Shown one piece after another: positions 1 to 64,000 of a stretch of DNA of 64,000 nucleotides (positions within the stretch are counted from its first letter, which is position 1; each line of letters starts with the position of its first letter). Source of the stretch: Nannocystis sp. SCPEA4 (lineage in GTDB: Bacteria; Myxococcota_A; Polyangia; Nannocystales; Nannocystaceae); assembly GCF_026626685.1 (NCBI RefSeq), contig NZ_JAPNJX010000001.1:12752-76751 (forward strand), in the 5' to 3' direction. The notes beneath the pieces are model-generated. The model was not told where the DNA came from. It did not search any database and saw only the letters and a list, made by a program, of their open reading frames with translations. The position numbers were made by a program, and so were the translations under genes.

Positions 1-2
1 TG

Positions 3-257
3 CTGACAGCCGGCCGCACGTGGATGCGCCGCAACCTCGGCGACGGCCCGCGCAGGACCCGCTGGGGCATCGGCCGCGCCAACACCAGCGTCTACAATCG
101 ATCGGGCGAGCCGTGTCCGCGCTGCGGCACCGCGATCGCCGTGCGCCGGCAGGGCACGCTCGGGCGCACCACCTATTACTGCCCGCAATGCCAGCAGGCT
201 GCGGCCGCAGTCGCACCGCCACGCGGCCGCGTCATGGTCCGCGGCCCGGCCCGCTGA
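3..257 (+). CDS. mutM: formamidopyrimidine-DNA glycosylase MutM/Fpg, C-terminal fragment (gene starts upstream of window)
   Basis: C-terminal zinc finger CPRCGTAIAVRRQGTLGRTTYYCPQCQ is typical of Fpg. The frame is open from the window edge and ends with a stop at 255-257. Confidence 0.8.
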   Translation: MTAGRTWMRRNLGDGPRRTRWGIGRANTSVYNRSGEPCPRCGTAIAVRRQGTLGRTTYYCPQCQQAAAAVAPPRGRVMVRGPAR

Positions 258-329
258 CCGTTCGCCAGCCTGTCCGTCACGACATGCCCGTCCGGACATG
301 CCCTGTTCGACATGTCCCTGACGGCAAGA

Positions 330-1499
330 TCAGCGCGGCGCTTCGCTGCGACGGTGGCCGCCGAGCTTGAGCTTGATGCCTGCCTGTCCCGGGTCCTGCG
401 CCGGCTCGCTCGGCTCGCTCGCCGGTTCGCTCGCCGTGCCGCCCTCGGCCGGCTCGCCCTGCGGCTCTGGCGTCGTCGTCTCCGGCGCCGCCTCGGGCTT
501 GGCGATCCCGAGCCCGCGATCGACCTCCGCCAGGCGGTCTTCGCGGGCCGCCTTCTCTTCCATCAGGACCAGGTTGATCCAGCGCTCGTCGGCGAACGAG
601 ACCGTGCCGTCGGTCGCGACCGTGTACTCGACCCTGGGCGACACCGGGCGGACGAACGAGTTGGGCGCGCGCGGCATCTGGATGTCGCGCAGCACCACCG
701 AGAGGCACTCCTGGACCTTCTGCGGCAGCGAATTGGGCTCGACGCGGCTGACCAGCGTGTTGCCCTCGCGGTCGACCAGGTTGAGGCCCTCGACCGGGTA
801 CGTCCCGGCGCCGACGCGGCGCTCGAGGCAGCCCTTGCCGCGGATGGCCGCGATCGCCTGTTGCCGGCGCAGCTCGGCCTGGGCCTGCAGCGACCTGTCC
901 TCCGAGCCATCTCCGAGGCTGACCCAGTAGATCACGTCGAGGTACTGCACCACCCCGCTGCGGTTCTTGATCCACTTGCGGCTCTGGATCGCCTCCATGA
1001 TGCAGGGCTCGATCTCCGGGTCCTTGAAGCCGGTGTCGAGCACCTCGGTGCGCAGCACCTCGCCGTCGGGCGACAGGCGCGTGCGGATCTTGACCTGCCC
1101 TTCGGGCACGTCGACATACGCCTCCTCGCCGTCGCGCTTGCCCCGCTTCATCGTCTCGATGGCGCGGTTGACGAAGCACGCCGCGGCCGGCGGGCGCAGG
1201 GCCTGGGCGATCTCGTTCAGGCGCTGCAGGTCGAACAGGTTCTCGGCCCGCTTCGACGGCAGGATGATCACGCCCTCGTTGCTGCTGCGGACCGCCTTTT
1301 GGATGTAGCGCGTGCCCTGGCCGAACGAGTTGTGGCCGGTCGGTGGGGCGCCCTTGCGCGCCGCGCAGCCTGCTGCGAGGAGGACGACGCACGACGCCAG
1401 CGCGGCCGCGGGCGCAAATCGCGCGCGAACGCCCGCGGAGGCGCCGCGAGGCTTGCTTCCGGGTTCACTCTCGGAGCGCATCGACCGGGGGTGTAGCAC
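330..1499 (-). CDS. hypothetical lipoprotein with Pro/Glu-rich N-terminal linker
   Basis: Signal peptide with lipobox (VVLLAAGC) and a PE-rich low-complexity region followed by a globular C-terminal domain. No family recognised with confidence. Confidence 0.5.
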
Positions 1500-1551
1500 G
1501 CCGCGGCCCTTCCCGCGGGGGCCGAAGTTGGCTATGGGAACGGGGAACCAT

Positions 1552-2674
<1,123 letters not shown>

Positions 2675-2699
2675 GCGCCCGCCGCTCCCCGCGCGCCTG

Positions 2700-2762
2700 T
2701 CCGATCGGGCCTGCTCCGAGAACCCTGTCCGCAAGTACCTGTCCGCAAGGACCTGTCCCCGA
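2700..2762. repeat. four CCTGTCC(G/C)-type units in gcvT-gcvH spacer
   Basis: gcctgtccgatcgg...ccctgtccgcaagtacctgtccgcaaggacctgtccccgacc. Confidence 0.75.
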
Positions 2763-2781
2763 CCACCCCGAAGCCTTCATC

Positions 2782-3171
2782 ATGTCCGACATCCCGCGCA
2801 ACCTCCGCTACACCAAGGATCACGAGTGGGCCCGCCTCGAGGCCGACGGCACCGTCGTCGTCGGCATCACCGCCCACGCGGTCGACAACCTCGGCGACGT
2901 CACCGTCGTCGGCCTGCCGACCGTCGGCGCCCGCTTCAGCGCCGGTGACTCGTTCGGCACCGTCGACTCGGTCAAGGCCGTGAGCGAGCTGTACGCGCCG
3001 CTCGACGGCGAGGTGGTCGCGATCAACGAGCGGCTCAACGACACCCCCGAGCTGGTCAACACCAGCTGCTACGGCGACGGCTGGATGATCCAGATCCGCC
3101 CCGCCGACCCGCGCGCGCTGGACGGCCTGCTCGACGCCGATCAGTACGAGGCCCACCTCAAGAGCGAGTGA
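2782..3171 (+). CDS. gcvH: glycine cleavage system H protein (lipoyl carrier)
   Basis: 129 aa. YTKDHEWARLE N-terminus, lipoyl-lysine motif ESVKAVSELYAP, and position immediately after gcvT. Confidence 0.9.
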   Translation: MSDIPRNLRYTKDHEWARLEADGTVVVGITAHAVDNLGDVTVVGLPTVGARFSAGDSFGTVDSVKAVSELYAPLDGEVVAINERLNDTPELVNTSCYGDGWMIQIRPADPRALDGLLDADQYEAHLKSE

Positions 3172-3181
3172 CGCGATCGGC

Positions 3182-4183
3182 ATGACTGTTTGGCTCGCGC
3201 TCGCCGCGGCGCTCGGCCTCGCGCCGGCCACGGCCTCGACGCCCGCCCCCGAGGGTCCGGCGGCGCCGCCTGCGAGCCCAAACACCCCCGCGCCCGCCCC
3301 CGAGGGCCCTGCGACGGTGCCGTGGAGCCCCACCTCACCGTTGCCCGCGGCTCGTCCTCCCGTCGAGGCCGAGGGCAACGCCCGCGCCGAGCCGCCGGGC
3401 GGGATACCGCCCGCAGGCGTGCCGAAGATCCCGTCGCCGCGCTCGCTCGCCACCTACGGCAAGGGCCCGGTCAAACGTGTCACCGAGGAGACCCTCGGCG
3501 CCGTCGGCCTGACACGCCAGCGCGACGGCAGGCTGATGTACGTCGACCCCGGCAAGCGCTTCACCGCCGAGTTCAACGCCGACGGCACCGTCCGCTTCGG
3601 CGACCGCTGGAACCGCGACCAGCACGGCAACAAGATGAAGGGCTCGCGCGCCGCCCTGCGCCAGATCAACATGGCCGGGCTCGGCGTCTCGGGCCCCTCG
3701 GAGTGGCTGGTCAAGCTGCAGGACCTCATGGGCGGGCCCGAGGTCGACGCCAGCGCCAAGCGCGAGTTCCTCGATCGCACCCGCGAGCTCCGCACGCAGA
3801 TGGCGATCGAGTGGACCATGCGGATCTTGACCTACCGCCTCGGCACCCTCGAGCGCGAGCTGTTCGAGCTGTGGAGCGCCGCCGGCGACCCCGCGGCCAA
3901 GCGCGAGCTGATCTTCCAGCGCTGGGACGAGTGCGACGAGGCCTACCGCGTCACCATCGAGGGCGAGCTGCCCGAAGAGGCCGTCTCGGAGCTCGATCGC
4001 GTGCGCACCGACACCGCCGACGAGGCGCGCCGGATCATCGAGCAGTTCGTGCGCCGCCAGCTGCCGCGCACCGGCCCGAACGCCTACAGCCGCAACGAGC
4101 TGACCGAGCTCAATCGTCGCCGCACCAGCCGGCAAGAGTTCCGCCCCTACGACCTGCAAGCGAACAAGAGGACCGCCCCGTGA
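3182..4183 (+). CDS. hypothetical secreted protein (Ala/Pro-rich N-terminus)
   Basis: Signal peptide followed by a PAPEGPA repeat region and a charged helical C-terminus. Overlaps the next gene by GTGA. Confidence 0.5.
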   Translation: MTVWLALAAALGLAPATASTPAPEGPAAPPASPNTPAPAPEGPATVPWSPTSPLPAARPPVEAEGNARAEPPGGIPPAGVPKIPSPRSLATYGKGPVKRVTEETLGAVGLTRQRDGRLMYVDPGKRFTAEFNADGTVRFGDRWNRDQHGNKMKGSRAALRQINMAGLGVSGPSEWLVKLQDLMGGPEVDASAKREFLDRTRELRTQMAIEWTMRILTYRLGTLERELFELWSAAGDPAAKRELIFQRWDECDEAYRVTIEGELPEEAVSELDRVRTDTADEARRIIEQFVRRQLPRTGPNAYSRNELTELNRRRTSRQEFRPYDLQANKRTAP

Positions 4184-5349
4184 CTCCGATCCGCCCCGAA
4201 CTGCAGCCCGAGCTGGCCCGCTACCGCAGCGACTACCCGATCCTCGCCCACTCGGTCTACATGAACAGCAACAGCATGGGCGCGATGCCGCGGCAGGCCG
4301 CCGACGCCCTGCAGAAGTACACCGACGACTGGGCCGGCGAGGGCGTCGAGGTGTGGCCGCACTGGCTCGACGTCATGCGCGACACCGCCGACAGCGCCGC
4401 GCGCTTCCTCAATGCCCCGCCGGGGCAGACGATCCTCAACCAGAACGTCGCCTACTTCCAGGCCGCGATCGCCAGCTGCCTCGAATACTCGAAAGCCAAG
4501 AACCGCGTCGTCGTCGAGTCGCTGCAGTTCCCCAACGTCCTCTACGTGTGGGACCGCTTCACCGACCTCGGCGCCGAGCTGGCGCTCGTGCCCTCGGACG
4601 ACGGCATGACGATCCCGACCGAGCGCATGCTCGAGGCGATCGACGAGCGAACCGCGATCGTCCCGCTGTCGCACGGCATCTACGTCTCGGGCGCGCTGCA
4701 GGACATCACCGCGATCACCCGCCGGGCCCACGAGGTCGGCGCGCTCGTCATGGTCGACGTCTACCAGACCGCCGGCGCCGTCCCGATCGACGTCGCCGAG
4801 TGGGACGCCGACATCGTCGTCGGCGGCAGCCACAAGTGGCTGTGCGGCGGCCCCGGCACCGCCTTCATGTGGATGAAGCCCGAGGTGCGCGAGCGCCTCA
4901 GGCCGCGCCTCGTCGGCTGGATGGGCCACCAGGACCCGTTCGCCTTCGAGGCGCCGCCGATCCGCTTCGCCGACGACCACCGCCACTTCCTCGCCGGCAC
5001 GCCCTCGATCCCCGCCTACTACGTCGCCCGCGCCGCCTACGAGAACCTGCACGAGATCGGGGTGCCGCGGATCCGCGCCCACAACCTCGCGCTGTGCCAG
5101 CGGATCATCGACCGGGCCCAGGCCGCCGGCCTCGTCGTCCACTCGCCGCTCGACCACGAGCGCCGCACCGGCTTCGTCGCCGTCGACTTCGCGGGCAGCG
5201 AGGAGGCCAGCAAGCGCCTCATCGACGAGCGCTACAAGCTCGACTGGCGCCCCAACTGCGGCCTCCGCCTCGGGCCCCACTTCTACAACACGGAGGCAGA
5301 GGTCGAGAGCATGATGGACCGCATCGTCGCCCTCGCCGGCCGCGCATGA
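4180..5349 (+). CDS. aminotransferase class V / kynureninase-family PLP-dependent enzyme
   Basis: SHKWLCGGPG PLP-lysine region, fold-type I architecture, about 390 aa. GTG start at 4180 overlaps the upstream stop. An alternative ATG lies near 4258. Confidence 0.8.
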   Translation: MTPIRPELQPELARYRSDYPILAHSVYMNSNSMGAMPRQAADALQKYTDDWAGEGVEVWPHWLDVMRDTADSAARFLNAPPGQTILNQNVAYFQAAIASCLEYSKAKNRVVVESLQFPNVLYVWDRFTDLGAELALVPSDDGMTIPTERMLEAIDERTAIVPLSHGIYVSGALQDITAITRRAHEVGALVMVDVYQTAGAVPIDVAEWDADIVVGGSHKWLCGGPGTAFMWMKPEVRERLRPRLVGWMGHQDPFAFEAPPIRFADDHRHFLAGTPSIPAYYVARAAYENLHEIGVPRIRAHNLALCQRIIDRAQAAGLVVHSPLDHERRTGFVAVDFAGSEEASKRLIDERYKLDWRPNCGLRLGPHFYNTEAEVESMMDRIVALAGRA

Positions 5350-5711
5350 TGAGCGAGGCCCAAGACGCTCGCCGCCGATTCGCGTGCGGCGAGAATGGGC
5401 CGCTGCGGCGGCGCGGGGCTGCGGGAGAACTGGGTGGGGCGGGCCGGGCGCGGCGAGAACGGGTCCCTCGCGACGCGAGACCTGCCATGCCAGATGCTCG
5501 GCGCGGAGTGTTTTATCATAGCATGTCCGAAGAGACATCCCGCGCCTGCGCGTCAGGCATGGGGCCCCTCGCTGCGTCCCATTCTCGCCACGCCCGGCCC
5601 GCCCCGCGACGATCGTCTCGGGCCCCGCTCGGCGAGATACGGAGAATGTCGTGCCGCCGGAATTGCGCTGCGTCGGCCCCGGTTGAATCAGCTCGCGCCT
5701 GAGCGCCCACC

Positions 5712-6032
5712 ATGCACCCCGACTACGCCCGCATCTACGCCACCATTCAGCGGATCCCCCGCGGCCGCGTGGCCACCTACGGCCAGATCGCCGAGCTCGC
5801 CGGCTTGCCCGGTCGTGCCCGCCAGGTCGGCTACGCCCTCCACGCCCTACCCGGCGGCAGCCCTGTCCCGTGGCAGCGCGTCCTCAACGCCCGCGGCGAG
5901 ATCAGCCTGCCCGGGTCCTCCGGCGCCCGCCAGCGCGCTCTCCTGATCGAGGAGGGCGTCGAGTTCGGCGACAGCGGCCGCATCGACCTCGGCACCTACC
6001 AGTGGCGGCCGCGCCCCGCCCGGCGCCGCTGA
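5712..6032 (+). CDS. MGMT-family DNA-binding domain protein (YbaZ-like, methylated-DNA-protein-cysteine methyltransferase C-domain without catalytic Cys context)
   Basis: 106 aa. The RIPRGRVATYGQIAELAG...PWQRVLNARGEIS pattern matches the Ogt/Ada C-terminal DNA-binding domain. Confidence 0.75.
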   Translation: MHPDYARIYATIQRIPRGRVATYGQIAELAGLPGRARQVGYALHALPGGSPVPWQRVLNARGEISLPGSSGARQRALLIEEGVEFGDSGRIDLGTYQWRPRPARRR

Positions 6033-6090
6033 CCGTTCGCACATGTCCTCGACGGCATGTCTTCACCGACATGTCCTCCGCGACAGGACC

Positions 6091-6468
6091 TCACTTGCGC
6101 CCGAGGCCGACCCCCTCGGCGATGACGGCGAGCAGCTCCCCCGTGTTCGCGTCGAACTCGAGCCCGACGTTGGGCGGGTTGCCGCGGAACGGCCACCCGT
6201 CGTCGTAGACCATGGCGACGCGGATCCGCTCGCCCGTGTACGGAGGCGCCATCACGATCTCGGTGTAGACGCGCTGCTGCAGCTCCGGTGGCAGCAACAC
6301 CACCAGTCCGGCGAGATCCCGGCCCACGCGGTCGTCGTACTCGCGTCGCCGTCGCCACCGCGCGTACCCCACCCTCGTCATTTCGAAGAGGCCAACCCCC
6401 GCGATCACGCCGAGTACGAACCACCAGTCCATGCCGTCGTCGTACCACGGCCCGTGTCCTGTCGTCAT
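6091..6468 (-). CDS. small hypothetical membrane protein
   Basis: Hydrophobic helix (WWFVLGVIAGVGLF). The start overlaps the stop of the upstream small ORF (ATGA). Confidence 0.35.
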   Translation of the reverse strand: MTTGHGPWYDDGMDWWFVLGVIAGVGLFEMTRVGYARWRRRREYDDRVGRDLAGLVVLLPPELQQRVYTEIVMAPPYTGERIRVAMVYDDGWPFRGNPPNVGLEFDANTGELLAVIAEGVGLGRK

Positions 6469-6740
6469 CCTCCGCGGCCGCCTCGGCGCCTCGAGGCGCG
6501 ATGCAGTCGATCGAGGAGCGGACCGGTGAGCGCCGGCAGATAGCGATCGATGATCCTCCCCGTCACCAGGCTCCACGCCGGAACGAGGACCCACGCCCAC
6601 CACGCGGACAGCGAGAGCAAGTGGCAGACGAGGAGCGGCAGGCCGACCGTCCAGAGCATCATTGCCGGGACGTTGACGGCTATGTGCCAGCGGGGCGGCG
6701 CCCCCTCACTGGGCGTCCGTTCGCTCTCAAGCTTCTGCAC
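6465..6740 (-). CDS. small hypothetical membrane protein
   Basis: Two predicted TM helices (MMLWTVGLPLLVCHLL / WWAWVLVPAWSLV). Translationally coupled to the downstream small ORF. Confidence 0.3.
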   Translation of the reverse strand: MQKLESERTPSEGAPPRWHIAVNVPAMMLWTVGLPLLVCHLLSLSAWWAWVLVPAWSLVTGRIIDRYLPALTGPLLDRLHRASRRRGGRGG

Positions 6741-6987
6741 ACCCGCATTCTACCTGGCGGCGAGCCGACGCGGCGAGCTTCGGCGGTGACACCTCGCGCC
6801 GCGCTAAGCACGGCCCGACCTGTTCCTGGCTACCCGCCGGGGCACAGGCACTCGTCACAGTCCAGCGTCACACGGCCGACTCCCGAGCGCCATCGCCATT
6901 CGCGAGGTCGAGCGCGACCGGCGGCATCCAGGTCACCGCCCTGCCTCCCCGGACGACCTCCCGCGCCGCAGCTGGCATGCCTTCCGC

Positions 6988-7078
6988 GACATATCTTATC
7001 AAGAATGTCCTTTTCGTCATGTTGCATTCGACATGTCCTATCCGACACGTCCTGGACGACATGCCCCATTGCCACCCG
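6988..7078. repeat. array of GACATGTCC-family repeat units
   Basis: cgacatatctt...gaatgtcc...gtcatgttgc...cgacatgtcctatccgacacgtcctggacgacatgcccc. Confidence 0.8.
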
Positions 7079-7251
7079 TCCATCTCCGGCCCGGCACGCA
7101 TCTCGATCCTCGGCCCGCCGGCCCGCCTGCGACAATCTCGCACCGCCCGGACGCGCTCCGGACCTCGACCTCGCCTCCGCCGCGCGCGGCAGCGTCCGCG
7201 CGAAGCGGGCCGGCCGGCGGCTCGCGCTTGCGGTAGGATGCACCGTCGCCG

Positions 7252-8319
7252 ATGCCGTTCGCGCCGCTCCTCGCCGCGCTGCTTGTCACCCAGGTGCCCG
7301 AACCTCCGGCCGAGGGCGCGATCGTCTGGCAGGCCCCGCCCGGCTGCCCCGATCGCGCCGCCCTCGAGCGGGCGATCGCCGGCCGGCTCGGTCGCGTGCC
7401 GACGGCCCAGGAGCTCGCGCTCGTCGGCCAGATCGGGCGCACCTCTGCCGGGCGTTACCACCTCGACCTGCGCCTCACCGTCGCCGGCCACACGCAGACG
7501 CGCGCGCTCACGACCCGCCAGTGCGCCGCCCTCGTCGACGCCGCCGCCCTGCTCAGCGCTCTCGCCCTCGACCCCTCCGCCGCTGCCGTCGATCCGGCCT
7601 TGCCGGTCGAGCTCGAGCCCTCGCCCGAGCCGCCGCTCCCCGACGAGCCCATCGAGCCCGACCCGCCAGCCTCCCAGGTCGCGCCCCCCGTCGAGCCCAC
7701 CCCGTCCGCGCGCCCCGAGCCCGTCGACGCCCCCGAACCTCCTCCCCCGGCCGTCGTCGTCGACCTCGCCGAGCCCACCCCGTCACCGCCCCCGCGCCGC
7801 CGCCCCGGCGGTTTCCTGCGCCTCTCCGGCGGCTTCGAGGTCGGCGCCCTCCCGCGCCCCACCGCTGGCCTCGACCTCGCCACCGGCGTGCTCTGGCGCC
7901 GCGCCCGGCTCGAGTTCCACGGCGTCTACCTCGGCCCGCAGACCGAGGCCCGCGGCGTCAATTCGGTGACCGTCTCCTTGCTCGCCGCCGGCGTCCAGGG
8001 CTGCGCCCGGCTCGGCCGCGCGCGCGTCGAGTTTCCCCTGTGCGGCGGCTTCGAGATGGGCGGCCTGCGCGGCGAGGGCCGCGGCCCCGGGGCCCGCACC
8101 GGCACCGGCTTCTGGACGGCCGCCCGCATCTCGGCCGGCGTCGCCTGGCATTTCCACCGCCTGCTGAGCCTCAATTTCGCCGCCCAGGGCCTCCTCCGCC
8201 TGGCCGCCGCGCGCTTCGACCTCAGCGACCCCGACGCCCCCGTCCGCCTGTTCGAGCCGTCCCCGGTGTCGCTGCGCCTGCTCCTCGGCCTCGAAGTGCG
8301 CCTCGGAGACCCATGGTGA
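7252..8319 (+). CDS. hypothetical secreted protein (Pro-rich linker, Gly-rich C-terminal domain)
   Basis: N-terminal signal-like helix and a PEPxP linker. The stop overlaps the start of the ECF sigma gene (ATGGTGA). Confidence 0.5.
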   Translation: MPFAPLLAALLVTQVPEPPAEGAIVWQAPPGCPDRAALERAIAGRLGRVPTAQELALVGQIGRTSAGRYHLDLRLTVAGHTQTRALTTRQCAALVDAAALLSALALDPSAAAVDPALPVELEPSPEPPLPDEPIEPDPPASQVAPPVEPTPSARPEPVDAPEPPPPAVVVDLAEPTPSPPPRRRPGGFLRLSGGFEVGALPRPTAGLDLATGVLWRRARLEFHGVYLGPQTEARGVNSVTVSLLAAGVQGCARLGRARVEFPLCGGFEMGGLRGEGRGPGARTGTGFWTAARISAGVAWHFHRLLSLNFAAQGLLRLAAARFDLSDPDAPVRLFEPSPVSLRLLLGLEVRLGDPW

Positions 8320-9626
8320 CGGAATCCTCGCGGCCCGGGGACAGCCCTCCTGGACCCGTGCAACTCACCGACCGAGAAGCGCGCTTTCGCGCCATCTACG
8401 ACCGCGAATTCCCCTTCGTGTGGGCCGCCGCCCGGTACTTCGGCGTCCCCGCGGCCGCCCGCGACGACGTCGTCCAAGACGTCTTTCTCACCGCCTTCCG
8501 CCGCTTCGACCAGGTCCACTACCAGGTCTCGGCGCGCGCCTGGCTGTACGGCGTCACGCGACGGGTCGCCTCGCATTACCACCGCGGCGCCGCCCGCCAC
8601 TCGCGCCGGATCGCCGCTTTCGGCGAGCTCACCGGCAGCCCCGGCGAGGCCCCGCACGAGCGCCACGACTCCGCCCGCGTGCTCGAGCGCCTGCTCGCCC
8701 GCCTGCCTCGCGGCGCCCGCGACGTGTGGGAGCTGACCGAGCTGCTCGGCATGAGCGGCCCCGAGATCGCCGCCGAGCTCGACCTGCCGCTCAACACCGT
8801 CTACTCGCGCCTCCGCCTCGCCCGCGCCCAGCTCCACGAGCTCGCCGCCAGCCCCGAGCTGCTGGCCGCCGCGCGCCGGCGCGACGATCCGCCGCCCGCG
8901 GCCGCCGAGCGCACCTGGGCCGTGATGTTCCCGCTGCTCGGGCCCGCCAAATTCGCCACCGTCGCCGCCGCCTGGGCCACCGCCCGCACCGGCGTCATGA
9001 CCACCCTCCTCCTCGCCGGCGCCACCGCCGTGGTCGCCGCGGCCCCGCCCCGCCAGGCCCGCGACCGCGCCGCCGAGACCGCCCTGTCCCGAGAGACATC
9101 TGATTCGGCTCGCCCTGCGACAGCTGCGCCCCCGCTCGCGTCGGGCCTGTCCCCGGAGACATCCGAATCCGTCGGCGCTCCGCCGGCGCCCGCCGTGCCC
9201 GACCTGTCCCGCGAGACATCCGGGCCCGCTGGCAACCTGTCGCAAGGGCCAGCTCGCAGCGCCGGCCACCACTTCGCGGTCGAGGTCGACCGCGCCCGCG
9301 CCAGCGACGCCCTCGCCGCCGAGGTCGCCCTCCTCGATCGCGCTCGCGCCCGCCTCGACGCCCGCGATCCGGCGGCCGCCGCCCAGCTGCTGGCCACGCA
9401 CGCGCGCGAGTTCCCGCGCGGCGCCCTCGTCGACGCCCGCGAGGCCGCGGCGGTCGAGGTCCTGTGCCTGCAGGGTCGCCCCGCCGACGCGGCCGCCGCG
9501 GCCCAGCGCCTGGCCGCGCGGCTGCCCGACTCGGTGCTCGCCCGCCGCTTCGAGCGCTTCGTCTGCCCCGACGCCCCGCCGCCGACGGAAACCGGCGCCG
9601 CCGGGGACGAGTCCGGGCGGAGGTAG
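8313..9626 (+). CDS. ECF sigma factor fused to a C-terminal transmembrane anti-sigma-like extension
   Basis: Sigma-70 region 2 (DVVQDVFLTAFRRFDQ...WLYGVTRRV) and region 4 (ELLGMSGPEIAAELDLPLNTVYSRLRLAR). These are followed in the same frame, with no stop, by a TM helix (TTLLLAGATAVVAAA) and a C-terminal domain with triple LS(R/P)ETS repeats. Confidence 0.75.
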   Translation: MVTESSRPGDSPPGPVQLTDREARFRAIYDREFPFVWAAARYFGVPAAARDDVVQDVFLTAFRRFDQVHYQVSARAWLYGVTRRVASHYHRGAARHSRRIAAFGELTGSPGEAPHERHDSARVLERLLARLPRGARDVWELTELLGMSGPEIAAELDLPLNTVYSRLRLARAQLHELAASPELLAAARRRDDPPPAAAERTWAVMFPLLGPAKFATVAAAWATARTGVMTTLLLAGATAVVAAAPPRQARDRAAETALSRETSDSARPATAAPPLASGLSPETSESVGAPPAPAVPDLSRETSGPAGNLSQGPARSAGHHFAVEVDRARASDALAAEVALLDRARARLDARDPAAAAQLLATHAREFPRGALVDAREAAAVEVLCLQGRPADAAAAAQRLAARLPDSVLARRFERFVCPDAPPPTETGAAGDESGRR

Positions 9627-9653
9627 ACGGTTCCCCGCCGCCCCGCCGCGGGC

Positions 9654-10076
9654 TCACTCGTTGTGCGCCAGCACGGCGCGGATCCGCAGCGCCCCTTCGT
9701 CGTCGCGGCGCAGCGCATAGGTGGAGCGCTCGTTGCCGACCTCGCGCCCGGACGAGTCGTGGTACGGCCAGCGCACGCGCACCAGGACGACGCGTTCGCC
9801 GAGCCACTCGCGCTCCTCGACGTCGGCGCGGGTCGAGGTCACTCCGCGGTCGGTGTACTGCGCGCGCGACCCGGCGAAGAAGCGCTCGACCTCCTCGCGG
9901 CGGGCGATGGCCTGGACCCCCGCGTCGGCGAGCAGCAGCGCCGGTGTCTCGTACAGCGTCGCCACCGTCAGCGAGTCCCCCTCCACCAGTGCGTGGCCGA
10001 GGATCGTGAAGAACGCGTCGACCTCCTGGTCACGCTCCTGGTTCGTCGCGGTCATCATGTGTGCACCGTGTTGCAC
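9654..10076 (-). CDS. hypothetical protein, NTF2/SnoaL-like fold candidate
   Basis: 140 aa soluble protein. No strong family match; start may be at MMTATNQ (10058). Confidence 0.45.
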   Translation of the reverse strand: MQHGAHMMTATNQERDQEVDAFFTILGHALVEGDSLTVATLYETPALLLADAGVQAIARREEVERFFAGSRAQYTDRGVTSTRADVEEREWLGERVVLVRVRWPYHDSSGREVGNERSTYALRRDDEGALRIRAVLAHNE

Positions 10077-10287
10077 GCAGCGATCGACGCAAGTCCCGAC
10101 CGACTCGTCGCGCCACTTTTGCCACCCGCGGGGCCTCCACGGCCCATTTCAACCCTTCCGCGCAAAACCCGCGAATCCCCGGCCCAGCGGCCGCGACCGC
10201 CGCCGCCCGCTCGCGCGCTCAGCGGCGCCCCCGTTCTCGCCACGAGCTCGCGGTCGGCGCGAACCGGCCGCCAGCCCTCGCCCTGCC

Positions 10288-10382
10288 TGCCGTTCGGACA
10301 TGTCCCCTTCGACATGTCCCTCGTGACATTCCCTCTCAGACATGTCCTCATCGACATGCCCCTCAGGACATGTCCCGCTCCC
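10288..10382. repeat. tandem array of six or more degenerate ~13 bp units with core GACATGTCC (member of window-wide palindromic repeat family)
   Basis: ttcGGACATGTCCccttcGACATGTCCctcgtGACATTCCctctcaGACATGTCCtcatcGACATGCCCctcagGACATGTCCcgc. Confidence 0.85.
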
Positions 10383-10385
10383 ACC

Positions 10386-11735
10386 TCAGACCGCGTCGCT
10401 CACGCTGGCGAAGTGGAACTCCTTCGCCACCAGCGGCGGCACCACCGCCAGCATCCCCTCGCCGGCGGTCCGCTCGGGCTTGCCGAGAGCCACCAGGTTC
10501 TTGAGCAGCGCCGCCGGGCTCTCGTTGTAGCGCATGTTCTTGACCGGCCGCGCGATCTTCCCCTGCTCGATGAGGAACGTGCCGTCGCGCGTCAGCCCCG
10601 TCGCCAGGATCTGCCGCGGGTCGAGCATGCGGTTGTAGAAAAAGCGGGTCACCAGCACCCCGCGTTCGACCCCGCGGACCAGCTCGTTCAGGTCCTTGCC
10701 CTCGCCCGGGTCGGCCGCCGCCAGGAAGATCGAGCGCGGCGCCGGCAGCGGGGGCCTACTCTGCTTGTGCGCCCAGAAGCGGCTGTAGGCCAGCGCCTTC
10801 AGCATCCCGCGGTCGATCCACGTCGTCGCCGGCAGCGGCAGGCCGTCGCCGGCGAACGGGATCGACGGGTAGCGCGGGTCGGCCGGATCGGAGCGCAGCG
10901 ACACCCGCGGGTCGAACAGCGTCTCGCCGATCGCGTTGCCGCCCGGGCGGCTGAAGAAGCTGCGCCCCTCGTCGGCCGCGCGGGCCTGCAGCGCCGACAC
11001 CAGGAACCCGAGCAGGTCGGCCACCGCCTGCGCCTCGAGCACCACCGTGTAGGCCCCCGGCGCCAGCGCGTCCGCGCCCTGGCTCGACATCGTCGCCTTG
11101 TCGGCCGCGCGGCGGGCCAACCCCATCGCGTCGAGGTCGGCCAGGCGGTGCGACGCCGCCCCGGCCCAGCCGCTGCCCTTGCCGTCGGCCGTGCGCATCG
11201 TCGTCGTCAGCGACGCCTCGGTCGCCGCGTGGAGCGCGAACAGACCTGTCCGATTGGCCAGGACCGTCACCCCGTCCTCGTGCTCGACCAGCCCCGAGGC
11301 CACCAGCTTGGCCTCGCGCGCCACTTTGAGCACGCGGGCCACCACCTCCGTGCGCCCCTCTGGCCCGACCTCCGCCGTCTTGGCGTCGCGCGCCGCCACC
11401 TTCGCGTACTGCTGCGGGCCCAGCGGCGGCTCGTGCTCCGGGTCCTGGGGCGCCAGCTTGGCCAGCGCCTCGGCCTCGCGCACCAGCGCCTGCAGCGACG
11501 CCGTGTCGCGGCCGGTGCCGGACACCGTCGCCACCCGGCCCTCGCGCGCCGCCGTCACCGACACCTCGAAGCGCGCCGCCTCGCCCGACGTCGTCGGCGC
11601 CCCCGCGGCGAACCGCAGGTACGCCGTGCGCCTGGCCGACACGCGCACGCTGACGTCGTCGAACGTCGCCGCCGCCAGCGCCGACTTCGTGATCGCCCGC
11701 GCCTCGGCCGGGCTCAGCGGAGACGCCGCGCTCAC
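10386..11735 (-). CDS. pmbA: PmbA/TldE-family metalloprotease component
   Basis: 449 aa TldD/PmbA-family architecture. Translationally coupled downstream of tldD. Confidence 0.85.
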   Translation of the reverse strand: MSAASPLSPAEARAITKSALAAATFDDVSVRVSARRTAYLRFAAGAPTTSGEAARFEVSVTAAREGRVATVSGTGRDTASLQALVREAEALAKLAPQDPEHEPPLGPQQYAKVAARDAKTAEVGPEGRTEVVARVLKVAREAKLVASGLVEHEDGVTVLANRTGLFALHAATEASLTTTMRTADGKGSGWAGAASHRLADLDAMGLARRAADKATMSSQGADALAPGAYTVVLEAQAVADLLGFLVSALQARAADEGRSFFSRPGGNAIGETLFDPRVSLRSDPADPRYPSIPFAGDGLPLPATTWIDRGMLKALAYSRFWAHKQSRPPLPAPRSIFLAAADPGEGKDLNELVRGVERGVLVTRFFYNRMLDPRQILATGLTRDGTFLIEQGKIARPVKNMRYNESPAALLKNLVALGKPERTAGEGMLAVVPPLVAKEFHFASVSDAV

Positions 11736-13362
11736 GCGCCACCTCCGGTGTTGAGGATGTTGACCACGAAGCGCGCCGGCGGGCAGCCGTGGCTGACCGC
11801 GTTGCTCTGCGACGGCTCGCCCTTGCCGTCGCTCATGCTGCCGCCGAGGCGGTACGTGTCTGTCCCTCCGAGCATGTCACACGAGCTCCAGAATTCGACC
11901 GTGTTGGCCTGGTATGCCACGTCGCGCAGCGGCCGCGTCAACCGTCCGTTCTTGATCTCCCAGAAGAACTGGCCCGAGAACTGGAAGTTGTAGCGCTGCT
12001 GGTCGATCGACCAGCTGCCGCGGCCCGTGATCAGCACCCCGTCGTCGGTCGCCCCGATCAGGTCCTCGGTGGTGTAGCCCTCGCTGCCCGGCTGCAGGCT
12101 CACGTTCGGCATGCGCTGGAACGGCACGCTGGCGTAGCTGTCGGCGTAGCTGCAGCCGCGGCTGGCCTGCTCGCCGGCGGCGGCCGCCAGGTCGCGCGTC
12201 GTCTGCCAGCCGACGAAGGTCCCCTTCTTCACCAGGTCCCAGCGCTGACTCGCCACCGCCTCGTCGTCCCACGCCGTCGTCGCCAGCCCGCCCGGCTGCG
12301 TGCGGTCGGCCGCGAGGTTGACGATGTCGCTGCCGATCTTGAACTTGCCCGCCTTGTCCGCGGTCAGGAAGCTCGTGCCGGCGTAGTTCGCCTCGTAGCC
12401 GAGCGCCCGGTCGAGCTCCGTCGAGTGGCCGATGCTCTCGTGGATCGTCAGCCACAAGTTCGACGGCGCCAGGATCGCGTGCTTCTTGCCCGGCTGGACC
12501 GGCGCCGCGTGCAGCTTCTGCAGCGCCTCCTCGGCGATCTTCGGCGCCGTGCCCACCAGGTCGGCCGCCGTCACGTGCTCCCAGCCGGCGAGCATCGGCG
12601 CCACCTCGTGATCGCGCCCCGCGAAGCGCCCGCGCCGGCGATCGATCGCCGTCGCCGTCAGCCCCGGGACCACGCGGAAGAAGATCTGGTGCACCCGCGA
12701 GCCCTCGCTCGTCATCACCAGCTTCTCCTCGCGCACGCACGCCACGTTCGCGTCGACGTGCGCCACCCCGGGCACGGCCAACGCCGCCCGCGCCGCCGCC
12801 AGCAGCAGCTCCGCCTTTTCTGCCGGCGCGATCGAGAACGGGTCGACCGTGAACGGCGACACCCACCCGCCCTGCAGCACCGGCGCGGGCGCCAGCGTCA
12901 CCGGCTGCGGCATCAGCAGCGAGCTCTGGCGGGCCATCGCCACCGCCGCTTTGGCGATCCCCTCGACCGCCTTCGCGGTGCGCTCCGCCGTCGCCGCGAA
13001 GCCCCAGCCTCCGTCGGCGATCACCCGGAGGCCGACGCCGTAGTCCTCGCTGCGACCGATCCCGCTCACGTGATCGTCGCGCACCGAGACCCGCTCGCGC
13101 CGCATCAATACCAGCCGCGCGTCTGCGTAGCTCGCCCCCGCCTTCTTCGCCGACTCGATCGCCACCCGCAACAGGTTCTCGTCGGCCAGGAGCCGGCTCG
13201 CGGCCAGCAAGGCCATGCCCGCGTCCGCGCTCGCGGGCGCCGACTTCGGCGCCGGGATCCGGCTCGGTGCCGGCCCGGCCCACGCCGCGCGTGAACCGTG
13301 GAGCAGCGCCTCGGCGCCACAGAGCCCCGTGAGCGCGAGGAAGGAGCGGCGAGAGCTCGACA
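11732..13362 (-). CDS. tldD: TldD-family metalloprotease with twin-arginine (Tat) signal peptide
   Basis: HESIGH-like motif TIHESIGHSTELD and conserved C-terminal GGxxD region. N-terminus MSSSRRSFLALTG is a Tat motif. An alternative start lies at 13380. Confidence 0.88.
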
Positions 13363-13941
13363 TCGGCGCGATGATACCCATCCCGCCTGCGCCGCCGCGC
13401 GTGAAAAACACCCGCCCTGCTGCTCCCCGCGGGTCCTCCGCCCCGCCCGATCTCGCAGCGCGCCGCGCTCCCCCGACCGACCTGGCGTCTGGCCCCCGAT
13501 CGATCCGCGGACACACGCCCGCCGCACGACCCTCAACGCCGGCCCCACCCGCGGAGATCCCCGGGCACCTCGAGCGCCTTCGACGCCGGCCGCTCGACCT
13601 GCGCCGGGCCGGTCACGGCTCCGCCGGCTCCCCGATCACGATCGCCGCGCTCGATCCGAATCGCAGCTCGCGACATCCTCGCGCCGTTTCGTCACTCCCC
13701 CGATCGCGTCGCTGGCCGACCCCGATCGGGGCATCGCGCCGCCGCTACGTGACGGCAATGTCATCGCGCGATCACGGCGGTGCACATGCGCGTGCCGGAC
13801 CCCCGCAAGCGAGGCCCTCTGTCCTCCCCGACGACGCATCCGCACATCCCCGGGCAAGGGGCCCACGTCGGGGACTTGCCCTCATGAGGGGGATCGTGCG
13901 TTCATCGCCCCATGGTCTCCCCTCGTTTATCGGTCGCCAGC

Positions 13942-15351
13942 ATGGCCGTGTGTCTCCTCGTCGCCTGCGGCGACGACAACCGCGCCGACACCAGCGTCGG
14001 GCCTGCCACGGCCACTGTGACCGCGACGATCACCGTCGGCACCATCACTGCCACCGGCAACCCGATGACCGAGGGAGCCACTCAGGGCACGGGTCCGACC
14101 GAGGGGACCGCCTCGGGTGGTGACACCGAGGGCACCAGCGAGTCCCCCCCGACCACCAGCAACGGCTCGATGACGAGCATGACCACCCAGGGCGGCCCGA
14201 AGTTCGACCTCGGCGTCACCCCGGACGGCGGCACCAGCTGTGCCGGCAACATGGACATCGACGAGAGCTTCATCTGGATCCCCGCCACCAGCGACGGCCT
14301 CGTCTCCAAGATCAACACCCGCACCCTCGTCGAGGAGGCGCGCTACCTCACCGGTCCGAGCGGCGCCACCGAGAGCGTCTCGCGCACGGCCGTCGCCGGC
14401 GACGGTCGCTTCGTCGTCGTCAACGCTCGCGGCACCGGGCGTTCGACCGCCGTCGCCGCCAACATCGCCGATTGCATCGACTTCAACGGCGACGGCCAGA
14501 TCACCACCTCGACCAGCGTCGGCGACATCAAGCCGTGGGGCACCGACGAGTGCGTCGTGTGGACCATCCTGCACGCCAACTGGTCGGGCCAGTACGTCGA
14601 GGGTCCGCGCGGGATCACGTGGACGATCGGCGACTACGACAAGGCCACCTGCACCTACAAGAACCAGAAGGTCTGGCTCGGCTTCGGCGCCATGCAGGCC
14701 GGCTCGGCCAACATGGTCCGCCTCGACGGTGCCACCGGCGTGCTCGAGCAGTCGATCGAGGCCACGGCCTGGAACGGCAGCGGCTACGCGCCCTACGGCG
14801 GCGCCCTCGACCCGCAGGGCAACGCCTGGTTCACCGGTCTGCGCGGCGAGCTCGCGCGCGTCAACACCTCCGAGAACCCGATCACGATCACGCGGATCCC
14901 CCAGCCGTCCAACATCCAGACCTACGGCATGACCGTCGACCGCAACGGCAACCCGTGGATGGCCGGCTGCTCCGGCCCGGTCTCCACCTACGACGTCCCC
15001 TCCGCCCAGTGGATCTCGGTCGCCGGCACCAACGCCTGCCACCGCGGCATGGCCATCGACCACAACGACCACGCCTGGGTCGCCGCCAACGGCCCGTGCG
15101 GCCTCGTCGAGATCGATGTCGCCACCCGCACCCTCGTCGCCTTCCACAACCTCGCCCAGTGCTCGACCCCGATCGGCGTCAGCGTCGACATCGACGGCTT
15201 CGTGTGGCTGGTCGACCAGGCCGGCTGGGCGTGGAAGATCGACCCGATGAACGTCGGGGCGATGCAGAACATCCCCGTCGCCGGCGACCACTACGTCTAC
15301 TCCGACATGACCGGCGGCCAGCTCAAGAGCGTCACCCCGCCGCCGGCCTAG
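13942..15351 (+). CDS. lipoprotein with Thr/Gly-rich linker and beta-propeller-like C-terminal domain
   Basis: Lipobox MAVCLLVACG and a low-complexity TATVTATITVGTITATG linker. Repeated aromatic/Gly blades suggest an NHL/Vgb-lyase-like propeller. Confidence 0.6.
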   Translation: MAVCLLVACGDDNRADTSVGPATATVTATITVGTITATGNPMTEGATQGTGPTEGTASGGDTEGTSESPPTTSNGSMTSMTTQGGPKFDLGVTPDGGTSCAGNMDIDESFIWIPATSDGLVSKINTRTLVEEARYLTGPSGATESVSRTAVAGDGRFVVVNARGTGRSTAVAANIADCIDFNGDGQITTSTSVGDIKPWGTDECVVWTILHANWSGQYVEGPRGITWTIGDYDKATCTYKNQKVWLGFGAMQAGSANMVRLDGATGVLEQSIEATAWNGSGYAPYGGALDPQGNAWFTGLRGELARVNTSENPITITRIPQPSNIQTYGMTVDRNGNPWMAGCSGPVSTYDVPSAQWISVAGTNACHRGMAIDHNDHAWVAANGPCGLVEIDVATRTLVAFHNLAQCSTPIGVSVDIDGFVWLVDQAGWAWKIDPMNVGAMQNIPVAGDHYVYSDMTGGQLKSVTPPPA

Positions 15352-15696
15352 GCGCTCGAGAAACGCGCGCCCGAAGGCGCGGGGCCGTGGAGACCTGGGT
15401 GACGGCGGGCACGGAGCGGCGGAGCGGGTCCCTCGCGACGGCGGGGCCCTCCCAGGCAACGTGCTCGGCGCCCTCGGGCTTCGATGGCGAGCTGTCGTTG
15501 AGGACAGGTTCGTTCGTGCCTCGCGGACGATGGCGCCTGCGCGCGGTTGCCTGCGGCCCCTCCCGCCTGCGTCCCACTCCGCCGCTCCGTGCCCGCCTGC
15601 GAAGAGCGTCGCCGGCCCCGCTCGTCACCGTGCCGGAAGTTCACCGCCTCGCGGCGACTGCGGCGCGACCGACAGCGGACAGCCGCGGGACTTCGC

Positions 15697-15783
15697 AGGC
15701 CAACCTTCCAGACATGTCTCTCAGAACATGACTCTATAAACATGCTCTCATCGACATGTCGTTCATGACATGTCTCGATGTGG
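15697..15783. repeat. array of GACATGTC-family repeat units upstream of histidine kinase gene
   Basis: cagacatgtctctcagaacatgactctataaacatgctctcatcgacatgtcgttcatgacatgtctcg. Confidence 0.8.
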
Positions 15784-15953
15784 ACCCCGTCCAGCGCCGA
15801 CGTCCGCCTGCCTCCTCGGCGCCCGCTTGGCCCTCGGAGGCGGGCCCGCCCGGCGGCCGGCGGACCGTCCGCGCCCGCCTGGCTCGGCGGCAACACCGTT
15901 CTCGCCGGCCGCGCCCGGCCACCGGTCTGGACTCACGTATCCTTGGCGTCGTG

Positions 15954-18900
15954 CTGCTCCCGGCAGACTTTGCGGAGCTGATGGAAGACGGCCTCCTCCT
16001 CGTCTCGCGCGCCGGCGAGGTCCAGGACGCCAACAGCGCCGCCGAGCGCCTGCTGGGGGCCGCGCGGGTCGACCTCGTCGGTCGCGCCATCGGCGACCTG
16101 TTGCTCGTGCCCGTCCCGGGCCGGCTCATTGCCGTCTGCGCCGCCGAGCACGAGACCCGCTTGCACGTCTCGGACCTGCGCGGCGGCCGGCTCGCGCTGC
16201 GCGTCGTCCCGCGCGGCGAGGGCGTCTGGGCCTTTCTTCGCCGCGAGCGCGCCGAGATCGGCCCGGCCTCGCCGCAGGGGCGTGAGCAGCTGCGCACCGT
16301 CCTGCGCCACACCCCGGTCGTCCTGTTCGCTTGCGACGAGGACGGCGTGTTCACCGTCAACGAGGGCCACGGCCTCAACCGCCTCCAGGTGCCGACCGGA
16401 TCCAGCGTCGGCATTTCGATCTTCGACGCCTACGGCGACATCCCGTGGGTCGTCGACGCCGCCCGCCGGGCCCTCGCCGGCGAGTCGGTCTCGGCCGTCG
16501 GCCAGCTGCGCGGCGTGACCTTCGAGGCCTGCTACAGCCCGGTCTTCGCCGGCGACGGCCGGGTCATCGGCCTCGTCGGCGTCGCCCTCGACGTCACCGA
16601 GCGCGAGCGTGCGCTCGAGCGGCTCGCCACCAAGCGGTCGGTCCTCGACTACGTGCTCGCCCACGTCCCCCAGGCGATCTTCTGGAAGGACCGCCAGAGC
16701 CGCTACCTCGGCTGCAACGACCACTTCCTCCAGCGCACCGATCTGGCCAGCGCCGACGAGCTGATCGGCAAGACCGACCACGACATCTGCGCCTCGCGCG
16801 AGGAGGCCGACTTCTTCCGCGCCACCGACGAGCAGGTCATGAGCTCCGGCGTCCCGATCCTCAACATCGAGGAGCCGATGAAGCTGCTCGACGGCCGCGA
16901 GAGCTACCTGCTGACCAGCAAGGTGCCGATGCGGGACGACCGCGGCGAGGTCACCGGGATCCTCGGCATCTACGTCGATATCACCGAGCGCAAGCGCATC
17001 GAGCTCGAGCTGCAGCGGGCCAAGGAGGCCGCCGACGCCGCCCTGCGGGCCAAGAGCGAGTTCCTCACCACCATCAGCCACGAGCTGCGGACCCCGCTGG
17101 CGCTGATCCTCGGCCCGCTCGAGTCGCTGCTGCACGAGGGCGACGAGCCGCTCGGCGAGCGCACGCGCGCTGTCATGACCCGCATGTGGCGCAACGCCTC
17201 GCGCCTCGGCCGCCTCGTCGACGACATCCTCGACTATCAGAAGCTCGAGGCCGGCAAGCTGCACGCCGCGTGGGAGCCCGTCGACGTCCGCGACCTCGTC
17301 GAGGGCATCGTCCTCGACGCCGAGCCGGCCGCCGACGCCGCCGGCCTCAGCCTGCGCCACGAGCTCGCGCCGGGCCTCGGCACCGTCCCGCTCGACCGGC
17401 ACATGTTCGAGAAGATCCTCCTCAACCTGCTCGGCAACGCCCTCAAGTTCACCCCCGCCGGCGGCAGCATCACCGTCACCCTCGATCCCGTCGCCGACCG
17501 ACACATGCGCCTCGCCGTCCGCGACACCGGCCCCGGCATCGCCCCCGAGGAGCACGAGCGGGTGTTCCAGCGCTTCCAGCAGCTCGACAGCTCGATGACC
17601 CGCAAACACGAGGGCACCGGCCTCGGCCTCGCCCTCGTGCGCGAGTTCGCCGAGGAGATGGGCGGCACCGTCTCCCTGCGCAGCGCGCCCGGCGAGGGCG
17701 CCTCTTTCACCGTCGAGCTGCCGATCGACGCCGATCGCCTCGCCACCGTGAGACCCGTCCCCGAGCGGCCCGCCCCCGCGCGTGCGAGCCCCTTCGAGGT
17801 CGTCCGCCGCGAGCAGCCCCCTGCCCGCACGCCCGACCGCCCGCGCCTCGTCGTCGCCGAGGACAACCCCGACATGGCGGGCTACATCGCCGGCATCCTC
17901 GGCGACGACTACGCCATCGAGCTGGTCGGCAACGGGGCCGACGCCCTGCGCGCCGTCCAGGCCCGCCGTCCCGACGTCGTCCTCTCCGACATCATGATGC
18001 CGGAGATGGACGGCTACGAGCTCGTCGCCCGCCTCAAGCGCGACCAGTCCCTGCGCGACGTCCCGGTCGTCCTCCTCAGCGCCAAGGCCAGCCGCGACGA
18101 GACCGTCCGCGGCCTCGAGGTCGGCGCCGACGACTACCTGCCCAAGCCGTTCGCCCCCATCGAGCTGCGCGCGCGCCTGGCCGCGGCGCTCCGCCTGCAC
18201 CGCACCCACCTCGAGGTCGTCCAGCAGAAGCACGCGCTCGAGCAGGCCCTGCGCACCCTCGAGGACACCCAGCAACAATTGGTGCAGTCGAGCAAGATGG
18301 CCGCCGTCGGCACGCTCATCGCCGGTCTGTCGCACGAGCTCAACAACCCGGTGGCGATCATCCGCATGAGTGCGCAGATGCTGCTGCGCCGCAACCCTCG
18401 CGACCCGTTCGTACGCCGCACCCTCGAGCGGATCGAGCGTCACTCGCAGCGCTGCGCCGCGCTCGTCGAGACCCTGCTCGCCTACTCGCGCCGGCGGCCG
18501 ACCATCCCCGAGCGCTGCGACCTCGGCCAGATCCTCACCTGGCTCGTCGACCTCGTCCGACCCGAGGCCGAGGAGCGAGGCATCCGCCTCGTCGTCGACG
18601 CCGGCGACGGCACCTTGCCCGCGCTCGTCGTCCACCGTCCCGCGCTCGAGTCGGCCCTGCTCAACGTCTTCGGCAACGCCGCCGACGCCACCGGTCGCGG
18701 CGGCACCATCGAGATCGCCGCCCGCCCCGCGCCCGGCCCCGACGGCCGCGACGGCGCCGAGATCGTCGTCGGCGACAGCGGCGTCGGCATCGAGCCCGAG
18801 GCCCTCTCGCACCTGTTCGAGCCGTTTTACACCACCAAGGCCCCGGGCAAGGGCACCGGCCTCGGGCTGCCGATGACGCAGAAGTTCGTCCAGTCCCAGG

Positions 18901-19025
18901 GCGGCACCATCCGCGTCGACAGCGAGCTCGGACGCGGCACCGCCGTGCGGATCTGGCTGCCTCTCGTCCCGCCCGAGCTCGGGCCCGCCGCCGAGCAGCA
19001 GCGCCTCGCCTCGGAACCACTGTGA
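15954..19025 (+). CDS. hybrid sensor histidine kinase (PAS/GAF sensors - HisKA/HATPase - receiver - second HisKA/HATPase)
   Basis: First H-box ISHELRTPL with HATPase GTGLGLALV. REC domain VVAEDNPDMAGYI...DIMMPEMDGYEL...KPF. Second H-box GLSHELNNPVAII with GTGLGLPMT. The start codon is uncertain because the ORF runs open upstream into the repeat region. Confidence 0.85.
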   Translation: MLPADFAELMEDGLLLVSRAGEVQDANSAAERLLGAARVDLVGRAIGDLLLVPVPGRLIAVCAAEHETRLHVSDLRGGRLALRVVPRGEGVWAFLRRERAEIGPASPQGREQLRTVLRHTPVVLFACDEDGVFTVNEGHGLNRLQVPTGSSVGISIFDAYGDIPWVVDAARRALAGESVSAVGQLRGVTFEACYSPVFAGDGRVIGLVGVALDVTERERALERLATKRSVLDYVLAHVPQAIFWKDRQSRYLGCNDHFLQRTDLASADELIGKTDHDICASREEADFFRATDEQVMSSGVPILNIEEPMKLLDGRESYLLTSKVPMRDDRGEVTGILGIYVDITERKRIELELQRAKEAADAALRAKSEFLTTISHELRTPLALILGPLESLLHEGDEPLGERTRAVMTRMWRNASRLGRLVDDILDYQKLEAGKLHAAWEPVDVRDLVEGIVLDAEPAADAAGLSLRHELAPGLGTVPLDRHMFEKILLNLLGNALKFTPAGGSITVTLDPVADRHMRLAVRDTGPGIAPEEHERVFQRFQQLDSSMTRKHEGTGLGLALVREFAEEMGGTVSLRSAPGEGASFTVELPIDADRLATVRPVPERPAPARASPFEVVRREQPPARTPDRPRLVVAEDNPDMAGYIAGILGDDYAIELVGNGADALRAVQARRPDVVLSDIMMPEMDGYELVARLKRDQSLRDVPVVLLSAKASRDETVRGLEVGADDYLPKPFAPIELRARLAAALRLHRTHLEVVQQKHALEQALRTLEDTQQQLVQSSKMAAVGTLIAGLSHELNNPVAIIRMSAQMLLRRNPRDPFVRRTLERIERHSQRCAALVETLLAYSRRRPTIPERCDLGQILTWLVDLVRPEAEERGIRLVVDAGDGTLPALVVHRPALESALLNVFGNAADATGRGGTIEIAARPAPGPDGRDGAEIVVGDSGVGIEPEALSHLFEPFYTTKAPGKGTGLGLPMTQKFVQSQGGTIRVDSELGRGTAVRIWLPLVPPELGPAAEQQRLASEPL

Positions 19026-19059
19026 CCCCTCGTCCTCGCCCGCGCGACCCGTCCGCGTG

Positions 19060-19146
19060 AATCACATGTCCTTTCAGACATCCTGACGGCCCAGCGGCGC
19101 CGCGGGCCCGCCCAACTCACATGTCCTTTCAGACATCCTGAGAACC
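19060..19146. repeat. two copies of tcacatgtcctttcagacatcctga separated by ~30 bp
   Basis: Read directly. Lies downstream of the histidine kinase stop. Confidence 0.8.
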
Positions 19147-19373
19147 GCCGCAGCACCCGGGGCGAGCGCGGCCCCCGTTCCCCACGCGCCGGGCGCCGCC
19201 CCCCGCGTCCGCCGACCCCCGAGATCGCGCGTCATCCCGGCCCGCTGCATCCTCCGAGAGGCGGCTCCAGCCCGCGACCACCGGCGCCCCCGCGCCCGCG
19301 GGCGTTTCGCTGCCCTGGCGCGCCGGATCCACGCCGTCCCGAGTCGTCGCACGTATGCTGCAGACGAGAACCG

Positions 19374-20465
19374 ATGCGAAGCGCCGTGCGACTCGGGTTG
19401 CTGACTGTCTGCCTGGCCTGCGCTTCCCAGCACTCCGAGCCGGCCCGCCGTCCCCCCGTCTCCGAGTGCGCCGCGATCCTCGCGACCATCCCTTACCTGG
19501 ACGTCGGCCCCGCCGCGCCCGCGCTCGACGAGAGCGGCGCCTCCGAGCTCGGCGAGTGGATCGATCGCCTGCGCGCCGACCCCGAGCTGCGCGTCGAGCT
19601 GGCCGTGCACATGGCCGCGGCCGCCCGGGAGCTCGCCGATCCGACCCGACGCGACGCCGGCCTGCAGGCCCTCGGCGACGACGTGCTGGCCCGCTTCCGC
19701 GCCGCCGTCCAACCCGCCGATCGCGTCACCCTCGTGGTCCACGGCGTGCCCGGCGGCCCGCCCGACGATCCGCTGGCCGGCAGCTGGCTGCAGCTGCGCG
19801 GCCTGTGCCCGCCGTACGCCCCCGATCACGACCGCGACGGCGTCGCCGACCACGACGATCCCTGCCCCGACCTCCCTGAAGATTACGATCGCCACCAGGA
19901 TCACGACGGCTGCCCCGATCGCGACAACGACGGCGACGGCGTCCTCGACGCTGCCCGCTGGACCGGCAGCGAGTGGGTCAATTGCGACGGCCGGCTCGAG
20001 CCCGGCAAGGGCCGCCACGACTGCCGCAACCAGCCCGAGACCGTCGACGGCGAGGAGGACGACGACGGCTGCCCCGAGGTCTTCGTCGCCGGTTGCGGCC
20101 GCTTCGTCGTCCGGATCCCCTACGACCCCGACACCCTCGAGCTCGACGAGCATGCCTTCCTCGAGCTCGACGCCCGGCGTAAGCAGCTGGCCCCGCGTTA
20201 CCGCACCGGCGGCAACTTCTCGCTCGAAGGCCACACGGGCGACGACCTCCCGCCCGACCAGGCCCGCCGGCTCGGCCTGACGATGGCCGAGAAGGTGCGC
20301 GACACCCTGGTCGACCGCGGCTTCGTCCACGTCATGCTCGTGCCCACCTCGCGCGGCGCCGACAGCCCGATCGCCGCCGACGCCGAGGCCCGCCGCGACA
20401 ACTACCGCGTCGAGCTCGTCGCCGGCCTCGCCTGCGCCACCCCGTCGCGTCCGCTGTGCCCGTGA
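19374..20465 (+). CDS. OmpA-family lipoprotein with thrombospondin type 3-like Asp-rich repeats
   Basis: Lipobox LLTVCLACAS, repeated DxDxDGxxDxxDxCP motifs, and an OmpA-like C-terminal region (NFSLEGHTGDD...NYRVEL). Confidence 0.75.
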   Translation: MRSAVRLGLLTVCLACASQHSEPARRPPVSECAAILATIPYLDVGPAAPALDESGASELGEWIDRLRADPELRVELAVHMAAAARELADPTRRDAGLQALGDDVLARFRAAVQPADRVTLVVHGVPGGPPDDPLAGSWLQLRGLCPPYAPDHDRDGVADHDDPCPDLPEDYDRHQDHDGCPDRDNDGDGVLDAARWTGSEWVNCDGRLEPGKGRHDCRNQPETVDGEEDDDGCPEVFVAGCGRFVVRIPYDPDTLELDEHAFLELDARRKQLAPRYRTGGNFSLEGHTGDDLPPDQARRLGLTMAEKVRDTLVDRGFVHVMLVPTSRGADSPIAADAEARRDNYRVELVAGLACATPSRPLCP

Positions 20466-20794
20466 TCGGTCATGTCTATTCAGACATGTCCTTTCGAGCA
20501 TGCCCGAACAACCACCTCCTCGCGCCCGCCGACCCGTGGATCTCGCCGTCCCTGCGGTCACCCACGGAGGGTCACGCCCGAGGACCGGCTGCGCCTTGCG
20601 CCGGGGACCCCACGGCGCCGGACGCTCGTGGGCGCCCGCCTCCGGCCGCAACTCACGAATCTCGCTGCGTTTCCTCGCAAAGCGGGGCCCGACGCCCCCG
20701 CGCGTGCGCGGCGCCTGGCGCTGAAAGTGCCTGCAAGTCCCTGGCGCCAGGACGCTCGCCCGGCCACACTGGCCGCCACTCGGAGGAACAGTCC

Positions 20795-21499
20795 ATGCTC
20801 ACCAACCGCACGAGCCTCGTCCTCGCCGTGCTCCTCGCCGCTTGCGGCGGCGAGTCGGCCACCAAGCCCGCCCCCGCCCCAGCCGCCAAGGCAGCAGCGC
20901 CTGCGCCTGCGCCGGCCGACAAGCCAGCGGAGGCGGCCCCGGCCAAGCCCGCCGAGCAGCCCGTCCTCGCCGACAGCGGCCTCGGGGTCGGCGGCAAGTT
21001 CAAGCCGTTCGAGATCGTCAACTGCGACAGCGGCGAGAAGTACTGCCAGGTCTGCAAGTTCGGCGGCAGCCCGAAGATCATGGCTGTCGGCACCCTCGAC
21101 GACCCGGCCTTCAAGGACGACATCAAGAACCTCGACGCTCTCGTCAAGAAGTACGGCGAGGACAAGATCAAGGCGTTCGCCGTCATCACCGACATCAAGG
21201 ACGGCAAGGCCACCACCCCGACGGGCGACCGCGCCGCGCTCGAGGCCAAGGTCAAGGACCTGCGCACCGAGCTCGGCGTCGCCATCCCGCTGGTCGTCCC
21301 GGCCGACGAGGGCGGCAAGAACGACGCCTTCGACAGCTGGTACAACATCACCAAGAGCCGCACCGTCATGTTCGCCGACGGCCGCAACGCCGTGAAGTAC
21401 TCCGGCGTCGCCCCGGCCGACCTGTCCGGCCTCAACACCGCCATCCAGGAGGTCCTCGGCGTCCCCGCCGACGCCGCCGAGCCGCCCAAGGCGGGCTGA
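20795..21499 (+). CDS. hypothetical lipoprotein (Ala/Pro/Lys-rich linker)
   Basis: RBS ggagga precedes the ATG. Lipobox LAVLLAACGG and an AP-rich linker. Followed by a strong hairpin terminator. Confidence 0.6.
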   Translation: MLTNRTSLVLAVLLAACGGESATKPAPAPAAKAAAPAPAPADKPAEAAPAKPAEQPVLADSGLGVGGKFKPFEIVNCDSGEKYCQVCKFGGSPKIMAVGTLDDPAFKDDIKNLDALVKKYGEDKIKAFAVITDIKDGKATTPTGDRAALEAKVKDLRTELGVAIPLVVPADEGGKNDAFDSWYNITKSRTVMFADGRNAVKYSGVAPADLSGLNTAIQEVLGVPADAAEPPKAG

Positions 21500-21511
21500 C
21501 CTTTCGCACCT

Positions 21512-21547
21512 GTCGCCAGGGCCCTGTCCCTGGCGACCTTTTTTAAA
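21512..21547. terminator. bidirectional rho-independent terminator hairpin (gtcgccaggg-ccctgt-ccctggcgac followed by CTTTTTTAAA)
   Basis: Perfect 10 bp stem plus a T-run. Lies between convergent genes ending at 21499 (+) and 21596 (-). Confidence 0.7.
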
Positions 21548-21595
21548 GGACATGCCCCGGGCGACATGCCCGAAAAGACATCCGCCCCGGGCGCC

Positions 21596-22399
21596 TCACG
21601 GCACCAGGTACGGCAGCCCCGGCGGCGGCGTGTAGCCCGGCAGGGCGCCGAGGGCCAGCACGGCGCGCAGCAGCTGGGTCGCCGCGAACATCGCCGCCGG
21701 CACCAGCGCGACCACGAAGCCGCGGATCGGCGGCAGCTGATGCGTCCCCGTGAGCGCGTTGCCGGCGACCACGAACGTCAGCAGCGTCAGCGCTGCCAGC
21801 CCGCCGAGGTAGACCTCGAGCGACAGGGCGCCGAGGTACAGCGGCACGTCGAGCAGCGCCACCCCGAGCAGCGCCGGCGCCAGCGCGTAGCCGACCGCCC
21901 GCATCGTCGCCGCGATCGAGCGCGGCGCCCCGCCCGTCAGCGTCAACGCGACGTGGGTGGCGATCCCCAGCCCCGCGTAGAGCAGCGGCACCCCGACCGG
22001 CGCCATGAGCAGCAACCACAGCGCCAGCGCCTCGACCAGGCTCGGCTCGAACAGCGGGATCCCCTGGCCGGCGGGGGCTGGCGGGCCCAGCACCGCCAGC
22101 GCCACCAGCAGCGGCGCCCACAACGGCAGTCGCACCGTCAGCAGCAGGCGCAGCGCCGCCCCGTGGTCGACCGGTTCGTGTACGTATTGAAAGCTGCGGC
22201 GCGGGCGGACCAGCAGGGCCGCCAGCGAGCGCCGCACTCGCCAGCCCCAGCCCGGCAGCGCCGCGGCCGAGCCGCCCTCGGCCTCGCGCGGCCACTCCAC
22301 CGGCAGTGCGCTCCACAGGGCCCCGGTGTCGGCCAGCAGCTCGCGACCTTTCGCGTCCTGGCGGACGCGCGCCGCGCTCGCAAATCCAGGCTCAGCCAT
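21596..22399 (-). CDS. Yip1-domain multi-pass membrane protein
   Basis: Five or more TM helices with a soluble N-terminus. Start chosen at MAEPGFA, since the longer upstream ORF extension looks like a GC artefact. Confidence 0.55.
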   Translation of the reverse strand: MAEPGFASAARVRQDAKGRELLADTGALWSALPVEWPREAEGGSAAALPGWGWRVRRSLAALLVRPRRSFQYVHEPVDHGAALRLLLTVRLPLWAPLLVALAVLGPPAPAGQGIPLFEPSLVEALALWLLLMAPVGVPLLYAGLGIATHVALTLTGGAPRSIAATMRAVGYALAPALLGVALLDVPLYLGALSLEVYLGGLAALTLLTFVVAGNALTGTHQLPPIRGFVVALVPAAMFAATQLLRAVLALGALPGYTPPPGLPYLVP

Positions 22400-22487
22400 T
22401 CGTGGCGAGAGTGTAACCGACTCCGGCCGGCGCGAACTCGCATCGGGCCCTTCCCGTAAGCCCGGGCTCGCGCGTAAGCTGACGGGC

Positions 22488-23150
22488 ATGTATCGCCTCC
22501 TCCTCGCTGCCGCGCTCGTGCTGCCCGCCGCGGGCTGTCGCAAGCGCGAGGTCGTCGCCGACATGGACTACGACGATCCGAAGGCGGCGATCGCCGCCAT
22601 GGAGAGCCAGGAGCGCGAGTCGTGGGAGATGCCCGACCGGATCGTCCGCAGCCTCCCGATCCCCGGCAAGGACGCCGTGATCGCCGACATCGGCGCCGGC
22701 GCCGGCTACTTCTCGCGTCGGCTCGCCGCCGAGGTCCCGGCCGGCACCGTCTACGCCGTCGACATCGACGACGAGTTCCGCTCGTACATCGAGAACAACC
22801 GCGAGGACTGGGGCACCCCCAACATCCAGCCGCACCTCGCCTTCTACGACGACCCGGCGCTGCCCGAGAAGTCGATCGACCTCGTGTTCGTCGCCAACAC
22901 CTACGCCTATCTGCGCGCCCGCGTGAACTACTTCAAGAAGGTTCACAACGCGCTCAAGCCGGGCGGCCGCCTCGTCATCGTCGACTTCCGGCCCGAGGCC
23001 ACCCCGCCGGAGAAGTTCGCCCCCGATCCGAAGTACCGCCTCTCGCGCGACGCCATCGTCGGCGAGCTCGCCCAGGCCGGCTTCGTCCTCGAGCGTGAGG
23101 AAGATTTCCTCCCGCACCAGTACTACTTGATCTTCGCCCGCAATCCCTAG
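22488..23150 (+). CDS. class I SAM-dependent methyltransferase lipoprotein
   Basis: Lipobox LVLPAAGC and SAM motif I VIADIGAGAGYFS with the acidic motif VYAVDID. Confidence 0.75.
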   Translation: MYRLLLAAALVLPAAGCRKREVVADMDYDDPKAAIAAMESQERESWEMPDRIVRSLPIPGKDAVIADIGAGAGYFSRRLAAEVPAGTVYAVDIDDEFRSYIENNREDWGTPNIQPHLAFYDDPALPEKSIDLVFVANTYAYLRARVNYFKKVHNALKPGGRLVIVDFRPEATPPEKFAPDPKYRLSRDAIVGELAQAGFVLEREEDFLPHQYYLIFARNP

Positions 23151-23152
23151 CC

Positions 23153-23974
23153 ATGCCCCCGTCGCGCCCGCCTCGTTTTCCCGGCCTCGTCGACACCCAC
23201 TGCCACCTCGACTACCCGCCGATGATCGACGATCTCGGCGCCACCCTTCAGCGGGCCGCCGACGCCGGCGTCGAGCAGATGATCCACATCGGTTGCTCGC
23301 GGGCCAGCGCCCCGCGGGCCGTCGCCCTCGTCGCCCCCTACCCGCACCTGTTCGCGGCCGTCGGCATCCACCCGCACGACGCCAGCGAGGCCGACGACGC
23401 CGCGCTCGCCGAGATCGCCGCCCTCGCCCGGGACGCCAAGGTCGTCGCCGTCGGCGAGACCGGCCTCGACTACCACTACAACCGCAGCCCGCCCGACGCG
23501 CAAAAGCGCGCCCTGGCCGCTCACCGCGAGATCGCCCGCGAACTCGGCAAGCCGCTGGTCCTGCACATCCGCGACGCCCACGCCGACGCTCTGGCGATCC
23601 TCGGCGACGCTCCCCCGCTGCCGCGCGGCGGCGTCGTCCACTGCTTCACCGGCACCCCCGCCGAGGCCGAGCAGTGGCTCGCACGCGGCTACCTCCTCTC
23701 CTTCTCCGGCATCGCCACCTTTCCTCAGGCCGGCGGCCTGCGCGACGCGGCTCGCCTGTGCCCCGCCGACCGGCTCCTGCTCGAGACCGACGCGCCCTAC
23801 CTCGCCCCCGTGCCCGTGCGCGGCCGCAAGAACGAGCCGGCCAACGTCGCCTTCACCTGCGCGCACCTCGCCGGCCTTCGCGGCGAGGATCCGCCCGCTC
23901 TGGCCGTCCAGGCCGGCACCAACGCCCGCGCCTTCTTCCGCCTGCCGGCCCCGGCCGCAGCCGCGAGCGCGTGA
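23153..23974 (+). CDS. tatD: TatD-family metal-dependent hydrolase/DNase
   Basis: VDTHCHLD, GIHPHD, GETGLDYHY, LVLHIRDA and ETDAPYL motifs. Confidence 0.9.
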   Translation: MPPSRPPRFPGLVDTHCHLDYPPMIDDLGATLQRAADAGVEQMIHIGCSRASAPRAVALVAPYPHLFAAVGIHPHDASEADDAALAEIAALARDAKVVAVGETGLDYHYNRSPPDAQKRALAAHREIARELGKPLVLHIRDAHADALAILGDAPPLPRGGVVHCFTGTPAEAEQWLARGYLLSFSGIATFPQAGGLRDAARLCPADRLLLETDAPYLAPVPVRGRKNEPANVAFTCAHLAGLRGEDPPALAVQAGTNARAFFRLPAPAAAASA

Positions 23975-24149
23975 GGCAAATCCGCCGCCCAGCCGGCCCG
24001 CCTCGGCCCTGTGGTTGACGCCCGGCGCGATCGCGGGCACCTTCCCCGTCCCCTGCGGCGCCTCGCTCTTCGCCCGTTCCAACGTGAAGGAAGCCGCGAC
24101 CGCCAGGAACCACCTCACGGCCCTTCGGGCCTGAGTCTCTCGGAGAAAC

Positions 24150-24821
<672 letters not shown>

Positions 24822-24894
24822 AGGCCCTGTCCTTCGGGACATGTCCCCAAGTTCGAGCCGGCCGAGCGCCGGCTCGGCTGCTTAAGAGACCGTC

Positions 24895-25515
24895 ATGCCT
24901 CGCCCCCGCCTCAGCGACAAGGCCACCCGCCACGACGCCGCCTACCAGCGCGCCAAGCAGGAGAACTACGCCGCGCGCGCGGTCTACAAGCTCGAGGAGA
25001 TCGACAAGCGGTTCCACATCCTGCGCCAGGGCGCGCGTGTGCTCGACCTCGGCTGCTGGCCCGGCTCGTGGATGCAGTACACCGGCGACCGCGTGACCGA
25101 GACCGGCTACGTCCTCGGCCTCGACCTCAAGCCCGTCGCCCTCAGCTTCCCCGCCCACGTCGAGCACCGGATCGCCGACGTGTTCGAGTGGGCCCCCGCG
25201 CCCGACCTCGCCCCGTTCGACGTCGTCCTCAGCGACATGGCCCCGCACACCACCGGCGACCGCCACACCGACGTCGTCCGCAGCGAGGGCCTCGCCGAGC
25301 GCGCCCTCGACATCGCCTGCATGGTCCTTCGGCCAGGCGGCCACCTCGTCGCCAAGGTGTTCCAGGGCGGCGGCTTCGGCGAGCTGCTCAAGCGCTTCCG
25401 GGCCAGCTTCCAGGAAGCCCGCCCGTACCACGCCAAGAACTCGCGCGCCTCGAGCACCGAGCAGTACCTCGTCGGCCGCGGCCTCAAGGCCAGCGCCACC
25501 GCCCGCCGGCCCTGA
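24895..25515 (+). CDS. rlmE: 23S rRNA (uridine2552-2'-O)-methyltransferase RlmE/FtsJ
   Basis: RAAYKLEEIDKRF, VLDLGCWPGSW, DVVLSDMAP and KVFQGGGF motifs. Confidence 0.9.
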   Translation: MPRPRLSDKATRHDAAYQRAKQENYAARAVYKLEEIDKRFHILRQGARVLDLGCWPGSWMQYTGDRVTETGYVLGLDLKPVALSFPAHVEHRIADVFEWAPAPDLAPFDVVLSDMAPHTTGDRHTDVVRSEGLAERALDIACMVLRPGGHLVAKVFQGGGFGELLKRFRASFQEARPYHAKNSRASSTEQYLVGRGLKASATARRP

Positions 25516-25659
25516 GCCCGCGAGACGACGCGGCGGACGAGCGCTCCGCCCGCCGCGTGTCCCCCACCGGCTTCGTCTGTCCTTTCGGCCACCGGATCGG
25601 TCGACGACCGAGCGACACCGACCTGTCCTCCTGATCCGCGCCGTTCGACGTCGAGCCCG

Positions 25660-25840
25660 CCGGCCCGCTGTTCGCTGTCCTTGCGACCAGCCGCCGCCTC
25701 GACGACGAGCGCGCCGAGCCGGCGTCAGCTGTCCTTGCGACCAGCCACCAGCTCGACGACGAGCGGACCAAACGGCGTCAGCTGTCCTTTCGACCAGCCG
25801 CCTCGACCGACGAGCGCGGCCATCTGTCGCCTTTGCGACC
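25660..25840. repeat. three tandem copies of a ~54 bp direct repeat (ctgtccttgcgaccagccgccgcctcgacgacgagcgcgccgagccggcgtcag)
   Basis: Read directly from the sequence. Lies in a ~1.2 kb stretch with no convincing ORF between rlmE and typA. Confidence 0.8.
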
Positions 25841-26736
25841 CCGCCTTCGCGACCCGACCCGGAACGCCTGGCAGCACCCCCAGCCACGCCCGCCCCACCG
25901 GCCGCTCGTCGGGGCGCAGGCGAACGGCCGTCTGAACGCTATACGCGTTCTTGCTCCCTCTCTCATTTTCCCGCTCGAACCACGCCAGCGCGATTTCGCC
26001 CCTGCCTCGAAGGCGCAGGCCGCTCGCCGCGCGAAAATGCCAGCTCTGCGAAGGCAGGCGCCAGCCTCGCCCGTGACGCGATCTCCCTGTCCTGAAGGCC
26101 AGCTCCGCGCGCTGCCGCTCGCCGCTTTTCCCGCCGTTTCGCGCGCGTCTCCGCCCCGGCCGTGAAACGGCCCCCGGGCCGCTATGGCGGCCAATTCGCC
26201 GCTCGGCGCAGTTTTGCGCCGCGCGATTTGGTTGGTCCACTCCTGATCAAGAGTTCAGGGCAGCATGGGTGATCACTGGACACTGATTATGTGTTCAGTG
26301 CAGATCCCAACCCATGCAACGCCGTCGCCGACTGCGGATCACACCCACTCCGATCCGTGAAATCCCCGCTCCGGACGACCCCGGTCTGCCGGACGTGGCG
26401 CCGCGGCCGGAGCCCGAGCCGCGGGCGCCGCCGGAGCCGGAGCCCGAGGGCCCGGATCTGCCCGCCCCGGTGCCGCCGCGCGATCCCCGAGATTGTCTCG
26501 GCGCGACCTGGAGCGAGGCGCACCTGTGGGCCGCGATTCGCGCACAACTCGACGCGGATCGCCGGCGGAAGGCCGCTTTCCTGGCCGCGCGCCGCCCGAG
26601 CCGGCCCGTCTTCGTCTCCGACTCGCTCCTGTGACCGTCCTGGCACCAGCGCGAACGCCCGTGCCGCTCACATCGGCCCGACTTGCCAGCGCATCGCCGC
26701 CGGGTTTACTTCCCGCCGCCGCCCAAAACGGCGTCT

Positions 26737-28599
<1,863 letters not shown>

Positions 28600-28719
28600 C
28601 CGCATTCGTCGCGCCTCGCCGCGACTCTCGTGACCAACTCCCGCGCGCGACGAGCCCCAGCTCGCCGCGCGCGGCCGTTTTTGTTCGCGGCGCGCCCGTC
28701 GTACGCTGCATCGCCTGCT

Positions 28720-28990
28720 CACGCCGGTTCGTCGGCGCGGCGCACGGCCGGCTCGGCGCCAGCTCGCCTGCGGCTCCAGCCGCTTTGCGGCGCCGCTTCT
28801 TCGCCCCGGTACGCTGCAGCGCCACGTCCTGTGCCGCGACACCGTAAAGCGGCTCGCCCACTGCTCCAGCCGCCTCGCCCCACCGCATGCCTGGTGCGCT
28901 GCAGCGCCCCGGCCGATGCCGCTGCGGCGCACTGCCGGCTCGCCTGCGGCTCCAGCCGCCTCGCCCCACCGCATGCTCGCACCGTGCGCG
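28720..28990. repeat. degenerate ~65 bp direct repeats (gctcgcctgcggctccagccgcctcgccccaccgcatgc...ggtgcgctgcagcgcc), 3-4 copies
   Basis: Read directly. On the minus strand they produce repeated MRWGEAAGA(V/A)GEP pseudo-ORF translations. Located between typA and the downstream lipoprotein gene. Confidence 0.75.
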
Positions 28991-29075
28991 ACAGCGCCAC
29001 GTCCGACGCCGGAGAGCGCTCCTCCGGCCGACCCAGCCCCGCACCTCGCGCCGCCGGGTGTATCGTCGTGTGCGG

Positions 29076-30425
29076 ATGTTCGTCCCGCGCACTCTCGCCG
29101 TCGCTCGCGGCCTTCTCCTCCTCCTGCCGCTCCTCGGCGCCTGCCGCCCCGCCCGCGAGACCGTCCCCCCGGCCGAGACCCCCGGGCCCGCGAGCGACCT
29201 GCAGCGCGCCTACGACCTCCCGCGCACCGACGTCGCCTGGACCGCCCGCGACTACATCAAGGCCCGCGACGTCCTCGTTCGCCTCGAGCGCGAGCGCCCC
29301 GAATTGCTCCCGCGGCTCGACGGTCCCGACGCCGCGCTCATGGCCCGGCTCACCGGGCTCGCCGACATCGAGGCCGCCGCGGGCGGCGTGGCCGACACCG
29401 ACGAGCTGCTCGCCTTCAGCCAGGCCGGCGCCGACATCCTCCACATCTACAGCGCCCGCGCGCTGACCCGCGGCGAGTACGGCCGCGAGTACGTCGCCGT
29501 CGCCGTCGCCTACTTCAAGCTCGGCGTCCTCCAGTTCGAGGCCATCCTCGCCGCCGAGAAGCTCGACGAGGCCGCCCTGCGGGCCAACGACGTGCGCCGC
29601 GAAGCCTTCGTCGAGGTGCGCTTCCAGCTCGCGCGCGGCGTCCACGACGTCCTCGCCAGCGCGCTCGCCCTGCCCCGCGTCATCGACCCGGCATACACGG
29701 CAGCCACCCTCACCCCGATCGCCGCCGACGTCGCCCCGTGGTTTCTCCCCGAGGAGCGCGACCGGATCCTCGACCTCGCCGATCGCCTCGCCGCTGCCGG
29801 TGTCCCCGACCCAGACCTCGCCACCTTGCGCACCGCCTTCGCCCCCGATCGCGAGGCCCACCCGATCGTCGACGCCTTCGCCGAGGAGCACCGCGAGTTC
29901 CTCGACAAGAAAGAGGCCCTGTTCGCCGCCGTCGCGGCCGGCGACCTCGCGCCGGTCGACCTCGGCCGCGAGGGCGAGTGGACGCGCTGGGCCTTCCCCG
30001 AGGCCGGCTTCTCGGCCGCCTTCCCGCTCAAGCCGAACGCGCAGAAGCAGAGCCACACCGCGACCGACGGCGTGGCGATGACGACCCGCATGCTCGGGTT
30101 GAAGCAGGCCGGACGGATCTCGCGGCTCGCCAGCTGCATCACCCGCGCGCAGCCGATCGCCGGCCGCACCCGCGACGACGACGTCAAGAGCATCGCCGCG
30201 ATGATGCACCTCGAGAGGCTGCGCCCGATCACCGTCGAGGGCGCGGCTGGCCTCGAGGGCAGCCTCACCACCGACACCGCCCACGGCCTCATCCGCGTCG
30301 TCGGCCTGTCCGACAGAACCTCCTGCATCGTCAGCATCGACGTCCCCAGGGAGCTCGCGCGCGAGCTCGAGGGCGAGATGCGGCGCTTCGTCGACTCCTT
30401 CCGCCCCGCCGGCTTCCGCGATTGA
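29076..30425 (+). CDS. hypothetical lipoprotein
   Basis: Lipobox LLLPLLGAC. 449 aa, helical, no recognised catalytic motifs. Confidence 0.55.
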   Translation: MFVPRTLAVARGLLLLLPLLGACRPARETVPPAETPGPASDLQRAYDLPRTDVAWTARDYIKARDVLVRLERERPELLPRLDGPDAALMARLTGLADIEAAAGGVADTDELLAFSQAGADILHIYSARALTRGEYGREYVAVAVAYFKLGVLQFEAILAAEKLDEAALRANDVRREAFVEVRFQLARGVHDVLASALALPRVIDPAYTAATLTPIAADVAPWFLPEERDRILDLADRLAAAGVPDPDLATLRTAFAPDREAHPIVDAFAEEHREFLDKKEALFAAVAAGDLAPVDLGREGEWTRWAFPEAGFSAAFPLKPNAQKQSHTATDGVAMTTRMLGLKQAGRISRLASCITRAQPIAGRTRDDDVKSIAAMMHLERLRPITVEGAAGLEGSLTTDTAHGLIRVVGLSDRTSCIVSIDVPRELARELEGEMRRFVDSFRPAGFRD

Positions 30426-30461
30426 GCCACCGCGCAACACGCGCGCAATGTCGATTTAATT

Positions 30462-30477
30462 TTGACAGCTCAGTCAA
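30462..30477. promoter_or_regulatory. palindromic operator candidate TTGACAGCTCAGTCAA upstream of tetR-family gene (also contains a -35-like TTGACA)
   Basis: Perfect 5-6-5 inverted repeat in an AT-enriched spacer, about 20 bp upstream of the TetR start. Confidence 0.5.
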
Positions 30478-30496
30478 GAACGCTTAGGTTCTAGTC

Positions 30497-31099
30497 GTGC
30501 CCCGCCCACGCGAGTTCGATCGAGACGAGGCGGTGGAGCGCGCCATGGCCGTGTTCTGGGAGCACGGCTACGAGGCCACCTCCACCGAGCAGCTGCTGCA
30601 GGCCATGGGCATCGGCCGCCAGAGCATGTACGCCGCCTTCGGCGACAAGCACGGTCTCTACCTCGCCGCGCTCGAGCGCTATCAGGCGCGCCAGGCAGCC
30701 GCCCTGCTCGAGCGGCTGCGGGCCGTCGCCTCGCCGCTCGCCGCGATCGAGGACATCCTGCTGGGCGTCGCCGGCGAGGCCCCGGAGGCCCGCGCGCGCG
30801 GCTGTATGGGCATCCAGTCGATCGTCGAGCTGGCCCAGCGCGACCCCGACGTCGTCCTGCTGGCGCGCAGCGCCACCGCCCTGTGCGAGGCCGCCTTCGA
30901 GCGCATGGTCGCCGAGGCCAAGTGCCGCGGCGAGCTCGGGCCCCACGTCGACGAGCGCAGCGCCGGCCGCTTCCTCCTCACCACCCTGCAGGGCCTGCGG
31001 ATCAGCGCCCGCACGGGCGCCACCCCCGAGGCCTTGCGCGCCGTCGCCGGCTTCGCCGTGGCCGCCCTCAAGGCCCCGCCCCCGGCTCCAAGTTCTTGA
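30497..31099 (+). CDS. TetR/AcrR-family transcriptional regulator
   Basis: N-terminal HTH YEATSTEQLLQAMGIGRQSMYAAFGDKHGLY. Confidence 0.85.
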   Translation: MPRPREFDRDEAVERAMAVFWEHGYEATSTEQLLQAMGIGRQSMYAAFGDKHGLYLAALERYQARQAAALLERLRAVASPLAAIEDILLGVAGEAPEARARGCMGIQSIVELAQRDPDVVLLARSATALCEAAFERMVAEAKCRGELGPHVDERSAGRFLLTTLQGLRISARTGATPEALRAVAGFAVAALKAPPPAPSS

Positions 31100-31177
31100 C
31101 TGCATAGTCCACAACCAGTGTCACCTTCGCCGTGAAGGCCCGCGCATCGGCGGTCCTTCACCATCAGGAGTGTTGTC

Positions 31178-32263
31178 ATGTCTCTCGATCAGTACTACCT
31201 GCTCGGTCGTTCGGGTTTGCGCGTCAGTCCGTTCGCGCTCGGCACCATGACCTTCGGCACCGACGGCCCGTACGGCACGTGGGGCTCGAGCAAGCAGACC
31301 GCGCGCGCCGTGTTCGACCGCTACCTCGCCGCCGGCGGCAACTTCATCGACACCGCCGACCTCTACACCCGCGGCACCAGCGAGTCGATGCTCGGCGAGT
31401 TCATCGCCGACGTCGACCGCGACCGCCTCGTGCTCACCACCAAGTACAGCTACAACCTGAGCGGCGGCGATCCGAACGCCGGCGGCAACGGGCGCAAGAA
31501 CATGATCCGCGCGCTCGAGGCCTCGCTGCGGCGGCTCAGGACCGACTACGTCGACCTCTACCTGCTGCACACCTGGGATCGGATCACCCCCGCCGAGGAG
31601 GTCGTACGCGCCTTCGACGACCTCGTGCGCGCCGGCAAGATCCGCCACGCCGGCCTCTCCGACGTCCCCGCGTGGTACGCCGCGCGCGCGCAGACCTGGG
31701 CCGAGGCGCACGCGCTCACCCCGATCGTCAACCTGCAGCTGCAGTACTCGCTGGTCGAGCGCGGCATCGAGGCCGAGTTCAGCTCGCTGGCCACGGGCCT
31801 CGGCATGGGCATCACCGCCTGGAGTCCGCTCGCCGGCGGCCTGCTCTCCGGCAAGTACCGTCCCTCCGGCGAGGGCAGCGGCGGGCGGCTCGATACCGAG
31901 ATGGGCCGGGCGCTCGGCGTCCTCACCGAACGCAACTGGAACATCGTCGCCGCGCTCGACGGAGTCGCCCGCGAGCTCGGCCGCAGCATGGCCCAGGTCG
32001 CGCTGCAGTGGGTACTTTCGCGTCCGGGTGTCACTTCGGTGATCCTCGGCGCCACCCGGCCGGAGCAGCTCGAGGACAACCTCGCCGCCCTCGAATTCAG
32101 CCTGCCGCCCGAGCTGCAGCGCCGCCTCGACGAGGCCAGCGCGCCGCCTGCCACGACCCCCTACACGATGTTCAGCGACGGCTATCAGCCGATGGTGCAC
32201 GGCGCCGCCGTCAGCGATCGCCACCCGACCCACGCCCCGCCGATCCGCGTGGCCGCCCGCTGA
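31178..32263 (+). CDS. aldo/keto reductase family oxidoreductase
   Basis: GTMTFG, DTADLY, LVLTTK, DLYLLH and GLSD motifs. Confidence 0.9.
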   Translation: MSLDQYYLLGRSGLRVSPFALGTMTFGTDGPYGTWGSSKQTARAVFDRYLAAGGNFIDTADLYTRGTSESMLGEFIADVDRDRLVLTTKYSYNLSGGDPNAGGNGRKNMIRALEASLRRLRTDYVDLYLLHTWDRITPAEEVVRAFDDLVRAGKIRHAGLSDVPAWYAARAQTWAEAHALTPIVNLQLQYSLVERGIEAEFSSLATGLGMGITAWSPLAGGLLSGKYRPSGEGSGGRLDTEMGRALGVLTERNWNIVAALDGVARELGRSMAQVALQWVLSRPGVTSVILGATRPEQLEDNLAALEFSLPPELQRRLDEASAPPATTPYTMFSDGYQPMVHGAAVSDRHPTHAPPIRVAAR

Positions 32264-32288
32264 ACCTCGCGCGGAATCGGCCCGCGAC

Positions 32289-32807
32289 GTGGTACCTCTG
32301 CGGGGCATGGGATTCTTCGACAAGGCCAAGCAGTTCCTCGGCGGCAAGAACATGGCGAGCGTCGCCATCACCGTCATCGAGCGTCAACCGGCGGAGACCG
32401 CCACCTTTCCGGTCACCGACTCGGTGCTCAAGGGCACGATGGTGATCACGGCTCAGCAGGACTGCACCCTGCTGGCGACCAAGTACGAGGTGTGGCTGTA
32501 CATCAAGAAGGACGACGTCGAGTCGCCGTTCCTCGCCGTCGCCGAGAAGGATCCCGATCCCAACGTCAGCTACTCGGACAGCTGCCTCAAGATGCCGTGC
32601 GACCTCAAGCCCGGGCAGGTCATCACCCAGCCGTGGATGGTGAGCGACCTCGACCTCGCCGGCATCCTCGCGCGCAACGGCTTCCCCGATCCCAACGCCG
32701 CGACCCGTGACTCGCGAGTGCGGCTCGTCGTCAAATGCATCGCCGACGTCAAGGGCTCGCCGTTCGATCCGAGCGCAGAGGTCACCGTCCGCCTCGCGCC
32801 GACCTGA
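32289..32807 (+). CDS. hypothetical protein
   Basis: 172 aa soluble protein. Start possibly at MGFFDKAKQF (32307). Confidence 0.4.
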   Translation: MVPLRGMGFFDKAKQFLGGKNMASVAITVIERQPAETATFPVTDSVLKGTMVITAQQDCTLLATKYEVWLYIKKDDVESPFLAVAEKDPDPNVSYSDSCLKMPCDLKPGQVITQPWMVSDLDLAGILARNGFPDPNAATRDSRVRLVVKCIADVKGSPFDPSAEVTVRLAPT

Positions 32808-32875
32808 ATCGCGCCTGCTGTCCACGGGGTCGCGCGCGCCCCTGCGCGCGTCCCCGTGGCACATTCGCCGGCACG

Positions 32876-33499
32876 ATGAACATCGACCTCTCGAAGTTTT
32901 TGACCGTGGCCGCGCTGATGAGCCAGGGCCTCGGCACAGCCGCCTGCACGATCAATCTCGGCAACGGCCTGACCGACACCAACATCGGCCCCGAAACCTC
33001 GACCACGAGCACGACCGGCACCTCCGACGATACGACCACCACCGACGGCGGGACCGAGGGCACCGCCACCGGCACGGACTCGAGCGTGCCGACCACCACC
33101 GAGGCGCCGACCAGCACCACCGAGGCGACCGCCGGCACCGCCACCGACGCCACTGGCGGCACCGCCACCGACGCCACCACCGGCGAGGGCTTCGTCTGCA
33201 GCGACGGCACCGCGCTCGAGAACCCCGCCTGGGTCTGCGACGAGAACCCGGACTGCCCCGACGGCTCCGACGAGGTCACCGGCTGCGGCCTCGAGGCCTT
33301 CACCTGCAGCGGTGACAAGAAGGAGATCCCCGCGACCTGGGCCTGCGACGAGGTCCCCGACTGCCTGGACAACTCCGACGAGGTCACCGGCTGCGGCCAG
33401 GAGGCCTTCACCTGCGCCGACGGCATCGAGATCCCGGCGGCGTGGAAGTGCGACACGGCTCAGGACTGCGCCGACGGCTCCGACGAGGCCGACTGCTGA
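32876..33499 (+). CDS. lipoprotein with Thr-rich linker and three LDL-receptor class A-like cysteine modules
   Basis: Lipobox-like AACT followed by a TSTTSTTGTSDDTTTT linker. Three CxxxxxCxDGSDE modules: CDENPDCPDGSDE, CDEVPDCLDNSDE, CDTAQDCADGSDE. Confidence 0.65.
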   Translation: MNIDLSKFLTVAALMSQGLGTAACTINLGNGLTDTNIGPETSTTSTTGTSDDTTTTDGGTEGTATGTDSSVPTTTEAPTSTTEATAGTATDATGGTATDATTGEGFVCSDGTALENPAWVCDENPDCPDGSDEVTGCGLEAFTCSGDKKEIPATWACDEVPDCLDNSDEVTGCGQEAFTCADGIEIPAAWKCDTAQDCADGSDEADC

Positions 33500-33547
33500 G
33501 TTGCATTCAAGGACATGTCCTTCACGACATGTCCTGAAAGACCTCAG
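33493..33547. repeat. GGACATGTCC-family units between convergent genes
   Basis: ttgcattcaaggacatgtccttcacgacatgtcctgaaagacctcag. Confidence 0.75.
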
Positions 33548-33552
33548 CGCCG

Positions 33553-34791
33553 TCAGCCCGCGACCTCGCCGAGGAGCCGCCGCACCTCGGCCACGTCGGA
33601 GAACGGCCGCATCTGCCCGCGGACGAGCTGGCCCTCCTCGTGGCCCTTGCCGGCGATGACGACCACATCGCCCGCGCGGGCCTCCGCGATCGCCCCCGCG
33701 ATCGCCTGCGCCCGATCGAGCTCGATCGTCCACGTCGCCCGCCGGCCCTGCAGGCCCTCGATCACCGCCGCCGCGATCGCGGCCGGGTCCTCGTCGCGCG
33801 GGTTGTCGCTCGTCACCACCGCGGAATCGGCGTGCGTGCCCACGGCCTCGCCCATCGGCGCGCGCTTCTCGGGCGTCGAGTTGCCGCCCGCGCCGAACAC
33901 CACGATCACGCGCCCCTCCGCGCCGGCCAGCCGCCGCGCCGTCGCGCATGTGTGGGTCAGCGCGTCGGGCGAGTGCGCGTAGTCGACGGCGATCGTGGGC
34001 CGACCCGCCCCGTGCGCCAGCACCTCGAAGCGGCCCGGCACCACCGGACAGGCCGCGATCCCGTGCACCACCGCGGTCGCGGGCAACCCGGCCGCCAGCC
34101 CCGCGAGCGCGGCCGCCAGCGCGTTCTCGCCGAACACCTCGCCGACCATCCGCGTCGTCAGCACCCCGCCCAGCGCCGTCGCGGCCGGCGACGGCTGCAG
34201 CAGCACGCGCGTCCCCGTCGGTCCGACCTCGATCGCCGCCGCCTCGAGGTCCGCCGCGCGCAGCCGCGGGCCGCGGCCCGGGGCCGCGAACCAGCGCCGC
34301 TCCACGTCGCCGGGGATCGCCTGGTCGACGTACAGCGCGTGCTTGTCGGCCGCGTTGAGCACCGCCACACGCCCGGGGCCCAGGTGCATGAACAGCTGGG
34401 CCTTGGCCGCGAGGTAGTGCTCCCAGCTGCCGTGCGTGCCGAAGTGGTCGTTCGAGAGGTTGGTGAACACGCCCAGGTCGAACCGCCAGCTGCGCGCGTA
34501 GCCCTGCGCCAGCGCGTTGCTGGTCGTCTCGATCACCGCGTAGCGACAGCCGCGCGCGTGGGCCCGCTCGAGCGTCGCCACGAAGTCGGCGAACCGCTTG
34601 CCGCGCGGCCACGCCTCGTCGTCGAACGCCACCCCGAGCGTCGACACCTGCAGCACGTGCAGCGCCGCCGTGCGCACCGCCGCCGCGATCATCCACGTCG
34701 TCGACGTCTTGCCGTTCGTGCCGGTGACCCCGAACGTGAACATCGACTCGGCCCACGGCGCCGCCGCCGCGACCGGGCGCGCGGCGCTCAC
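33553..34791 (-). CDS. Mur ligase family protein (MurE/MurF-like middle and C-terminal domains, no N-terminal domain)
   Basis: P-loop FGVTGTNGKTSTT, plus VDYAHSPDAL and GKGHE motifs. Only 412 aa. Confidence 0.7.
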   Translation of the reverse strand: MSAARPVAAAAPWAESMFTFGVTGTNGKTSTTWMIAAAVRTAALHVLQVSTLGVAFDDEAWPRGKRFADFVATLERAHARGCRYAVIETTSNALAQGYARSWRFDLGVFTNLSNDHFGTHGSWEHYLAAKAQLFMHLGPGRVAVLNAADKHALYVDQAIPGDVERRWFAAPGRGPRLRAADLEAAAIEVGPTGTRVLLQPSPAATALGGVLTTRMVGEVFGENALAAALAGLAAGLPATAVVHGIAACPVVPGRFEVLAHGAGRPTIAVDYAHSPDALTHTCATARRLAGAEGRVIVVFGAGGNSTPEKRAPMGEAVGTHADSAVVTSDNPRDEDPAAIAAAVIEGLQGRRATWTIELDRAQAIAGAIAEARAGDVVVIAGKGHEEGQLVRGQMRPFSDVAEVRRLLGEVAG

Positions 34792-34848
34792 GACATGCCC
34801 CCTTCAACATGTCTCATCAAACATGCTCCTGACGACAGGCCCGAACGA

Positions 34849-35475
34849 TCAGGCGCCGCGGCAGGCCGCCAGCAACTCCACGATCGCCGCCCGGTCCTTC
34901 TCGCCGCGAATGGCGCCAGGCAGCTCGGTGCCGCTGGCGACGTCGAGCCCGGCCGGCCGCACCTGCTGGATCGCCAGCGCCGCGTTCCTCGCTGTGATCC
35001 CGCCGGCGAGCCACACCTCGAGCGGCGCCAGGCGCTGCACCGCCGCCGCCGCCCAGCCCCAGTCGGTCGTCTGGCCGGCGCCGCCGTAGCCGGGCACCGC
35101 GGCGTCGAGCAGCGCGCGCGCCGGGCGAGGCGTCGGAGCCCGCAGTTCGGCCAGCGCCGGCGTGCCCCGGACCACCCACAGGTACGGCAGGCCGAAGCCC
35201 GTCACCTCCTGCGCGCCGACGATCTGCACGAGGTCGAGCTGCAGCGCCTCGGCGGCGCGTCGCACCTCGTCGGCCGTCGGCTCGACGAACACCCCGACGC
35301 GCTCGAGCGCCGGCGGCGGCCGCACCTCGGCCAGCAGCGCCTCGGCCTCGGCCAGCGTCAGCCCGCGGCGCGAGCCGCTCCACAGGTTGAGGCCGACGGC
35401 GTCGACGCCGAGCTCGACGCAGGCCGCGAGGTCCTGCGGCCGGGTCACCCCGCACACCTTGAGCTTCACGGACAT
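34849..35475 (-). CDS. trpF: phosphoribosylanthranilate isomerase
   Basis: LKVCGVT N-terminus and TIM-barrel PRAI pattern. The start codon lies inside a GGACATGTCC repeat. Confidence 0.85.
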   Translation of the reverse strand: MSVKLKVCGVTRPQDLAACVELGVDAVGLNLWSGSRRGLTLAEAEALLAEVRPPPALERVGVFVEPTADEVRRAAEALQLDLVQIVGAQEVTGFGLPYLWVVRGTPALAELRAPTPRPARALLDAAVPGYGGAGQTTDWGWAAAAVQRLAPLEVWLAGGITARNAALAIQQVRPAGLDVASGTELPGAIRGEKDRAAIVELLAACRGA

Positions 35476-35530
35476 GTCCGAAACACCCTGTCCCGATCAC
35501 TCTGTCCCGATGAACATGCCCGTACGAACA
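35468..35530. repeat. GGACATGTCC/CCTGTCCCGAT-family units in the trpC-trpF spacer, overlapping the trpF start codon
   Basis: cggacatgtccgaaacaccctgtcccgatcactctgtcccgatgaacatgcccgtacgaacagcccc. Confidence 0.75.
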
Positions 35531-35537
35531 GCCCCGT

Positions 35538-36344
35538 TCAGAGCGCCATCACCAGCTCGCGCAGCGTCTCGCCGGGCTGCTCGGCGGTCATGAAGTAGCT
35601 GCCGATCAGGAGCGCGTCGGCGCCCGAGTCGCGCAGGCGGAGCGCGTCGTCGATGGTGCGGACCCCGCTCTCGGCGACGTACGTGAAGCTGCTGGGCACG
35701 TACTTGCGCAGCTTGGCGGCGCGGTCGGGGTCGAGCTCGAAGGTCTGGAGGTCGCGCGAGTTGACGCCGATGAGCTTGCCGCCGGCGGCCATCGCCCGAT
35801 CGATCTCCGCCTCGTCGCGGGTCTCGCACAGCACCTGCATCTCGAGCGAGTGGGAGAACTCGATCAGGTTGCGCAGCTGCGGCGCCGGCAGGGCGGCGAC
35901 GATCAGCAGCACGCAGTCGGCCCCAACCCGCTTGGCCTCGACGATCTGCGTCTTCTCGAGGATGAAGTCCTTGCACAGCAGCGGCAGCGCCACGCTCTGG
36001 CGGACCGAGCGGAGGTCGTCGAGCGAGCCCTGGAAGTGCTTGTCGCACAGCACGCTCATGCAGGCCGCGCCGTTGGCCGCGTAGAGCATCGCGATCTGGC
36101 GCGCGTCGGCCCCCTCGCGCAGCACGCCGGCGCTCGGCGAGGCGCGCTTGAACTCGGCGATGATCCCCGGCCGCGGCCCCTCGCGCAGGGCGCCGATGAA
36201 GTCGCGCGGCCGTGGCAGTCGGGCCCCGAGCTCGAGCAGCTCGCGGTCGGTCAGCGCCCCCGAGCGCGTCGCCCTCGGGGCGGCGAGCTCGGCCCGCTTG
36301 GCGGCGAGGATCTTGTCGAGGTACGTGCTGCCTTTGTCGCTCAT
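35538..36344 (-). CDS. trpC: indole-3-glycerol phosphate synthase
   Basis: YLDKILAAKR, IIAEFKRASPS, LLCKDFI and IGVNSRDL motifs. Confidence 0.9.
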   Translation of the reverse strand: MSDKGSTYLDKILAAKRAELAAPRATRSGALTDRELLELGARLPRPRDFIGALREGPRPGIIAEFKRASPSAGVLREGADARQIAMLYAANGAACMSVLCDKHFQGSLDDLRSVRQSVALPLLCKDFILEKTQIVEAKRVGADCVLLIVAALPAPQLRNLIEFSHSLEMQVLCETRDEAEIDRAMAAGGKLIGVNSRDLQTFELDPDRAAKLRKYVPSSFTYVAESGVRTIDDALRLRDSGADALLIGSYFMTAEQPGETLRELVMAL

Positions 36345-36352
36345 GTCCCGCC

Positions 36353-37420
36353 TCAGGGTAGCGCAGCGCGGCTGGCGGCGACGAGCCGGTCGAGCACCGC
36401 CGCGGCGCGGCCGTCGTCGAGCGCCGCGCCGATCGCTCGCGCCTTGGCCGGGAGCGTCTCCAGGCCGTCGTCGCCGGCGGCCAGCAGGGCCAGCGCGCCG
36501 CTGTACTGCACACTTGTCCGGTACGCCCCCGGCTCGCCGGCCAGCAGGCCCCGCAGCGCGTTCGCGTTGCCGGCCGCGTCGTCGCCGGCGATCGCCGCGA
36601 TCGGCACCTCCGGCAGGCCGGCGTCGCCAGGGCGCAGCGTGTACGTGCGCAGCGCGCCCCGGTGCCACTCGGCGATCGTGCTCCCGCCCTCCGGGCTGAG
36701 ATCGTCGATCCCGGGCCGCTCGGCGCCGGCGAAGAAACCGTGGACCACGAACACGCGCTCGCTGCCGAGAGCCCCGAGCGCCGCCGCCATCGCCTCGACC
36801 TTGCCCGGATCGAACACTCCGATCACCTGGCGCCGCACGCCCGCAGGGTTGCACATCGGCCCCACCAGGTTGAACAGCGTGCGCAGGCCCAGCGCCTTGC
36901 GCGGCCCGGACGCGTGGCGCATCGCCGGGTGCAGGTTGGGCGCGAACATGAAGCCGACGCCGACCTCGTCGACGCACTTGCCGACCCGCTCGGGCGGCGC
37001 CGTGATGTCGACGCCGAGCGCGGCCAGCACGTCGGCCGAGCCGCACGGGCTCGAGATCCCGCGGTTGCCGTGCTTGGCCACCCGCGCCCCGCAGGCCGCC
37101 GCCGCGATCGCCACCGCCGTCGACACGTTGCGCCGCGCCACCCCGCTGCCGCCGGTGCCGCAGGTGTCGATCGCCCCGGCCTCGCGCAGGGGCACCGCGA
37201 CCACCGCCTCCCGCATCGCCCGCACCGCGCCGGCGATCACCGCCGCCGTCTCGCCGCGGATCGAAAGGCCGACCAAAAGCCCGCCGATCTGCGCCGGGTC
37301 GGCCGCGCCCGCCACGATCTCGCGGAAGATCGCCAGCGCCTCGTCCTCACCGACCGCCTCGCCGCGGACCAGCCGCGCCAGCCCGCGCCGCAGCGCCCCG
37401 TCAGCTGCGCCCTCGGTCAT
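36353..37420 (-). CDS. trpD: anthranilate phosphoribosyltransferase
   Basis: DTCGTGGSG, HGNRGISS and FNLVGPMCNPAG motifs. Confidence 0.9.
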   Translation of the reverse strand: MTEGAADGALRRGLARLVRGEAVGEDEALAIFREIVAGAADPAQIGGLLVGLSIRGETAAVIAGAVRAMREAVVAVPLREAGAIDTCGTGGSGVARRNVSTAVAIAAAACGARVAKHGNRGISSPCGSADVLAALGVDITAPPERVGKCVDEVGVGFMFAPNLHPAMRHASGPRKALGLRTLFNLVGPMCNPAGVRRQVIGVFDPGKVEAMAAALGALGSERVFVVHGFFAGAERPGIDDLSPEGGSTIAEWHRGALRTYTLRPGDAGLPEVPIAAIAGDDAAGNANALRGLLAGEPGAYRTSVQYSGALALLAAGDDGLETLPAKARAIGAALDDGRAAAVLDRLVAASRAALP

Positions 37421-38106
37421 GTCGCTCCCGCCATGTTCGAAGGGACATGCATCTCGAGGAAGGTGCGGAGCATCGCGTGGCCGTGCTCGCTGAGCACCGA
37501 CTCCGGGTGGAACTGGACCCCGTGGAGCGGCCGCGTGGCGTGCCGCACGCCCATCAGCTCGCCGACGTCGGTGCGCGCGTTGGGCACCAGCGCGGCCGGC
37601 AGCGTGCTCTCGACCGCGGCCAGGCTGTGGTAGCGCGTGGCCATGAACGGCGACGGCAGGCCGGCGAACACCCCGGTGCTGTCGTGCAGCATCGGCGACA
37701 GCTTGCCGTGCATGATCCGCCCGGCCCGCTCGACCCGCGCGCCCAGCACCTCGCACAGCGTCTGGTGGCCGAGGCAGACCCCGAGCAGCGGGATCGCCGG
37801 CGCGTCGGCCTCGGCCAGCCGCCGGCACAGGTCCTGGCACACCCCGCTGTCGCTCGGCGTACCTGGCCCCGGGGACAGCACGATGTGGCTCGGCGCGTCG
37901 GCCAGCACCTGCTCCAGCGTGACCGCGTCGTTACGGTGGACGTCGACCACCGCGCCCAGCTGCAGCAGGTACTGCACCAGGTTGAAGGTGAACGAGTCGT
38001 AGTTGTCGATCATCAGCACGCGGCAGCCCGGGCGGGCCCCGCCGCTCGGTCGCAGGCGCTGGCCGCCTGGCAACGGCGGCGCCGCGGAATGGACGGTCTC
38101 GGTCAC
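37417..38106 (-). CDS. trpG: anthranilate synthase component II (glutamine amidotransferase)
   Basis: MIDNYDSFTFNL, GVCLGHQ and HGVQFHPES motifs. GTG start overlaps the trpE stop. Confidence 0.88.
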   Translation of the reverse strand: MTETVHSAAPPLPGGQRLRPSGGARPGCRVLMIDNYDSFTFNLVQYLLQLGAVVDVHRNDAVTLEQVLADAPSHIVLSPGPGTPSDSGVCQDLCRRLAEADAPAIPLLGVCLGHQTLCEVLGARVERAGRIMHGKLSPMLHDSTGVFAGLPSPFMATRYHSLAAVESTLPAALVPNARTDVGELMGVRHATRPLHGVQFHPESVLSEHGHAMLRTFLEMHVPSNMAGAT

Positions 38107-39716
38107 GCTGCACCTCCCTCGGTGGCCGCCGCGATCGCGCGCAGCACCGCGCTCGCCTTGGCGTGGCACTCGTTGTCCTCGCCCTCGGGCGACGAATCGT
38201 AGACGACCCCCGCGCCGGCCTGGACCCGGAACTCGTCGCCGACGGCGACCAGCGAGCGGATGCAGATGGCGAAGTCGGCCGCGCCGTCGTAGCCGAGGTA
38301 GCCGACGGCCCCGCCGTACCAGCCGCGGGCCGCCGGCTCGAGCGCGTCGATGATCTGCAGCGCGCGGATCTTCGGCGCCCCGCTCAGCGTGCCGGCCGGG
38401 AACGTCGCGCGCAGGGCGTCGAGCGCCGTCAGCTCCGGCCGCAGCTCGCCCTGCACCTCGCTGACGATGTGCATCACCCGGCTGTAGCGCTCGACCGAGA
38501 ACGACTCCGACACGCGCACGCTGCCGGCCACGCTGACGCGCCCGAGGTCGTTGCGCCCGAGGTCGACCAGCATCAGGTGCTCGGCGCGCTCCTTCGGATC
38601 GCCGAGCAGCTCGCTGGCCAGCGCCTCGTCCTCGATCACGTCGCGGCCGCGCGGCCGCGTGCCCGCGATCGGCCGCACCGTCACGCGCAGGCCCGACTGC
38701 GGCGCCGTCTCGCTGCTGGCCGCGCCGGTCACCGCCGGCGCCAGCGCGTCGCGGTCGACCCGCACCAGCACCTCGGGCGACGCGCCCGTGAGCGCCGCGG
38801 CCGGCAGGTCGAACAGGTACATGTACGGCGCCGGATTGCCGACCCGCAGCATGCGGTAGACGTCGAGCAGGTCGATGTCGCCGCGCCGCGACACGAACCG
38901 CTGCGACAGCACGACCTGGAAGATGTCGCCGGCCATGATGTGCTCGCGCGCACTGGCGACCGACTCGCGGTAGCCCGCGCGTGACCACGGCGCCGCCACC
39001 TCGGTCGCCGGTGGCTGCCCCTCCGGCACCCGCCGCGGCCGCAGCACCGCCGGCCCGAGCAGCGCCGCAGCCACCGCGTCGACACGGGCCCGTGCCGCCG
39101 CCTCCGCCGCCTCCGGCCCGCCCTCGCTCTCCGCGCACGCGGTCGCCAGCACGCGCACCCGCTGCGAGAAGTTGTCGAACACCACCAGCGTGTCGGTCGC
39201 CACCAGCTCGACCGCCGGCAGATCGCTCGACATGACCGAAAGGCCAGGTACCGGCGGGATCGGATCGAACACCCGCGCCGCGTCGTGGCCCCACACGCCG
39301 ACCAGGCCGCCCCAGAAGCGCGGCAGCTCGGCCCGCGGCGGACTGTCGTAGGACCGCTGCAGCGCCGCGATCCCGCCGAGCCCGCGGCTCTTGGCCTCGA
39401 CCCCCGGCGGCAGCGAGAAGCCCGGCCCCGGGGTGATCGTCACGTCGAGGTCGTAGCCGTTCCACACCCCGCGCACGTGCGCCCGCGCGCCGACGCCCAC
39501 CACGCTGTAACGGGCCCACCGCTCGCCGGCCCCGCCCGCGCTCTCGAGCAGGAAGCTGACGCCGGGCAGATCCGGCGGCCCCGAGCTGCTGCCCCGCGCG
39601 TAGGCCCGCAGCCGGGCGTAGACCTCGACGGGAGTGATGCCGTCGCACAGCAGCTCGCGCCATACCGGCACCAGCCGCGGCGCCGTCGACTCGATCAAAG
39701 GCGGGCCCGCGATCAT
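38103..39716 (-). CDS. trpE: anthranilate synthase component I
   Basis: 537 aa with the chorismate-binding C-terminal domain (LSGAPKIRA, GGAVGYLGYDG). Confidence 0.9.
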   Translation of the reverse strand: MIAGPPLIESTAPRLVPVWRELLCDGITPVEVYARLRAYARGSSSGPPDLPGVSFLLESAGGAGERWARYSVVGVGARAHVRGVWNGYDLDVTITPGPGFSLPPGVEAKSRGLGGIAALQRSYDSPPRAELPRFWGGLVGVWGHDAARVFDPIPPVPGLSVMSSDLPAVELVATDTLVVFDNFSQRVRVLATACAESEGGPEAAEAAARARVDAVAAALLGPAVLRPRRVPEGQPPATEVAAPWSRAGYRESVASAREHIMAGDIFQVVLSQRFVSRRGDIDLLDVYRMLRVGNPAPYMYLFDLPAAALTGASPEVLVRVDRDALAPAVTGAASSETAPQSGLRVTVRPIAGTRPRGRDVIEDEALASELLGDPKERAEHLMLVDLGRNDLGRVSVAGSVRVSESFSVERYSRVMHIVSEVQGELRPELTALDALRATFPAGTLSGAPKIRALQIIDALEPAARGWYGGAVGYLGYDGAADFAICIRSLVAVGDEFRVQAGAGVVYDSSPEGEDNECHAKASAVLRAIAAATEGGAA

Positions 39717-39867
39717 GGGCCGCAGGATACACCGCGTCGGCCGACCCGATCGACGGCGCAGTTCGAGCGCCGAGGTAGGACACGCGCCGGACGCGGATAC
39801 GCCGCGGCCGCGGCCGCGCGCCTTGGCCCCTCCGCTCGCGCAGCTGCCGAGGTCCGCGGCCCAGACG

Positions 39868-40503
39868 CTAGCGGCGCCGCCGGCGATCGCCCGAGTCGGT
39901 GTCGATGATCCGGATGTTGCCGAGGGTGTAGCCGGTGTAGGCGCGCACGACCGAGTCGAAGCGGACGCTACCCGACACGATCGCGGTCCCGTTGGCGTCG
40001 TTCCAGCTGTAATTGACGACGAGCGAGTTGTCGGTGGCGGTGGCGACCGACTGGTCGACCGTGTAGCCGGCCTCCGCCTTGACCCGGATGTCGATCTTGC
40101 CGATGTTGTCGACGATCTGGGTGCGGCCCTGGTTGACGGCCTGCTTCCAGACCCGCTCGTAGGTGTCGTCGGCCGGGTCGAGCAGGGTCACGGTGCCGGT
40201 GGTCTCCGCCGGGTCGAAGATGTCGCGGGCGACCTTCTGCACCGTCGCCGGCACGTCGGGCTCCGGGTTGCCGACGAGCTTGACGGTCAGGACGCCGATG
40301 GTCGCGCCGAACGAGTTGCGGAACGCCATCTTGTATTTGGTCTTCTCCTCCGGCGTGCTCGCGCTCTCGTCCTCGAACGTGATCGCCGTCCCCGTCAGGT
40401 TGGTGGTGAACGTCGCGTTCATCTCGAGGTCGAGGTCGCTCACGGGCCCCGCGGTGATGCCCGTCTTGCTGAGCACATCTCGCTTCATCTTCGGTGTCGG
40501 CAT
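39868..40503 (-). CDS. hypothetical protein with C-terminal poly-Arg tail
   Basis: 211 aa and Thr/Val-rich, predicted beta-rich. Ends DRRRRR. Local GC is lower than the flanking genes. Confidence 0.45.
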   Translation of the reverse strand: MPTPKMKRDVLSKTGITAGPVSDLDLEMNATFTTNLTGTAITFEDESASTPEEKTKYKMAFRNSFGATIGVLTVKLVGNPEPDVPATVQKVARDIFDPAETTGTVTLLDPADDTYERVWKQAVNQGRTQIVDNIGKIDIRVKAEAGYTVDQSVATATDNSLVVNYSWNDANGTAIVSGSVRFDSVVRAYTGYTLGNIRIIDTDSGDRRRRR

Positions 40504-40687
40504 GCTGTCAATCCCCCGGACCTATCACTGCCCGGATCCCCCGGCGAATGAGCGTAACCCAACCCCCTCCTGGATCAGTCGCTCGTACATACAATCATGT
40601 TACGGGCGGCGCGCGCCGACGCGCCTCCGGTGCCGCCCGGCGCAGGATCGCCCGCCGGCACCACCGCGCGCAATTGCGCCGCCTCGA

Positions 40688-40735
40688 GCCATGCACTTTA
40701 AGACATGCCCGTTTCGACATGCCCTGAAGATCACG

Positions 40736-40742
<7 letters not shown>
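40688..40742. repeat. GACATGCCC-family units between kinase gene and orphan gene
   Basis: catgcactttaagacatgcccgtttcgacatgccctgaagatcacg. Confidence 0.7.
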
Positions 40743-43711
<2,969 letters not shown>

Positions 43712-43927
43712 ACCGGCATGGTATCAAGGCCCGGCGCCGTTGTGGGCCGGGCCGGGTGCGGAGCCCCGTTTGCAGGCGAGCGGCTGCGCCGCCGTCCGGG
43801 CCGACGCGCACGAGATTCGCGGCGCACGCCGTGCGTCGCGGGGGTGTGCGGTCGTCTTCGCGGCCCGTCGGCGCCGCGCCGCGGGAGGCTTGACTCCGCG
43901 GCCCTCCGGGCCTGAAAACCTCGGGCG

Positions 43928-45187
43928 ATGCACGCCCGCGATCCCGAGCTCTCCGCCGCCGACCCCGAGATCTTCGCGCTGATCGAGCAGGAGGACGCGC
44001 GCCAGCGCGACAGCCTGCGCCTGATCGCCAGCGAGAACTACGTGTCCAGGGCCGTGCTCGCGGCCACCGGCAGCAGCCTCACCAACAAGTACGCCGAGGG
44101 TTATCCGGGCAAGCGCTACTACGAGGGCATGGACTTCGTCGACCCGATCGAGTCGCTCGCCGTCGCCCGCGCGCGCGAGCTGTTCGGGGCCGACCACGCC
44201 AACGTGCAGCCCTACAGCGGTTCGCCGGCCAACCTCGCCGCGCTGCTCGCCCTGTGCCAGACCGGCGACACGATCATGGGGCTCAGCCTCCCCGCGGGCG
44301 GTCACCTCACCCACGGGTGGAAGGTCAGCGCCACCGGCATCTACTACAAGGCCGTCCAGTACGGCGTCCGCCGCGACGATCACCGCATCGACCTGGACGA
44401 GGTCCGCACCCTCGCGCTGACGCATCGCCCCAAGCTCATCTGGGTCGGTCACTCCGCCTACCCGCGCCAGCTCGACTTCGCCGGCTTCGCCGCGATCGCG
44501 CGCGAGGTCGGGGCTTACCTCGCGGCCGACATCGCGCACATCGCCGGCCTCGTCGCCGGCGGCGCGCACCCGAGCCCGGTGCCGCACGCCGACGTCGTCA
44601 CCACCACCACGCACAAGACCCTCCGCGGCCCGCGCGGCGGCCTCATCCTCTGCAAGGCCGAGCACGCCGCCGCGATCGACAAGGCCGTGTTCCCCGGCCT
44701 GCAGGGCGGCCCGCACTGCCACACCACCGCCGCCAAGGCGGTCGCCTTCCGCGAGGCGCTGCAGCCGAGCTTCCGCGACTACGCGCAGCAGATCGTCGCC
44801 AACGCCCGCGCCCTCGCCGAGGCCCTGATCGCGCGCGGACACACCCTCGTGTCCGGCGGCACCGACAACCATCTCCTGCTCGTCGATCTCACGCCCACCG
44901 GTCATGGCGGTCGGCACGTCGCCCGGGTGCTCAACCGCTGCGGCATCGAGCTCAACGCCAACGCGATCCCGTTCGACCCGCGCAAGCCGTTCGACCCCTC
45001 GGGTCTGCGGATCGGCCTGGCCGCGATCACCTCGCGCGGGATCCAGACCCACCACATCCCGCACGTCGCCGACCTCATCGCCGACGGCATCGGCCTCGCC
45101 GTCGCCAACGCCGACGACGCCCAGTGCGAGGCCCACCGCGCCCGCGTGCGCGAGTTCCTGCGCGCCTTCCCGGCCCCCGGCCTGTGA
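43928..45187 (+). CDS. glyA: serine hydroxymethyltransferase
   Basis: [17 protein letters not shown]-lysine motif and full-length SHMT. Confidence 0.93.
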
Positions 45188-45198
45188 CCGCCACGTCG

Positions 45199-46380
45199 AT
45201 GCAGCCGTACCCGATCACCGCCATGGCCCTGTGCAACGGCATGGGCGACAGCACCGCCGCCGTGCTCGCGGCCCTGCGCGCGGGTCGCTCCGGCCTCGGC
45301 CCGTGCCCTTCCGACTTCGAGCTCGACGCGGTCGTCGGCGCCATCCCGACCCCGCTGCCGCCGCTGCCCGGCTTCCTCGAGCCCGTGCGCGACACGAGGC
45401 AGACGCGGATCGCCGCCGTCGCCCTCGCCGAGCTGCAGGCCCCGCTCGCCCGCGCTTGCGCCCGCTGGGGCGCCGATCGCGTCGGCGTCGTCCTCGGCAC
45501 CAGCACGGGCGGCATCGAGGCCAGCGAGGGCGCCTACGCCCACGCCCAGGCCCACGGCGGCGCCCTGCCGGCCCACTACGACGTCGAGCTCTCGCACGCC
45601 CTCGACGCCGTCCTCCACCTCGCGCGCGTCCTCGGCGGCGGCCTCGCCGGCCCGGCCTACGTCGTCTCGACCGCCTGCTCCTCGAGCGCCAAGGTGTTCG
45701 CCTCGGCCCAGCGCCTGCTCGCCGCCGGCCTGTGCGACGCCGTCCTCGTCGGCGGCGTCGACAGCCTGTGCCGCCTCACCGTGCGCGGCTTTGCTGGCCT
45801 CGAGGTCCTGTCCTCAAAGCCATGTCGTCCGTTCTCGCGCGAGCGCGCCGGCATCAACATCGGCGAGGGCGCCGCGCTGCTCCTGGTCGAACGGACAGGT
45901 GAGGGTCCGGCCCGCCTGCTCGGCGTCGGTGAGAGCAGCGACGCCTACCACATGACCAGCCCGCACCCCGAGGGCCTCGGCGCCCGTCTGGCGATGGAGC
46001 GCGCGCTGAAGCTCGCCGGCCTTTTCGCCGCCGACGTCGACCACGTCAACGCCCACGGCACCGGCACCAAGCAGAACGACAGCATGGAGAGCCAGGCGAT
46101 CCGGTCCGTCTTCGCCGGCGCGCCCGCGCCCGCCGTGGTCGCCACCAAGGGCTACACCGGGCACATGCTCGGGGCCGCCGGCGCCACCGAGGTCGCCTTC
46201 GTCGTCGACGCCATCGCCCACGGTTACCTGCCGGCCAGCGTCGGTGCCGACCCGCTCGACGAGGCGCTCGGCGTCGACGTCGTCACCGCCCGCCGCGAGC
46301 AGCCGACCCGCGCCGCCCTCAGCAACTCGTTCGCGTTCGGCGGCAGCAACTGCAGCGTCCTCGTCGGAGGCCCGGCATGA
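45199..46380 (+). CDS. beta-ketoacyl-ACP synthase (KS, FabB/FabF-like)
   Basis: Active-site STACSSS, plus HGTGT and NSFAFGGSN motifs. A GTG at 45184 would overlap the glyA stop. Confidence 0.88.
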   Translation: MQPYPITAMALCNGMGDSTAAVLAALRAGRSGLGPCPSDFELDAVVGAIPTPLPPLPGFLEPVRDTRQTRIAAVALAELQAPLARACARWGADRVGVVLGTSTGGIEASEGAYAHAQAHGGALPAHYDVELSHALDAVLHLARVLGGGLAGPAYVVSTACSSSAKVFASAQRLLAAGLCDAVLVGGVDSLCRLTVRGFAGLEVLSSKPCRPFSRERAGINIGEGAALLLVERTGEGPARLLGVGESSDAYHMTSPHPEGLGARLAMERALKLAGLFAADVDHVNAHGTGTKQNDSMESQAIRSVFAGAPAPAVVATKGYTGHMLGAAGATEVAFVVDAIAHGYLPASVGADPLDEALGVDVVTARREQPTRAALSNSFAFGGSNCSVLVGGPA

Positions 46381-47168
46381 GCGCGCTCGCCTTCACCGTC
46401 CGCGGCCTCGGCTTCTGGGCCCCCGGCTACCCCGACCTCGCCGCCTGGAAGGCCCGCCTCGACGCCTGTCCCGAAGACCAGAGTGCCACGCCGAAGGCCG
46501 AGCTCTTGCCGCCGATGATGCGCCGGCGCACCAGCCTGCTCACCCGCATGGCCGCCGAGGTCGCGGCCCAGGCCCTGCGCGCCGGCGGCCTCGATGCGAC
46601 CGGCGCCACCCTCGTCTACGGCTCCGTTTACGGCGAGATCCGCACCACCCTCGACCTCCTGGCCGCCCTCCTCGTCGCCGGCGAGCCGCTGTCGCCGACC
46701 AAATTCCACAACAGCGTCCACAACACCGCGGCAGGCTACGTCTCGATCGCCACCGGCAGCCGGGCCGGCAACGCCGCCCTCTCGGCCGGCCGCTCCACCC
46801 TCGCCATGGGCCTGCTCGAGTGCGCCGCGCTCGTCGCCGCCGGCGAGGGCGACGTCGTGCTCGTCCTCGCCGAGGAGCCCCTGCCCGAGCCGCTGGCCGC
46901 CGGCCGCCGCTGGGGCCCGTTCGCCGCCGCCTTCGCCCTGTCGGCGCCTGGCTCTTCGGACATGCCCGTGACGACATGTCGCCTGGAACAGGGCCCCAAC
47001 GACATGTCCCTCGCGCCAGCACGTCCCGCGCCGGCGTGGCTGGCCGACAGCCCGTGCGCCGCCGCGCTCGCGCTGGTCGACGCCCTCGCCGCCGGCGCCC
47101 CGGGCCGCGTCGCCCTCGAGCCGCACCTCGCCGCCGGCTGGCAGTGCGCGCTGGGGGCGGGGGCATGA
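46377..47168 (+). CDS. KS-like chain-length-factor-type protein (no active-site Cys)
   Basis: 263 aa thiolase-like N-terminal half (TKFHNSVHNTAAGYVSIATGS). ATGA overlap with the KS gene. Confidence 0.65.
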   Translation: MSALAFTVRGLGFWAPGYPDLAAWKARLDACPEDQSATPKAELLPPMMRRRTSLLTRMAAEVAAQALRAGGLDATGATLVYGSVYGEIRTTLDLLAALLVAGEPLSPTKFHNSVHNTAAGYVSIATGSRAGNAALSAGRSTLAMGLLECAALVAAGEGDVVLVLAEEPLPEPLAAGRRWGPFAAAFALSAPGSSDMPVTTCRLEQGPNDMSLAPARPAPAWLADSPCAAALALVDALAAGAPGRVALEPHLAAGWQCALGAGA

Positions 47169-47599
47169 CCGCCGCGTTCGCGCCGGTGGCCGAGCTGGTC
47201 CCGCAGCGCCCGCCGATGCTGCTCGTCGACGAGGTCCTCGCCGCCGACGACGACGCCATCACCTGCGCCGCCGTCGTCCGCCCCGACAACCTGTTCGCCG
47301 TCGCCGGCCGCGTGCACGCCTCCGTCGTGCTCGAGTACATGGCCCAGGCGATCGCCGCGTTCGCCGGCCTGCGCGCGCGCGCCGACGGTCAGCCGCCCGC
47401 GCTCGGCATGATCGCCGCCTGCCGCAGCCTCGAGCTGCACGCCGAGCACCTCGCCGTCGGCGACGCGCTGCAGATCGTCGCCACCCGCGTGTTCGCCGGC
47501 GCCATGGCCGAGTACCAGGCCGTCGTCACCCGCCGCGGCGAGCCGTTCGCCGAGGCCGTCCTTCACGTCGTCACCACCGCCCCCGGGAGCCCCGCATGA
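47165..47599 (+). CDS. hotdog-fold 3-hydroxyacyl-ACP dehydratase-like protein
   Basis: 144 aa with FabA/FabZ/ApeP-like length and hydrophobic pattern. ATGA overlaps on both sides. Confidence 0.6.
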   Translation: MTAAFAPVAELVPQRPPMLLVDEVLAADDDAITCAAVVRPDNLFAVAGRVHASVVLEYMAQAIAAFAGLRARADGQPPALGMIAACRSLELHAEHLAVGDALQIVATRVFAGAMAEYQAVVTRRGEPFAEAVLHVVTTAPGSPA

Positions 47600-48318
47600 A
47601 GCCGCGCGCCCTCGTCACCGGCGCCAGTCGAGGGATCGGCGCCGCGATCGCCGAAGCCCTCGCGGCCGCCGGCCACCCGATCGTCCTCAACTACCGCAGC
47701 GACGACGCCGCCGCCGAGGCCGTCGCCGCCAGGATCCGCCAGGCGGGCGGCGAGGTCGTCCTCAGCCGCTTCGACGTCGGCGACGACGCGGCGGCCGACG
47801 CCGCCATGGCCGCGATCCTGGCCGATCCGCGGCCCCTCGGCGTCGTCGTCAACAACGCCGGCATCGCCCGCGACGCCCCGTTCCCCGCGCTCGAGCGGGC
47901 CGACTGGGAAGCTGTCCTTCGGACCAGCCTCGGCGGCTTCTACAACGTCACCCGGCCGGTGATCATGCCGATGGTGCGACGCAAGTGGGGCCGGATCATC
48001 ACCATGAGTTCGGTCTCGGCGCAGATCGGCAACCGGGGGCAGGTCGCCTACGCCGCAGCCAAGGCCGGCGTCATCGGCGCGACGAAATCGCTTGCGCTCG
48101 AGCTCGCCCGCAAGGGCGTCACCGTCAACGCCGTCGCCCCCGGCCTCGTCGACACCGACATGATCAAGGACGTCCCGCTCGAGCACGTCATGCCGCGGAT
48201 CCCCGCCCAGCGGCTCGGCACCGCCCGCGAGGTCGCCGCGCTGGTCGCCTTCCTCGCCACCGACGAAGCCGCGTACGTCACCGGTCAGGTGATCGGTGTC
48301 AACGGCGGCATGGTATGA
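47596..48318 (+). CDS. fabG: 3-oxoacyl-ACP reductase (SDR family)
   Basis: TGASRGIG, NNAG and YAAAKAG catalytic motifs. Confidence 0.9.
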   Translation: MKPRALVTGASRGIGAAIAEALAAAGHPIVLNYRSDDAAAEAVAARIRQAGGEVVLSRFDVGDDAAADAAMAAILADPRPLGVVVNNAGIARDAPFPALERADWEAVLRTSLGGFYNVTRPVIMPMVRRKWGRIITMSSVSAQIGNRGQVAYAAAKAGVIGATKSLALELARKGVTVNAVAPGLVDTDMIKDVPLEHVMPRIPAQRLGTAREVAALVAFLATDEAAYVTGQVIGVNGGMV

Positions 48319-48325
48319 CGCGGTC

Positions 48326-49525
48326 ATGCACGACGTCGTGATCGTCGGCGCCGGCCCAGCCGGTTCGACCGCCGCCAACTTGCTCGCCCAGGCCGGCGTC
48401 CGCGCGCTCGCGCTCGACAAGGACGTCTTCCCGCGGTTTCACATCGGCGAGTCGCTGCTGCCGATCGACCTGCCGATCTTCGCCCGCCTCGGCGTCGCCA
48501 TGGATCGCTCGCGCTGGCAGTACAAGCAGGGCGCCGAGTTCATCGACGAGCGCACCGGCGAGTTCGCTTTCTTCAGCTTCGCCGACGGCCTCGACGGCAC
48601 GCCGCCGCACGCCTGGCAGGTCGACCGCGCCGCCTTCGACACCATGCTCGCCGACCTCGCGGTCTCCCGCGGCGCCGACATCCGCTTCGGCGAGCGCGTC
48701 ACTGACATCGAGTTCGCCGACGATCACGTCCGCGTCGTCACCGACCGCGGCGAGCACCGGGCCCGCTTCCTCCTCGACTGCACCGGTCAGGACGCCATGC
48801 TCGGCCGCGGCGCCCGCACGATCGCCCCGCTGCACGAGCTCGGGCGCGCCGCCGTCTTCTGTCACTTCGACGGCCTCGCGCCCGACGTGCAGGCCGAGCT
48901 CGGCGAGCAGGGCAACATCAAGGTCCTGATCGTCGAGGACGGCTGGCACTGGCTGATCCCGATGCACGGCGGCCGGCTCAGCGTCGGCCTCGTCAAGTGG
49001 CGCGGCAAGCTCGACGACGACGCCTTCGAGGCCGCCCTCGCCGCCTCGCCGCTGTGTCGGCGGCTCACCGCCGGGGCCACGCGCAGCGCCTCGCGGACGA
49101 TCCGCAACTGGAGCTACAAGAACACCCGCCCCTCCGGTCCGCGCTGGGCCTGCGTCGGCGACGCCTGCGCCTTCCTCGACCCGGTGTTCTCGTCGGGCGT
49201 TTCGCTGGCGATGTTGGGCGCCGAGCGGACCGTCGACCTCCTCGTCCCGGCCCTCGCCGCCGGACGCGAGGCCGACCCCGATCTCATGGCTCCCGTCCAC
49301 GCCACCATGCAGATCGCCTACGACAGCTTCGAACAGCTGATCCGCCGCTTTTACCACACGCGCCTCGTCTCCCACCTGTTCTTCGCCCGCACACCCGACC
49401 CGCAGCTGCGCCGTGGCCTCATCAGCATGCTCGCCGGCGACGTCTGGCGCGACGACAACCCGTTTCAGGACATGCTCCGCGGGTCACGCGTCCAGCCGCA
49501 GCGGGTGGCGAAGCCGGACGAGTGA
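48326..49525 (+). CDS. flavin-dependent halogenase (tryptophan-halogenase family FAD monooxygenase)
   Basis: VVIVGAGPAGS dinucleotide fold, the diagnostic GWHWLIP (GWxWxIP) motif, and FLDPVFSSGVSLA. Confidence 0.78.
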   Translation: MHDVVIVGAGPAGSTAANLLAQAGVRALALDKDVFPRFHIGESLLPIDLPIFARLGVAMDRSRWQYKQGAEFIDERTGEFAFFSFADGLDGTPPHAWQVDRAAFDTMLADLAVSRGADIRFGERVTDIEFADDHVRVVTDRGEHRARFLLDCTGQDAMLGRGARTIAPLHELGRAAVFCHFDGLAPDVQAELGEQGNIKVLIVEDGWHWLIPMHGGRLSVGLVKWRGKLDDDAFEAALAASPLCRRLTAGATRSASRTIRNWSYKNTRPSGPRWACVGDACAFLDPVFSSGVSLAMLGAERTVDLLVPALAAGREADPDLMAPVHATMQIAYDSFEQLIRRFYHTRLVSHLFFARTPDPQLRRGLISMLAGDVWRDDNPFQDMLRGSRVQPQRVAKPDE

Positions 49526-49605
49526 CTGCAGCTCTTGTAAGCTAGATCGCAATTTTGGCAATACGCCGCCCCCTGAACGGGCTCGGGCTCCAGGGTGGTT
49601 GCGTG

Positions 49606-49618
49606 TGCAATCATTGCA
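49606..49618. promoter_or_regulatory. perfect palindrome TGCAAT-C-ATTGCA upstream of fibrinogen-like lipoprotein gene
   Basis: Read directly. Sits in a locally AT-enriched spacer. A second TTGCAAT-like half-site lies about 55 bp upstream. Confidence 0.45.
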
Positions 49619-49665
49619 ATTTCACGCTTCCCATTGTTCCCTGACTCGCACAGGGAACGAGTCGC

Positions 49666-50907
49666 ATGCACGAACGGATCCTTCCTCGCATCCGGGTCGG
49701 GGTCGCCGGGCGTATGGGCGGCGGGGTGCTGGCCGTGGCGCTCGCAGGCTGCCTCGATCGCAACGCCGGACTGGACGATCCGACCGTCGTCGAGCCCTCG
49801 ACCGGCGACAGCAGCAGCAGCAGCAGCGGCTCGACCACCGTCCCCGGCATCATGACCACCACGGTCGACTCGGGTCACGGCGGCAGTGACAGCGACGGCA
49901 CCACCGCCGAGCCTGTGCCCGAGCCGTGCGGCAACGGCAAGATCGACCCGCCCGAGCTGTGCGACCAGGGCGAGGCCAACTCCGACGCGGGCGAGTGCAC
50001 CCTCGCCTGTCGCTGGAACGTGTGCGGCGACGGCCGTGTCCACGCCGGCGACGAGGCCTGCGACGACGGCCCCGACAACGGCAAGTACGGCCACTGCGAC
50101 ATGAACTGCGACGGCCCGGCCGAGCGCTGCGGCGACCTCTCGGTGCAGACCGACGAGGGCGAGCTGTGCGACGAGAACGACCCGCACTTCGCCTGCCTCA
50201 AGGAGTGCACGTGGGCGACCTCGTGCACCAACATCAAGGCCAGCTGGGGCGACGAGGCGACCACCGGCATCTACCTCATCCGCCGCATGAGCCAGTTCTT
50301 GACCGTCTGGTGTGACATGGACGCCGACGGCGGCGGCTACACCTTCATCAAGTACGCCTCGGGCACCGTGCTCGACGACCACAACGACCCGGAGTACCCG
50401 TTCAGTCCGATCTACCTCTCGGCCCTGCAGGCCGAGCAGAAGTGCGGCTACTGGGGCTTGCGCCTGTTCGCCCCGCGCAGCCCCGAGCACCTCGCGGCCG
50501 CGGTCGGGGCCGCGAACGCCAAGCAGTTCGCCCCGATCCAGAAAGACACCCTGTTCCCGCCGTATCCGGAGATCGACAGCGACGTCGAGGGCTACCTGTC
50601 GATCATGGGCGTCTATCCGGTCACGCCCGGCACGAGCTGCGTCGGCAAGGCGCTCAACAGCGAGGCCTGCCCCGAGTGGGCCATACGGCCCGATCCTCTG
50701 CAACCCGACGTCGTCCTGCCCTACTGGGTCAGCGACAAGCCGATCGCCGGCCAGCCCGGCACCAACAACTGCGCCGACTGCTCGCTCTACTACCAGTGGA
50801 ACAAGCTCGCCCAGCCGCCCGTCATCACCGGCTACCTGGCGCTCAAGAACGCCACCAGCGCGCACTTCCTGTGCGAGCTCGGCGACAAGCTCGGCCCCCC
50901 GGGCTGA
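49666..50907 (+). CDS. lipoprotein with Myxococcus cysteine-rich repeats and a C-terminal fibrinogen-related (FReD) domain
   Basis: Lipobox LAVALAGC. CGNGxxDxxExCDxG / CGDGxxxxGExCDDG repeats. C-terminal WCDMDADGGGYTFIKY is close to the fibrinogen C-domain signature. Confidence 0.7.
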   Translation: MHERILPRIRVGVAGRMGGGVLAVALAGCLDRNAGLDDPTVVEPSTGDSSSSSSGSTTVPGIMTTTVDSGHGGSDSDGTTAEPVPEPCGNGKIDPPELCDQGEANSDAGECTLACRWNVCGDGRVHAGDEACDDGPDNGKYGHCDMNCDGPAERCGDLSVQTDEGELCDENDPHFACLKECTWATSCTNIKASWGDEATTGIYLIRRMSQFLTVWCDMDADGGGYTFIKYASGTVLDDHNDPEYPFSPIYLSALQAEQKCGYWGLRLFAPRSPEHLAAAVGAANAKQFAPIQKDTLFPPYPEIDSDVEGYLSIMGVYPVTPGTSCVGKALNSEACPEWAIRPDPLQPDVVLPYWVSDKPIAGQPGTNNCADCSLYYQWNKLAQPPVITGYLALKNATSAHFLCELGDKLGPPG

Positions 50908-51066
50908 GCCGCTGAGGCTGCTCGATCGAGCATGTCCTCTCGGTCAGCCGTCTCCGAGCCCGTCACTCGGGTGGAAGATCACGCAGCATCCGCAGCGGCG
51001 GGCCATCGGTCGCGGCGCAGGCCCGCGAGCGCCAGTCGAGCTCGAGGTTGGGCGACCCTGCGCCGC

Positions 51067-51663
51067 TCAGCCGAGCGCCAGCGTCTCGAGCAGTTCCACC
51101 ACCTCCGCGAGCGGCAGCCCGACCACGTTGGTGTAGCTGCCCTCGATCCGGCGCACCAGGCCCGCCGCCGCGCCCTGGATCCCGTAGGCGCCGGCCTTGT
51201 CGCGCCACTCCTCCGTGTCGAGGTAGCGATCGATCTGCGCCGGCGTCAGCGGCCGGAACCACACCGTCGTCGTCACCGCGAACGGGTGCCAGCGGACCTC
51301 GGGCCCGCGGGCGTCGGCGACCGCCACCGCCGTCGTCGTGAAGTGCGAGCGCCCGGCCAGGCGCGTCAGCATCGCGGCCGCCTCCGCCCGGTCGGCCGCC
51401 TTGGCCAGCGGCTCGATCTGTCCTTCGAGCCAGACCGTCGTGTCGGCCGCCAGCACCACCACACCTGGCCGCAAGGCCAGCTCCGCCTTGGCCCGCGCGA
51501 CCCGCTCGACGTACCTCGGCGGCGGCTCGTCGGGGAACCACGTCTCGTCGCAGTCGACCGGCGCGCGCGTGAACGCGATCCCGGCCGAGCGGAGCAGCTC
51601 GGCGCGACGCGGCGACGCCGACGCGAGGACGAGGATCGAGGAGGGCTGCGGCTGTCCGGACAT
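51067..51663 (-). CDS. maf: Maf-like nucleoside triphosphate pyrophosphatase
   Basis: LASASPRR, LAADT and AYGIQG motifs. Confidence 0.85.
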   Translation of the reverse strand: MSGQPQPSSILVLASASPRRAELLRSAGIAFTRAPVDCDETWFPDEPPPRYVERVARAKAELALRPGVVVLAADTTVWLEGQIEPLAKAADRAEAAAMLTRLAGRSHFTTTAVAVADARGPEVRWHPFAVTTTVWFRPLTPAQIDRYLDTEEWRDKAGAYGIQGAAAGLVRRIEGSYTNVVGLPLAEVVELLETLALG

Positions 51664-52096
51664 GGCCCGCGGATCTGCCGGATCGGCGGCCCGCGTGCAA
51701 CCGCCGCGGCAGCCGCACCTCGACGTCATGCGGCCTCGCGGGCGCGAACAGCTCCTCGGCACCCGCGAACGGCTCCCGCCCTCTGCGCTCCTGTTCGCGT
51801 CACGGGTGAACCTCTTCGTCCGCGCAGCGACGCCACTGCTCGCCTCGGCGGCGCCCAACTCACCGCGCCCCCGTCGCGCCGCGCCGCCCGGCCGATGTTC
51901 CGCGCAGCTTTCGCGGCGGCGCGCAAACTCGCTGCGCTCCCGTCACTTCGCGCCGCCCGGCCGATGTTCCGCGCAGCCTTCGCGTCGGCACGCCGGATCT
52001 CCGCGCAAGCGGCCGCTGCCGTGACGCGCGGCCGTTCACGCCGGCCCGGCGTCCGCACCTCCGGGCCGTGCGGCCGCGCGTGCTACCATCCCGGGC

Positions 52097-52978
52097 ATGC
52101 GGCGCCCCTTCTGTCTCTCGAGCGTCTACCTCCTCGCGGTCCTCGCGCTGTCGGCCCCGTTCATCACCGCCTCGCCGCTCGCGCCCCCCGAGTCTGTCCC
52201 CGAGGACAGCTGTGCGATCGAGGCCGTCGACCCCGCGCTGCTCGGCGTGTGGCACCGCTTCGACGCCCTCGCCGAGGGCGACCGCATGCGCTTCTGGTTC
52301 TTCCACGAGGGCGGCTTCGGCCTCTACCGCTACGGCAAGGTCGGCCTGACCAACACCCACAGCTTCGACTACAGCGCCCAGGGCGGCGTCCTCGAGCTGA
52401 CCTTCCGCAAGACCGGCGAGCGCCGGCGCGTCCCCTACCGCCTCGAGGAAGGCGGCGGCCGCACCTGGTTGGTCCTCGACGACGACCCGCGCGAGGCCGG
52501 CGGCGCCCGCTACTTCAAAGCCCCGGCGGCGGCCACCGGCGCTCCCTGCTTCGATGTCCCCGAGGACATGCCCCGAGCGACAGGTTCCGAAGGACCTGTC
52601 CTCTCGGCCAGCGACAGGATCGGCGGGCGGCTGTGGGGCGAGGAGGTCCGCTACGCCACCGGCGGCATGGGCTTCTCGATCTACCAGCTGCAGCCGCAGG
52701 CGATCGACGGCCGCGGCGTCGGCTGGCACCACCGCGGCGACTACGACGAGTGGACCACCGAGACCCTCACCTACCGCCAGCGCGGCGACCGGCTGGCGCT
52801 GTCGTTCCCGCTGCGCCACGACGGCCTCGAGACCGCGATCACCGTCACCGGCACCGGCGACGACCGCACGCTCCACCTGGCCGAGGACCCGCGCGACTTC
52901 TGGCGCGCCCACACCTACCGCGACATGGGCCCGACCTTCGCCGGCGCCGCCGCCCCGGCCGCCTGCCTGCCGCAGTAG
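52097..52978 (+). CDS. hypothetical secreted protein with two related halves
   Basis: Signal peptide. The two halves are joined by a segment encoded by a GGACATG/CCTGTCC repeat unit (FDVPEDMPRATGSEGPVLS). Confidence 0.5.
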   Translation: MRRPFCLSSVYLLAVLALSAPFITASPLAPPESVPEDSCAIEAVDPALLGVWHRFDALAEGDRMRFWFFHEGGFGLYRYGKVGLTNTHSFDYSAQGGVLELTFRKTGERRRVPYRLEEGGGRTWLVLDDDPREAGGARYFKAPAAATGAPCFDVPEDMPRATGSEGPVLSASDRIGGRLWGEEVRYATGGMGFSIYQLQPQAIDGRGVGWHHRGDYDEWTTETLTYRQRGDRLALSFPLRHDGLETAITVTGTGDDRTLHLAEDPRDFWRAHTYRDMGPTFAGAAAPAACLPQ

Positions 52979-53026
52979 CCGCCGGCCGCTTTTTAAACCT
53001 GCTCTTTCGCACCTATCCCGAGTCAC

Positions 53027-53758
53027 ATGTCCTTGGAGCCAGACGACATCGCCGCCAACCTCGCCGCCGTGCGCGCGCGGATCGCCGCCGCCGTGGCTCG
53101 CCGCGGCCCCGGCCTCGAGCCGATCCTGATCGGCGTCGGCAAGAAGCAGCCCGCCGACGCCGTGATCGCGGCCCGCCGCGCCGGCCTCGGCGACTTCGGC
53201 GAGAACTACGCCCAGGAGCTGGTCGCCAAGGCCGAGGTCGTCGCCGCCGCCGTCGTCCCGCCGCGCTGGCACTTCATCGGCCCGCTGCAGACCAACAAGG
53301 TCCGCAAGGTCGTCGGCGTCGGCGCGCTGGTCCACACCGTCGACCGGCCCGCCCTCGTCGACGAGCTCGCCCGCGAGGTCGCCCGTCTGCGGGCCGGTCG
53401 CGGCGCCACCACCCCGCTCGAGATCCTGGTCGAGGTCAACGTCGGCGACGAGGCGCAGAAGGCCGGCGTCAGCGCGGCCGAGCTGCCTGCGCTGCTCGAC
53501 CTCGTCGCCACCCGCCCCGAGCTGCGCTGCGTCGGCCTCATGGCGATCCCGCCCGAGGGCGAGCCGGAGCAGACCCGGCCGTACTTCGCCCGCCTGCGCG
53601 AGCTGGCCCGCCGCGAAGCCGCAGTGGCCCGCCCCGGCGTCGAGCTGGTCCACCTGTCGATGGGCATGAGCTCCGACTTCGAGGTCGCGATCGAGGAAGG
53701 CGCGACCATGATCCGCGTCGGCACCGCGATCTTCGGCCCCCGCCCGCCGCGCGTCTGA
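53027..53758 (+). CDS. yggS: YggS-family PLP homeostasis protein
   Basis: PLP-lysine context GVGKKQP, and HFIGPLQTNK. Confidence 0.88.
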   Translation: MSLEPDDIAANLAAVRARIAAAVARRGPGLEPILIGVGKKQPADAVIAARRAGLGDFGENYAQELVAKAEVVAAAVVPPRWHFIGPLQTNKVRKVVGVGALVHTVDRPALVDELAREVARLRAGRGATTPLEILVEVNVGDEAQKAGVSAAELPALLDLVATRPELRCVGLMAIPPEGEPEQTRPYFARLRELARREAAVARPGVELVHLSMGMSSDFEVAIEEGATMIRVGTAIFGPRPPRV

Positions 53759-54085
53759 GACCGCCGCATCGGGGATACTTCTTCGAATCGCGCACACCCG
53801 CCGCGGCGCTCCGGTCCTCACCCCCCGCGCCCGCGACTGCACCTCTTCGAAGACCCCGCGCCCAGGGTTGCGTCGCCGCGACCTCGCGCACACAGCGGTG
53901 GCCGCCGCGTCGCTCGCGACCCGGCAGCAGGTTGCACACCGTGAAGCGCCGGCCACCGCCGTGAACACTGGCCGCTTCGCGCTGCGGAACGTCACCGATC
54001 GCGTCGCCATTCTCGCGCCGCCCACCACCTTGTCACGGGCGCCGGCGATCGTGACCGAGGGCAAGCGGCGCGGCGGCCGGCGCCA

Positions 54086-55423
54086 GTGTCTTCGCGCGGC
54101 GCGGCGTGCTATCGCAGGCCCGTGCCCAAGGCACCTCTGCTCGCTCCGCCCGGGCCGCCGACGCTCACCTTCCGCTGGGACGGCGCCGCCGTCGCCGCCT
54201 GTCCCGGCGACACCGTCGCCTCGGCGCTGATCGCCGCCGGCGAGCTCGCCACCAGCCGCAGCGCCAAGTACCGCCGCCTGCGCGGCCCGGCCTGCCTCCA
54301 CGGCGGCTGCGGCACCTGCCTGGTGCGCGTCGACGGTCGGCCCAACCAACGCGCCTGCCTCACGCCTGTCCGCGAGGACATGGTCGTCGAGCCGCAGAAC
54401 ACCTACGGCGGCCTCGACCCGACCGCCCTCGTCGACCAGATCTTCCGCCGCGGCATCGACCACCACCACCTCGTCGTCTACCCCCGGCTCGCCAACCAGA
54501 TGATGCAGGGCGTCGCGCGCGAGCTGGCCGGCTTCGGCGAGCTGCCCGACGCCCCGCCCGACGACGCCGCCGGTCTCTTCGACCATGTCCCCGAGGTCCT
54601 GGTCATCGGGGCAGGTCGCTCCGGGCGCGCGCTCGCGGCCGCCCTCGCCGCCGCCGGGCGCCCGCCGCTGGTCGTCGAGCGCCGGCCCGCCGCCGCCCTG
54701 CCCGCCGCCGGCCGCCCGGCCCACCTGCTCGCCGGCGTCGGCGTGTTCGCCTGCTACCCGCAGGAGCGGCTGTGGGCGGCCGCCTCCGAGCACCCGCCCG
54801 TGCTCCACCGGTTGCGCCCGCGCCACGTCGTGCTGGCCGTCGGCGCCCACGAGCCGACCATCCCGCTGGCCAACAACGACCTCCCCGGGGTCGTCTCGGC
54901 ACGTGGCCTCGCGGACATGCTCGAACAGACAGGTCGCCGCCTGGCCGCGCGCGTCGTCGTCATCGGCGAGGGCCCGCGCGCCGAGCTGCTCGCCGCCGGC
55001 CTCGGCGCCGAGCGGGTCGCCCCGGCGCGCGTGCACAAGCTGCTCGGCGCCCGCCGGGTCAAGGGCGTGCAGCTCGACGACGGCAAGATCCTCCGCTGCG
55101 ACCTCGTCGCCCTCGCCCCCGACCCGGCCCCCGCGTTCGAGCTGGCCGCCCAGGCCGGCGCGCCGATCCGCTTCACCGGGGCCGGCTTCGCCCCCGAGTG
55201 CGACGCCGACGGCCGGATCGCCGCCGGCCCGGCCGCCCACCCGCTCGAGGCCGCCGACGCCCAGACCGCCCCGCCGCCGCCGTGGACCCTGTGGGCCGTC
55301 GGCGAGCTGGCCGGCGCGACCACCCCCGCGGAGATCCAGGCCAGCGTCGACCGCTGCGCCGCCGCCCTCCTGCGCGCGCTCGCCGAGTCACCTGCCCCGA
55401 AGGACAGCCATGCCCGCGCCTGA
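54086..55423 (+). CDS. [2Fe-2S]- and FAD/NAD(P)-binding oxidoreductase subunit (HcnB / opine-oxidase A / sarcosine-oxidase-alpha-like)
   Basis: N-terminal ferredoxin-like Cys cluster (CLHGGCGTCLVRVDGRPNQRAC) followed by two Rossmann motifs (VLVIGAGRSG, VVVIGEGPRA). Confidence 0.75.
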   Translation: MSSRGAACYRRPVPKAPLLAPPGPPTLTFRWDGAAVAACPGDTVASALIAAGELATSRSAKYRRLRGPACLHGGCGTCLVRVDGRPNQRACLTPVREDMVVEPQNTYGGLDPTALVDQIFRRGIDHHHLVVYPRLANQMMQGVARELAGFGELPDAPPDDAAGLFDHVPEVLVIGAGRSGRALAAALAAAGRPPLVVERRPAAALPAAGRPAHLLAGVGVFACYPQERLWAAASEHPPVLHRLRPRHVVLAVGAHEPTIPLANNDLPGVVSARGLADMLEQTGRRLAARVVVIGEGPRAELLAAGLGAERVAPARVHKLLGARRVKGVQLDDGKILRCDLVALAPDPAPAFELAAQAGAPIRFTGAGFAPECDADGRIAAGPAAHPLEAADAQTAPPPPWTLWAVGELAGATTPAEIQASVDRCAAALLRALAESPAPKDSHARA

Positions 55424-55597
55424 GCCGCCGCGCCCGCACCTGTCCTCGCGGACAGCCCCCTCGCGTCCCGCGGCCCGGTCTCGTTCCCACATGTCCCCGC
55501 GGACAGCCCCCTCGCGCGGGCAGGCCCCGTGGTCGCACATGTCCCCGCGGACAGCCCTCTCCTCCCCTTCCGCTCACCCCCGGCTCCGAGGCCAACC
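55424..55597. repeat. three tandem ~45 bp units (acatgtccccgcggacagccccctcgcg...) in the intercistronic spacer
   Basis: Read directly. Each unit contains the ACATGTCC and CGGACAGCC motifs of the window-wide repeat family. Confidence 0.8.
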
Positions 55598-55893
55598 ATG
55601 ACCGCGCGCACCTTCGTCTGTCGCTGCGAGGACGTCACGCTCGGCGAGATCGAGCGGGCGATCGCCGTCGGCCTCGCCGACGTCGAGGAGATCAAGCGCT
55701 ACACCGGCCTCGGCACCGGACCGTGCCAGGGCAAGGAGTGCCTGTCGGCGCTCGGCCGCCTGCTGGTCGCCCGCGGCCTCGTGCCGGCCGCGGCGCTGCG
55801 GCCGTTCACCGCGCGCCCGCCGGTCGAGCCGGTCACCTTCGGCGCCCTCGCGGCCGGCGCCACCGGCCCCGACACTCCGGAGGATCCCTCGCC

Positions 55894-55897
<4 letters not shown>
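55598..55897 (+). CDS. BFD-like [2Fe-2S]-binding small subunit (HcnA/LhpE-like)
   Basis: About 99 aa with CRCEDVTLGEI and GTGPCQGKEC cysteine pairs. ATGA overlap with the next gene. Confidence 0.65.
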
Positions 55898-57111
<1,214 letters not shown>

Positions 57112-57498
57112 GTCGCCGGGATCGGCCCCCCGAATAAACCGGTGCGCTTCGCCATGAACCATCGACCACGCGCGAATTCGGCGGCGCCGCCTCACGCGCC
57201 AAGCGCCATGTGGGCCCGGGTCGCCCACGCCTCGGTAGCCGTCGCAAGTGGCCTGCGGGCGCCCAGCCGCGCCTTCCGGCCCGGTGGCGGCGAAAAACCC
57301 CGGCGTTTCCCGACTCCCCCGCGGCCCCGCCGAGGCGCCTTTACCGGGTTGCGACCGCCTGGTGCGCGTGCCCCTTCGCGGCCGGACTGCGATATCATCT
57401 CCGTCCGACCTCCGAGGTGCCATGGGCCCGTGCTTGCCAGCCGAATTTGTTCTGCCCTATCATCGGCGAAACATGCAGCCAGCGAAGGATAGCGCCCC

Positions 57499-58314
57499 AT
57501 GGAAGTGACTTTCTGGGGCACCCGGGGCAGCATTCCAGTTTCCGGGCCGAAGTACGTGGAGTTCGGCGGGAACACGCCCTGCCTTCAGATCGCGCTCGAG
57601 AGCACGACGGACACCATCATCTTCGACTCGGGCTCGGGCATCCGCGAACTCGGCATCCGACTCGTCCAGACTCGAGCCGCGCACTCGCGCGTCATCCACC
57701 TGTTTTTGACCCACGCTCACTGGGATCACATCCAGGGCTTCCCGTTCTTCCCGCCGGCCTTCATGCCGGACTTCCGGCTCCACATCTACTGCACGAAGGA
57801 CGCGCGCACGATCCTCGACCGCCAGATGTCGACGCCGTTCTTCCCCGTCGGCCTCGACGTGATGGGCTCGACCAAGCTGTTCCACCAGCTGCTCCCGCAA
57901 GAGGTCACGGCCATCGCCGAGGCGACGCTGCGCCACATCCCGCTGCCGCACCCGCAGGAGAGCACCGCCTTCCGCATCGACGAGCGCGGCAAGTCGATCG
58001 TGTTCGCCACCGACACCGAGCACGCGCCCGACCACATCAACGAGACGCTGCGTGACCTGGCCGAAGGGGCAGACGTCCTGATCTACGACGCCCAGTACAC
58101 CTCCGAGGAGTACAGCGCCGGCAAGCAGGGCTGGGGCCACAGCACCTTCTCCGAGGCCGTCAAGCTGGCCCGCGCCGCCCACGTCCGCAAGCTCGTGCTC
58201 TACAGCCACGACCCGACCCACGACGACGAGATGCTGCGCAAGATCGAGGCGGCCGCGCAGGAGCACTTCCCCAGCACCGTCGCCGCCCGCGACGGCATGA
58301 AGCTGACGCTCTGA
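57499..58314 (+). CDS. MBL-fold metallo-hydrolase
   Basis: HxHxDH motif LTHAHWDHIQG. RBS aaggatag precedes the ATG. Confidence 0.8.
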   Translation: MEVTFWGTRGSIPVSGPKYVEFGGNTPCLQIALESTTDTIIFDSGSGIRELGIRLVQTRAAHSRVIHLFLTHAHWDHIQGFPFFPPAFMPDFRLHIYCTKDARTILDRQMSTPFFPVGLDVMGSTKLFHQLLPQEVTAIAEATLRHIPLPHPQESTAFRIDERGKSIVFATDTEHAPDHINETLRDLAEGADVLIYDAQYTSEEYSAGKQGWGHSTFSEAVKLARAAHVRKLVLYSHDPTHDDEMLRKIEAAAQEHFPSTVAARDGMKLTL

Positions 58315-58405
58315 CCGCTTTCGCTGGCCGCCAGGACATGTCCTCGCGGCCAGGCTAGTTGGTTGTCGCTACACGAGCTCGTCGCTCGCGGCCTGTCGCT
58401 GCCGC

Positions 58406-59712
58406 TCAGGCGACCAGGCGCCCGACCGCGAGCGACCCCTCGGCCCGCTCGACCTCGATCCACGCCGACCGCCCCAGCAGCGCGTCGTCGCCGGCCGCCA
58501 GCACCGTCAAGCCGTTGTCCGCGCGCCCGACCAGCAGCCCCGTCCGGCGGTGACGCGAGCGGTGGATCACCGCCGACACTCGCCGGCCGACCTGCGCCGC
58601 CGCGAACGCCTGCTGCTTCGCCGCCGACAACGCCCGCAGCGCCGTCGCGCGGCGCTGCTTGAGCGCCGCATCGACCTGCCCTGAAAGACAGGCCGCGTCC
58701 GTCCCCGCCCGCGGCGAGTACGAGAACACGTGCAGGTACGCCAGCGGCAGCGACTCGAGCAGCGCATGGGTGTTCGCGAAAGCCGCCTCCGACTCGCCGG
58801 GGAAGCCGACGATCACGTCGGTGCCGACGCCGATCCCCGGCACGACCTCGGCGAGGCGAGGCACCAGCGCGCGCAGGTCGGCGGCCGTGTGGGCGCGACG
58901 CATCCGTCGCAGCGTGTCGTCGTCGCCGCTCTGCACCGGCAGGTGGAGATACCGGCACAGCCGCGGCTCGCCGGCCAGCAGCGTCACCAGGTCGTCGTCG
59001 ACCTCGTGCGGATCGACCGAGCCGAGGCGCAGCCGCGCCGCCCCGACATGCGGCAGCAATTCGGCGACCAGCCCCGACAGCGACGCGCGCGGCCGCAGGT
59101 CGCGGCCGTAGATCCCGAGGTGCACTCCGGTCAGCACCACCTCGGGCACCCCGGCCGCCACCAGTTCCTGCAGCTGCGCCCGCACCTCGTCGGGCGCCAC
59201 GCTCGCGCTGCGCCCGCGGACCCGCGGCACCACACAGAAGCTGCAGCGGTAGTCGCAGCCGTCCTGGATCTTCAGGTACGCCCGGCTGCGCCGCGGGTCG
59301 GCGGCGGGGCGCAGCCGGGCCACGCGGACCCGCCGGGCCAGGTCGACCGGCGCCACGTGGATCTCCGGGACATGTCCATCTGCACATGTCCCCGAGAGCA
59401 GCTCCATCAGCCGCTCCTTCTCGCGGTTACCGACCACCAGCGTCACCCCCGGCAGCGCCGCGGCCTCCTCGGGAGCGGCCGTCGCCCAGCAGCCGGTGAC
59501 CACCACCTTCGCACCGGCGCGCGCGGCCCGGCGCACGTGCTGGCGCGCGTCGGCGTCGGCCTCGTGGGTGATCGTGCAGGTGTTGACGACCACCAGCTCC
59601 GGCGCGGCCTCGGCGTCGACGACCGTGTGGCCGGCCGCGCGAGCCATCTGTTCGAGGGCGTCGGACTCGAACTGGTTGAGGCGGCAGCCGTGCGTGGCGA
59701 ACGCGACGCGCA

Positions 59713-59713
<1 letters not shown>
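58406..59713 (-). CDS. mtaB: tRNA methylthiotransferase MtaB-like radical SAM enzyme
   Basis: MTTase N-domain (FATHGCRLNQFES, VVNTCTI), radical SAM CDYRCSFC, and a TRAM-like C-terminus. The start overlaps the stop of the upstream kinase gene. Confidence 0.85.
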
Positions 59714-61758
<2,045 letters not shown>

Positions 61759-61773
61759 CGCGCTCGCAGGACG

Positions 61774-62367
61774 CTAGCACGGCCGGCGCGGGCGGAAAAG
61801 CTGGCGCCGACCCCGGGAACGCGCTGTCTCGGCCGCCGCTGCCCGCCACTGCCCGGGCGCGAGGCCTTCGACCGTCCACGGTCCGATCGCCCAGCGAACC
61901 AAACGCAACGTCGGCAACCCCACCGCGGCCGTCATGCGACGCACCTGGCGGTTTCGGCCCTCGCGCAGAACGAGTTCCAACCAGCAGGTCGGGATCGTCA
62001 GGCGCGTGCGAATCGGCGGTGTTCGCTCCCACAACTCTGGTGGGTCGACGAGCCTCACCTCGGCGGGTGCGGTCGGGCCGTCGCGGAGGACCACACCTGC
62101 GCGCAGGCGGTCCAGCGCCGCCTCCGTGGCGATGCCCTCGACCTGCACCAGATAGCGCTTGGGCAGCTTGTGTCGTGGATCGCTGAGCCGGTGTTGCAGC
62201 GCCCCGTCGTCCGTCAGCACCACCAGGCCCTCGCTGTCGAAGTCGAGGCGACCGGCGGCGTACACGCCAGGCACGTCGATGAATTCGGCCAGGGTCGGCC
62301 GACCCTCGCGGTCGGTGAATTGCGTCAGCACCCCGTAGGGCTTGTTGAACAGGAGCACCTGCGACAC
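61774..62367 (-). CDS. rluE: RsuA/RluE-family rRNA pseudouridine synthase
   Basis: [14 protein letters not shown] and [19 protein letters not shown] (catalytic Asp) motifs, with a GTG start. The long upstream ORF extension is treated as an artefact. Confidence 0.72.
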
Positions 62368-62577
62368 GCCGCTCAATTCTGACGCTGCTCCGGGTTTCGC
62401 GGCCGCCGCAGCGACGCTTGCATCCTCACGAACCTCGTGTTGGCCGCGCTGGCGGCCTCTGGGGGTGAGATCCCCCGGATCTTCGCGCGCAGCCGTGCCT
62501 GTGGCCTGGACGCCCTCGGTTCGAGGAAGTACCACAGTGCGACGGCGCCTGCGCGCCGCGGCTCGAAACGAGGAATC

Positions 62578-64000
62578 GTGAGCACCACCAGCTTCTCCGT
62601 CGACCTCCGCGATCTCCACTTCGTCCTCTTCGACCAGCTCGCCGCGCACGAGCAGCTCGCCGCGATCCCGCGCTTCGCCGAGCTCGACCGTGAGGTGTAC
62701 GAGGCCACCCTCGACGAGGGCAAGCGCCTGGCGACCGAGGTGCTCGCGCCGATCAATGCCCCGGGCGATCTCGAAGGATGCACGCTCGACGGCGACGGCA
62801 ACGTGAAGACCCCGAAGGGCTACCGCGAGGCGTGGGAGACCATGCGCGCCGGCGGCTGGCTGGCGGCCTCGGCGCCGAGCGAGCTCGGCGGCAGCGGCCT
62901 GCCCTTCACCATGCACGTCAGCCTGAGCGAGATGATGTGCGGCGCCTGCATGGCGTTCATGATGTACGCCGGCCTCAGCGTCGGCGCCGCGCGGGTGATC
63001 CTGGCCCACGGTCCGGCGGACACGCGGGAGATGATCGCCCGCAAGATGTTCACCGGCGAGTGGGGCGGCACGATGTGTCTCACCGAGGCGGGTGCCGGCA
63101 GCTCGGTCGGCGACAACCGCTGCCGGGCCACGCCGACCGACGAGCCCGGGGTCTACCTGCTCGAGGGCGAGAAGATCTTCATCAGCGGCGGCGACCAGGA
63201 CCTCACCGACAACATCGTCCACCTGGTGCTCGCACGCACCCCGAACGCCGGCAAGGGCACCAAGGGCCTGTCGCTGTTCATGGTCCCCAAGTACGAGTTC
63301 ACCGACGGCGGTGTGCTCGGGGCCCGCAACGCCGCCAAGGTGCTGCGCATCGAGGAGAAGATGGGCATCCACGGCTCCTCGACCTGCGTGCTCGGCCTCG
63401 GCGGCGACGCTCCGTGTCGCGGCGTGCTGATCGGCCAGGAGAACCAGGGCATCGAGCTGATGTTCCTGATGATGAACGAGGCGCGGATCGGCGTCGCCGT
63501 GCAGGGCCACGCCGTCGCCGCCGCCGCCTACAACTACGCCCGCGGCTACGCCCGCGACCGCATCCAGGGCCAGTCGATCCGCGAGGCCCGCAGCCAGGAC
63601 GCCCCCAGCGTGGCGATCGTCCAGCACCCGGACGTGCGCCGCATGCTGATGACCCAGAAGGTCTACACCGAGGCGATGCGGTCGCTCCTGCTGCGCATGG
63701 CGCTGAGCGTCGACCGCGAGCACGGTAGCGAAGACGCGGCCGAGCGCGAGCGCCTGCGCGGCCGCATCGACCTGCTCACGCCGATCCTCAAGGCCACCTG
63801 CACCGACCTCGGCTTCGAGGTCGCCGTCGGCGCGGTCCAGGTCTACGGCGGCTACGGCTACATCGGCGAGTACCCGGTCGAGCAGCTCGTCCGCGACGTC
63901 AAGATCTGCTCGATCTACGAGGGCACCAACGGCATCCAGGCCATGGACCTGGTCGGCCGCAAGCTGCGGGTCGGCGGCGGCGCGCTGTTCATCGACTGGA
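62578..64000 (+). CDS. acyl-CoA dehydrogenase (long-type, FadE-like), 3'-truncated by window end
   Basis: RBS gaggaa followed by GTG. ACAD middle and C-terminal motifs ([22 protein letters not shown]). The frame is open to the end of the window. Confidence 0.85.

Follow-up and report, generated by a model that had tools for sequence, protein, structure and literature searches.

The genome of Nannocystis sp. SCPEA4 encodes a 207-aa protein that ends in three modules resembling LDL-receptor class A (LDLa) repeats, which raises the question of whether such a gene is genuinely bacterial and, if so, what its product might do in a myxobacterium. The gene lies in a 64-kb stretch of DNA (72.6% GC), hereafter called the window, all of which was analysed. 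LDLa is mainly an animal domain, long false reading frames are frequent in high-GC DNA (one of 746 aa lies on the opposite strand here), and some non-myxobacterial matches, namely L025 and the Endozoicomonas loci, resemble host DNA, as might be expected if the gene stemmed from eukaryotic contamination, from a very recent animal transfer, or from a spurious high-GC reading frame. However, its GC3 of 0.96 is host-like, its flanks are syntenic with Nannocystis genomes, and orthologues occur in many Nannocystaceae, where they start at an identical M[NK]IDL motif and carry indels that are in-frame and limited to the linker. The modules are, moreover, of a four-Cys form typical of Myxococcota and not of animals. 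Codon usage, synteny, and orthologue conservation leave an artefactual origin with a vanishingly small probability, and it was rejected.

The protein has three parts, a lipoprotein-type signal peptide, a linker, and three LDLa-type modules (Table 1). Cys24 closes the signal-like segment MNIDLSKFLTVAALMSQGLGTAAC. The Thr-rich linker that the preliminary description of this DNA had placed behind a lipobox is present, with 33 Thr within residues 25-140, and is predicted to be disordered over its ~80 residues (AF2 pLDDT < 50 throughout). It is also the fastest-evolving part of the protein, varying in length and sharing 27-70% identity among orthologues versus 56-88% for the modules. A second lipoprotein in the window, at 13942-15351, has the lipobox LLVAC and, behind it, a segment rich in Thr and Gly; the likeness of its linker to the present one, which had been pointed out earlier, is there but is compositional only. 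The module motifs CDENPDCPDGSDE, CDEVPDCLDNSDE, and CDTAQDCADGSDE were found exactly in the 207-aa protein, and no further LDLa cores like them were found elsewhere in the 64-kb window in any frame.

Table 1. Features of the LDLa locus in the window (positions are those of the window).
Feature	Position	Strand	Details and basis
Upstream 166-aa gene	32307..32807	+	68 bp 5' of the LDLa gene
Gene for the LDLa-module protein, a plausible lipoprotein	32876..33499	+	207 codons plus stop; ORF, GC3, PF00057, orthologue starts
Putative signal peptide, lipobox-like end MNIDLSKFLTVAALMSQGLGTAA before C24	32876..32947	+	relaxed lipobox rule, invariant Cys, AF2 helix
Low-complexity linker, Thr/Gly/Asp/Glu-rich	32948..33184	+	residues 25-103 (~80); composition, pLDDT, variability
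LDLa-type module 1	33185..33286	+	residues 104-137; Cys108, 121, 127, 137; PF00057, LRP2/LDLR alignment
LDLa-type module 2	33287..33394	+	residues 138-173; Cys144, 157, 163, 173; PF00057
LDLa-type module 3	33395..33496	+	residues 174-207; Cys180, 192, 198, 207; PF00057
Hairpin between convergent stops, 53-bp spacer	33495..33548		RNA fold
MurE-subfamily ligase without N-terminal UDP-binding domain, 412 aa	33553..34791	-	Pfam, TIGR01085, 1e8c alignment

By homology, the three modules belong with the LDL-receptor class A repeats. The match is far beyond chance, and on this point the profile search, the sequence search against the PDB, and the predicted fold agree. A Pfam search with the protein matched PF00057 at 85.9 bits (E = 2.1e-24; gathering cut-off 24.1) in three separate stretches, the strongest of which is module 3, where residues 173-207 align to profile positions 3-37 of 37; orthologues score 72.8-83.8 bits. 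A phmmer search against the PDB matched LRP2, VLDLR, LDLR, LRP4, ApoER2, and CD320, and the LDLRAD3, CD320, and Tva families were all matched by sequence. In the AF2 model of residues 106-207 (mean pLDDT 80.3), every module has two paired strands and a helical turn, and the top Foldseek matches in the PDB were all tandem LDLa arrays (probability 1.00, E down to 5.8e-9), the predicted structure resembling the arrays of megalin, LDLR, and VLDLR. The modules are predicted to adopt the LDLa fold, a short beta-hairpin followed by a loop and a helical turn round a metal site.

The details of the modules depart from what had been described. They measure ~35 residues each, not ~40, and abut directly, and each holds four Cys, at C2, C4, C5, and C6 only, in place of the expected six-Cys topology with three disulfides. 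The C3 column has no Cys in any module and is occupied by Glu in module 2, while the C3 of LRP2 faces Glu186 of module 3. The C1 column is without Cys in module 1 and is filled in modules 2 and 3 by the last Cys (C6) of the previous module, the C1 position of module 2 being Cys137 of module 1. Since no module has a C1-C3 pair of its own, only C2-C5 and C4-C6 disulfides are possible, and, by homology, this pairing would be expected in each module. The significant profile match thus speaks for the LDLa assignment and the Cys spacing against the six-Cys part of it; likewise, structure prediction returned an LDLa-like fold, but the Cys pattern excludes the third disulfide. The PROSITE pattern PS01209 (C-[VILMA]-x5-C-[DNH]-x3-[DENQHT]-C-x(3,4)-[STADE]-[DEH]-[DE]-x(1,5)-C), had no match in the protein when used as a regular expression, and with its first Cys (C3) freed it matched modules 2 and 3; the human LA4 and LA5 sequences, used as controls, both match it.

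The tandem calcium-cage signature reported earlier is borne out, in that the pattern aromatic-x-C4-D-x3-D-C5-x-D-x-S-D-E is complete in all three modules (W119, D122, D126, D132, and E133 in module 1; W155, D158, D162, D168, and E169 in module 2; W190, D193, D197, D203, and E204 in module 3). The Ca-ligand positions are kept in orthologues, with the exception of the aromatic residue of module 3. At C4+3, where the 'lysine necklace' of animal repeats (LDLR-RAP structure) has its third acidic residue, the three modules carry Asn, Val, and Ala. As judged from these residues, the modules probably bind Ca2+. Animal LDLa repeats have an identical calcium-cage signature and the same Phe-x-Cys and aromatic-x-Cys landmarks, and LDLR (LA1-7), megalin/LRP2, and VLDLR are like the Nannocystis protein in homology, predicted fold, and tandem layout. 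Animal repeats have six Cys, whereas the Nannocystis modules have four and are without the C1-C3 disulfide; also unlike animal repeats, they have no inter-module linker, and the preceding module's last Cys stands at the C1 place. Further, the animal receptors are type I proteins with EGF and beta-propeller domains, whereas the context here is that of a bacterial lipoprotein.

The four-Cys form is common in myxobacteria and not peculiar to the window gene. A scan of bacterial genomes, for which CDxxxDCxDGSDE was written as a degenerate DNA pattern, yielded at least 120 loci, a sample and not a full count, and the matches listed were overwhelmingly from Myxococcota. The earlier statement that the domain is rare in bacteria accordingly holds for most phyla but not for this one; the survey that had been proposed places LDLa cores, among the matches listed, chiefly in Myxococcota. 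Four-Cys cores made up 119 of the 204 LDLa cores among the matches listed and were nearly all from Myxococcota, and, with a single exception, the matches listed from Bradymonadia and from named taxa outside the myxobacteria had six Cys. The 'Verrucomicrobiales' locus L025 carries eight six-Cys modules. An exhaustive profile search returned mostly giant animal-type receptors as its top matches, and each protein among its matches had either four-Cys or six-Cys modules almost throughout. Among the matches listed, four-Cys arrays reach up to 15 modules in predatory Myxococcota, many of them behind lipoboxes. The 'LDL receptor domain-containing protein' P0019 of Nannocystis exedens, like many relatives, has the same four-Cys module, often preceded by a lipobox; proteins of the P0019 type combine a Cys-rich helical N-terminal domain with two modules, unlike the window protein. 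The arrays of Minicystis rosea (L062) and of some Nannocystaceae (L041, L046) are canonical six-Cys arrays, again unlike those studied here.

Within this diversity, the window protein belongs to a conserved Nannocystaceae orthologue group of LDLa lipoproteins, defined here by an MxIDLxKFL signal peptide, a T/S/G/D/E stalk, 2-4 four-Cys modules, and a truncated MurE gene within ~2 kb. The window protein has all of these features, and the truncated MurE gene adjoins its own. Three features distinguish its family from the other LDLa proteins: a signal peptide with M[NK]ID[LF]xKFL, a stalk rich in T and G, and the neighbouring truncated MurE gene. The window protein can be aligned over its full length with P0001-P0004, L039, L045, L047, L059, L070, L100, and L124. 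It shares 87% identity with the N. pusilla orthologue (L132) and 72% with that of Nannocystis sp. ILAH1, and its module region is 88% identical to that of N. punicea FL3. Remoter orthologues are found across the Nannocystaceae, Enhygromyxa salina among them.

How the protein is held in the envelope depends on its N-terminus, of which residues 6-14 are helical in the AF2 prediction. The segment LMSQGLGTAAC satisfies a relaxed PROSITE-style lipobox rule but has Thr instead of Leu at -3 and is non-canonical when compared with the classical form [LVI][ASTVI][GAS]C; besides the window protein, 5 of 11 orthologues pass the relaxed rule. The non-canonical lipobox and the orthologues that fail the rule leave room for signal peptidase I, which could cut after T-A-A, since Thr at -3 and Ala at -1 are compatible with an AxA-type site. 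The protein would then be a soluble Ca2+ binder in the periplasm or outside the cell and might act as a calcium buffer that has no specific ligand; in principle, its three Ca sites in 207 residues could serve this purpose. Such a secreted form is improbable, because all orthologues examined have a Cys directly behind the hydrophobic segment, which is the sole unpaired Cys in all twelve aligned proteins (their Cys total is 4n+1), because more distant orthologues have the near-classical lipoboxes LLSGC (L125) and LSSGC (L128), and because dedicated acidic proteins would be better buffers than a protein with three sites. A lipoprotein anchor, as put forward earlier, is thus plausible, although the lipobox proper is non-canonical. 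In M. xanthus, Lys at +2 marks lipoproteins of the inner membrane and Ala at +7 those of the matrix (PMC3222651). The mature protein has Thr at +2 and Asn at +7, so the default by these rules, which come from Myxococcus and hence from another suborder than Nannocystis, would be the outer membrane. Lipidation and an outer-membrane location may be inferred.

The conserved truncated-MurE neighbourhood, overlooked in the preliminary description, is the strongest contextual clue at the locus. The ligase matches only Mur_ligase_M and Mur_ligase_C in Pfam, scores 295 bits with TIGR01085 over profile positions 85-471, and its alignment with E. coli MurE (1e8c) begins at residue 107; it is 95% identical to its Nannocystis pusilla counterpart. 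Of 17 distinct loci, 16 have an LDLa orthologue no more than ~2 kb from a truncated MurE, a count that is biased since most of these loci were found via the LDLa side. The pairing persists although the outer flanks differ between loci; a gene for a ~346-aa lipoprotein, with no Pfam or PDB sequence matches to hint at its function, is inserted between the two at L071, L125, and L127, and in Enhygromyxa salina (L131) gene orientation is altered and the pairing kept. In the one exceptional locus, an NlpC/P60 peptidoglycan-peptidase gene overlaps the ligase, and the L059 orthologue adjoins a MATE-like gene instead of a truncated MurE. The two genes are convergent in most loci. The hairpin in the spacer of the window pair (-27.3 kcal/mol, z = -4.8, a stability matched by 0 of 200 shuffled sequences) is without a U-tract and was not called by a simple terminator scan; it is probably a bidirectional terminator. 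A scan for sigma-70 promoters found no sites, from which nothing can be concluded for a myxobacterium of 72.6% GC. The upstream 166-aa gene, which has no Pfam or NCBIfam matches and is 95% identical in Nannocystis sp. ILAH1, was considered as part of the conserved unit and rejected, as it lies upstream in close Nannocystis only and is missing at the L003 locus, where a 173-aa gene near the orthologue is unrelated to it. It is probably not part of the feature.

This neighbourhood suggests that the protein might be a periplasmic tether of the outer membrane. Its LDLa pockets would bind an amine of the peptidoglycan stem peptide, either the free one of un-crosslinked meso-diaminopimelate or a different one, and so join outer membrane and wall in a non-covalent, Ca2+-dependent manner, and the protein would be functionally linked to the truncated MurE. 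The 16 paired loci and the survival of the pairing through changed flanks, insertions, and reorientation would fit such a role, as would the DNPR in the translated ligase, the motif of DAP-adding MurE enzymes, and the NlpC/P60 gene, which points to wall peptide metabolism; the flexible linker should also be long enough to reach the wall. However, convergent genes are not co-transcribed, tail-to-tail genes 0-60 bp apart are hard to split by rearrangement, the count is biased as noted, the L059 orthologue has another neighbour, and we know of no LDLa module that binds diaminopimelate. A wall tether is therefore unlikely. More speculative still is the idea that the LDLa lipoprotein and the domain-1-less MurE paralogue form a new envelope module of Nannocystaceae, with the LDLa array recognising free stem-peptide amines or the product of the ligase; in some genomes, this module may also include the intervening ~346-aa lipoprotein.

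The most likely role, by analogy with animal LDLa proteins, is that of a membrane-tethered, Ca-dependent binder of basic groups. We assign a probability of roughly 0.6 to the protein being an exported, lipid-anchored envelope component whose reduced LDLa modules bind basic groups in a Ca2+-dependent manner. The signal peptide would be cleaved before Cys24, which would then be lipidated, and the protein would be sorted by default to the outer membrane, if the Myxococcus rules apply. The disordered Thr/Gly/acidic tether would carry the three abutting modules, each of which would keep the Ca-binding C-terminal lobe with its two disulfides; the N-terminal lobe has lost its C1-C3 disulfide. A Ca2+-loaded module, to judge from animal repeats, would present an acidic pocket beside an aromatic residue, and this pocket could capture a Lys, an Arg, or an amine on a putative partner, with three modules in series adding avidity. 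This basic-ligand mechanism is suggested by analogy. The residues at C4+3, none of them acidic, and the aromatic residue of module 3, which orthologues do not keep, count against this reading.

A comparable plan, few LDLa modules at a membrane with Ca-dependent binding, is found in LDLRAD3 (three modules), CD320 (two), and Tva (one). In Tva, the binding function resides in the C-terminal loop, and the N-terminal loop has been suggested to help maintain conformation (PMC9974445). The functional C-terminal loop of Tva corresponds to the part retained in the Nannocystis modules. Unlike the protein described here, LDLRAD3, CD320, and Tva have modules with six Cys, not four, and are anchored by a C-terminal transmembrane helix. 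The anchor of the Nannocystis protein is a probable N-terminal lipid, from which an ~80-residue disordered stalk leads to the modules.

The long low-complexity stalk with terminal binding modules would also suit a capture device on the surface or on vesicles, in which modules outside the cell would capture basic proteins that belong to prey or neighbours, or would sequester polyamines and cationic antibiotics or peptides. The earlier ideas of metal capture, prey interaction, and association with outer-membrane vesicles are speculative. Polybasic ligands of many kinds bind to megalin and other LDLa arrays of animals, and among the matches listed the four-Cys arrays are expanded in predatory Myxococcota. 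Capture outside the cell is nonetheless doubtful: no surface-export signal is known to us for lipoproteins of Nannocystis, the protein lacks the Ala at +7 that marks matrix lipoproteins in M. xanthus, and a single conserved orthologue with a fixed neighbourhood, and with modules as similar as those shared with N. punicea FL3, resembles a housekeeping envelope component more than a fast-evolving interaction protein. A link to sterol biology was dropped, since LDLa modules, to our knowledge, bind proteins and basic groups and not sterols; sterol synthesis is reported for Nannocystaceae.

A literature search on bacterial and myxobacterial LDLa domains returned nothing relevant and no experimental study. 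The present result is at the level of annotation, a known domain in a lineage-specific variant. LDLa is a textbook ligand-binding unit of animals, and a whole bacterial lineage uses a minimal natural form of it with two disulfides. The 207-aa lipoprotein is a compact model that should be easy to express, and the truncated MurE ligase as its conserved partner points towards the cell envelope. If the modules bind Ca2+ and a defined partner, this would be the first function of an LDLa domain outside eukaryotes and would also bear on the debate on eukaryote-like domains in Myxococcota. Should the pairing with the ligase indeed form an envelope module, this would be the first function of an LDL-receptor-type module to come from bacteria, and outer membrane and cell wall would be joined by a new kind of non-covalent connection.

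At third codon positions the LDLa gene reaches a GC of 0.96, against 72.6% for the window as a whole, as is usual for coding sequence in a high-GC genome; long opposite-strand open reading frames are the usual artefacts of such DNA. Its product begins with MNIDLSKFLTVAALMSQGLGTAA-C24, continues with a stalk of about 80 residues, almost only Thr, Gly, Asp, Glu, Ser, Ala and Pro, and closes with three repeats ending in CDENPDCPDGSDE, CDEVPDCLDNSDE and CDTAQDCADGSDE, motifs that are present in the translation exactly as the preliminary description had quoted them. Across all frames of the 64 kb, no further CDxxxDCxDGSDE-type core was found. The LDL-receptor class A (LDLa) identity proposed in that description is borne out by Pfam: PF00057 matches over three separately significant stretches, with 85.9 bits where the gathering score is 24.1 (E=2.1e-24); no NCBIfam model matches the protein. 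All 53 sequences matched by phmmer in the PDB contain LDLa, among them megalin/LRP2, VLDLR, LDLR, LRP4, ApoER2, CD320, LDLRAD3 and complement factor I. For residues 106-207, AlphaFold2 with 14 aligned rows of bacterial relatives as input gave a model of mean pLDDT 80.3, whose top Foldseek matches in the PDB are tandem LDLa arrays only (probability 1.00, E down to 5.8e-9); the predicted fold is LDLa-like. The large rmsd in these matches probably reflects free orientation between the modules (pTM 0.46). Further, the positions that we take from the LDLR LA5 structure to form the calcium cage (an aromatic at C4-2, the Asp residues that follow C4 and precede C5, and the Asp and Glu of SDE) are correctly filled in all three modules. 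By sequence, the modules are LDL-receptor class A repeats.

The six-cysteine, three-disulfide topology that had been expected (C1-C3, C2-C5, C4-C6) is absent. The protein has 13 cysteines, Cys24 and four in each module, and lacks C3 throughout. When HMMER aligns module 3 (gCGqeaFtCadGieIPaaWkCDtaqDCadGSDEadC) with LRP2 (eCDsahFrCgsGhCIPadWrCDgtkDCsDdaDEigC), the third cysteine of LRP2 falls opposite Glu186; at the C3 position modules 1 and 2 have Ala and Glu, respectively. Position C1 is without a cysteine in module 1, and in each of the other two modules it is taken by the final cysteine of the module before, the modules abutting with no linker and the spacing SDE-VTG-C-GLEA-F-T-C being compatible with both the C6 and the C1 role for one cysteine. 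Because C3 is missing, a C1-C3 bridge is impossible, leaving C2-C5 and C4-C6 as the pairing that we infer for each module. A PROSITE-type LDLa signature that begins at C3 finds no match because the C3 Cys is absent, and modules 2 and 3 match once that Cys is freed. Of the two results that the preliminary description had named as counting against LDLa, an insignificant HMM search and a spacing unlike the six-Cys topology, only the second was found; the HMM match is significant. The protein is homologous to animal LDLa repeats and would work alike, although of the two only the animal repeats have the canonical six cysteines, and it is filed as an LDLa variant since the six-cysteine criterion of the classical family fails. 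By analogy with Tva, in which binding resides in the C-terminal loop (PMC9974445), the part of the module that is kept appears to be the functional part of LDLa.

Among 20 homologues from a word-indexed search, all those with bacterial signal peptides were four-Cys and the four animal-like ones were six-Cys. A DNA-pattern scan for CDxxxDCxDGSDE, covering one genome per bacterial and archaeal species, returned at least 120 loci. Among the matches listed, 119 of 204 cores were four-Cys, of which 108 lay in Myxococcota or old-style 'Deltaproteobacteria' MAGs, 10 in unclassified MAGs and 1 in an Endozoicomonadaceae genome; 78 of 204 were canonical six-Cys cores, including every Actinomycetota, Marinimicrobia, Verrucomicrobiales, Dehalococcoidia, Salinisphaera and Bradymonadia match and 47 cores in Myxococcota or old-style 'Deltaproteobacteria' MAGs. 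A profile search run exhaustively over 1.84 billion cluster representatives yielded 15,503 proteins at E<=0.001. In the best 149 of these, 23 were almost wholly four-Cys, with up to 15 modules per protein and many behind a lipobox, the other 126 were mostly six-Cys, many being giant receptors, and proteins mixing the two kinds were rare. Judged from these sequences, the four-Cys form is a lineage trait and not a peculiarity of the window gene. Given the distribution in the genome scan and the profile search, the earlier remark on the rarity of such repeats in bacteria holds for most phyla but is incorrect for Polyangia-type myxobacteria. Canonical six-Cys modules also occur in three Nocardia genomes (L018, L022, L057; a single conserved module at the C-terminus), in Endozoicomonadaceae animal symbionts (L024, L056, L098, L106, L116) and, eight in number, on a 'Verrucomicrobiales' MAG contig (L025) that resembles animal DNA.

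The LDLa domain in such proteins is already detected by databases: a Nannocystis exedens relative is named 'LDL receptor domain-containing protein' by NCBI, and a direct orthologue of the window protein is annotated 'hypothetical protein'. Precomputed Pfam tables give no family for the L127, L128 and L132 orthologues, and direct hmmscan finds PF00057 in the L127 (E=9e-24) and L128 (E=2.5e-20) copies; table-based surveys will under-count bacterial LDLa proteins. No paper was found in the literature on bacterial LDLa modules. The LDLa finding is correct, mildly interesting and unsurprising to a domain specialist.

Of the genome copies, that of Nannocystis pusilla is nearest (87% identity, same neighbours); the Nannocystis sp. 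ILAH1 orthologue is 72% identical, that of N. punicea FL3 (L100) is also close, and remoter orthologues occur in Nannocystis and Nannocystaceae MAGs, isolate ST9 and Enhygromyxa salina. All have a signal peptide of striking conservation, M[NK]ID[LF]xKFLxxA..M[SA]QG..[AG]C, and two to four four-Cys modules, while the stalk drifts freely in length and sequence (identity to the window protein 56-88% in modules, 58-79% in signal peptide, 27-70% in stalk). In a full-length AlphaFold2 model pLDDT is below 50 at residues 1-104, consistent with a disordered tether, and 58-71 in the modules. Thr at -3 makes the lipobox atypical, and a relaxed lipobox rule passes the window protein and 5 of 11 orthologues. 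A Cys follows the hydrophobic segment in every orthologue examined, is the sole cysteine beyond the four per module in the twelve aligned, and stands within LLSGC or LSSGC in remoter ones. A lipoprotein is therefore favoured, with cleavage by signal peptidase I as a less likely alternative. In M. xanthus lipoproteins, +2 Lys marks the inner membrane and +7 Ala the matrix (PMC3222651). The window protein has Thr at +2 and Asn at +7, and since neither signal is present the outer membrane would be its default location, by analogy with a rule from another suborder.

Features of the window and of related loci (L-numbers, from other genomes or MAGs)
Feature	Locus	Coordinates	Strand	Remarks
LDLa gene	window	32876-33499	+	207-codon open reading frame
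Mur ligase	window	33553-34791	-	412 aa, convergent with LDLa gene
Hairpin	window	33495-33548		fills 53-bp spacer between convergent stop codons; -27.3 kcal/mol, z = -4.8
166-aa protein	window	32307-32807	+	68 bp upstream of LDLa gene; 95% identical in Nannocystis sp. ILAH1
Stalked lipoprotein	window	13942-15351	+	lipobox LLVAC, T/G-rich stalk; only weak beta-propeller (SBBP) match
LDLa orthologue	L127	6277-6894
LDLa orthologue	L128	5217-5720
LDLa orthologue	L132 (N. pusilla)	4313-4933
LDLa orthologue	L071 (MAG)	about 1450-2043		in-frame stop in conserved signal peptide (MNIDF*KF)
~346-aa predicted lipoprotein	L127; also L071, L125	5232-6272 (L127)	- (L127)	conserved motifs GCAGGYLEG, HLCTVSH, YHHLMI, FDTTGYRG
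Two tandem paralogues	L070 (Polyangia MAG)	2636-6332		HYVYSDMTGGQ; just upstream of LDLa orthologue
Truncated MurE, NlpC/P60, VgrG	L129/L130	4001-8994		one metagenomic relative; ligase overlaps start of SH3 + NlpC/P60 peptidase gene, VgrG next; no LDLa gene
Truncated MurE, YcaO	L003	4522-8594		metagenomic relative; ligase, then same-strand 173-aa, Amidohydro_2 and 730-aa YcaO genes, 83-aa ORF
LDLa gene directly tail to tail with ligase	window, L132, L001/2, L100, L003-6, L039, L045, L047, L070, L113, L124, L128
~346-aa lipoprotein between LDLa gene and ligase	L071, L125, L127			no family match
577-aa lipoprotein between LDLa gene and ligase	L131 (Enhygromyxa salina)			LDLa gene and ligase on same strand

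The hairpin is strong, lacks a U-tract and is probably a bidirectional terminator. The ligase beyond it scores 295 bits against TIGR01085 (cut-off 257, profile positions 85-471), which by sequence places it in the MurE subfamily. Only the middle and C-terminal domains are present, alignment to E. coli MurE starting at residue 107, and trpF, ending 57 bp upstream, leaves no space for the missing UDP-binding domain. Since all of the at least 120 homologues listed measure 391-439 aa, the truncation is a stable trait across Nannocystaceae. The DNPR sequence is kept despite the loss of the whole N-terminal domain; normal UDP-MurNAc-dipeptide is an unlikely substrate.

In 16 of 17 distinct loci the truncated MurE has an LDLa orthologue within about 2 kb, the exception being L129/L130. 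Conversely, the LDLa orthologue of L059 adjoins a MATE-like gene. The outer flanks vary between genera. The linkage is more conserved than one would expect from drift, but convergent genes do not share a transcript, a spacer close to zero tends to withstand rearrangement, and the LDLa side was the starting point for most loci; of the five reached through the ligase (L127, L128, L129/130, L131, L132), four had the orthologue. The gene order of L129/L130 suggests a link of the ligase family to cell-wall peptide cleavage or to immunity in type VI secretion, of which VgrG is the spike, and the L003 gene set looks like a RiPP-type cluster. The ~346-aa predicted lipoprotein had no match in Pfam or in a PDB sequence search. 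The L071 stop points either to an error in sequencing or to a pseudogene. Within the window, the 166-aa protein has no family match, is far more conserved than the downstream LDLa gene, and has an N-terminus, MGFFDKAKQFLGG, that may recall Spo0M-type proteins; the C-terminal motif HYVYSDMTGGQ of the stalked lipoprotein recurs in the L070 paralogues.

The best-supported reading, which adds presumed calcium binding, disulfide pairing, location and ligand type to an established domain identity, set of residues and predicted fold, is a lipid-tethered, Ca2+-loaded triple pocket binder of basic groups: the tethered stalk would present three Ca2+-loaded acidic pockets, these would capture basic groups on a partner, and the tandem modules would give avidity. 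More specifically, the protein is possibly a periplasmic tether onto peptidoglycan amines, to which the MurE-like neighbour points, or possibly a surface trap for basic proteins or cationic compounds. The value of the finding lies in the lineage-specific two-disulfide form of the module and its conserved ligase neighbour.

Follow-up and report, generated by a model that had tools for sequence, protein, structure and literature searches.

Aryl-polyene (APE) clusters such as those of E. coli CFT073, Xenorhabdus doucetiae and Acinetobacter baumannii (ApeA-ApeR) combine an ApeO ketosynthase (KS) and ApeC chain-length factor (CLF) with an ApeQ ketoreductase (KR) and an ApeI:ApeP dehydratase. They also encode a dedicated acyl carrier protein (ACP) and the aryl-acid ligase that loads it, together with a thioesterase, glycosyl and LpxL-type transferases, and export proteins of the LolA-like, MMPL and DUF3261 families. 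Nannocystis has counterparts of all of these and, like A. baumannii, a ligase-dehydratase fusion, there called ApeH, the APE dehydratase being listed as ApeH-ApeP (PMC8358021). Unlike in the APE clusters, however, the Nannocystis genes lie at two distant loci, the CLF gene adjoins the KS gene instead of standing at the other end of the cluster, a halogenase is present, neither an ApeR-type second KS nor a second ACP occurs at the Nannocystis loci read, and an ammonia-lyase implies a coumarate rather than a 4-hydroxybenzoate starter. Xanthomonadin clusters (Xanthomonas, Lysobacter enzymogenes ORF16/ORF17) likewise place the gene of a short KS-like protein directly after that of the KS, and in many genomes they are known to have a flavin-dependent halogenase gene adjoining this KS/CLF-like pair (PMC3691225). 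They make outer-membrane-anchored, halogenated aryl polyenes, as the Nannocystis genes would too, judging from their families, although the two Nannocystis loci show no XanB2-type chorismatase (3-hydroxybenzoate starter). The clusters of Enhygromyxa salina and Nannocystaceae bacterium ST9 (PMC6226438; loci L011-L016) contain orthologous genes in the same order, with 57-60% (KS), 62-63% (KR) and 51-54% (halogenase) identity to those studied here; unlike the Nannocystis genes they form a single cluster, in which an additional ApeR-like KS separates KR from halogenase and which has no adjacent glyA or fibrinogen-like lipoprotein gene.

We analysed a 64-kb stretch of DNA that matches Nannocystis sp. 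SCPEA4 exactly (the window), in which a sequence-only reading had proposed that six co-directional genes form one compact operon (Table 1). All six ORFs are on the plus strand, with a GC3 of 0.93-0.97, and the 4-base overlaps it listed are present (GTGA at 45184-45187; ATGA at 46377-46380, 47165-47168 and 47596-47599). The six family assignments, i.e. serine hydroxymethyltransferase (SHMT), KS, CLF, dehydratase, FabG and halogenase, were upheld by profile models and PDB matches. All reading frames of the cassette are intact and the catalytic residues are retained. The observation that the operon contains no ACP, acyltransferase or exporter extends to the entire window, since none was found in the 64 kb by Pfam searches of the other called genes or by tblastn with the partner genes. 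No flavin reductase gene is encoded near the operon.

Table 1. Operon genes and 3' flanking features, in window coordinates.
Feature	Position	Strand	Basis
glyA (SHMT, 419 aa)	43928..45187	+	NF000586, PF00464
ApeO-type elongating ketosynthase (393 aa)	45199..46380	+	NF006618/PRK09185, PDB matches
ApeC-type chain-length factor, truncated KS-like, without catalytic Cys (263 aa)	46377..47168	+	PF13723
ApeP-type hotdog dehydratase subunit (144 aa)	47165..47599	+	PF22817
ApeQ-like 3-oxoacyl-ACP reductase, FabG family (240 aa)	47596..48318	+	NF004200
Predicted flavin-dependent halogenase, carrier-protein-substrate type (399 aa)	48326..49525	+	PF04820
Palindrome TGCAATCATTGCA, candidate operator/promoter element	49606..49618	.	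read from sequence
Lipoprotein, fibrinogen/intelectin-like C-terminal domain (413 aa)	49666..50907	+	NF040941 GGGWT_bact

The KS more likely starts at ATG 45199, 11 nt past the glyA stop, because homologues align from that Met; the RefSeq protein of Nannocystis sp. SCPEA4 is exactly this 393-aa form (WP_276598606.1), and the GenBank one a 398-aa form starting at GTG 45184 (MCY1053489.1). The protein passes the APE-type NCBIfam model NF006618/PRK09185 (440 bits; cutoff 407), and its best PDB matches are 7f28_B (AbApeO, 255 bits) and 6qsp_A (XdApeO), with FabF structures at 181 bits or less; 7F28 is AbApeO-AbApeC (PMC8358021). A housekeeping FabF was ruled out, as the score on the FabF equivalog (228 bits) is well under its cutoff of 494. 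The catalytic Cys noticed in the initial reading is Cys160, which is invariant in a five-sequence alignment together with His286 and His322. The short KS-like protein had been taken for a CLF, and this holds: it scores 136 bits on PF13723 (Ketoacyl-synt_2), it lacks both a Cys at the KS active-site position and the C-terminal His-His half, and its best PDB matches, 6qsp_B (XdApeC) and 7f28_A (AbApeC), are the CLF chains of APE KS-CLF complexes. In a local alignment Arg139 of the CLF appears to occupy the position of Cys160. In the CLF gene, moreover, a variable loop harbours the genome's GACATGTC repeat twice without mismatch, at 46973 and 47001.

The 144-aa hotdog protein was confirmed as an APE-type dehydratase subunit by PF22817 (ApeP-like; 49 bits, cutoff 27) and by its sole PDB match, 6qsr_B, from the Xenorhabdus APE dehydratase complex. 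It has the LEYMAQ Glu motif and no FabZ-type GHF motif; the reverse applies to the ApeI domain in the N. bainbridge ligase fusion, where GHF occurs but the Glu does not. Reading these motifs from what is known of FabZ, as we presume to be valid, the ApeP-like subunit would donate the Glu to a composite active site whose His partner, ApeI, is encoded at the remote locus; the complementary motifs therefore point to interdependence of the two loci. Among the enzymes the ApeP-like protein is the least constrained (dN/dS 0.61; here and below, dN/dS and identity per gene compare the window with N. bainbridge in codon alignments), and in the N-terminal PHxxPM motif kept by most homologues it has Gln in place of His. 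The KR, as proposed an SDR of the FabG type, passes NF004200 (327 bits; cutoff 273) and falls under the cutoffs of TIGR01831 fabG_rel (290 vs 339) and FlxB (272 vs 340). It is 96% identical to the N. bainbridge protein (dN/dS 0.10) and matches MCY1053492.1 of Nannocystis sp. SCPEA4 exactly.

The halogenase starts at ATG 48326, 7 nt past the FabG stop, and its close homologues are all 399 aa long. It matches PF04820 (E=4e-29), and its top PDB match is 3nix, a Cytophaga hutchinsonii flavoprotein (168 bits), in an alignment that spans nearly the whole protein, C-terminal region included; further matches are 8zop, CndH, ChlB4, 5buk, 5bul/5bva, CmlS and PltA. Annotated halogenases make up nine of the ten best solved-structure matches, 3nix being deposited only as a flavoprotein/dehydrogenase. 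Lys67 aligns with the catalytic Lys of CndH and PltA, and GxGxxG, K67, GWxWxIP (206-212) and FxDPxFSxG (283-291) are invariant among 121 homologues, which bears out the motif-based identification made in the initial reading. A non-halogenating FAD monooxygenase without the Lys was accordingly ruled out. In size, fold family, Lys and both long motifs (GWxWxIP, FxxPxxSxG) the protein resembles CndH, PltA, ChlB4 and CmlS, which act on carrier-protein-bound substrates, and also the uncharacterised 3NIX; it scores far under the CmlS equivalog cutoff (143 vs 900), its function being predicted from sequence. It is 33-40% identical to proteobacterial halogenases among the compared loci, and its 90% identity cluster comprises N. 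exedens, pusilla, punicea, radixulma, RBIL2 and ILAH1.

The partners missing from the operon, which the sequence-only reading had suggested seeking across the genome, are found at a second Nannocystis locus. In N. bainbridge the operon is on contig JAQNDL010000004.1 and the second locus on JAQNDL010000002.1, in the order ACP, membrane protein, aryl-acid ligase-ApeI fusion, GT2, LpxL-like acyltransferase, tyrosine/aromatic ammonia-lyase, 4HBT thioesterase, LolA-like, MMPL and DUF3261; this locus is shared by N. exedens and two Nannocystis MAGs. This remote half is intact in N. bainbridge and N. exedens, and in both it contains no ketosynthase. For SCPEA4 itself, the ligase-ApeI protein (P0291) is on a 462,776-bp contig different from the 1,797,159-bp contig that carries the operon, and the rest of its second locus is presumably organised as in those two species. 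Enhygromyxa salina has both halves side by side, with the gene order of the Nannocystis halves: in strain SWB005 (L013) ACP through DUF3261 occupies 80-9879, followed from 10001 by KS-CLF-DH-KR-KS2-HAL. This uninterrupted order is the ancestral one, and it places the Nannocystis break precisely at the DUF3261-ketosynthase junction. More than 50 proteobacterial loci likewise have ACP-ligase-acyltransferase-LolA-MMPL upstream of KS-CLF(-DH)-KR, with GT2 in a variable position. The Nannocystis cassette has lost the second ketosynthase that Enhygromyxa has. This loss should be tolerable, since ApeO-ApeC alone makes full-length polyene in vitro (PMC8358021) and E. coli continues to produce the APE lipid when apeR is deleted (PMC8253772).

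We consider it probable (at about 0.78) that the operon provides elongation and halogenation for a Nannocystis APE type II polyketide pathway whose genes are split into two loci. The proposed aryl-polyene/xanthomonadin-type core with a halogenase is borne out, APE enzymes being the best or only PDB matches of KS, CLF and dehydratase; the operon remains a candidate for making a halogenated aryl polyene, not as a self-contained pathway but as one half of a split cluster. Judging from the enzyme families, the remote ammonia-lyase would convert tyrosine to p-coumarate, which the ligase would load onto the dedicated ACP. The ApeO-like and ApeC-like heterodimer would then extend the chain by malonyl units, with the FabG-type reductase reducing each beta-keto group and the ApeP-like subunit and remote ApeI domain carrying out dehydration, so that repeated cycles would give a conjugated polyene on the ACP. 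The halogenase is predicted to target the phenolic head group, adding Cl or Br to the ring; the probable site is ortho to the hydroxyl, and the substrate is probably ACP-bound. The remote thioesterase, acyltransferase, glycosyltransferase, LolA-like, MMPL and DUF3261 proteins would attach the product to lipid and deliver it to the outer membrane.

The gene downstream of the halogenase raises another explanation, in which the cassette works independently of the remote APE genes, drawing on the housekeeping AcpP for synthesis of a halogenated acyl chain, either unsaturated or 3-hydroxy, that would act together with the lipoprotein or be attached to it. This protein has a LAGC lipobox, a Ser/Thr-rich linker, Cys-rich CGxGxxDxGEECDDG repeats and then a fibrinogen/intelectin-like domain (NF040941 GGGWT_bact, 31 bits, cutoff 30; a profile of 10 homologues matches the N-terminal subdomain of intelectin-1, fibrinogen beta and others at E of about 1e-7). 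Homologues lie directly 3' of the cassette in all four split lineages (L003, L004/5, L006/7, L010) even though the other flanks differ, and L010, from a related MAG, retains KS-CLF-DH-KR followed by two lipoprotein genes without a halogenase; no split cassette has an ACP nearby, and the contiguous clusters L011-L016 have no such neighbour. However, the four split lineages may be phylogenetically non-independent, and the lipoprotein diverges fast and almost neutrally (64% identity, dN/dS 0.81). It also has its own AT-richer, 140-nt spacer containing the palindrome TGCAATCATTGCA, whose half-sites TGCAA/TTGCA are conserved, amid diverged flanks, in L001 (N2 spacer) and N. bainbridge (N3 spacer), and a second 8-bp stem lies at 49636-49658. 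Furthermore, an ApeP-type subunit without the catalytic His motif should need an ApeI that is encoded only remotely, the remote locus would be useless without the cassette as it has no KS of its own, and the break cleanly interrupts a gene order that is otherwise conserved. Independence is therefore unlikely, although the cassette, having gained the lipoprotein neighbour in the split lineages, may have a modified role there.

At the other end of the operon, a functional part for glyA in the pathway, e.g. in glycine, serine or one-carbon supply, appears very improbable. The tight coupling that had been singled out as unusual is a real junction, with 11 nt (or a 4-nt overlap) between the glyA stop and the KS start in the window and 27 nt in N. 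bainbridge, no terminator-like site between the two genes, and a glyA adjoining the cassette in L010 too. Only in Nannocystis (L003) is glyA upstream of the cassette, however; the L010 copy is convergent on the opposite strand, and none lies within 10 kb of the cassette in L004-L009, L011-L020 or any proteobacterial locus. As trpD/trpC are near glyA in both L010 and the window, the linkage points to inherited, lineage-specific synteny and not to a pathway feature. The gene encodes an ordinary housekeeping SHMT (NF000586, 574 bits, cutoff 335; PF00464, E=1.8e-152), constrained accordingly (94% identity, dN/dS 0.21), neither locus has a methyltransferase, and APE chemistry requires no glycine, serine or folate step (PMC8253772). 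The cassette would be co-transcribed with glyA, which directly upstream probably provides its promoter, captured when the cassette lost its own. Least credible is that the cassette is a decaying remnant of cluster breakage that makes no product. Its separation from its partners, the lost second ketosynthase, the relaxed dehydratase and the repeat copies in the CLF gene would fit such decay, but every frame and catalytic residue is preserved, the remote half is intact too (N. bainbridge, N. exedens), the halogenases of the named Nannocystis species in its cluster share at least 90% identity, and dN/dS values for KS, KR and halogenase (0.31, 0.10 and 0.24) near that of glyA indicate purifying selection.

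A split APE pathway would thus yield a halogenated, xanthomonadin-like aryl polyene in Nannocystis, from genes whose split layout is unusual. The Nannocystis cluster is a modest variant of a common bacterial pigment pathway rather than a new system.

The six operon genes are co-directional, have third-position G+C (GC3) of 0.93-0.97 in a window of ~72% G+C, and are among the 54 genes placed in the window by a gene model based on third-position G+C. All of the four-base overlaps named in the sequence-only reading are present in the sequence (see the table of positions). Ketosynthase (KS) homologues from five lineages align from the internal Met used by RefSeq (WP_276598606.1, 393 aa), while GenBank starts the protein at the upstream GTG (398 aa). 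Depending on the start chosen, glyA and KS are separated by 11 nt or overlap by 4 nt. The halogenase start, 7 nt past the FabG stop, agrees with its 399-aa homologues. A scan of 43500-51100 found no intrinsic-terminator-like site on the + strand within the gene block; its sole hit was a terminator-like site on the minus strand, with no promoter-like sites, and shuffled controls yielded similar numbers. Rfam and tRNA scans of the window found nothing, and there is therefore no riboswitch ahead of glyA.

Positions of the features discussed
Feature	Record	Position	Strand	Detail
Operon (glyA, KS, CLF, DH, KR, HAL)	window	43928-49525	+
glyA-KS overlap	window	45184	+	GTGA; GenBank KS start
Aligned KS start	window	45199	+	Met; RefSeq KS start
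Overlap	window	46377	+	ATGA
Overlap	window	47165	+	ATGA
Overlap	window	47596	+	ATGA
ApeP-like residues 12-17	window	47198-47215	+	PQRPPM
Halogenase start	window	48326	+	ATG
Palindrome TGCAATCATTGCA	window	49606-49618
8-bp stem GTTCCCTG/CAGGGAAC	window	49636-49658
Lipoprotein gene	window	49666-50907	+	413 aa
Lipoprotein gene	L003 (N. bainbridge operon locus)	11362-12588
Lipoprotein gene(s)	L004 (split-lineage MAG)	11434-13941
Lipoprotein gene(s)	L006 (split-lineage MAG)	11323-13836
Lipoprotein genes	L010 (Myxococcales MAG HK-STAS-MYXO-17)	13413-15867
KS-CLF-DH-KR, two lipoprotein genes	L010	9959-17236
ACP through DUF3261	L013 (E. salina SWB005)	80-9879
KS-CLF-DH-KR-KS2-HAL	L013	from 10001
Halogenase homologue and neighbours	L008 (Proteobacteria MAG GCA_022361175.1)	4074-8072
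GACATGTC sites	window	280-320, 6041-6094, 10290-10380, 15711-15774, 33512-33533, 46973-47008, others
gcvT, gcvH, class-V aminotransferase	window	1553-5346
Gene for 211-aa protein	window	39868-40503	-	between trpE and Ser/Thr kinase
Sarcosine-oxidase-like set	window	54122-57111		Fer2_4, SO_alpha_A3, DAO
Tandem repeat	window	25645-25822		period 54 nt
Tandem repeat	window	28808-28976		period 86 nt
Tandem repeat	window	51846-51993		period 69 nt
Tandem repeat	window	55437-55561		period 51 nt

The glyA product belongs to the serine hydroxymethyltransferases at full length (NF000586, 574 bits against a cutoff of 335, residues 12-415). The earlier reading of the genes behind it as an aryl-polyene (APE)/xanthomonadin-type core is borne out by family and structure searches. 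The KS passes PRK09185 (440 bits, cutoff 407) and its best PDB matches are AbApeO (7f28_B, 255 bits) and then 6qsp_A, with FabF structures at 181 bits or less; 7F28 is AbApeO-AbApeC (PMC8358021). The chain-length factor (CLF; 263 aa, PF13723, 136 bits) has strong PDB matches only to the CLF chains 6qsp_B and 7f28_A, and lacks both the KS Cys position and the entire C-terminal His-His half, i.e. the pair consists of an ApeO-type KS and a truncated, Cys-less CLF of the ApeC type. The 144-aa dehydratase (DH) scores above the cutoff of the ApeP-like family PF22817, with 6qsr_B as its sole PDB match, and FabG, the ketoreductase (KR), passes NF004200. If these were housekeeping enzymes of fatty acid synthesis, the KS should group with FabB/FabF; it falls below both equivalog cutoffs (TIGR03150, 228 against 494 bits; NF005935, 136 against 630 bits), which rejects that explanation, and the DH likewise scores only 20 bits against a FabZ cutoff of 113 (NF000582). 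A flexirubin-type pathway is not indicated: the KR reaches 272 bits with the FlxB equivalog, below the cutoff of 340, and no DarA/DarB-like (dialkylresorcinol) genes were seen at the operon or at the second locus.

The last gene of the cassette encodes a PF04820 protein whose best PDB match is 3NIX, an uncharacterised Cytophaga hutchinsonii flavoprotein, followed by 8zop, CndH, ChlB4, 5buk, 5bul/5bva, CmlS and PltA. It could alternatively be a geranylgeranyl-reductase-type enoyl reductase or a non-halogenating FAD monooxygenase that has lost the conserved Lys. This reading is rejected because the protein scores 108 bits with TIGR02032, below the cutoff of 159, and because all of the halogenase hallmarks are invariant in 121 homologues: G8-G13 (the GxGxxG FAD site), K67, GWHWLIP (206-212) and FLDPVFSSG (283-291). 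In alignments with CndH, PltA and ChlB4, K67 falls in the region of their active-site Lys, and on these motifs the protein is predicted to be a flavin-dependent halogenase. Proteins of N. exedens, N. pusilla, N. punicea, N. radixulma, RBIL2 and ILAH1 fall into the same cluster at 90% identity. A homologue with 55% identity in the Proteobacteria MAG GCA_022361175.1 (L008) has a quite different context, next to a second halogenase, an amine-oxidase-like flavoprotein, a carrier protein, an AMP-binding enzyme and an AurF-like N-oxygenase, so the clade is not confined to polyene clusters.

An acyl carrier protein (ACP), acyltransferase and exporter had been reported missing from the operon, and this absence extends to the whole 64-kb window, as judged by Pfam analysis of the 30 other called genes, synteny with N. 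bainbridge nearest the operon and tblastn with 11 remote-locus proteins. A second locus was found by using as queries the DUF3261 protein of Nannocystaceae ST9 and then the ligase-ApeI fusion. It is present in Nannocystis MAGs, in N. bainbridge (on a contig other than that of the operon) and in N. exedens, in the order ACP, 196-aa membrane protein, ligase-ApeI, GT2, LpxL acyltransferase, aromatic lyase, 4HBT thioesterase, LolA-like, MMPL and DUF3261, where it ends without a KS. The dedicated ACP and aryl-acid:ACP ligase, and the lipid-attachment and export genes (LpxL-type acyltransferase, GT2, LolA-like, MMPL and DUF3261), are absent from the window and present at the second locus of the closest genomes; of these partners, only the ligase-ApeI protein (P0291) was seen in SCPEA4 itself, on a 462,776-bp contig, while the operon is on a 1,797,159-bp contig. 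The split is shown for Nannocystis and one further MAG (L096), which has the same KS-less half; second-locus look-ups for the MAGs of L004-L007 gave two other assemblies, L096 and L094, the latter being the L015 contig. For N. exedens, two regions are tabulated as "arylpolyene" in a review of 2016 (PMC4902002), and they may be the two halves.

Related clusters indicate where the division occurred. A genome scan with the KS alignment as query returned 80 loci. In beta- and gammaproteobacteria KS-CLF, usually with DH-KR, lies at the end of full clusters with the core order ACP, ligase-ApeI, LpxL acyltransferase, LolA-like and MMPL, the placement of GT2 being variable; in an Anaeromyxobacteraceae locus a PPTase, an acyltransferase, two ACPs and a ligase lie downstream. 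The contiguous clusters of Nannocystaceae resemble the two halves joined: in E. salina SWB005 a run from ACP through DUF3261 is followed by KS-CLF-DH-KR-KS2-HAL, and in ST9 the proteins that Pfam identifies upstream of the KS are an LpxL-type acyltransferase, an aromatic lyase, a LolA-like protein, two MMPL proteins and DUF3261. APE clusters have previously been noted in Enhygromyxa (PMC6226438). Given this contiguous order and the KS-less second locus, the Nannocystis cluster is the Enhygromyxa cluster cut between DUF3261 and KS. It shares halogenase adjacency with xanthomonadin clusters (PMC3691225), but in place of a XanB2-type chorismatase, which supplies the 3-/4-hydroxybenzoate starter of xanthomonadins and is found neither in the window nor in the second-locus records L090-L093, it has an aromatic ammonia-lyase. 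The cluster is therefore of the APE type with xanthomonadin-like halogenase adjacency, and its starter would be coumarate. It differs from known APE examples in being split, in lacking ApeR, in its putative transcriptional fusion to glyA and in having gained a lipoprotein neighbour.

Neither half would function without the other, since a condensing enzyme and a reductase are missing from the remote half, and a carrier protein and a loading enzyme from the window half. The dehydratase appears to be divided between them. In FabZ the catalytic His lies in the GHF motif; the ApeP-like subunit of the cassette has a Glu-bearing LEYMAQ motif and no such His, and the ApeI-like domain (PF22818), which is fused to the ligase in both SCPEA4 (P0291) and N. 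bainbridge (P0287), has GHF and no Glu in the N. bainbridge protein. Both families are thus present with complementary motifs, and a heteromeric ApeI:ApeP hotdog dehydratase is predicted, in line with the one listed for APE systems (PMC8358021). Near the N-terminus of the ApeP-like protein nearly all homologues carry PHxxPM, which is replaced in Nannocystis by PQRPPM and in L009 by PQDPPM; the His of this motif is probably not the catalytic one. A second, ApeR-like KS appears dispensable: in vitro, ApeO-ApeC needs no further KS to elongate the polyene fully (PMC8358021), and loss of apeR in E. coli does not abolish the APE lipid (PMC8253772). The ammonia-lyase and coumarate-type ligase would provide a 4-hydroxyphenyl head group derived from tyrosine, and the phenol of this head group would be the most plausible target of the halogenase.

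We computed dN/dS against N. bainbridge, which shows 91% identity and complete synteny between trpE and the MiaB-like gene. Because a GC3 near 95% compresses dS, glyA (0.21) was taken as the yardstick. The values for KS (0.31), KR (0.10) and halogenase (0.24) indicate housekeeping-like constraint and hence a cassette that is not decaying; those for CLF, DH and the downstream lipoprotein were 0.39, 0.61 and 0.81. The tight coupling to glyA had been considered unusual. The junction is real, and glyA lies upstream of the cassette in Nannocystis only. In the related MAG L010 a 73% identical glyA is downstream and convergent, with trpD/trpC near as in the window, which indicates an inherited neighbourhood. 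In every split lineage the cassette closely follows a co-directional gene (gaps of 11-128 nt), as would be expected if the cassette, once separated from the original promoter of the cluster, had captured another.

One or two lipoprotein genes directly follow the cassette in all four split lineages, including L010, where they follow KS-CLF-DH-KR with no halogenase. No copy was found in the contiguous Enhygromyxa and ST9 loci, and two MAGs carry a 33% identical homologue ~6 kb past their second locus. The protein matches NF040941 and has a LAGC lipobox, a Ser/Thr-rich linker, Cys-rich repeats and a C-terminal domain that starts like fibrinogen-related/intelectin domains (ten-homologue profile against the PDB, E ~1e-7); a single-sequence AlphaFold2 model was unusable (pLDDT 34). 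It is fast-evolving: different alignments give 60-64% identity to the N. bainbridge protein. The association with the cassette looks non-random, with the qualification that the lineages may be related and the family evolves fast. That the cassette was recruited after the split into a functional pair with fibrinogen/intelectin-like surface lipoprotein(s) is an idea we consider improbable; under it the lipoprotein could, for example, be dedicated to the halogenated polyene lipid as its receptor, its carrier or its covalent acceptor in the outer membrane, and, if true, it would be a protein partner undescribed for any aryl-polyene system. The spacer before the lipoprotein gene contains a palindrome, with half-sites conserved in L001 and N. 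bainbridge, and an 8-bp stem just before the start, which are a possible operator and leader structure.

A different palindrome, the octamer GACATGTC, occurs 20 times in the window against 0.8 expected. Most copies belong to tandem arrays between genes, which repeat every 14 nt with a consensus close to GACATGTCCnnnnn. The CLF gene contains two exact copies at a distance of 28 nt, in a variable loop common to N. bainbridge, and the repeat may encode the three (R/K)DMS(A/S)GT peptides of the N. bainbridge ligase-ApeI linker, as read from the protein only. Tandem repeats of 51-86 nt period, with 2-3 copies each, fall in gaps of the gene model. The remaining window genes are housekeeping or unrelated by Pfam and N. 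bainbridge synteny: gcvT, gcvH, TldD/PmbA, a hybrid histidine kinase, TatD, FtsJ, BipA, a TetR regulator, an aldo-keto reductase, two Ser/Thr kinases, Maf, YggS-like and sarcosine-oxidase-like genes, an MBL hydrolase, a MiaB-like enzyme and a trpE-led block of seven minus-strand genes read as a trp operon. Neither the gcvT-gcvH-aminotransferase group nor the sarcosine-oxidase-like set adjoins glyA. The 211-aa protein next to trpE has a counterpart of 211 aa at the equivalent position in N. bainbridge, with no recorded Pfam match.

Few biosynthetic clusters are as widespread in bacteria as those for aryl polyenes, compounds that protect cells from oxidative stress. The second locus explains why the polyketide core seemed to lack an ACP, an acyltransferase and an exporter, and indicates that an APE cluster divided between two distant loci can function or at any rate be maintained by selection. 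This layout bears on genome mining, as the two "arylpolyene" regions of N. exedens may be halves of one cluster. From its gene content, Nannocystis is predicted to start from coumarate and to make an aryl-polyene pigment that carries chlorine or bromine, which would be a natural-product lead.

Follow-up and report, generated by a model that had tools for sequence, protein, structure and literature searches.

A 64-kb stretch of DNA from Nannocystis, a high-GC myxobacterium with a genome of 12-13 Mb, was analysed (the window; G+C 70-77%). An ECF sigma factor encoded in it matches one of Nannocystis sp. SCPEA4 at 100% identity, and an exact-protein look-up with its MtaB returned no record. It carries short palindromic repeats both between genes and inside reading frames, and a sequence-only reading had proposed that these repeats are inserted in frame in a series of conserved genes, in the manner of the Rickettsia palindromic elements (RPEs). 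Repeat units were scored with a position weight matrix (PWM) built from the units, and units scoring at least 13 were called strong. The features considered are listed by window position, with PWM scores in brackets.

9079-9222, plus strand: three degenerate unit-pair modules in the Pro/Ala-rich linker of an ECF sigma/anti-sigma protein (LSRETS / LSPETS / LSRETS)
10294-10377, no strand: typical intergenic array of five to six units, the normal habitat of the family (Tandem Repeats Finder, period 14, 5.7 copies)
41616-41657, minus strand: unit-like stretch of 42 nt with rare codons, in a TPR turn of a TPR Ser/Thr kinase (score 16 at 41619)
43038-43051, minus strand: one strong unit (PRDMSEN), located in the same kinase within its long activation-loop insert (score 16)
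45802-45829, plus strand: KS gene, conserved …LS..PCRPF… motif, a chance match (scores 10 and 12, chance range)
46956-47011, plus strand: three strong units, with a weaker fourth that fits the phase, in a Ketoacyl-synt_2 (CLF-like) gene (scores 15, 14 and 19)
52097-52978, plus strand: hypothetical secreted protein of 293 aa with an N-terminal signal-like segment and no Pfam family
52548-52603, plus strand: three to four units in frame (…DVPEDMPRATGSEGPVL…) in the linker of the 293-aa protein (units at 52562, 52576 and 52590)
54911-54938, plus strand: site in the Fer2_4 / SoxA-like ("HcnB-like") gene, ordinary conserved sequence (scores 11 and 9, chance range)
55985-56015, plus strand: loop after the GxGxxG motif of the DAO (SoxB-like) gene, weakly unit-like (no PWM match)
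58332-58345, no strand: lone unit forming the tip of a longer hairpin, in the spacer that separates lactamase_B from the convergent mtaB (score 18)
58406-59713, minus strand: mtaB coding sequence, intact (Pfam UPF0004 at residues 3-96, Radical_SAM at 149-319)
59366-59393, minus strand: two 14-bp units in the mtaB interdomain linker (scores 17 and 11; hairpin with a 9-bp stem)

The 14-bp tandem units of the window, with their perfect 10-bp palindromic core GGACATGTCC, constitute a real repeat family. Eight exact copies of GGACATGTCC are present against 0.03 expected in 64 kb, the spacing of related words is dominated by 14 bp, and Tandem Repeats Finder (TRF) calls arrays of period 14. Arrays of one to six units, each unit being 14 bp long, are found in tandem, convergent and divergent spacers; they can be written generically as (GGACATGTCCNNNN)n. 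The PWM detects 42 strong units in the 64 kb, 28 of them within the 19% of the window that is intergenic, so that their density is 2.31 per kb in intergenic DNA versus 0.27 per kb in coding sequence (about ninefold), and 20 of the 22 strongly phased unit pairs are intergenic as well. Neighbouring units are able to pair into hairpins. The intergenic array at 10290-10380 folds at -44 kcal/mol (z=-6.3 versus shuffled controls), and the hairpin tipped by the lone unit at 58332-58345, a unit present in loci L081 and L085 and missing from the repeat-poor L084, folds at -22.5 kcal/mol (z=-4.2 versus shuffled controls). An Rfam scan of the whole window returned no family match. A CRISPR array was considered and rejected, the units being only 14 bp long and separated by variable gaps of merely 4 nt, with no unique spacers.

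Syntenic DNA from N. radixulma, N. pusilla, N. punicea and more distant Nannocystaceae was collected through homologue searches with MtaB and CLF and through contig look-ups, and the resulting sample comprises the 64-kb window and about ten loci of roughly 20 kb each. A scan of the genome collection gave mostly distant Ignavibacteria; L001-L005 and L027 were of use. Unit density is 0.4-0.66 per kb in the window, L086, L087, L081, L082, L001 and L085, and 0.05-0.13 per kb, a background level, in L084, L088, L002, L089, L003 and L004. High density is thus restricted to the clade with at least 82% identity to the window in MtaB. The idea that the repeat-poor loci harbour a different variant of the unit was rejected, as they contain neither an enriched non-codon word nor a lag-14 signal. 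Intergenic arrays occur at orthologous positions in close relatives, which indicates that they are stable and not actively moving; for the in-gene sites, which are common to the whole clade, no presence/absence differences were seen among close relatives. A search of the literature on Nannocystis or myxobacterial repeats found no description of such a family. It is a palindromic repeat family specific to a clade within Nannocystis and, seemingly, one that had not been described before.

The core GGACATGTCC contains no stop codon in any of its six frames, and its three frames encode DMS, TC and GHV. Since 14 mod 3 = 2, successive units are read in successive frames. Consecutive units give DM[SP], T[CG] and G[HP]V, and a 42-nt array of three units in frame encodes DM[SP]..T[GC]..G[HP]V. 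The absence of stop codons and the shift of frame from unit to unit together mean that a short array can survive in a gene where the protein tolerates it. The three core frames also account for all of the peptides that the sequence-only reading had picked out. A single conserved peptide, encoded by the element in one frame, is not what these sites display: all three frames of the core are used, and the only recurring peptide is DMSRET, which derives from unit pairs and occurs in two linkers.

Eleven units scoring at least 13 lie in coding sequence, versus 3.3 expected from codon shuffling and 6.3 from synonymous resampling, so the enrichment inside genes is modest but significant. Strongly phased pairs number two in coding sequence versus none in 200 runs of either null, and weak scores of 12 or less are expected by chance. 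Codons ending in A or T cluster at three genuine sites, namely mtaB, the 293-aa open reading frame and the anti-sigma linker (P about 1e-6), and under the synonymous-resampling nulls codon choice favours the motif beyond these three sites too. Comparison with orthologues singles out the same three: lengths differ by a multiple of three at mtaB and at the two linkers, and at none of the CLF, Fer2_4, KS, DAO and two kinase sites. Hairpin formation was also entertained as a general property of in-gene units and was rejected, because the in-gene hairpins are significant only at mtaB and the 293-aa open reading frame and not at the CLF and kinase sites.

The mtaB gene provides the clearest case. 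The stretch at 59340-59410 is as it had been described, with two units in the interdomain linker (as delimited by Pfam) and a reading frame that is continuous through both of them by GC3 phase analysis. The unit cores, at 59368-59377 (GGACATGTCC) and 59384-59392, are 14 bp apart, and the units encode G-T-C-A-D-G-H-V-P; the MtaB peptide that spans the segment reads LMELLSGTCADGHVPEIHVAPVDLAR. Six of the ten codons end in A or T, versus a background of 4.6% (P=2e-6), and the RNA hairpin folds at -27.5 kcal/mol (z=-4.1). The MtaB of the window is 96% identical to that of N. pusilla. All orthologues of at least 80% identity have the long linker, with four additional codons and the rare codons ACA TGT … GGA CAT GTC CCG, and in all orthologues of 79% identity or less the linker is four codons shorter and GC-rich. 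The expectation that the repeat would prove lineage-specific and a multiple of three in length was thus borne out, the gain being 12 nt and confined to the clade whose orthologues are at least 80% identical. No clear target-site duplication was seen at the mtaB junctions in comparison with L084 and L002, between which and the long form the boundaries of the gain cannot be fixed. By their distribution among orthologues, the two-unit hairpin and its four codons stem from a single gain that became fixed in the common ancestor of the repeat-rich species.

Five genomes keep the mtaB hairpin; one compensatory change in it, from A-U to G-C, arose via two amino-acid changes (non-synonymous substitutions). 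The cores are conserved and the spacer between them is variable (AD, GK or SE). The hairpin has apparently decayed in some orthologues, e.g., P0008 with RTC…GQAP. In the AlphaFold model of MtaB (pLDDT 92), residues 111-117 (CADGHVP) form a coil between the helix at 97-110 and the strand at 118-120, residues 111-130 being of lower confidence (block means 69-70), and the addition is accordingly predicted to sit at the surface, in a coil that separates the MTTase domain from the radical-SAM domain. The case amounts to a small loop change in a tRNA-modifying enzyme. The proposal that the repeats create surface loops in essential enzymes applies to MtaB and goes no further: the unit in CLF falls in a core beta-strand, and MtaB is the only "essential enzyme" affected. 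The affected genes are not pseudogenes, since they are intact, with high GC3 on both sides of the units, conserved orthologues and confident models (pLDDT 92 for MtaB and 88 for CLF).

The two other genuine sites are protein linkers. The 293-aa protein consists of two conserved halves (orthologues are 74-97% identical outside the linker) joined by a hypervariable central linker, and the units are located at that junction, as had been claimed, with rare codons and with a copy number that varies between species. Eight of 19 linker codons end in A or T (P=9e-7), and the hairpin has z=-2.95. The peptide that spans the linker segment is …APAAATGAPCFDVPEDMPR. The linker is longer by 126 nt in L082 and by 153 nt in L001, in both through tandem modules, and TRF finds a 36-nt period with 3.4 copies in the L001 orthologue. 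The repeat-poor L084 already has a degenerate array of equal length in this reading frame, which implies that the array is older than the expansion of the family. The three LSRETS-type copies pointed out in the fused sigma/anti-sigma protein (coding sequence 8313-9626) are indeed repeat-derived, being degenerate unit-pair junctions that read CTG TCC CGn GAG ACA TC, and the number of modules is variable in orthologues: the proteins are 388-497 aa long and contain from none to at least six [DG]MSRETA modules. GC3 falls to 0.72-0.80 in the anti-sigma linker, where 12 of 48 codons end in A or T (P=1e-6). In the L090 anti-sigma, TRF detects a 36-nt module that is repeated 2.6 times (96% match) and contains a perfect GACATGTCC core. 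Among the orthologous sequences, both linkers vary between species in the number of in-frame modules derived from the unit, and in the ECF sigma/anti-sigma, a signalling protein, linker length can thus be traced to a concrete source of variation. A simple rule for how non-coding repeats enter proteins emerges, in which a stop-free 14-bp unit is read in three frames and 36-nt modules then build species-specific linkers.

Most of the other listed examples are not insertions, because repeat-poor orthologues or distant homologues carry equally long segments at the same positions. The CLF gene does contain the unit matches that were reported (15, 14 and 19), and the inference of an insertion fails: the segment is of equal length across the family, with the consensus M..RTCRL, and the first two units show no indel versus the repeat-poor L088 and L089. 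T200 and C201 are in the strand at 199-207 (AlphaFold block pLDDT 92; whole model 88), and the hairpin of the site is not significant (z=-1.45). The CLF site is thus not an insertion, and its central unit is a conserved core beta-strand. The kinase unit at 43038-43051 is likewise a true match inside a long insert between the kinase motifs, and it is not itself inserted: the activation-loop insert is present in all orthologues, and the unit aligns codon for codon with non-unit sequence in L088 and L089, with a two-codon difference nearby and no indel at the unit. It has no significant fold. At 41616-41657 in the same gene, repeat-poor relatives have unrelated sequence of equal length and the codon alignment shows no length change; five of 14 codons end in A or T (P=3e-4), and there is again no significant fold.

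At the remaining sites the match to the unit itself is doubtful. The HcnB-like (Fer2_4) site, with its chance-range scores, aligns without gaps to SoxA (2gag_A) and has no indel in any orthologue. The DAO site is below the scan threshold, and its loop, which is 7-9 residues longer than in 1y56_B and 3ada_B, is shared by all Nannocystis including the repeat-poor L084; by its distribution, the loop is genus-wide and older than the repeat expansion. At KS the match falls on the conserved CRPF motif, and the protein sequence there is conserved as far as L089. The matches in KR (48154), DAO (57091) and KS (45802) were all dismissed as conserved motifs that are also found in repeat-poor genomes. The claimed sites outside the three genuine ones are conserved protein sequence that resembles the unit by chance or has drifted towards one. 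The earlier over-reading is corrected accordingly, as most of the "insertions" it listed are ordinary conserved sequence.

REP elements are short hairpin-forming palindromes that are mostly extragenic and often clustered, with lineage-specific expansion. The Nannocystis units resemble REP/BIME elements in being short, palindromic and hairpin-forming (arrays at z=-4 to -6), in having many copies that are mainly extragenic, in occupying tandem, convergent and divergent spacers, and in their lineage-specific expansion. They differ in their head-to-tail arrays of strict 14-bp period and in the few copies found in coding sequence, and also in that the perfect 10-bp palindrome leaves the orientation of a unit undefined. 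The two linkers are comparable to coding minisatellites (in-frame VNTRs), with 36-nt modules, a multiple of three, whose copy number changes between species in low-complexity linkers; unlike in these, the modules are built from an intergenic palindromic unit, and the DMSRET… peptide is a by-product of a non-coding family. Uptake sequences (USS/DUS) are similar in that their motif measures about 10 bp and occurs roughly once per kb, with coding copies at poorly conserved positions that bias peptides (PMC2817400), and dissimilar to the Nannocystis units in the strong intergenic bias, tandem arrays, palindromic core and rare codons of the latter. The family as a whole behaves like REP/BIME and the linkers behave like coding minisatellites, whereas a drive based on uptake fits poorly.

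RPEs fall into ten families of discrete elements, about 150 bp long; each encodes one conserved peptide in a single frame, and a genome carries dozens of genic insertions (PMC10969869). What they share with the present case is palindromic DNA that has become in-frame coding sequence of conserved genes where the protein fold permits it (PMC10969869), and mtaB, with four residues added in a surface coil, fits this description. The Nannocystis unit is instead 14 bp long, is read in three frames and is overwhelmingly intergenic; the 64 kb contain no more than about three genuine genic sites, and each of these is ancient. A search for a discrete element like an RPE or MITE, about 100-150 bp long and bounded by defined ends or terminal inverted repeats, found no conserved flanks or ends at any genic site. 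The analogy with Rickettsia-style colonisation is not upheld, given the lack of a discrete mobile element and the age of the insertions, which are shared by the whole clade; retention inside genes is much rarer and older in Nannocystis.

In three genes, i.e., mtaB, the 293-aa open reading frame and the sigma/anti-sigma gene, repeat DNA contributes translated sequence to loops or linkers that tolerate it. The reading we prefer, with a probability of roughly 0.6, is that a REP-like 14-bp family multiplied in the clade and that its units were kept in frame at about three genes of the window, the other sites being ordinary sequence. Units may have entered genes when sequence was copied locally from a template, for example by hairpin copying, template switching or short-patch conversion; replication slippage would then have enlarged the linker modules. 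Template switching at quasipalindromes is known to create and perfect inverted repeats, and it also yields paired changes (PMC7202029). Transposition of a discrete element would be a less likely route, as neither element ends nor target duplications were found. The translated copies would be tolerated passengers that lengthen loops and linkers, and not adaptive modules.

The original proposal, spelled out, is that a mobile palindromic element transposes into genes and that the frame-preserving copies survive as lineage-specific loops in many conserved enzymes. It would explain why units in real open reading frames exceed codon-aware chance, the clade-specific gain of 12 nt in the surface coil of MtaB, the rare-codon composition that suggests a non-coding origin, and a core that is free of stops in six frames. 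We nevertheless consider it unlikely, because neither a discrete element nor ends nor a target duplication accompany the 14-bp units, no length difference versus repeat-poor orthologues or distant homologues exists at five of the eight examined sites, the CLF unit belongs to a core beta-strand, and close relatives do not differ in the presence of in-gene sites that the whole clade has in common. The opposite extreme, that all in-gene matches are chance or ordinary sequence and that repeat DNA entered no gene, correctly describes KS, KR (48154), the 3' end of DAO (57091) and Fer2_4, which are conserved in repeat-poor genomes as well, and it agrees with the chance expectation for weak matches scoring 12 or less. 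As a general account it is disfavoured by the tests and has very little probability: phased pairs in coding sequence (two versus none in 200 runs, both nulls) and rare-codon clusters at P about 1e-6 are not expected under it, the long form of mtaB coincides exactly with the repeat-rich clade, and a perfect GACATGTCC core is found inside 36-nt tandem coding modules. Equally hard to credit is an uptake-like drive, in which the 10-mer accumulates through biased uptake and recombination, or through biased conversion, and replaces sequence without length change at poorly conserved residues. The motif density of about 0.7 per kb, the several in-gene sites without an indel and their preference for variable positions would be compatible with it, and USS/DUS are known to occupy residues of low conservation and to skew the peptide content (PMC2817400). 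The units are, however, about nine times denser in intergenic DNA and arranged in tandem 14-bp arrays, whereas 34-65% of uptake sequences lie in open reading frames and not in tandem arrays (PMC2817400); those in genes use rare codons rather than preferred ones, the opposite of the USS pattern, and competence is not established in Nannocystis.

The preferred reading, that of a REP-like family with a few tolerated in-gene copies, has also to be weighed against the possibility that the palindrome is a selected nucleic-acid signal, either the DNA or RNA binding site of a clade-specific protein or an mRNA hairpin, and that the DNA inside genes is dual coding. Under this explanation the motif would dictate amino acids, compensatory amino-acid changes would keep the mtaB hairpin intact, and the core ACA-TGT of CLF would be conserved across genera. 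It draws on the conserved mtaB cores and their freely varying spacer, on the A-U to G-C change made through two non-synonymous substitutions, on a codon choice that favours the motif given fixed protein sequences, and on the 42 nt of the kinase at 41616-41657 that turned unit-like without a change in length. Against it, the counts are very small and the sites were picked post hoc, significant folds are limited to mtaB and the 293-aa open reading frame and are lacking at the CLF and kinase sites, the hairpin has apparently decayed in some orthologues (P0008), the window has zero Rfam matches, and "compensatory" pairs can be produced without selection by template-switch correction of quasipalindromes (PMC7202029). 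Dual coding thus seems to us improbable. Even so, the excess over the synonymous null, the retention of the CLF core and the compensatory change in mtaB hint at a force on the DNA or RNA motif itself, a point that a pure passenger view does not predict. A/T third positions are kept in the cores, versus a background retention of 6-50%, and the CLF core ACA TGT is kept even in the repeat-poor L089, which retains no more than 4 of the 66 background codons ending in A or T.

Among the genes of the window, the YggS-like gene (Ala_racemase_N) has a unit of the 14-bp palindromic repeat family across its start codon. Its ATG start at 53027 is the ATG within the unit core ACATGTCC, which is read M-S (window 53021-53034), and this unit-embedded start codon is kept in two repeat-rich syntenic loci of relatives (L086 and L087). 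Given this conservation, the predicted start codon of the YggS-like gene is supplied by the repeat unit.

Immediately downstream of SHMT, window 45199-49525 contains a biosynthetic gene set of the aryl-polyene type whose synteny holds across Nannocystis. The set comprises a KS, a Ketoacyl-synt_2 gene (chain-length factor), an ApeP-like dehydratase, a KR and a FAD halogenase-like gene. The rare codons ACA TGT of the unit-bearing chain-length-factor-like gene (T200 and C201 of the protein; window 46974-46979) are also kept in L089 (about 10595-10606), a repeat-poor relative at 64% identity that keeps just 4 of the 66 A/T-ending background codons. Retention of the two codons there may reflect a constraint on the DNA or RNA.

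Directly upstream of the lactamase_B gene (+ strand, start 57499), about 130 nt (57370-57498) are nearly invariant in all Nannocystis loci, including the repeat-poor L084. The remainder of the spacer diverges among the same loci. This pattern suggests that the stretch may act as a regulatory region, encode a small RNA or form a structured leader; a search of Rfam returned no family match for 57370-57498.

An array of the variant unit CCTGTCCGCAAGGA (window 2696-2758; period 14, 2.5 copies, 95% match) sits between two + strand genes, and its sequence shows that the 14-bp family has sub-variants without the CATG centre. A different composite repeat, longer than the 14-bp unit (roughly 84 nt), is present three times in L082 (GCA_026626665), at 11309-11577 in the spacer downstream of mtaB. 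It includes GGGACAGGTGATGCGCC… and CCCTGTTCCGGGACAGGC, and adjoins an additional gene of 261 aa, which the window lacks. The window itself holds three longer tandem repeats.

Longer tandem repeats of the window, found by TRF and unrelated to the 14-bp family
25645-25822, 54 nt, 2.9 copies
28808-28976, 86 nt, 2.0 copies
51846-51993, 69 nt, 2.2 copies
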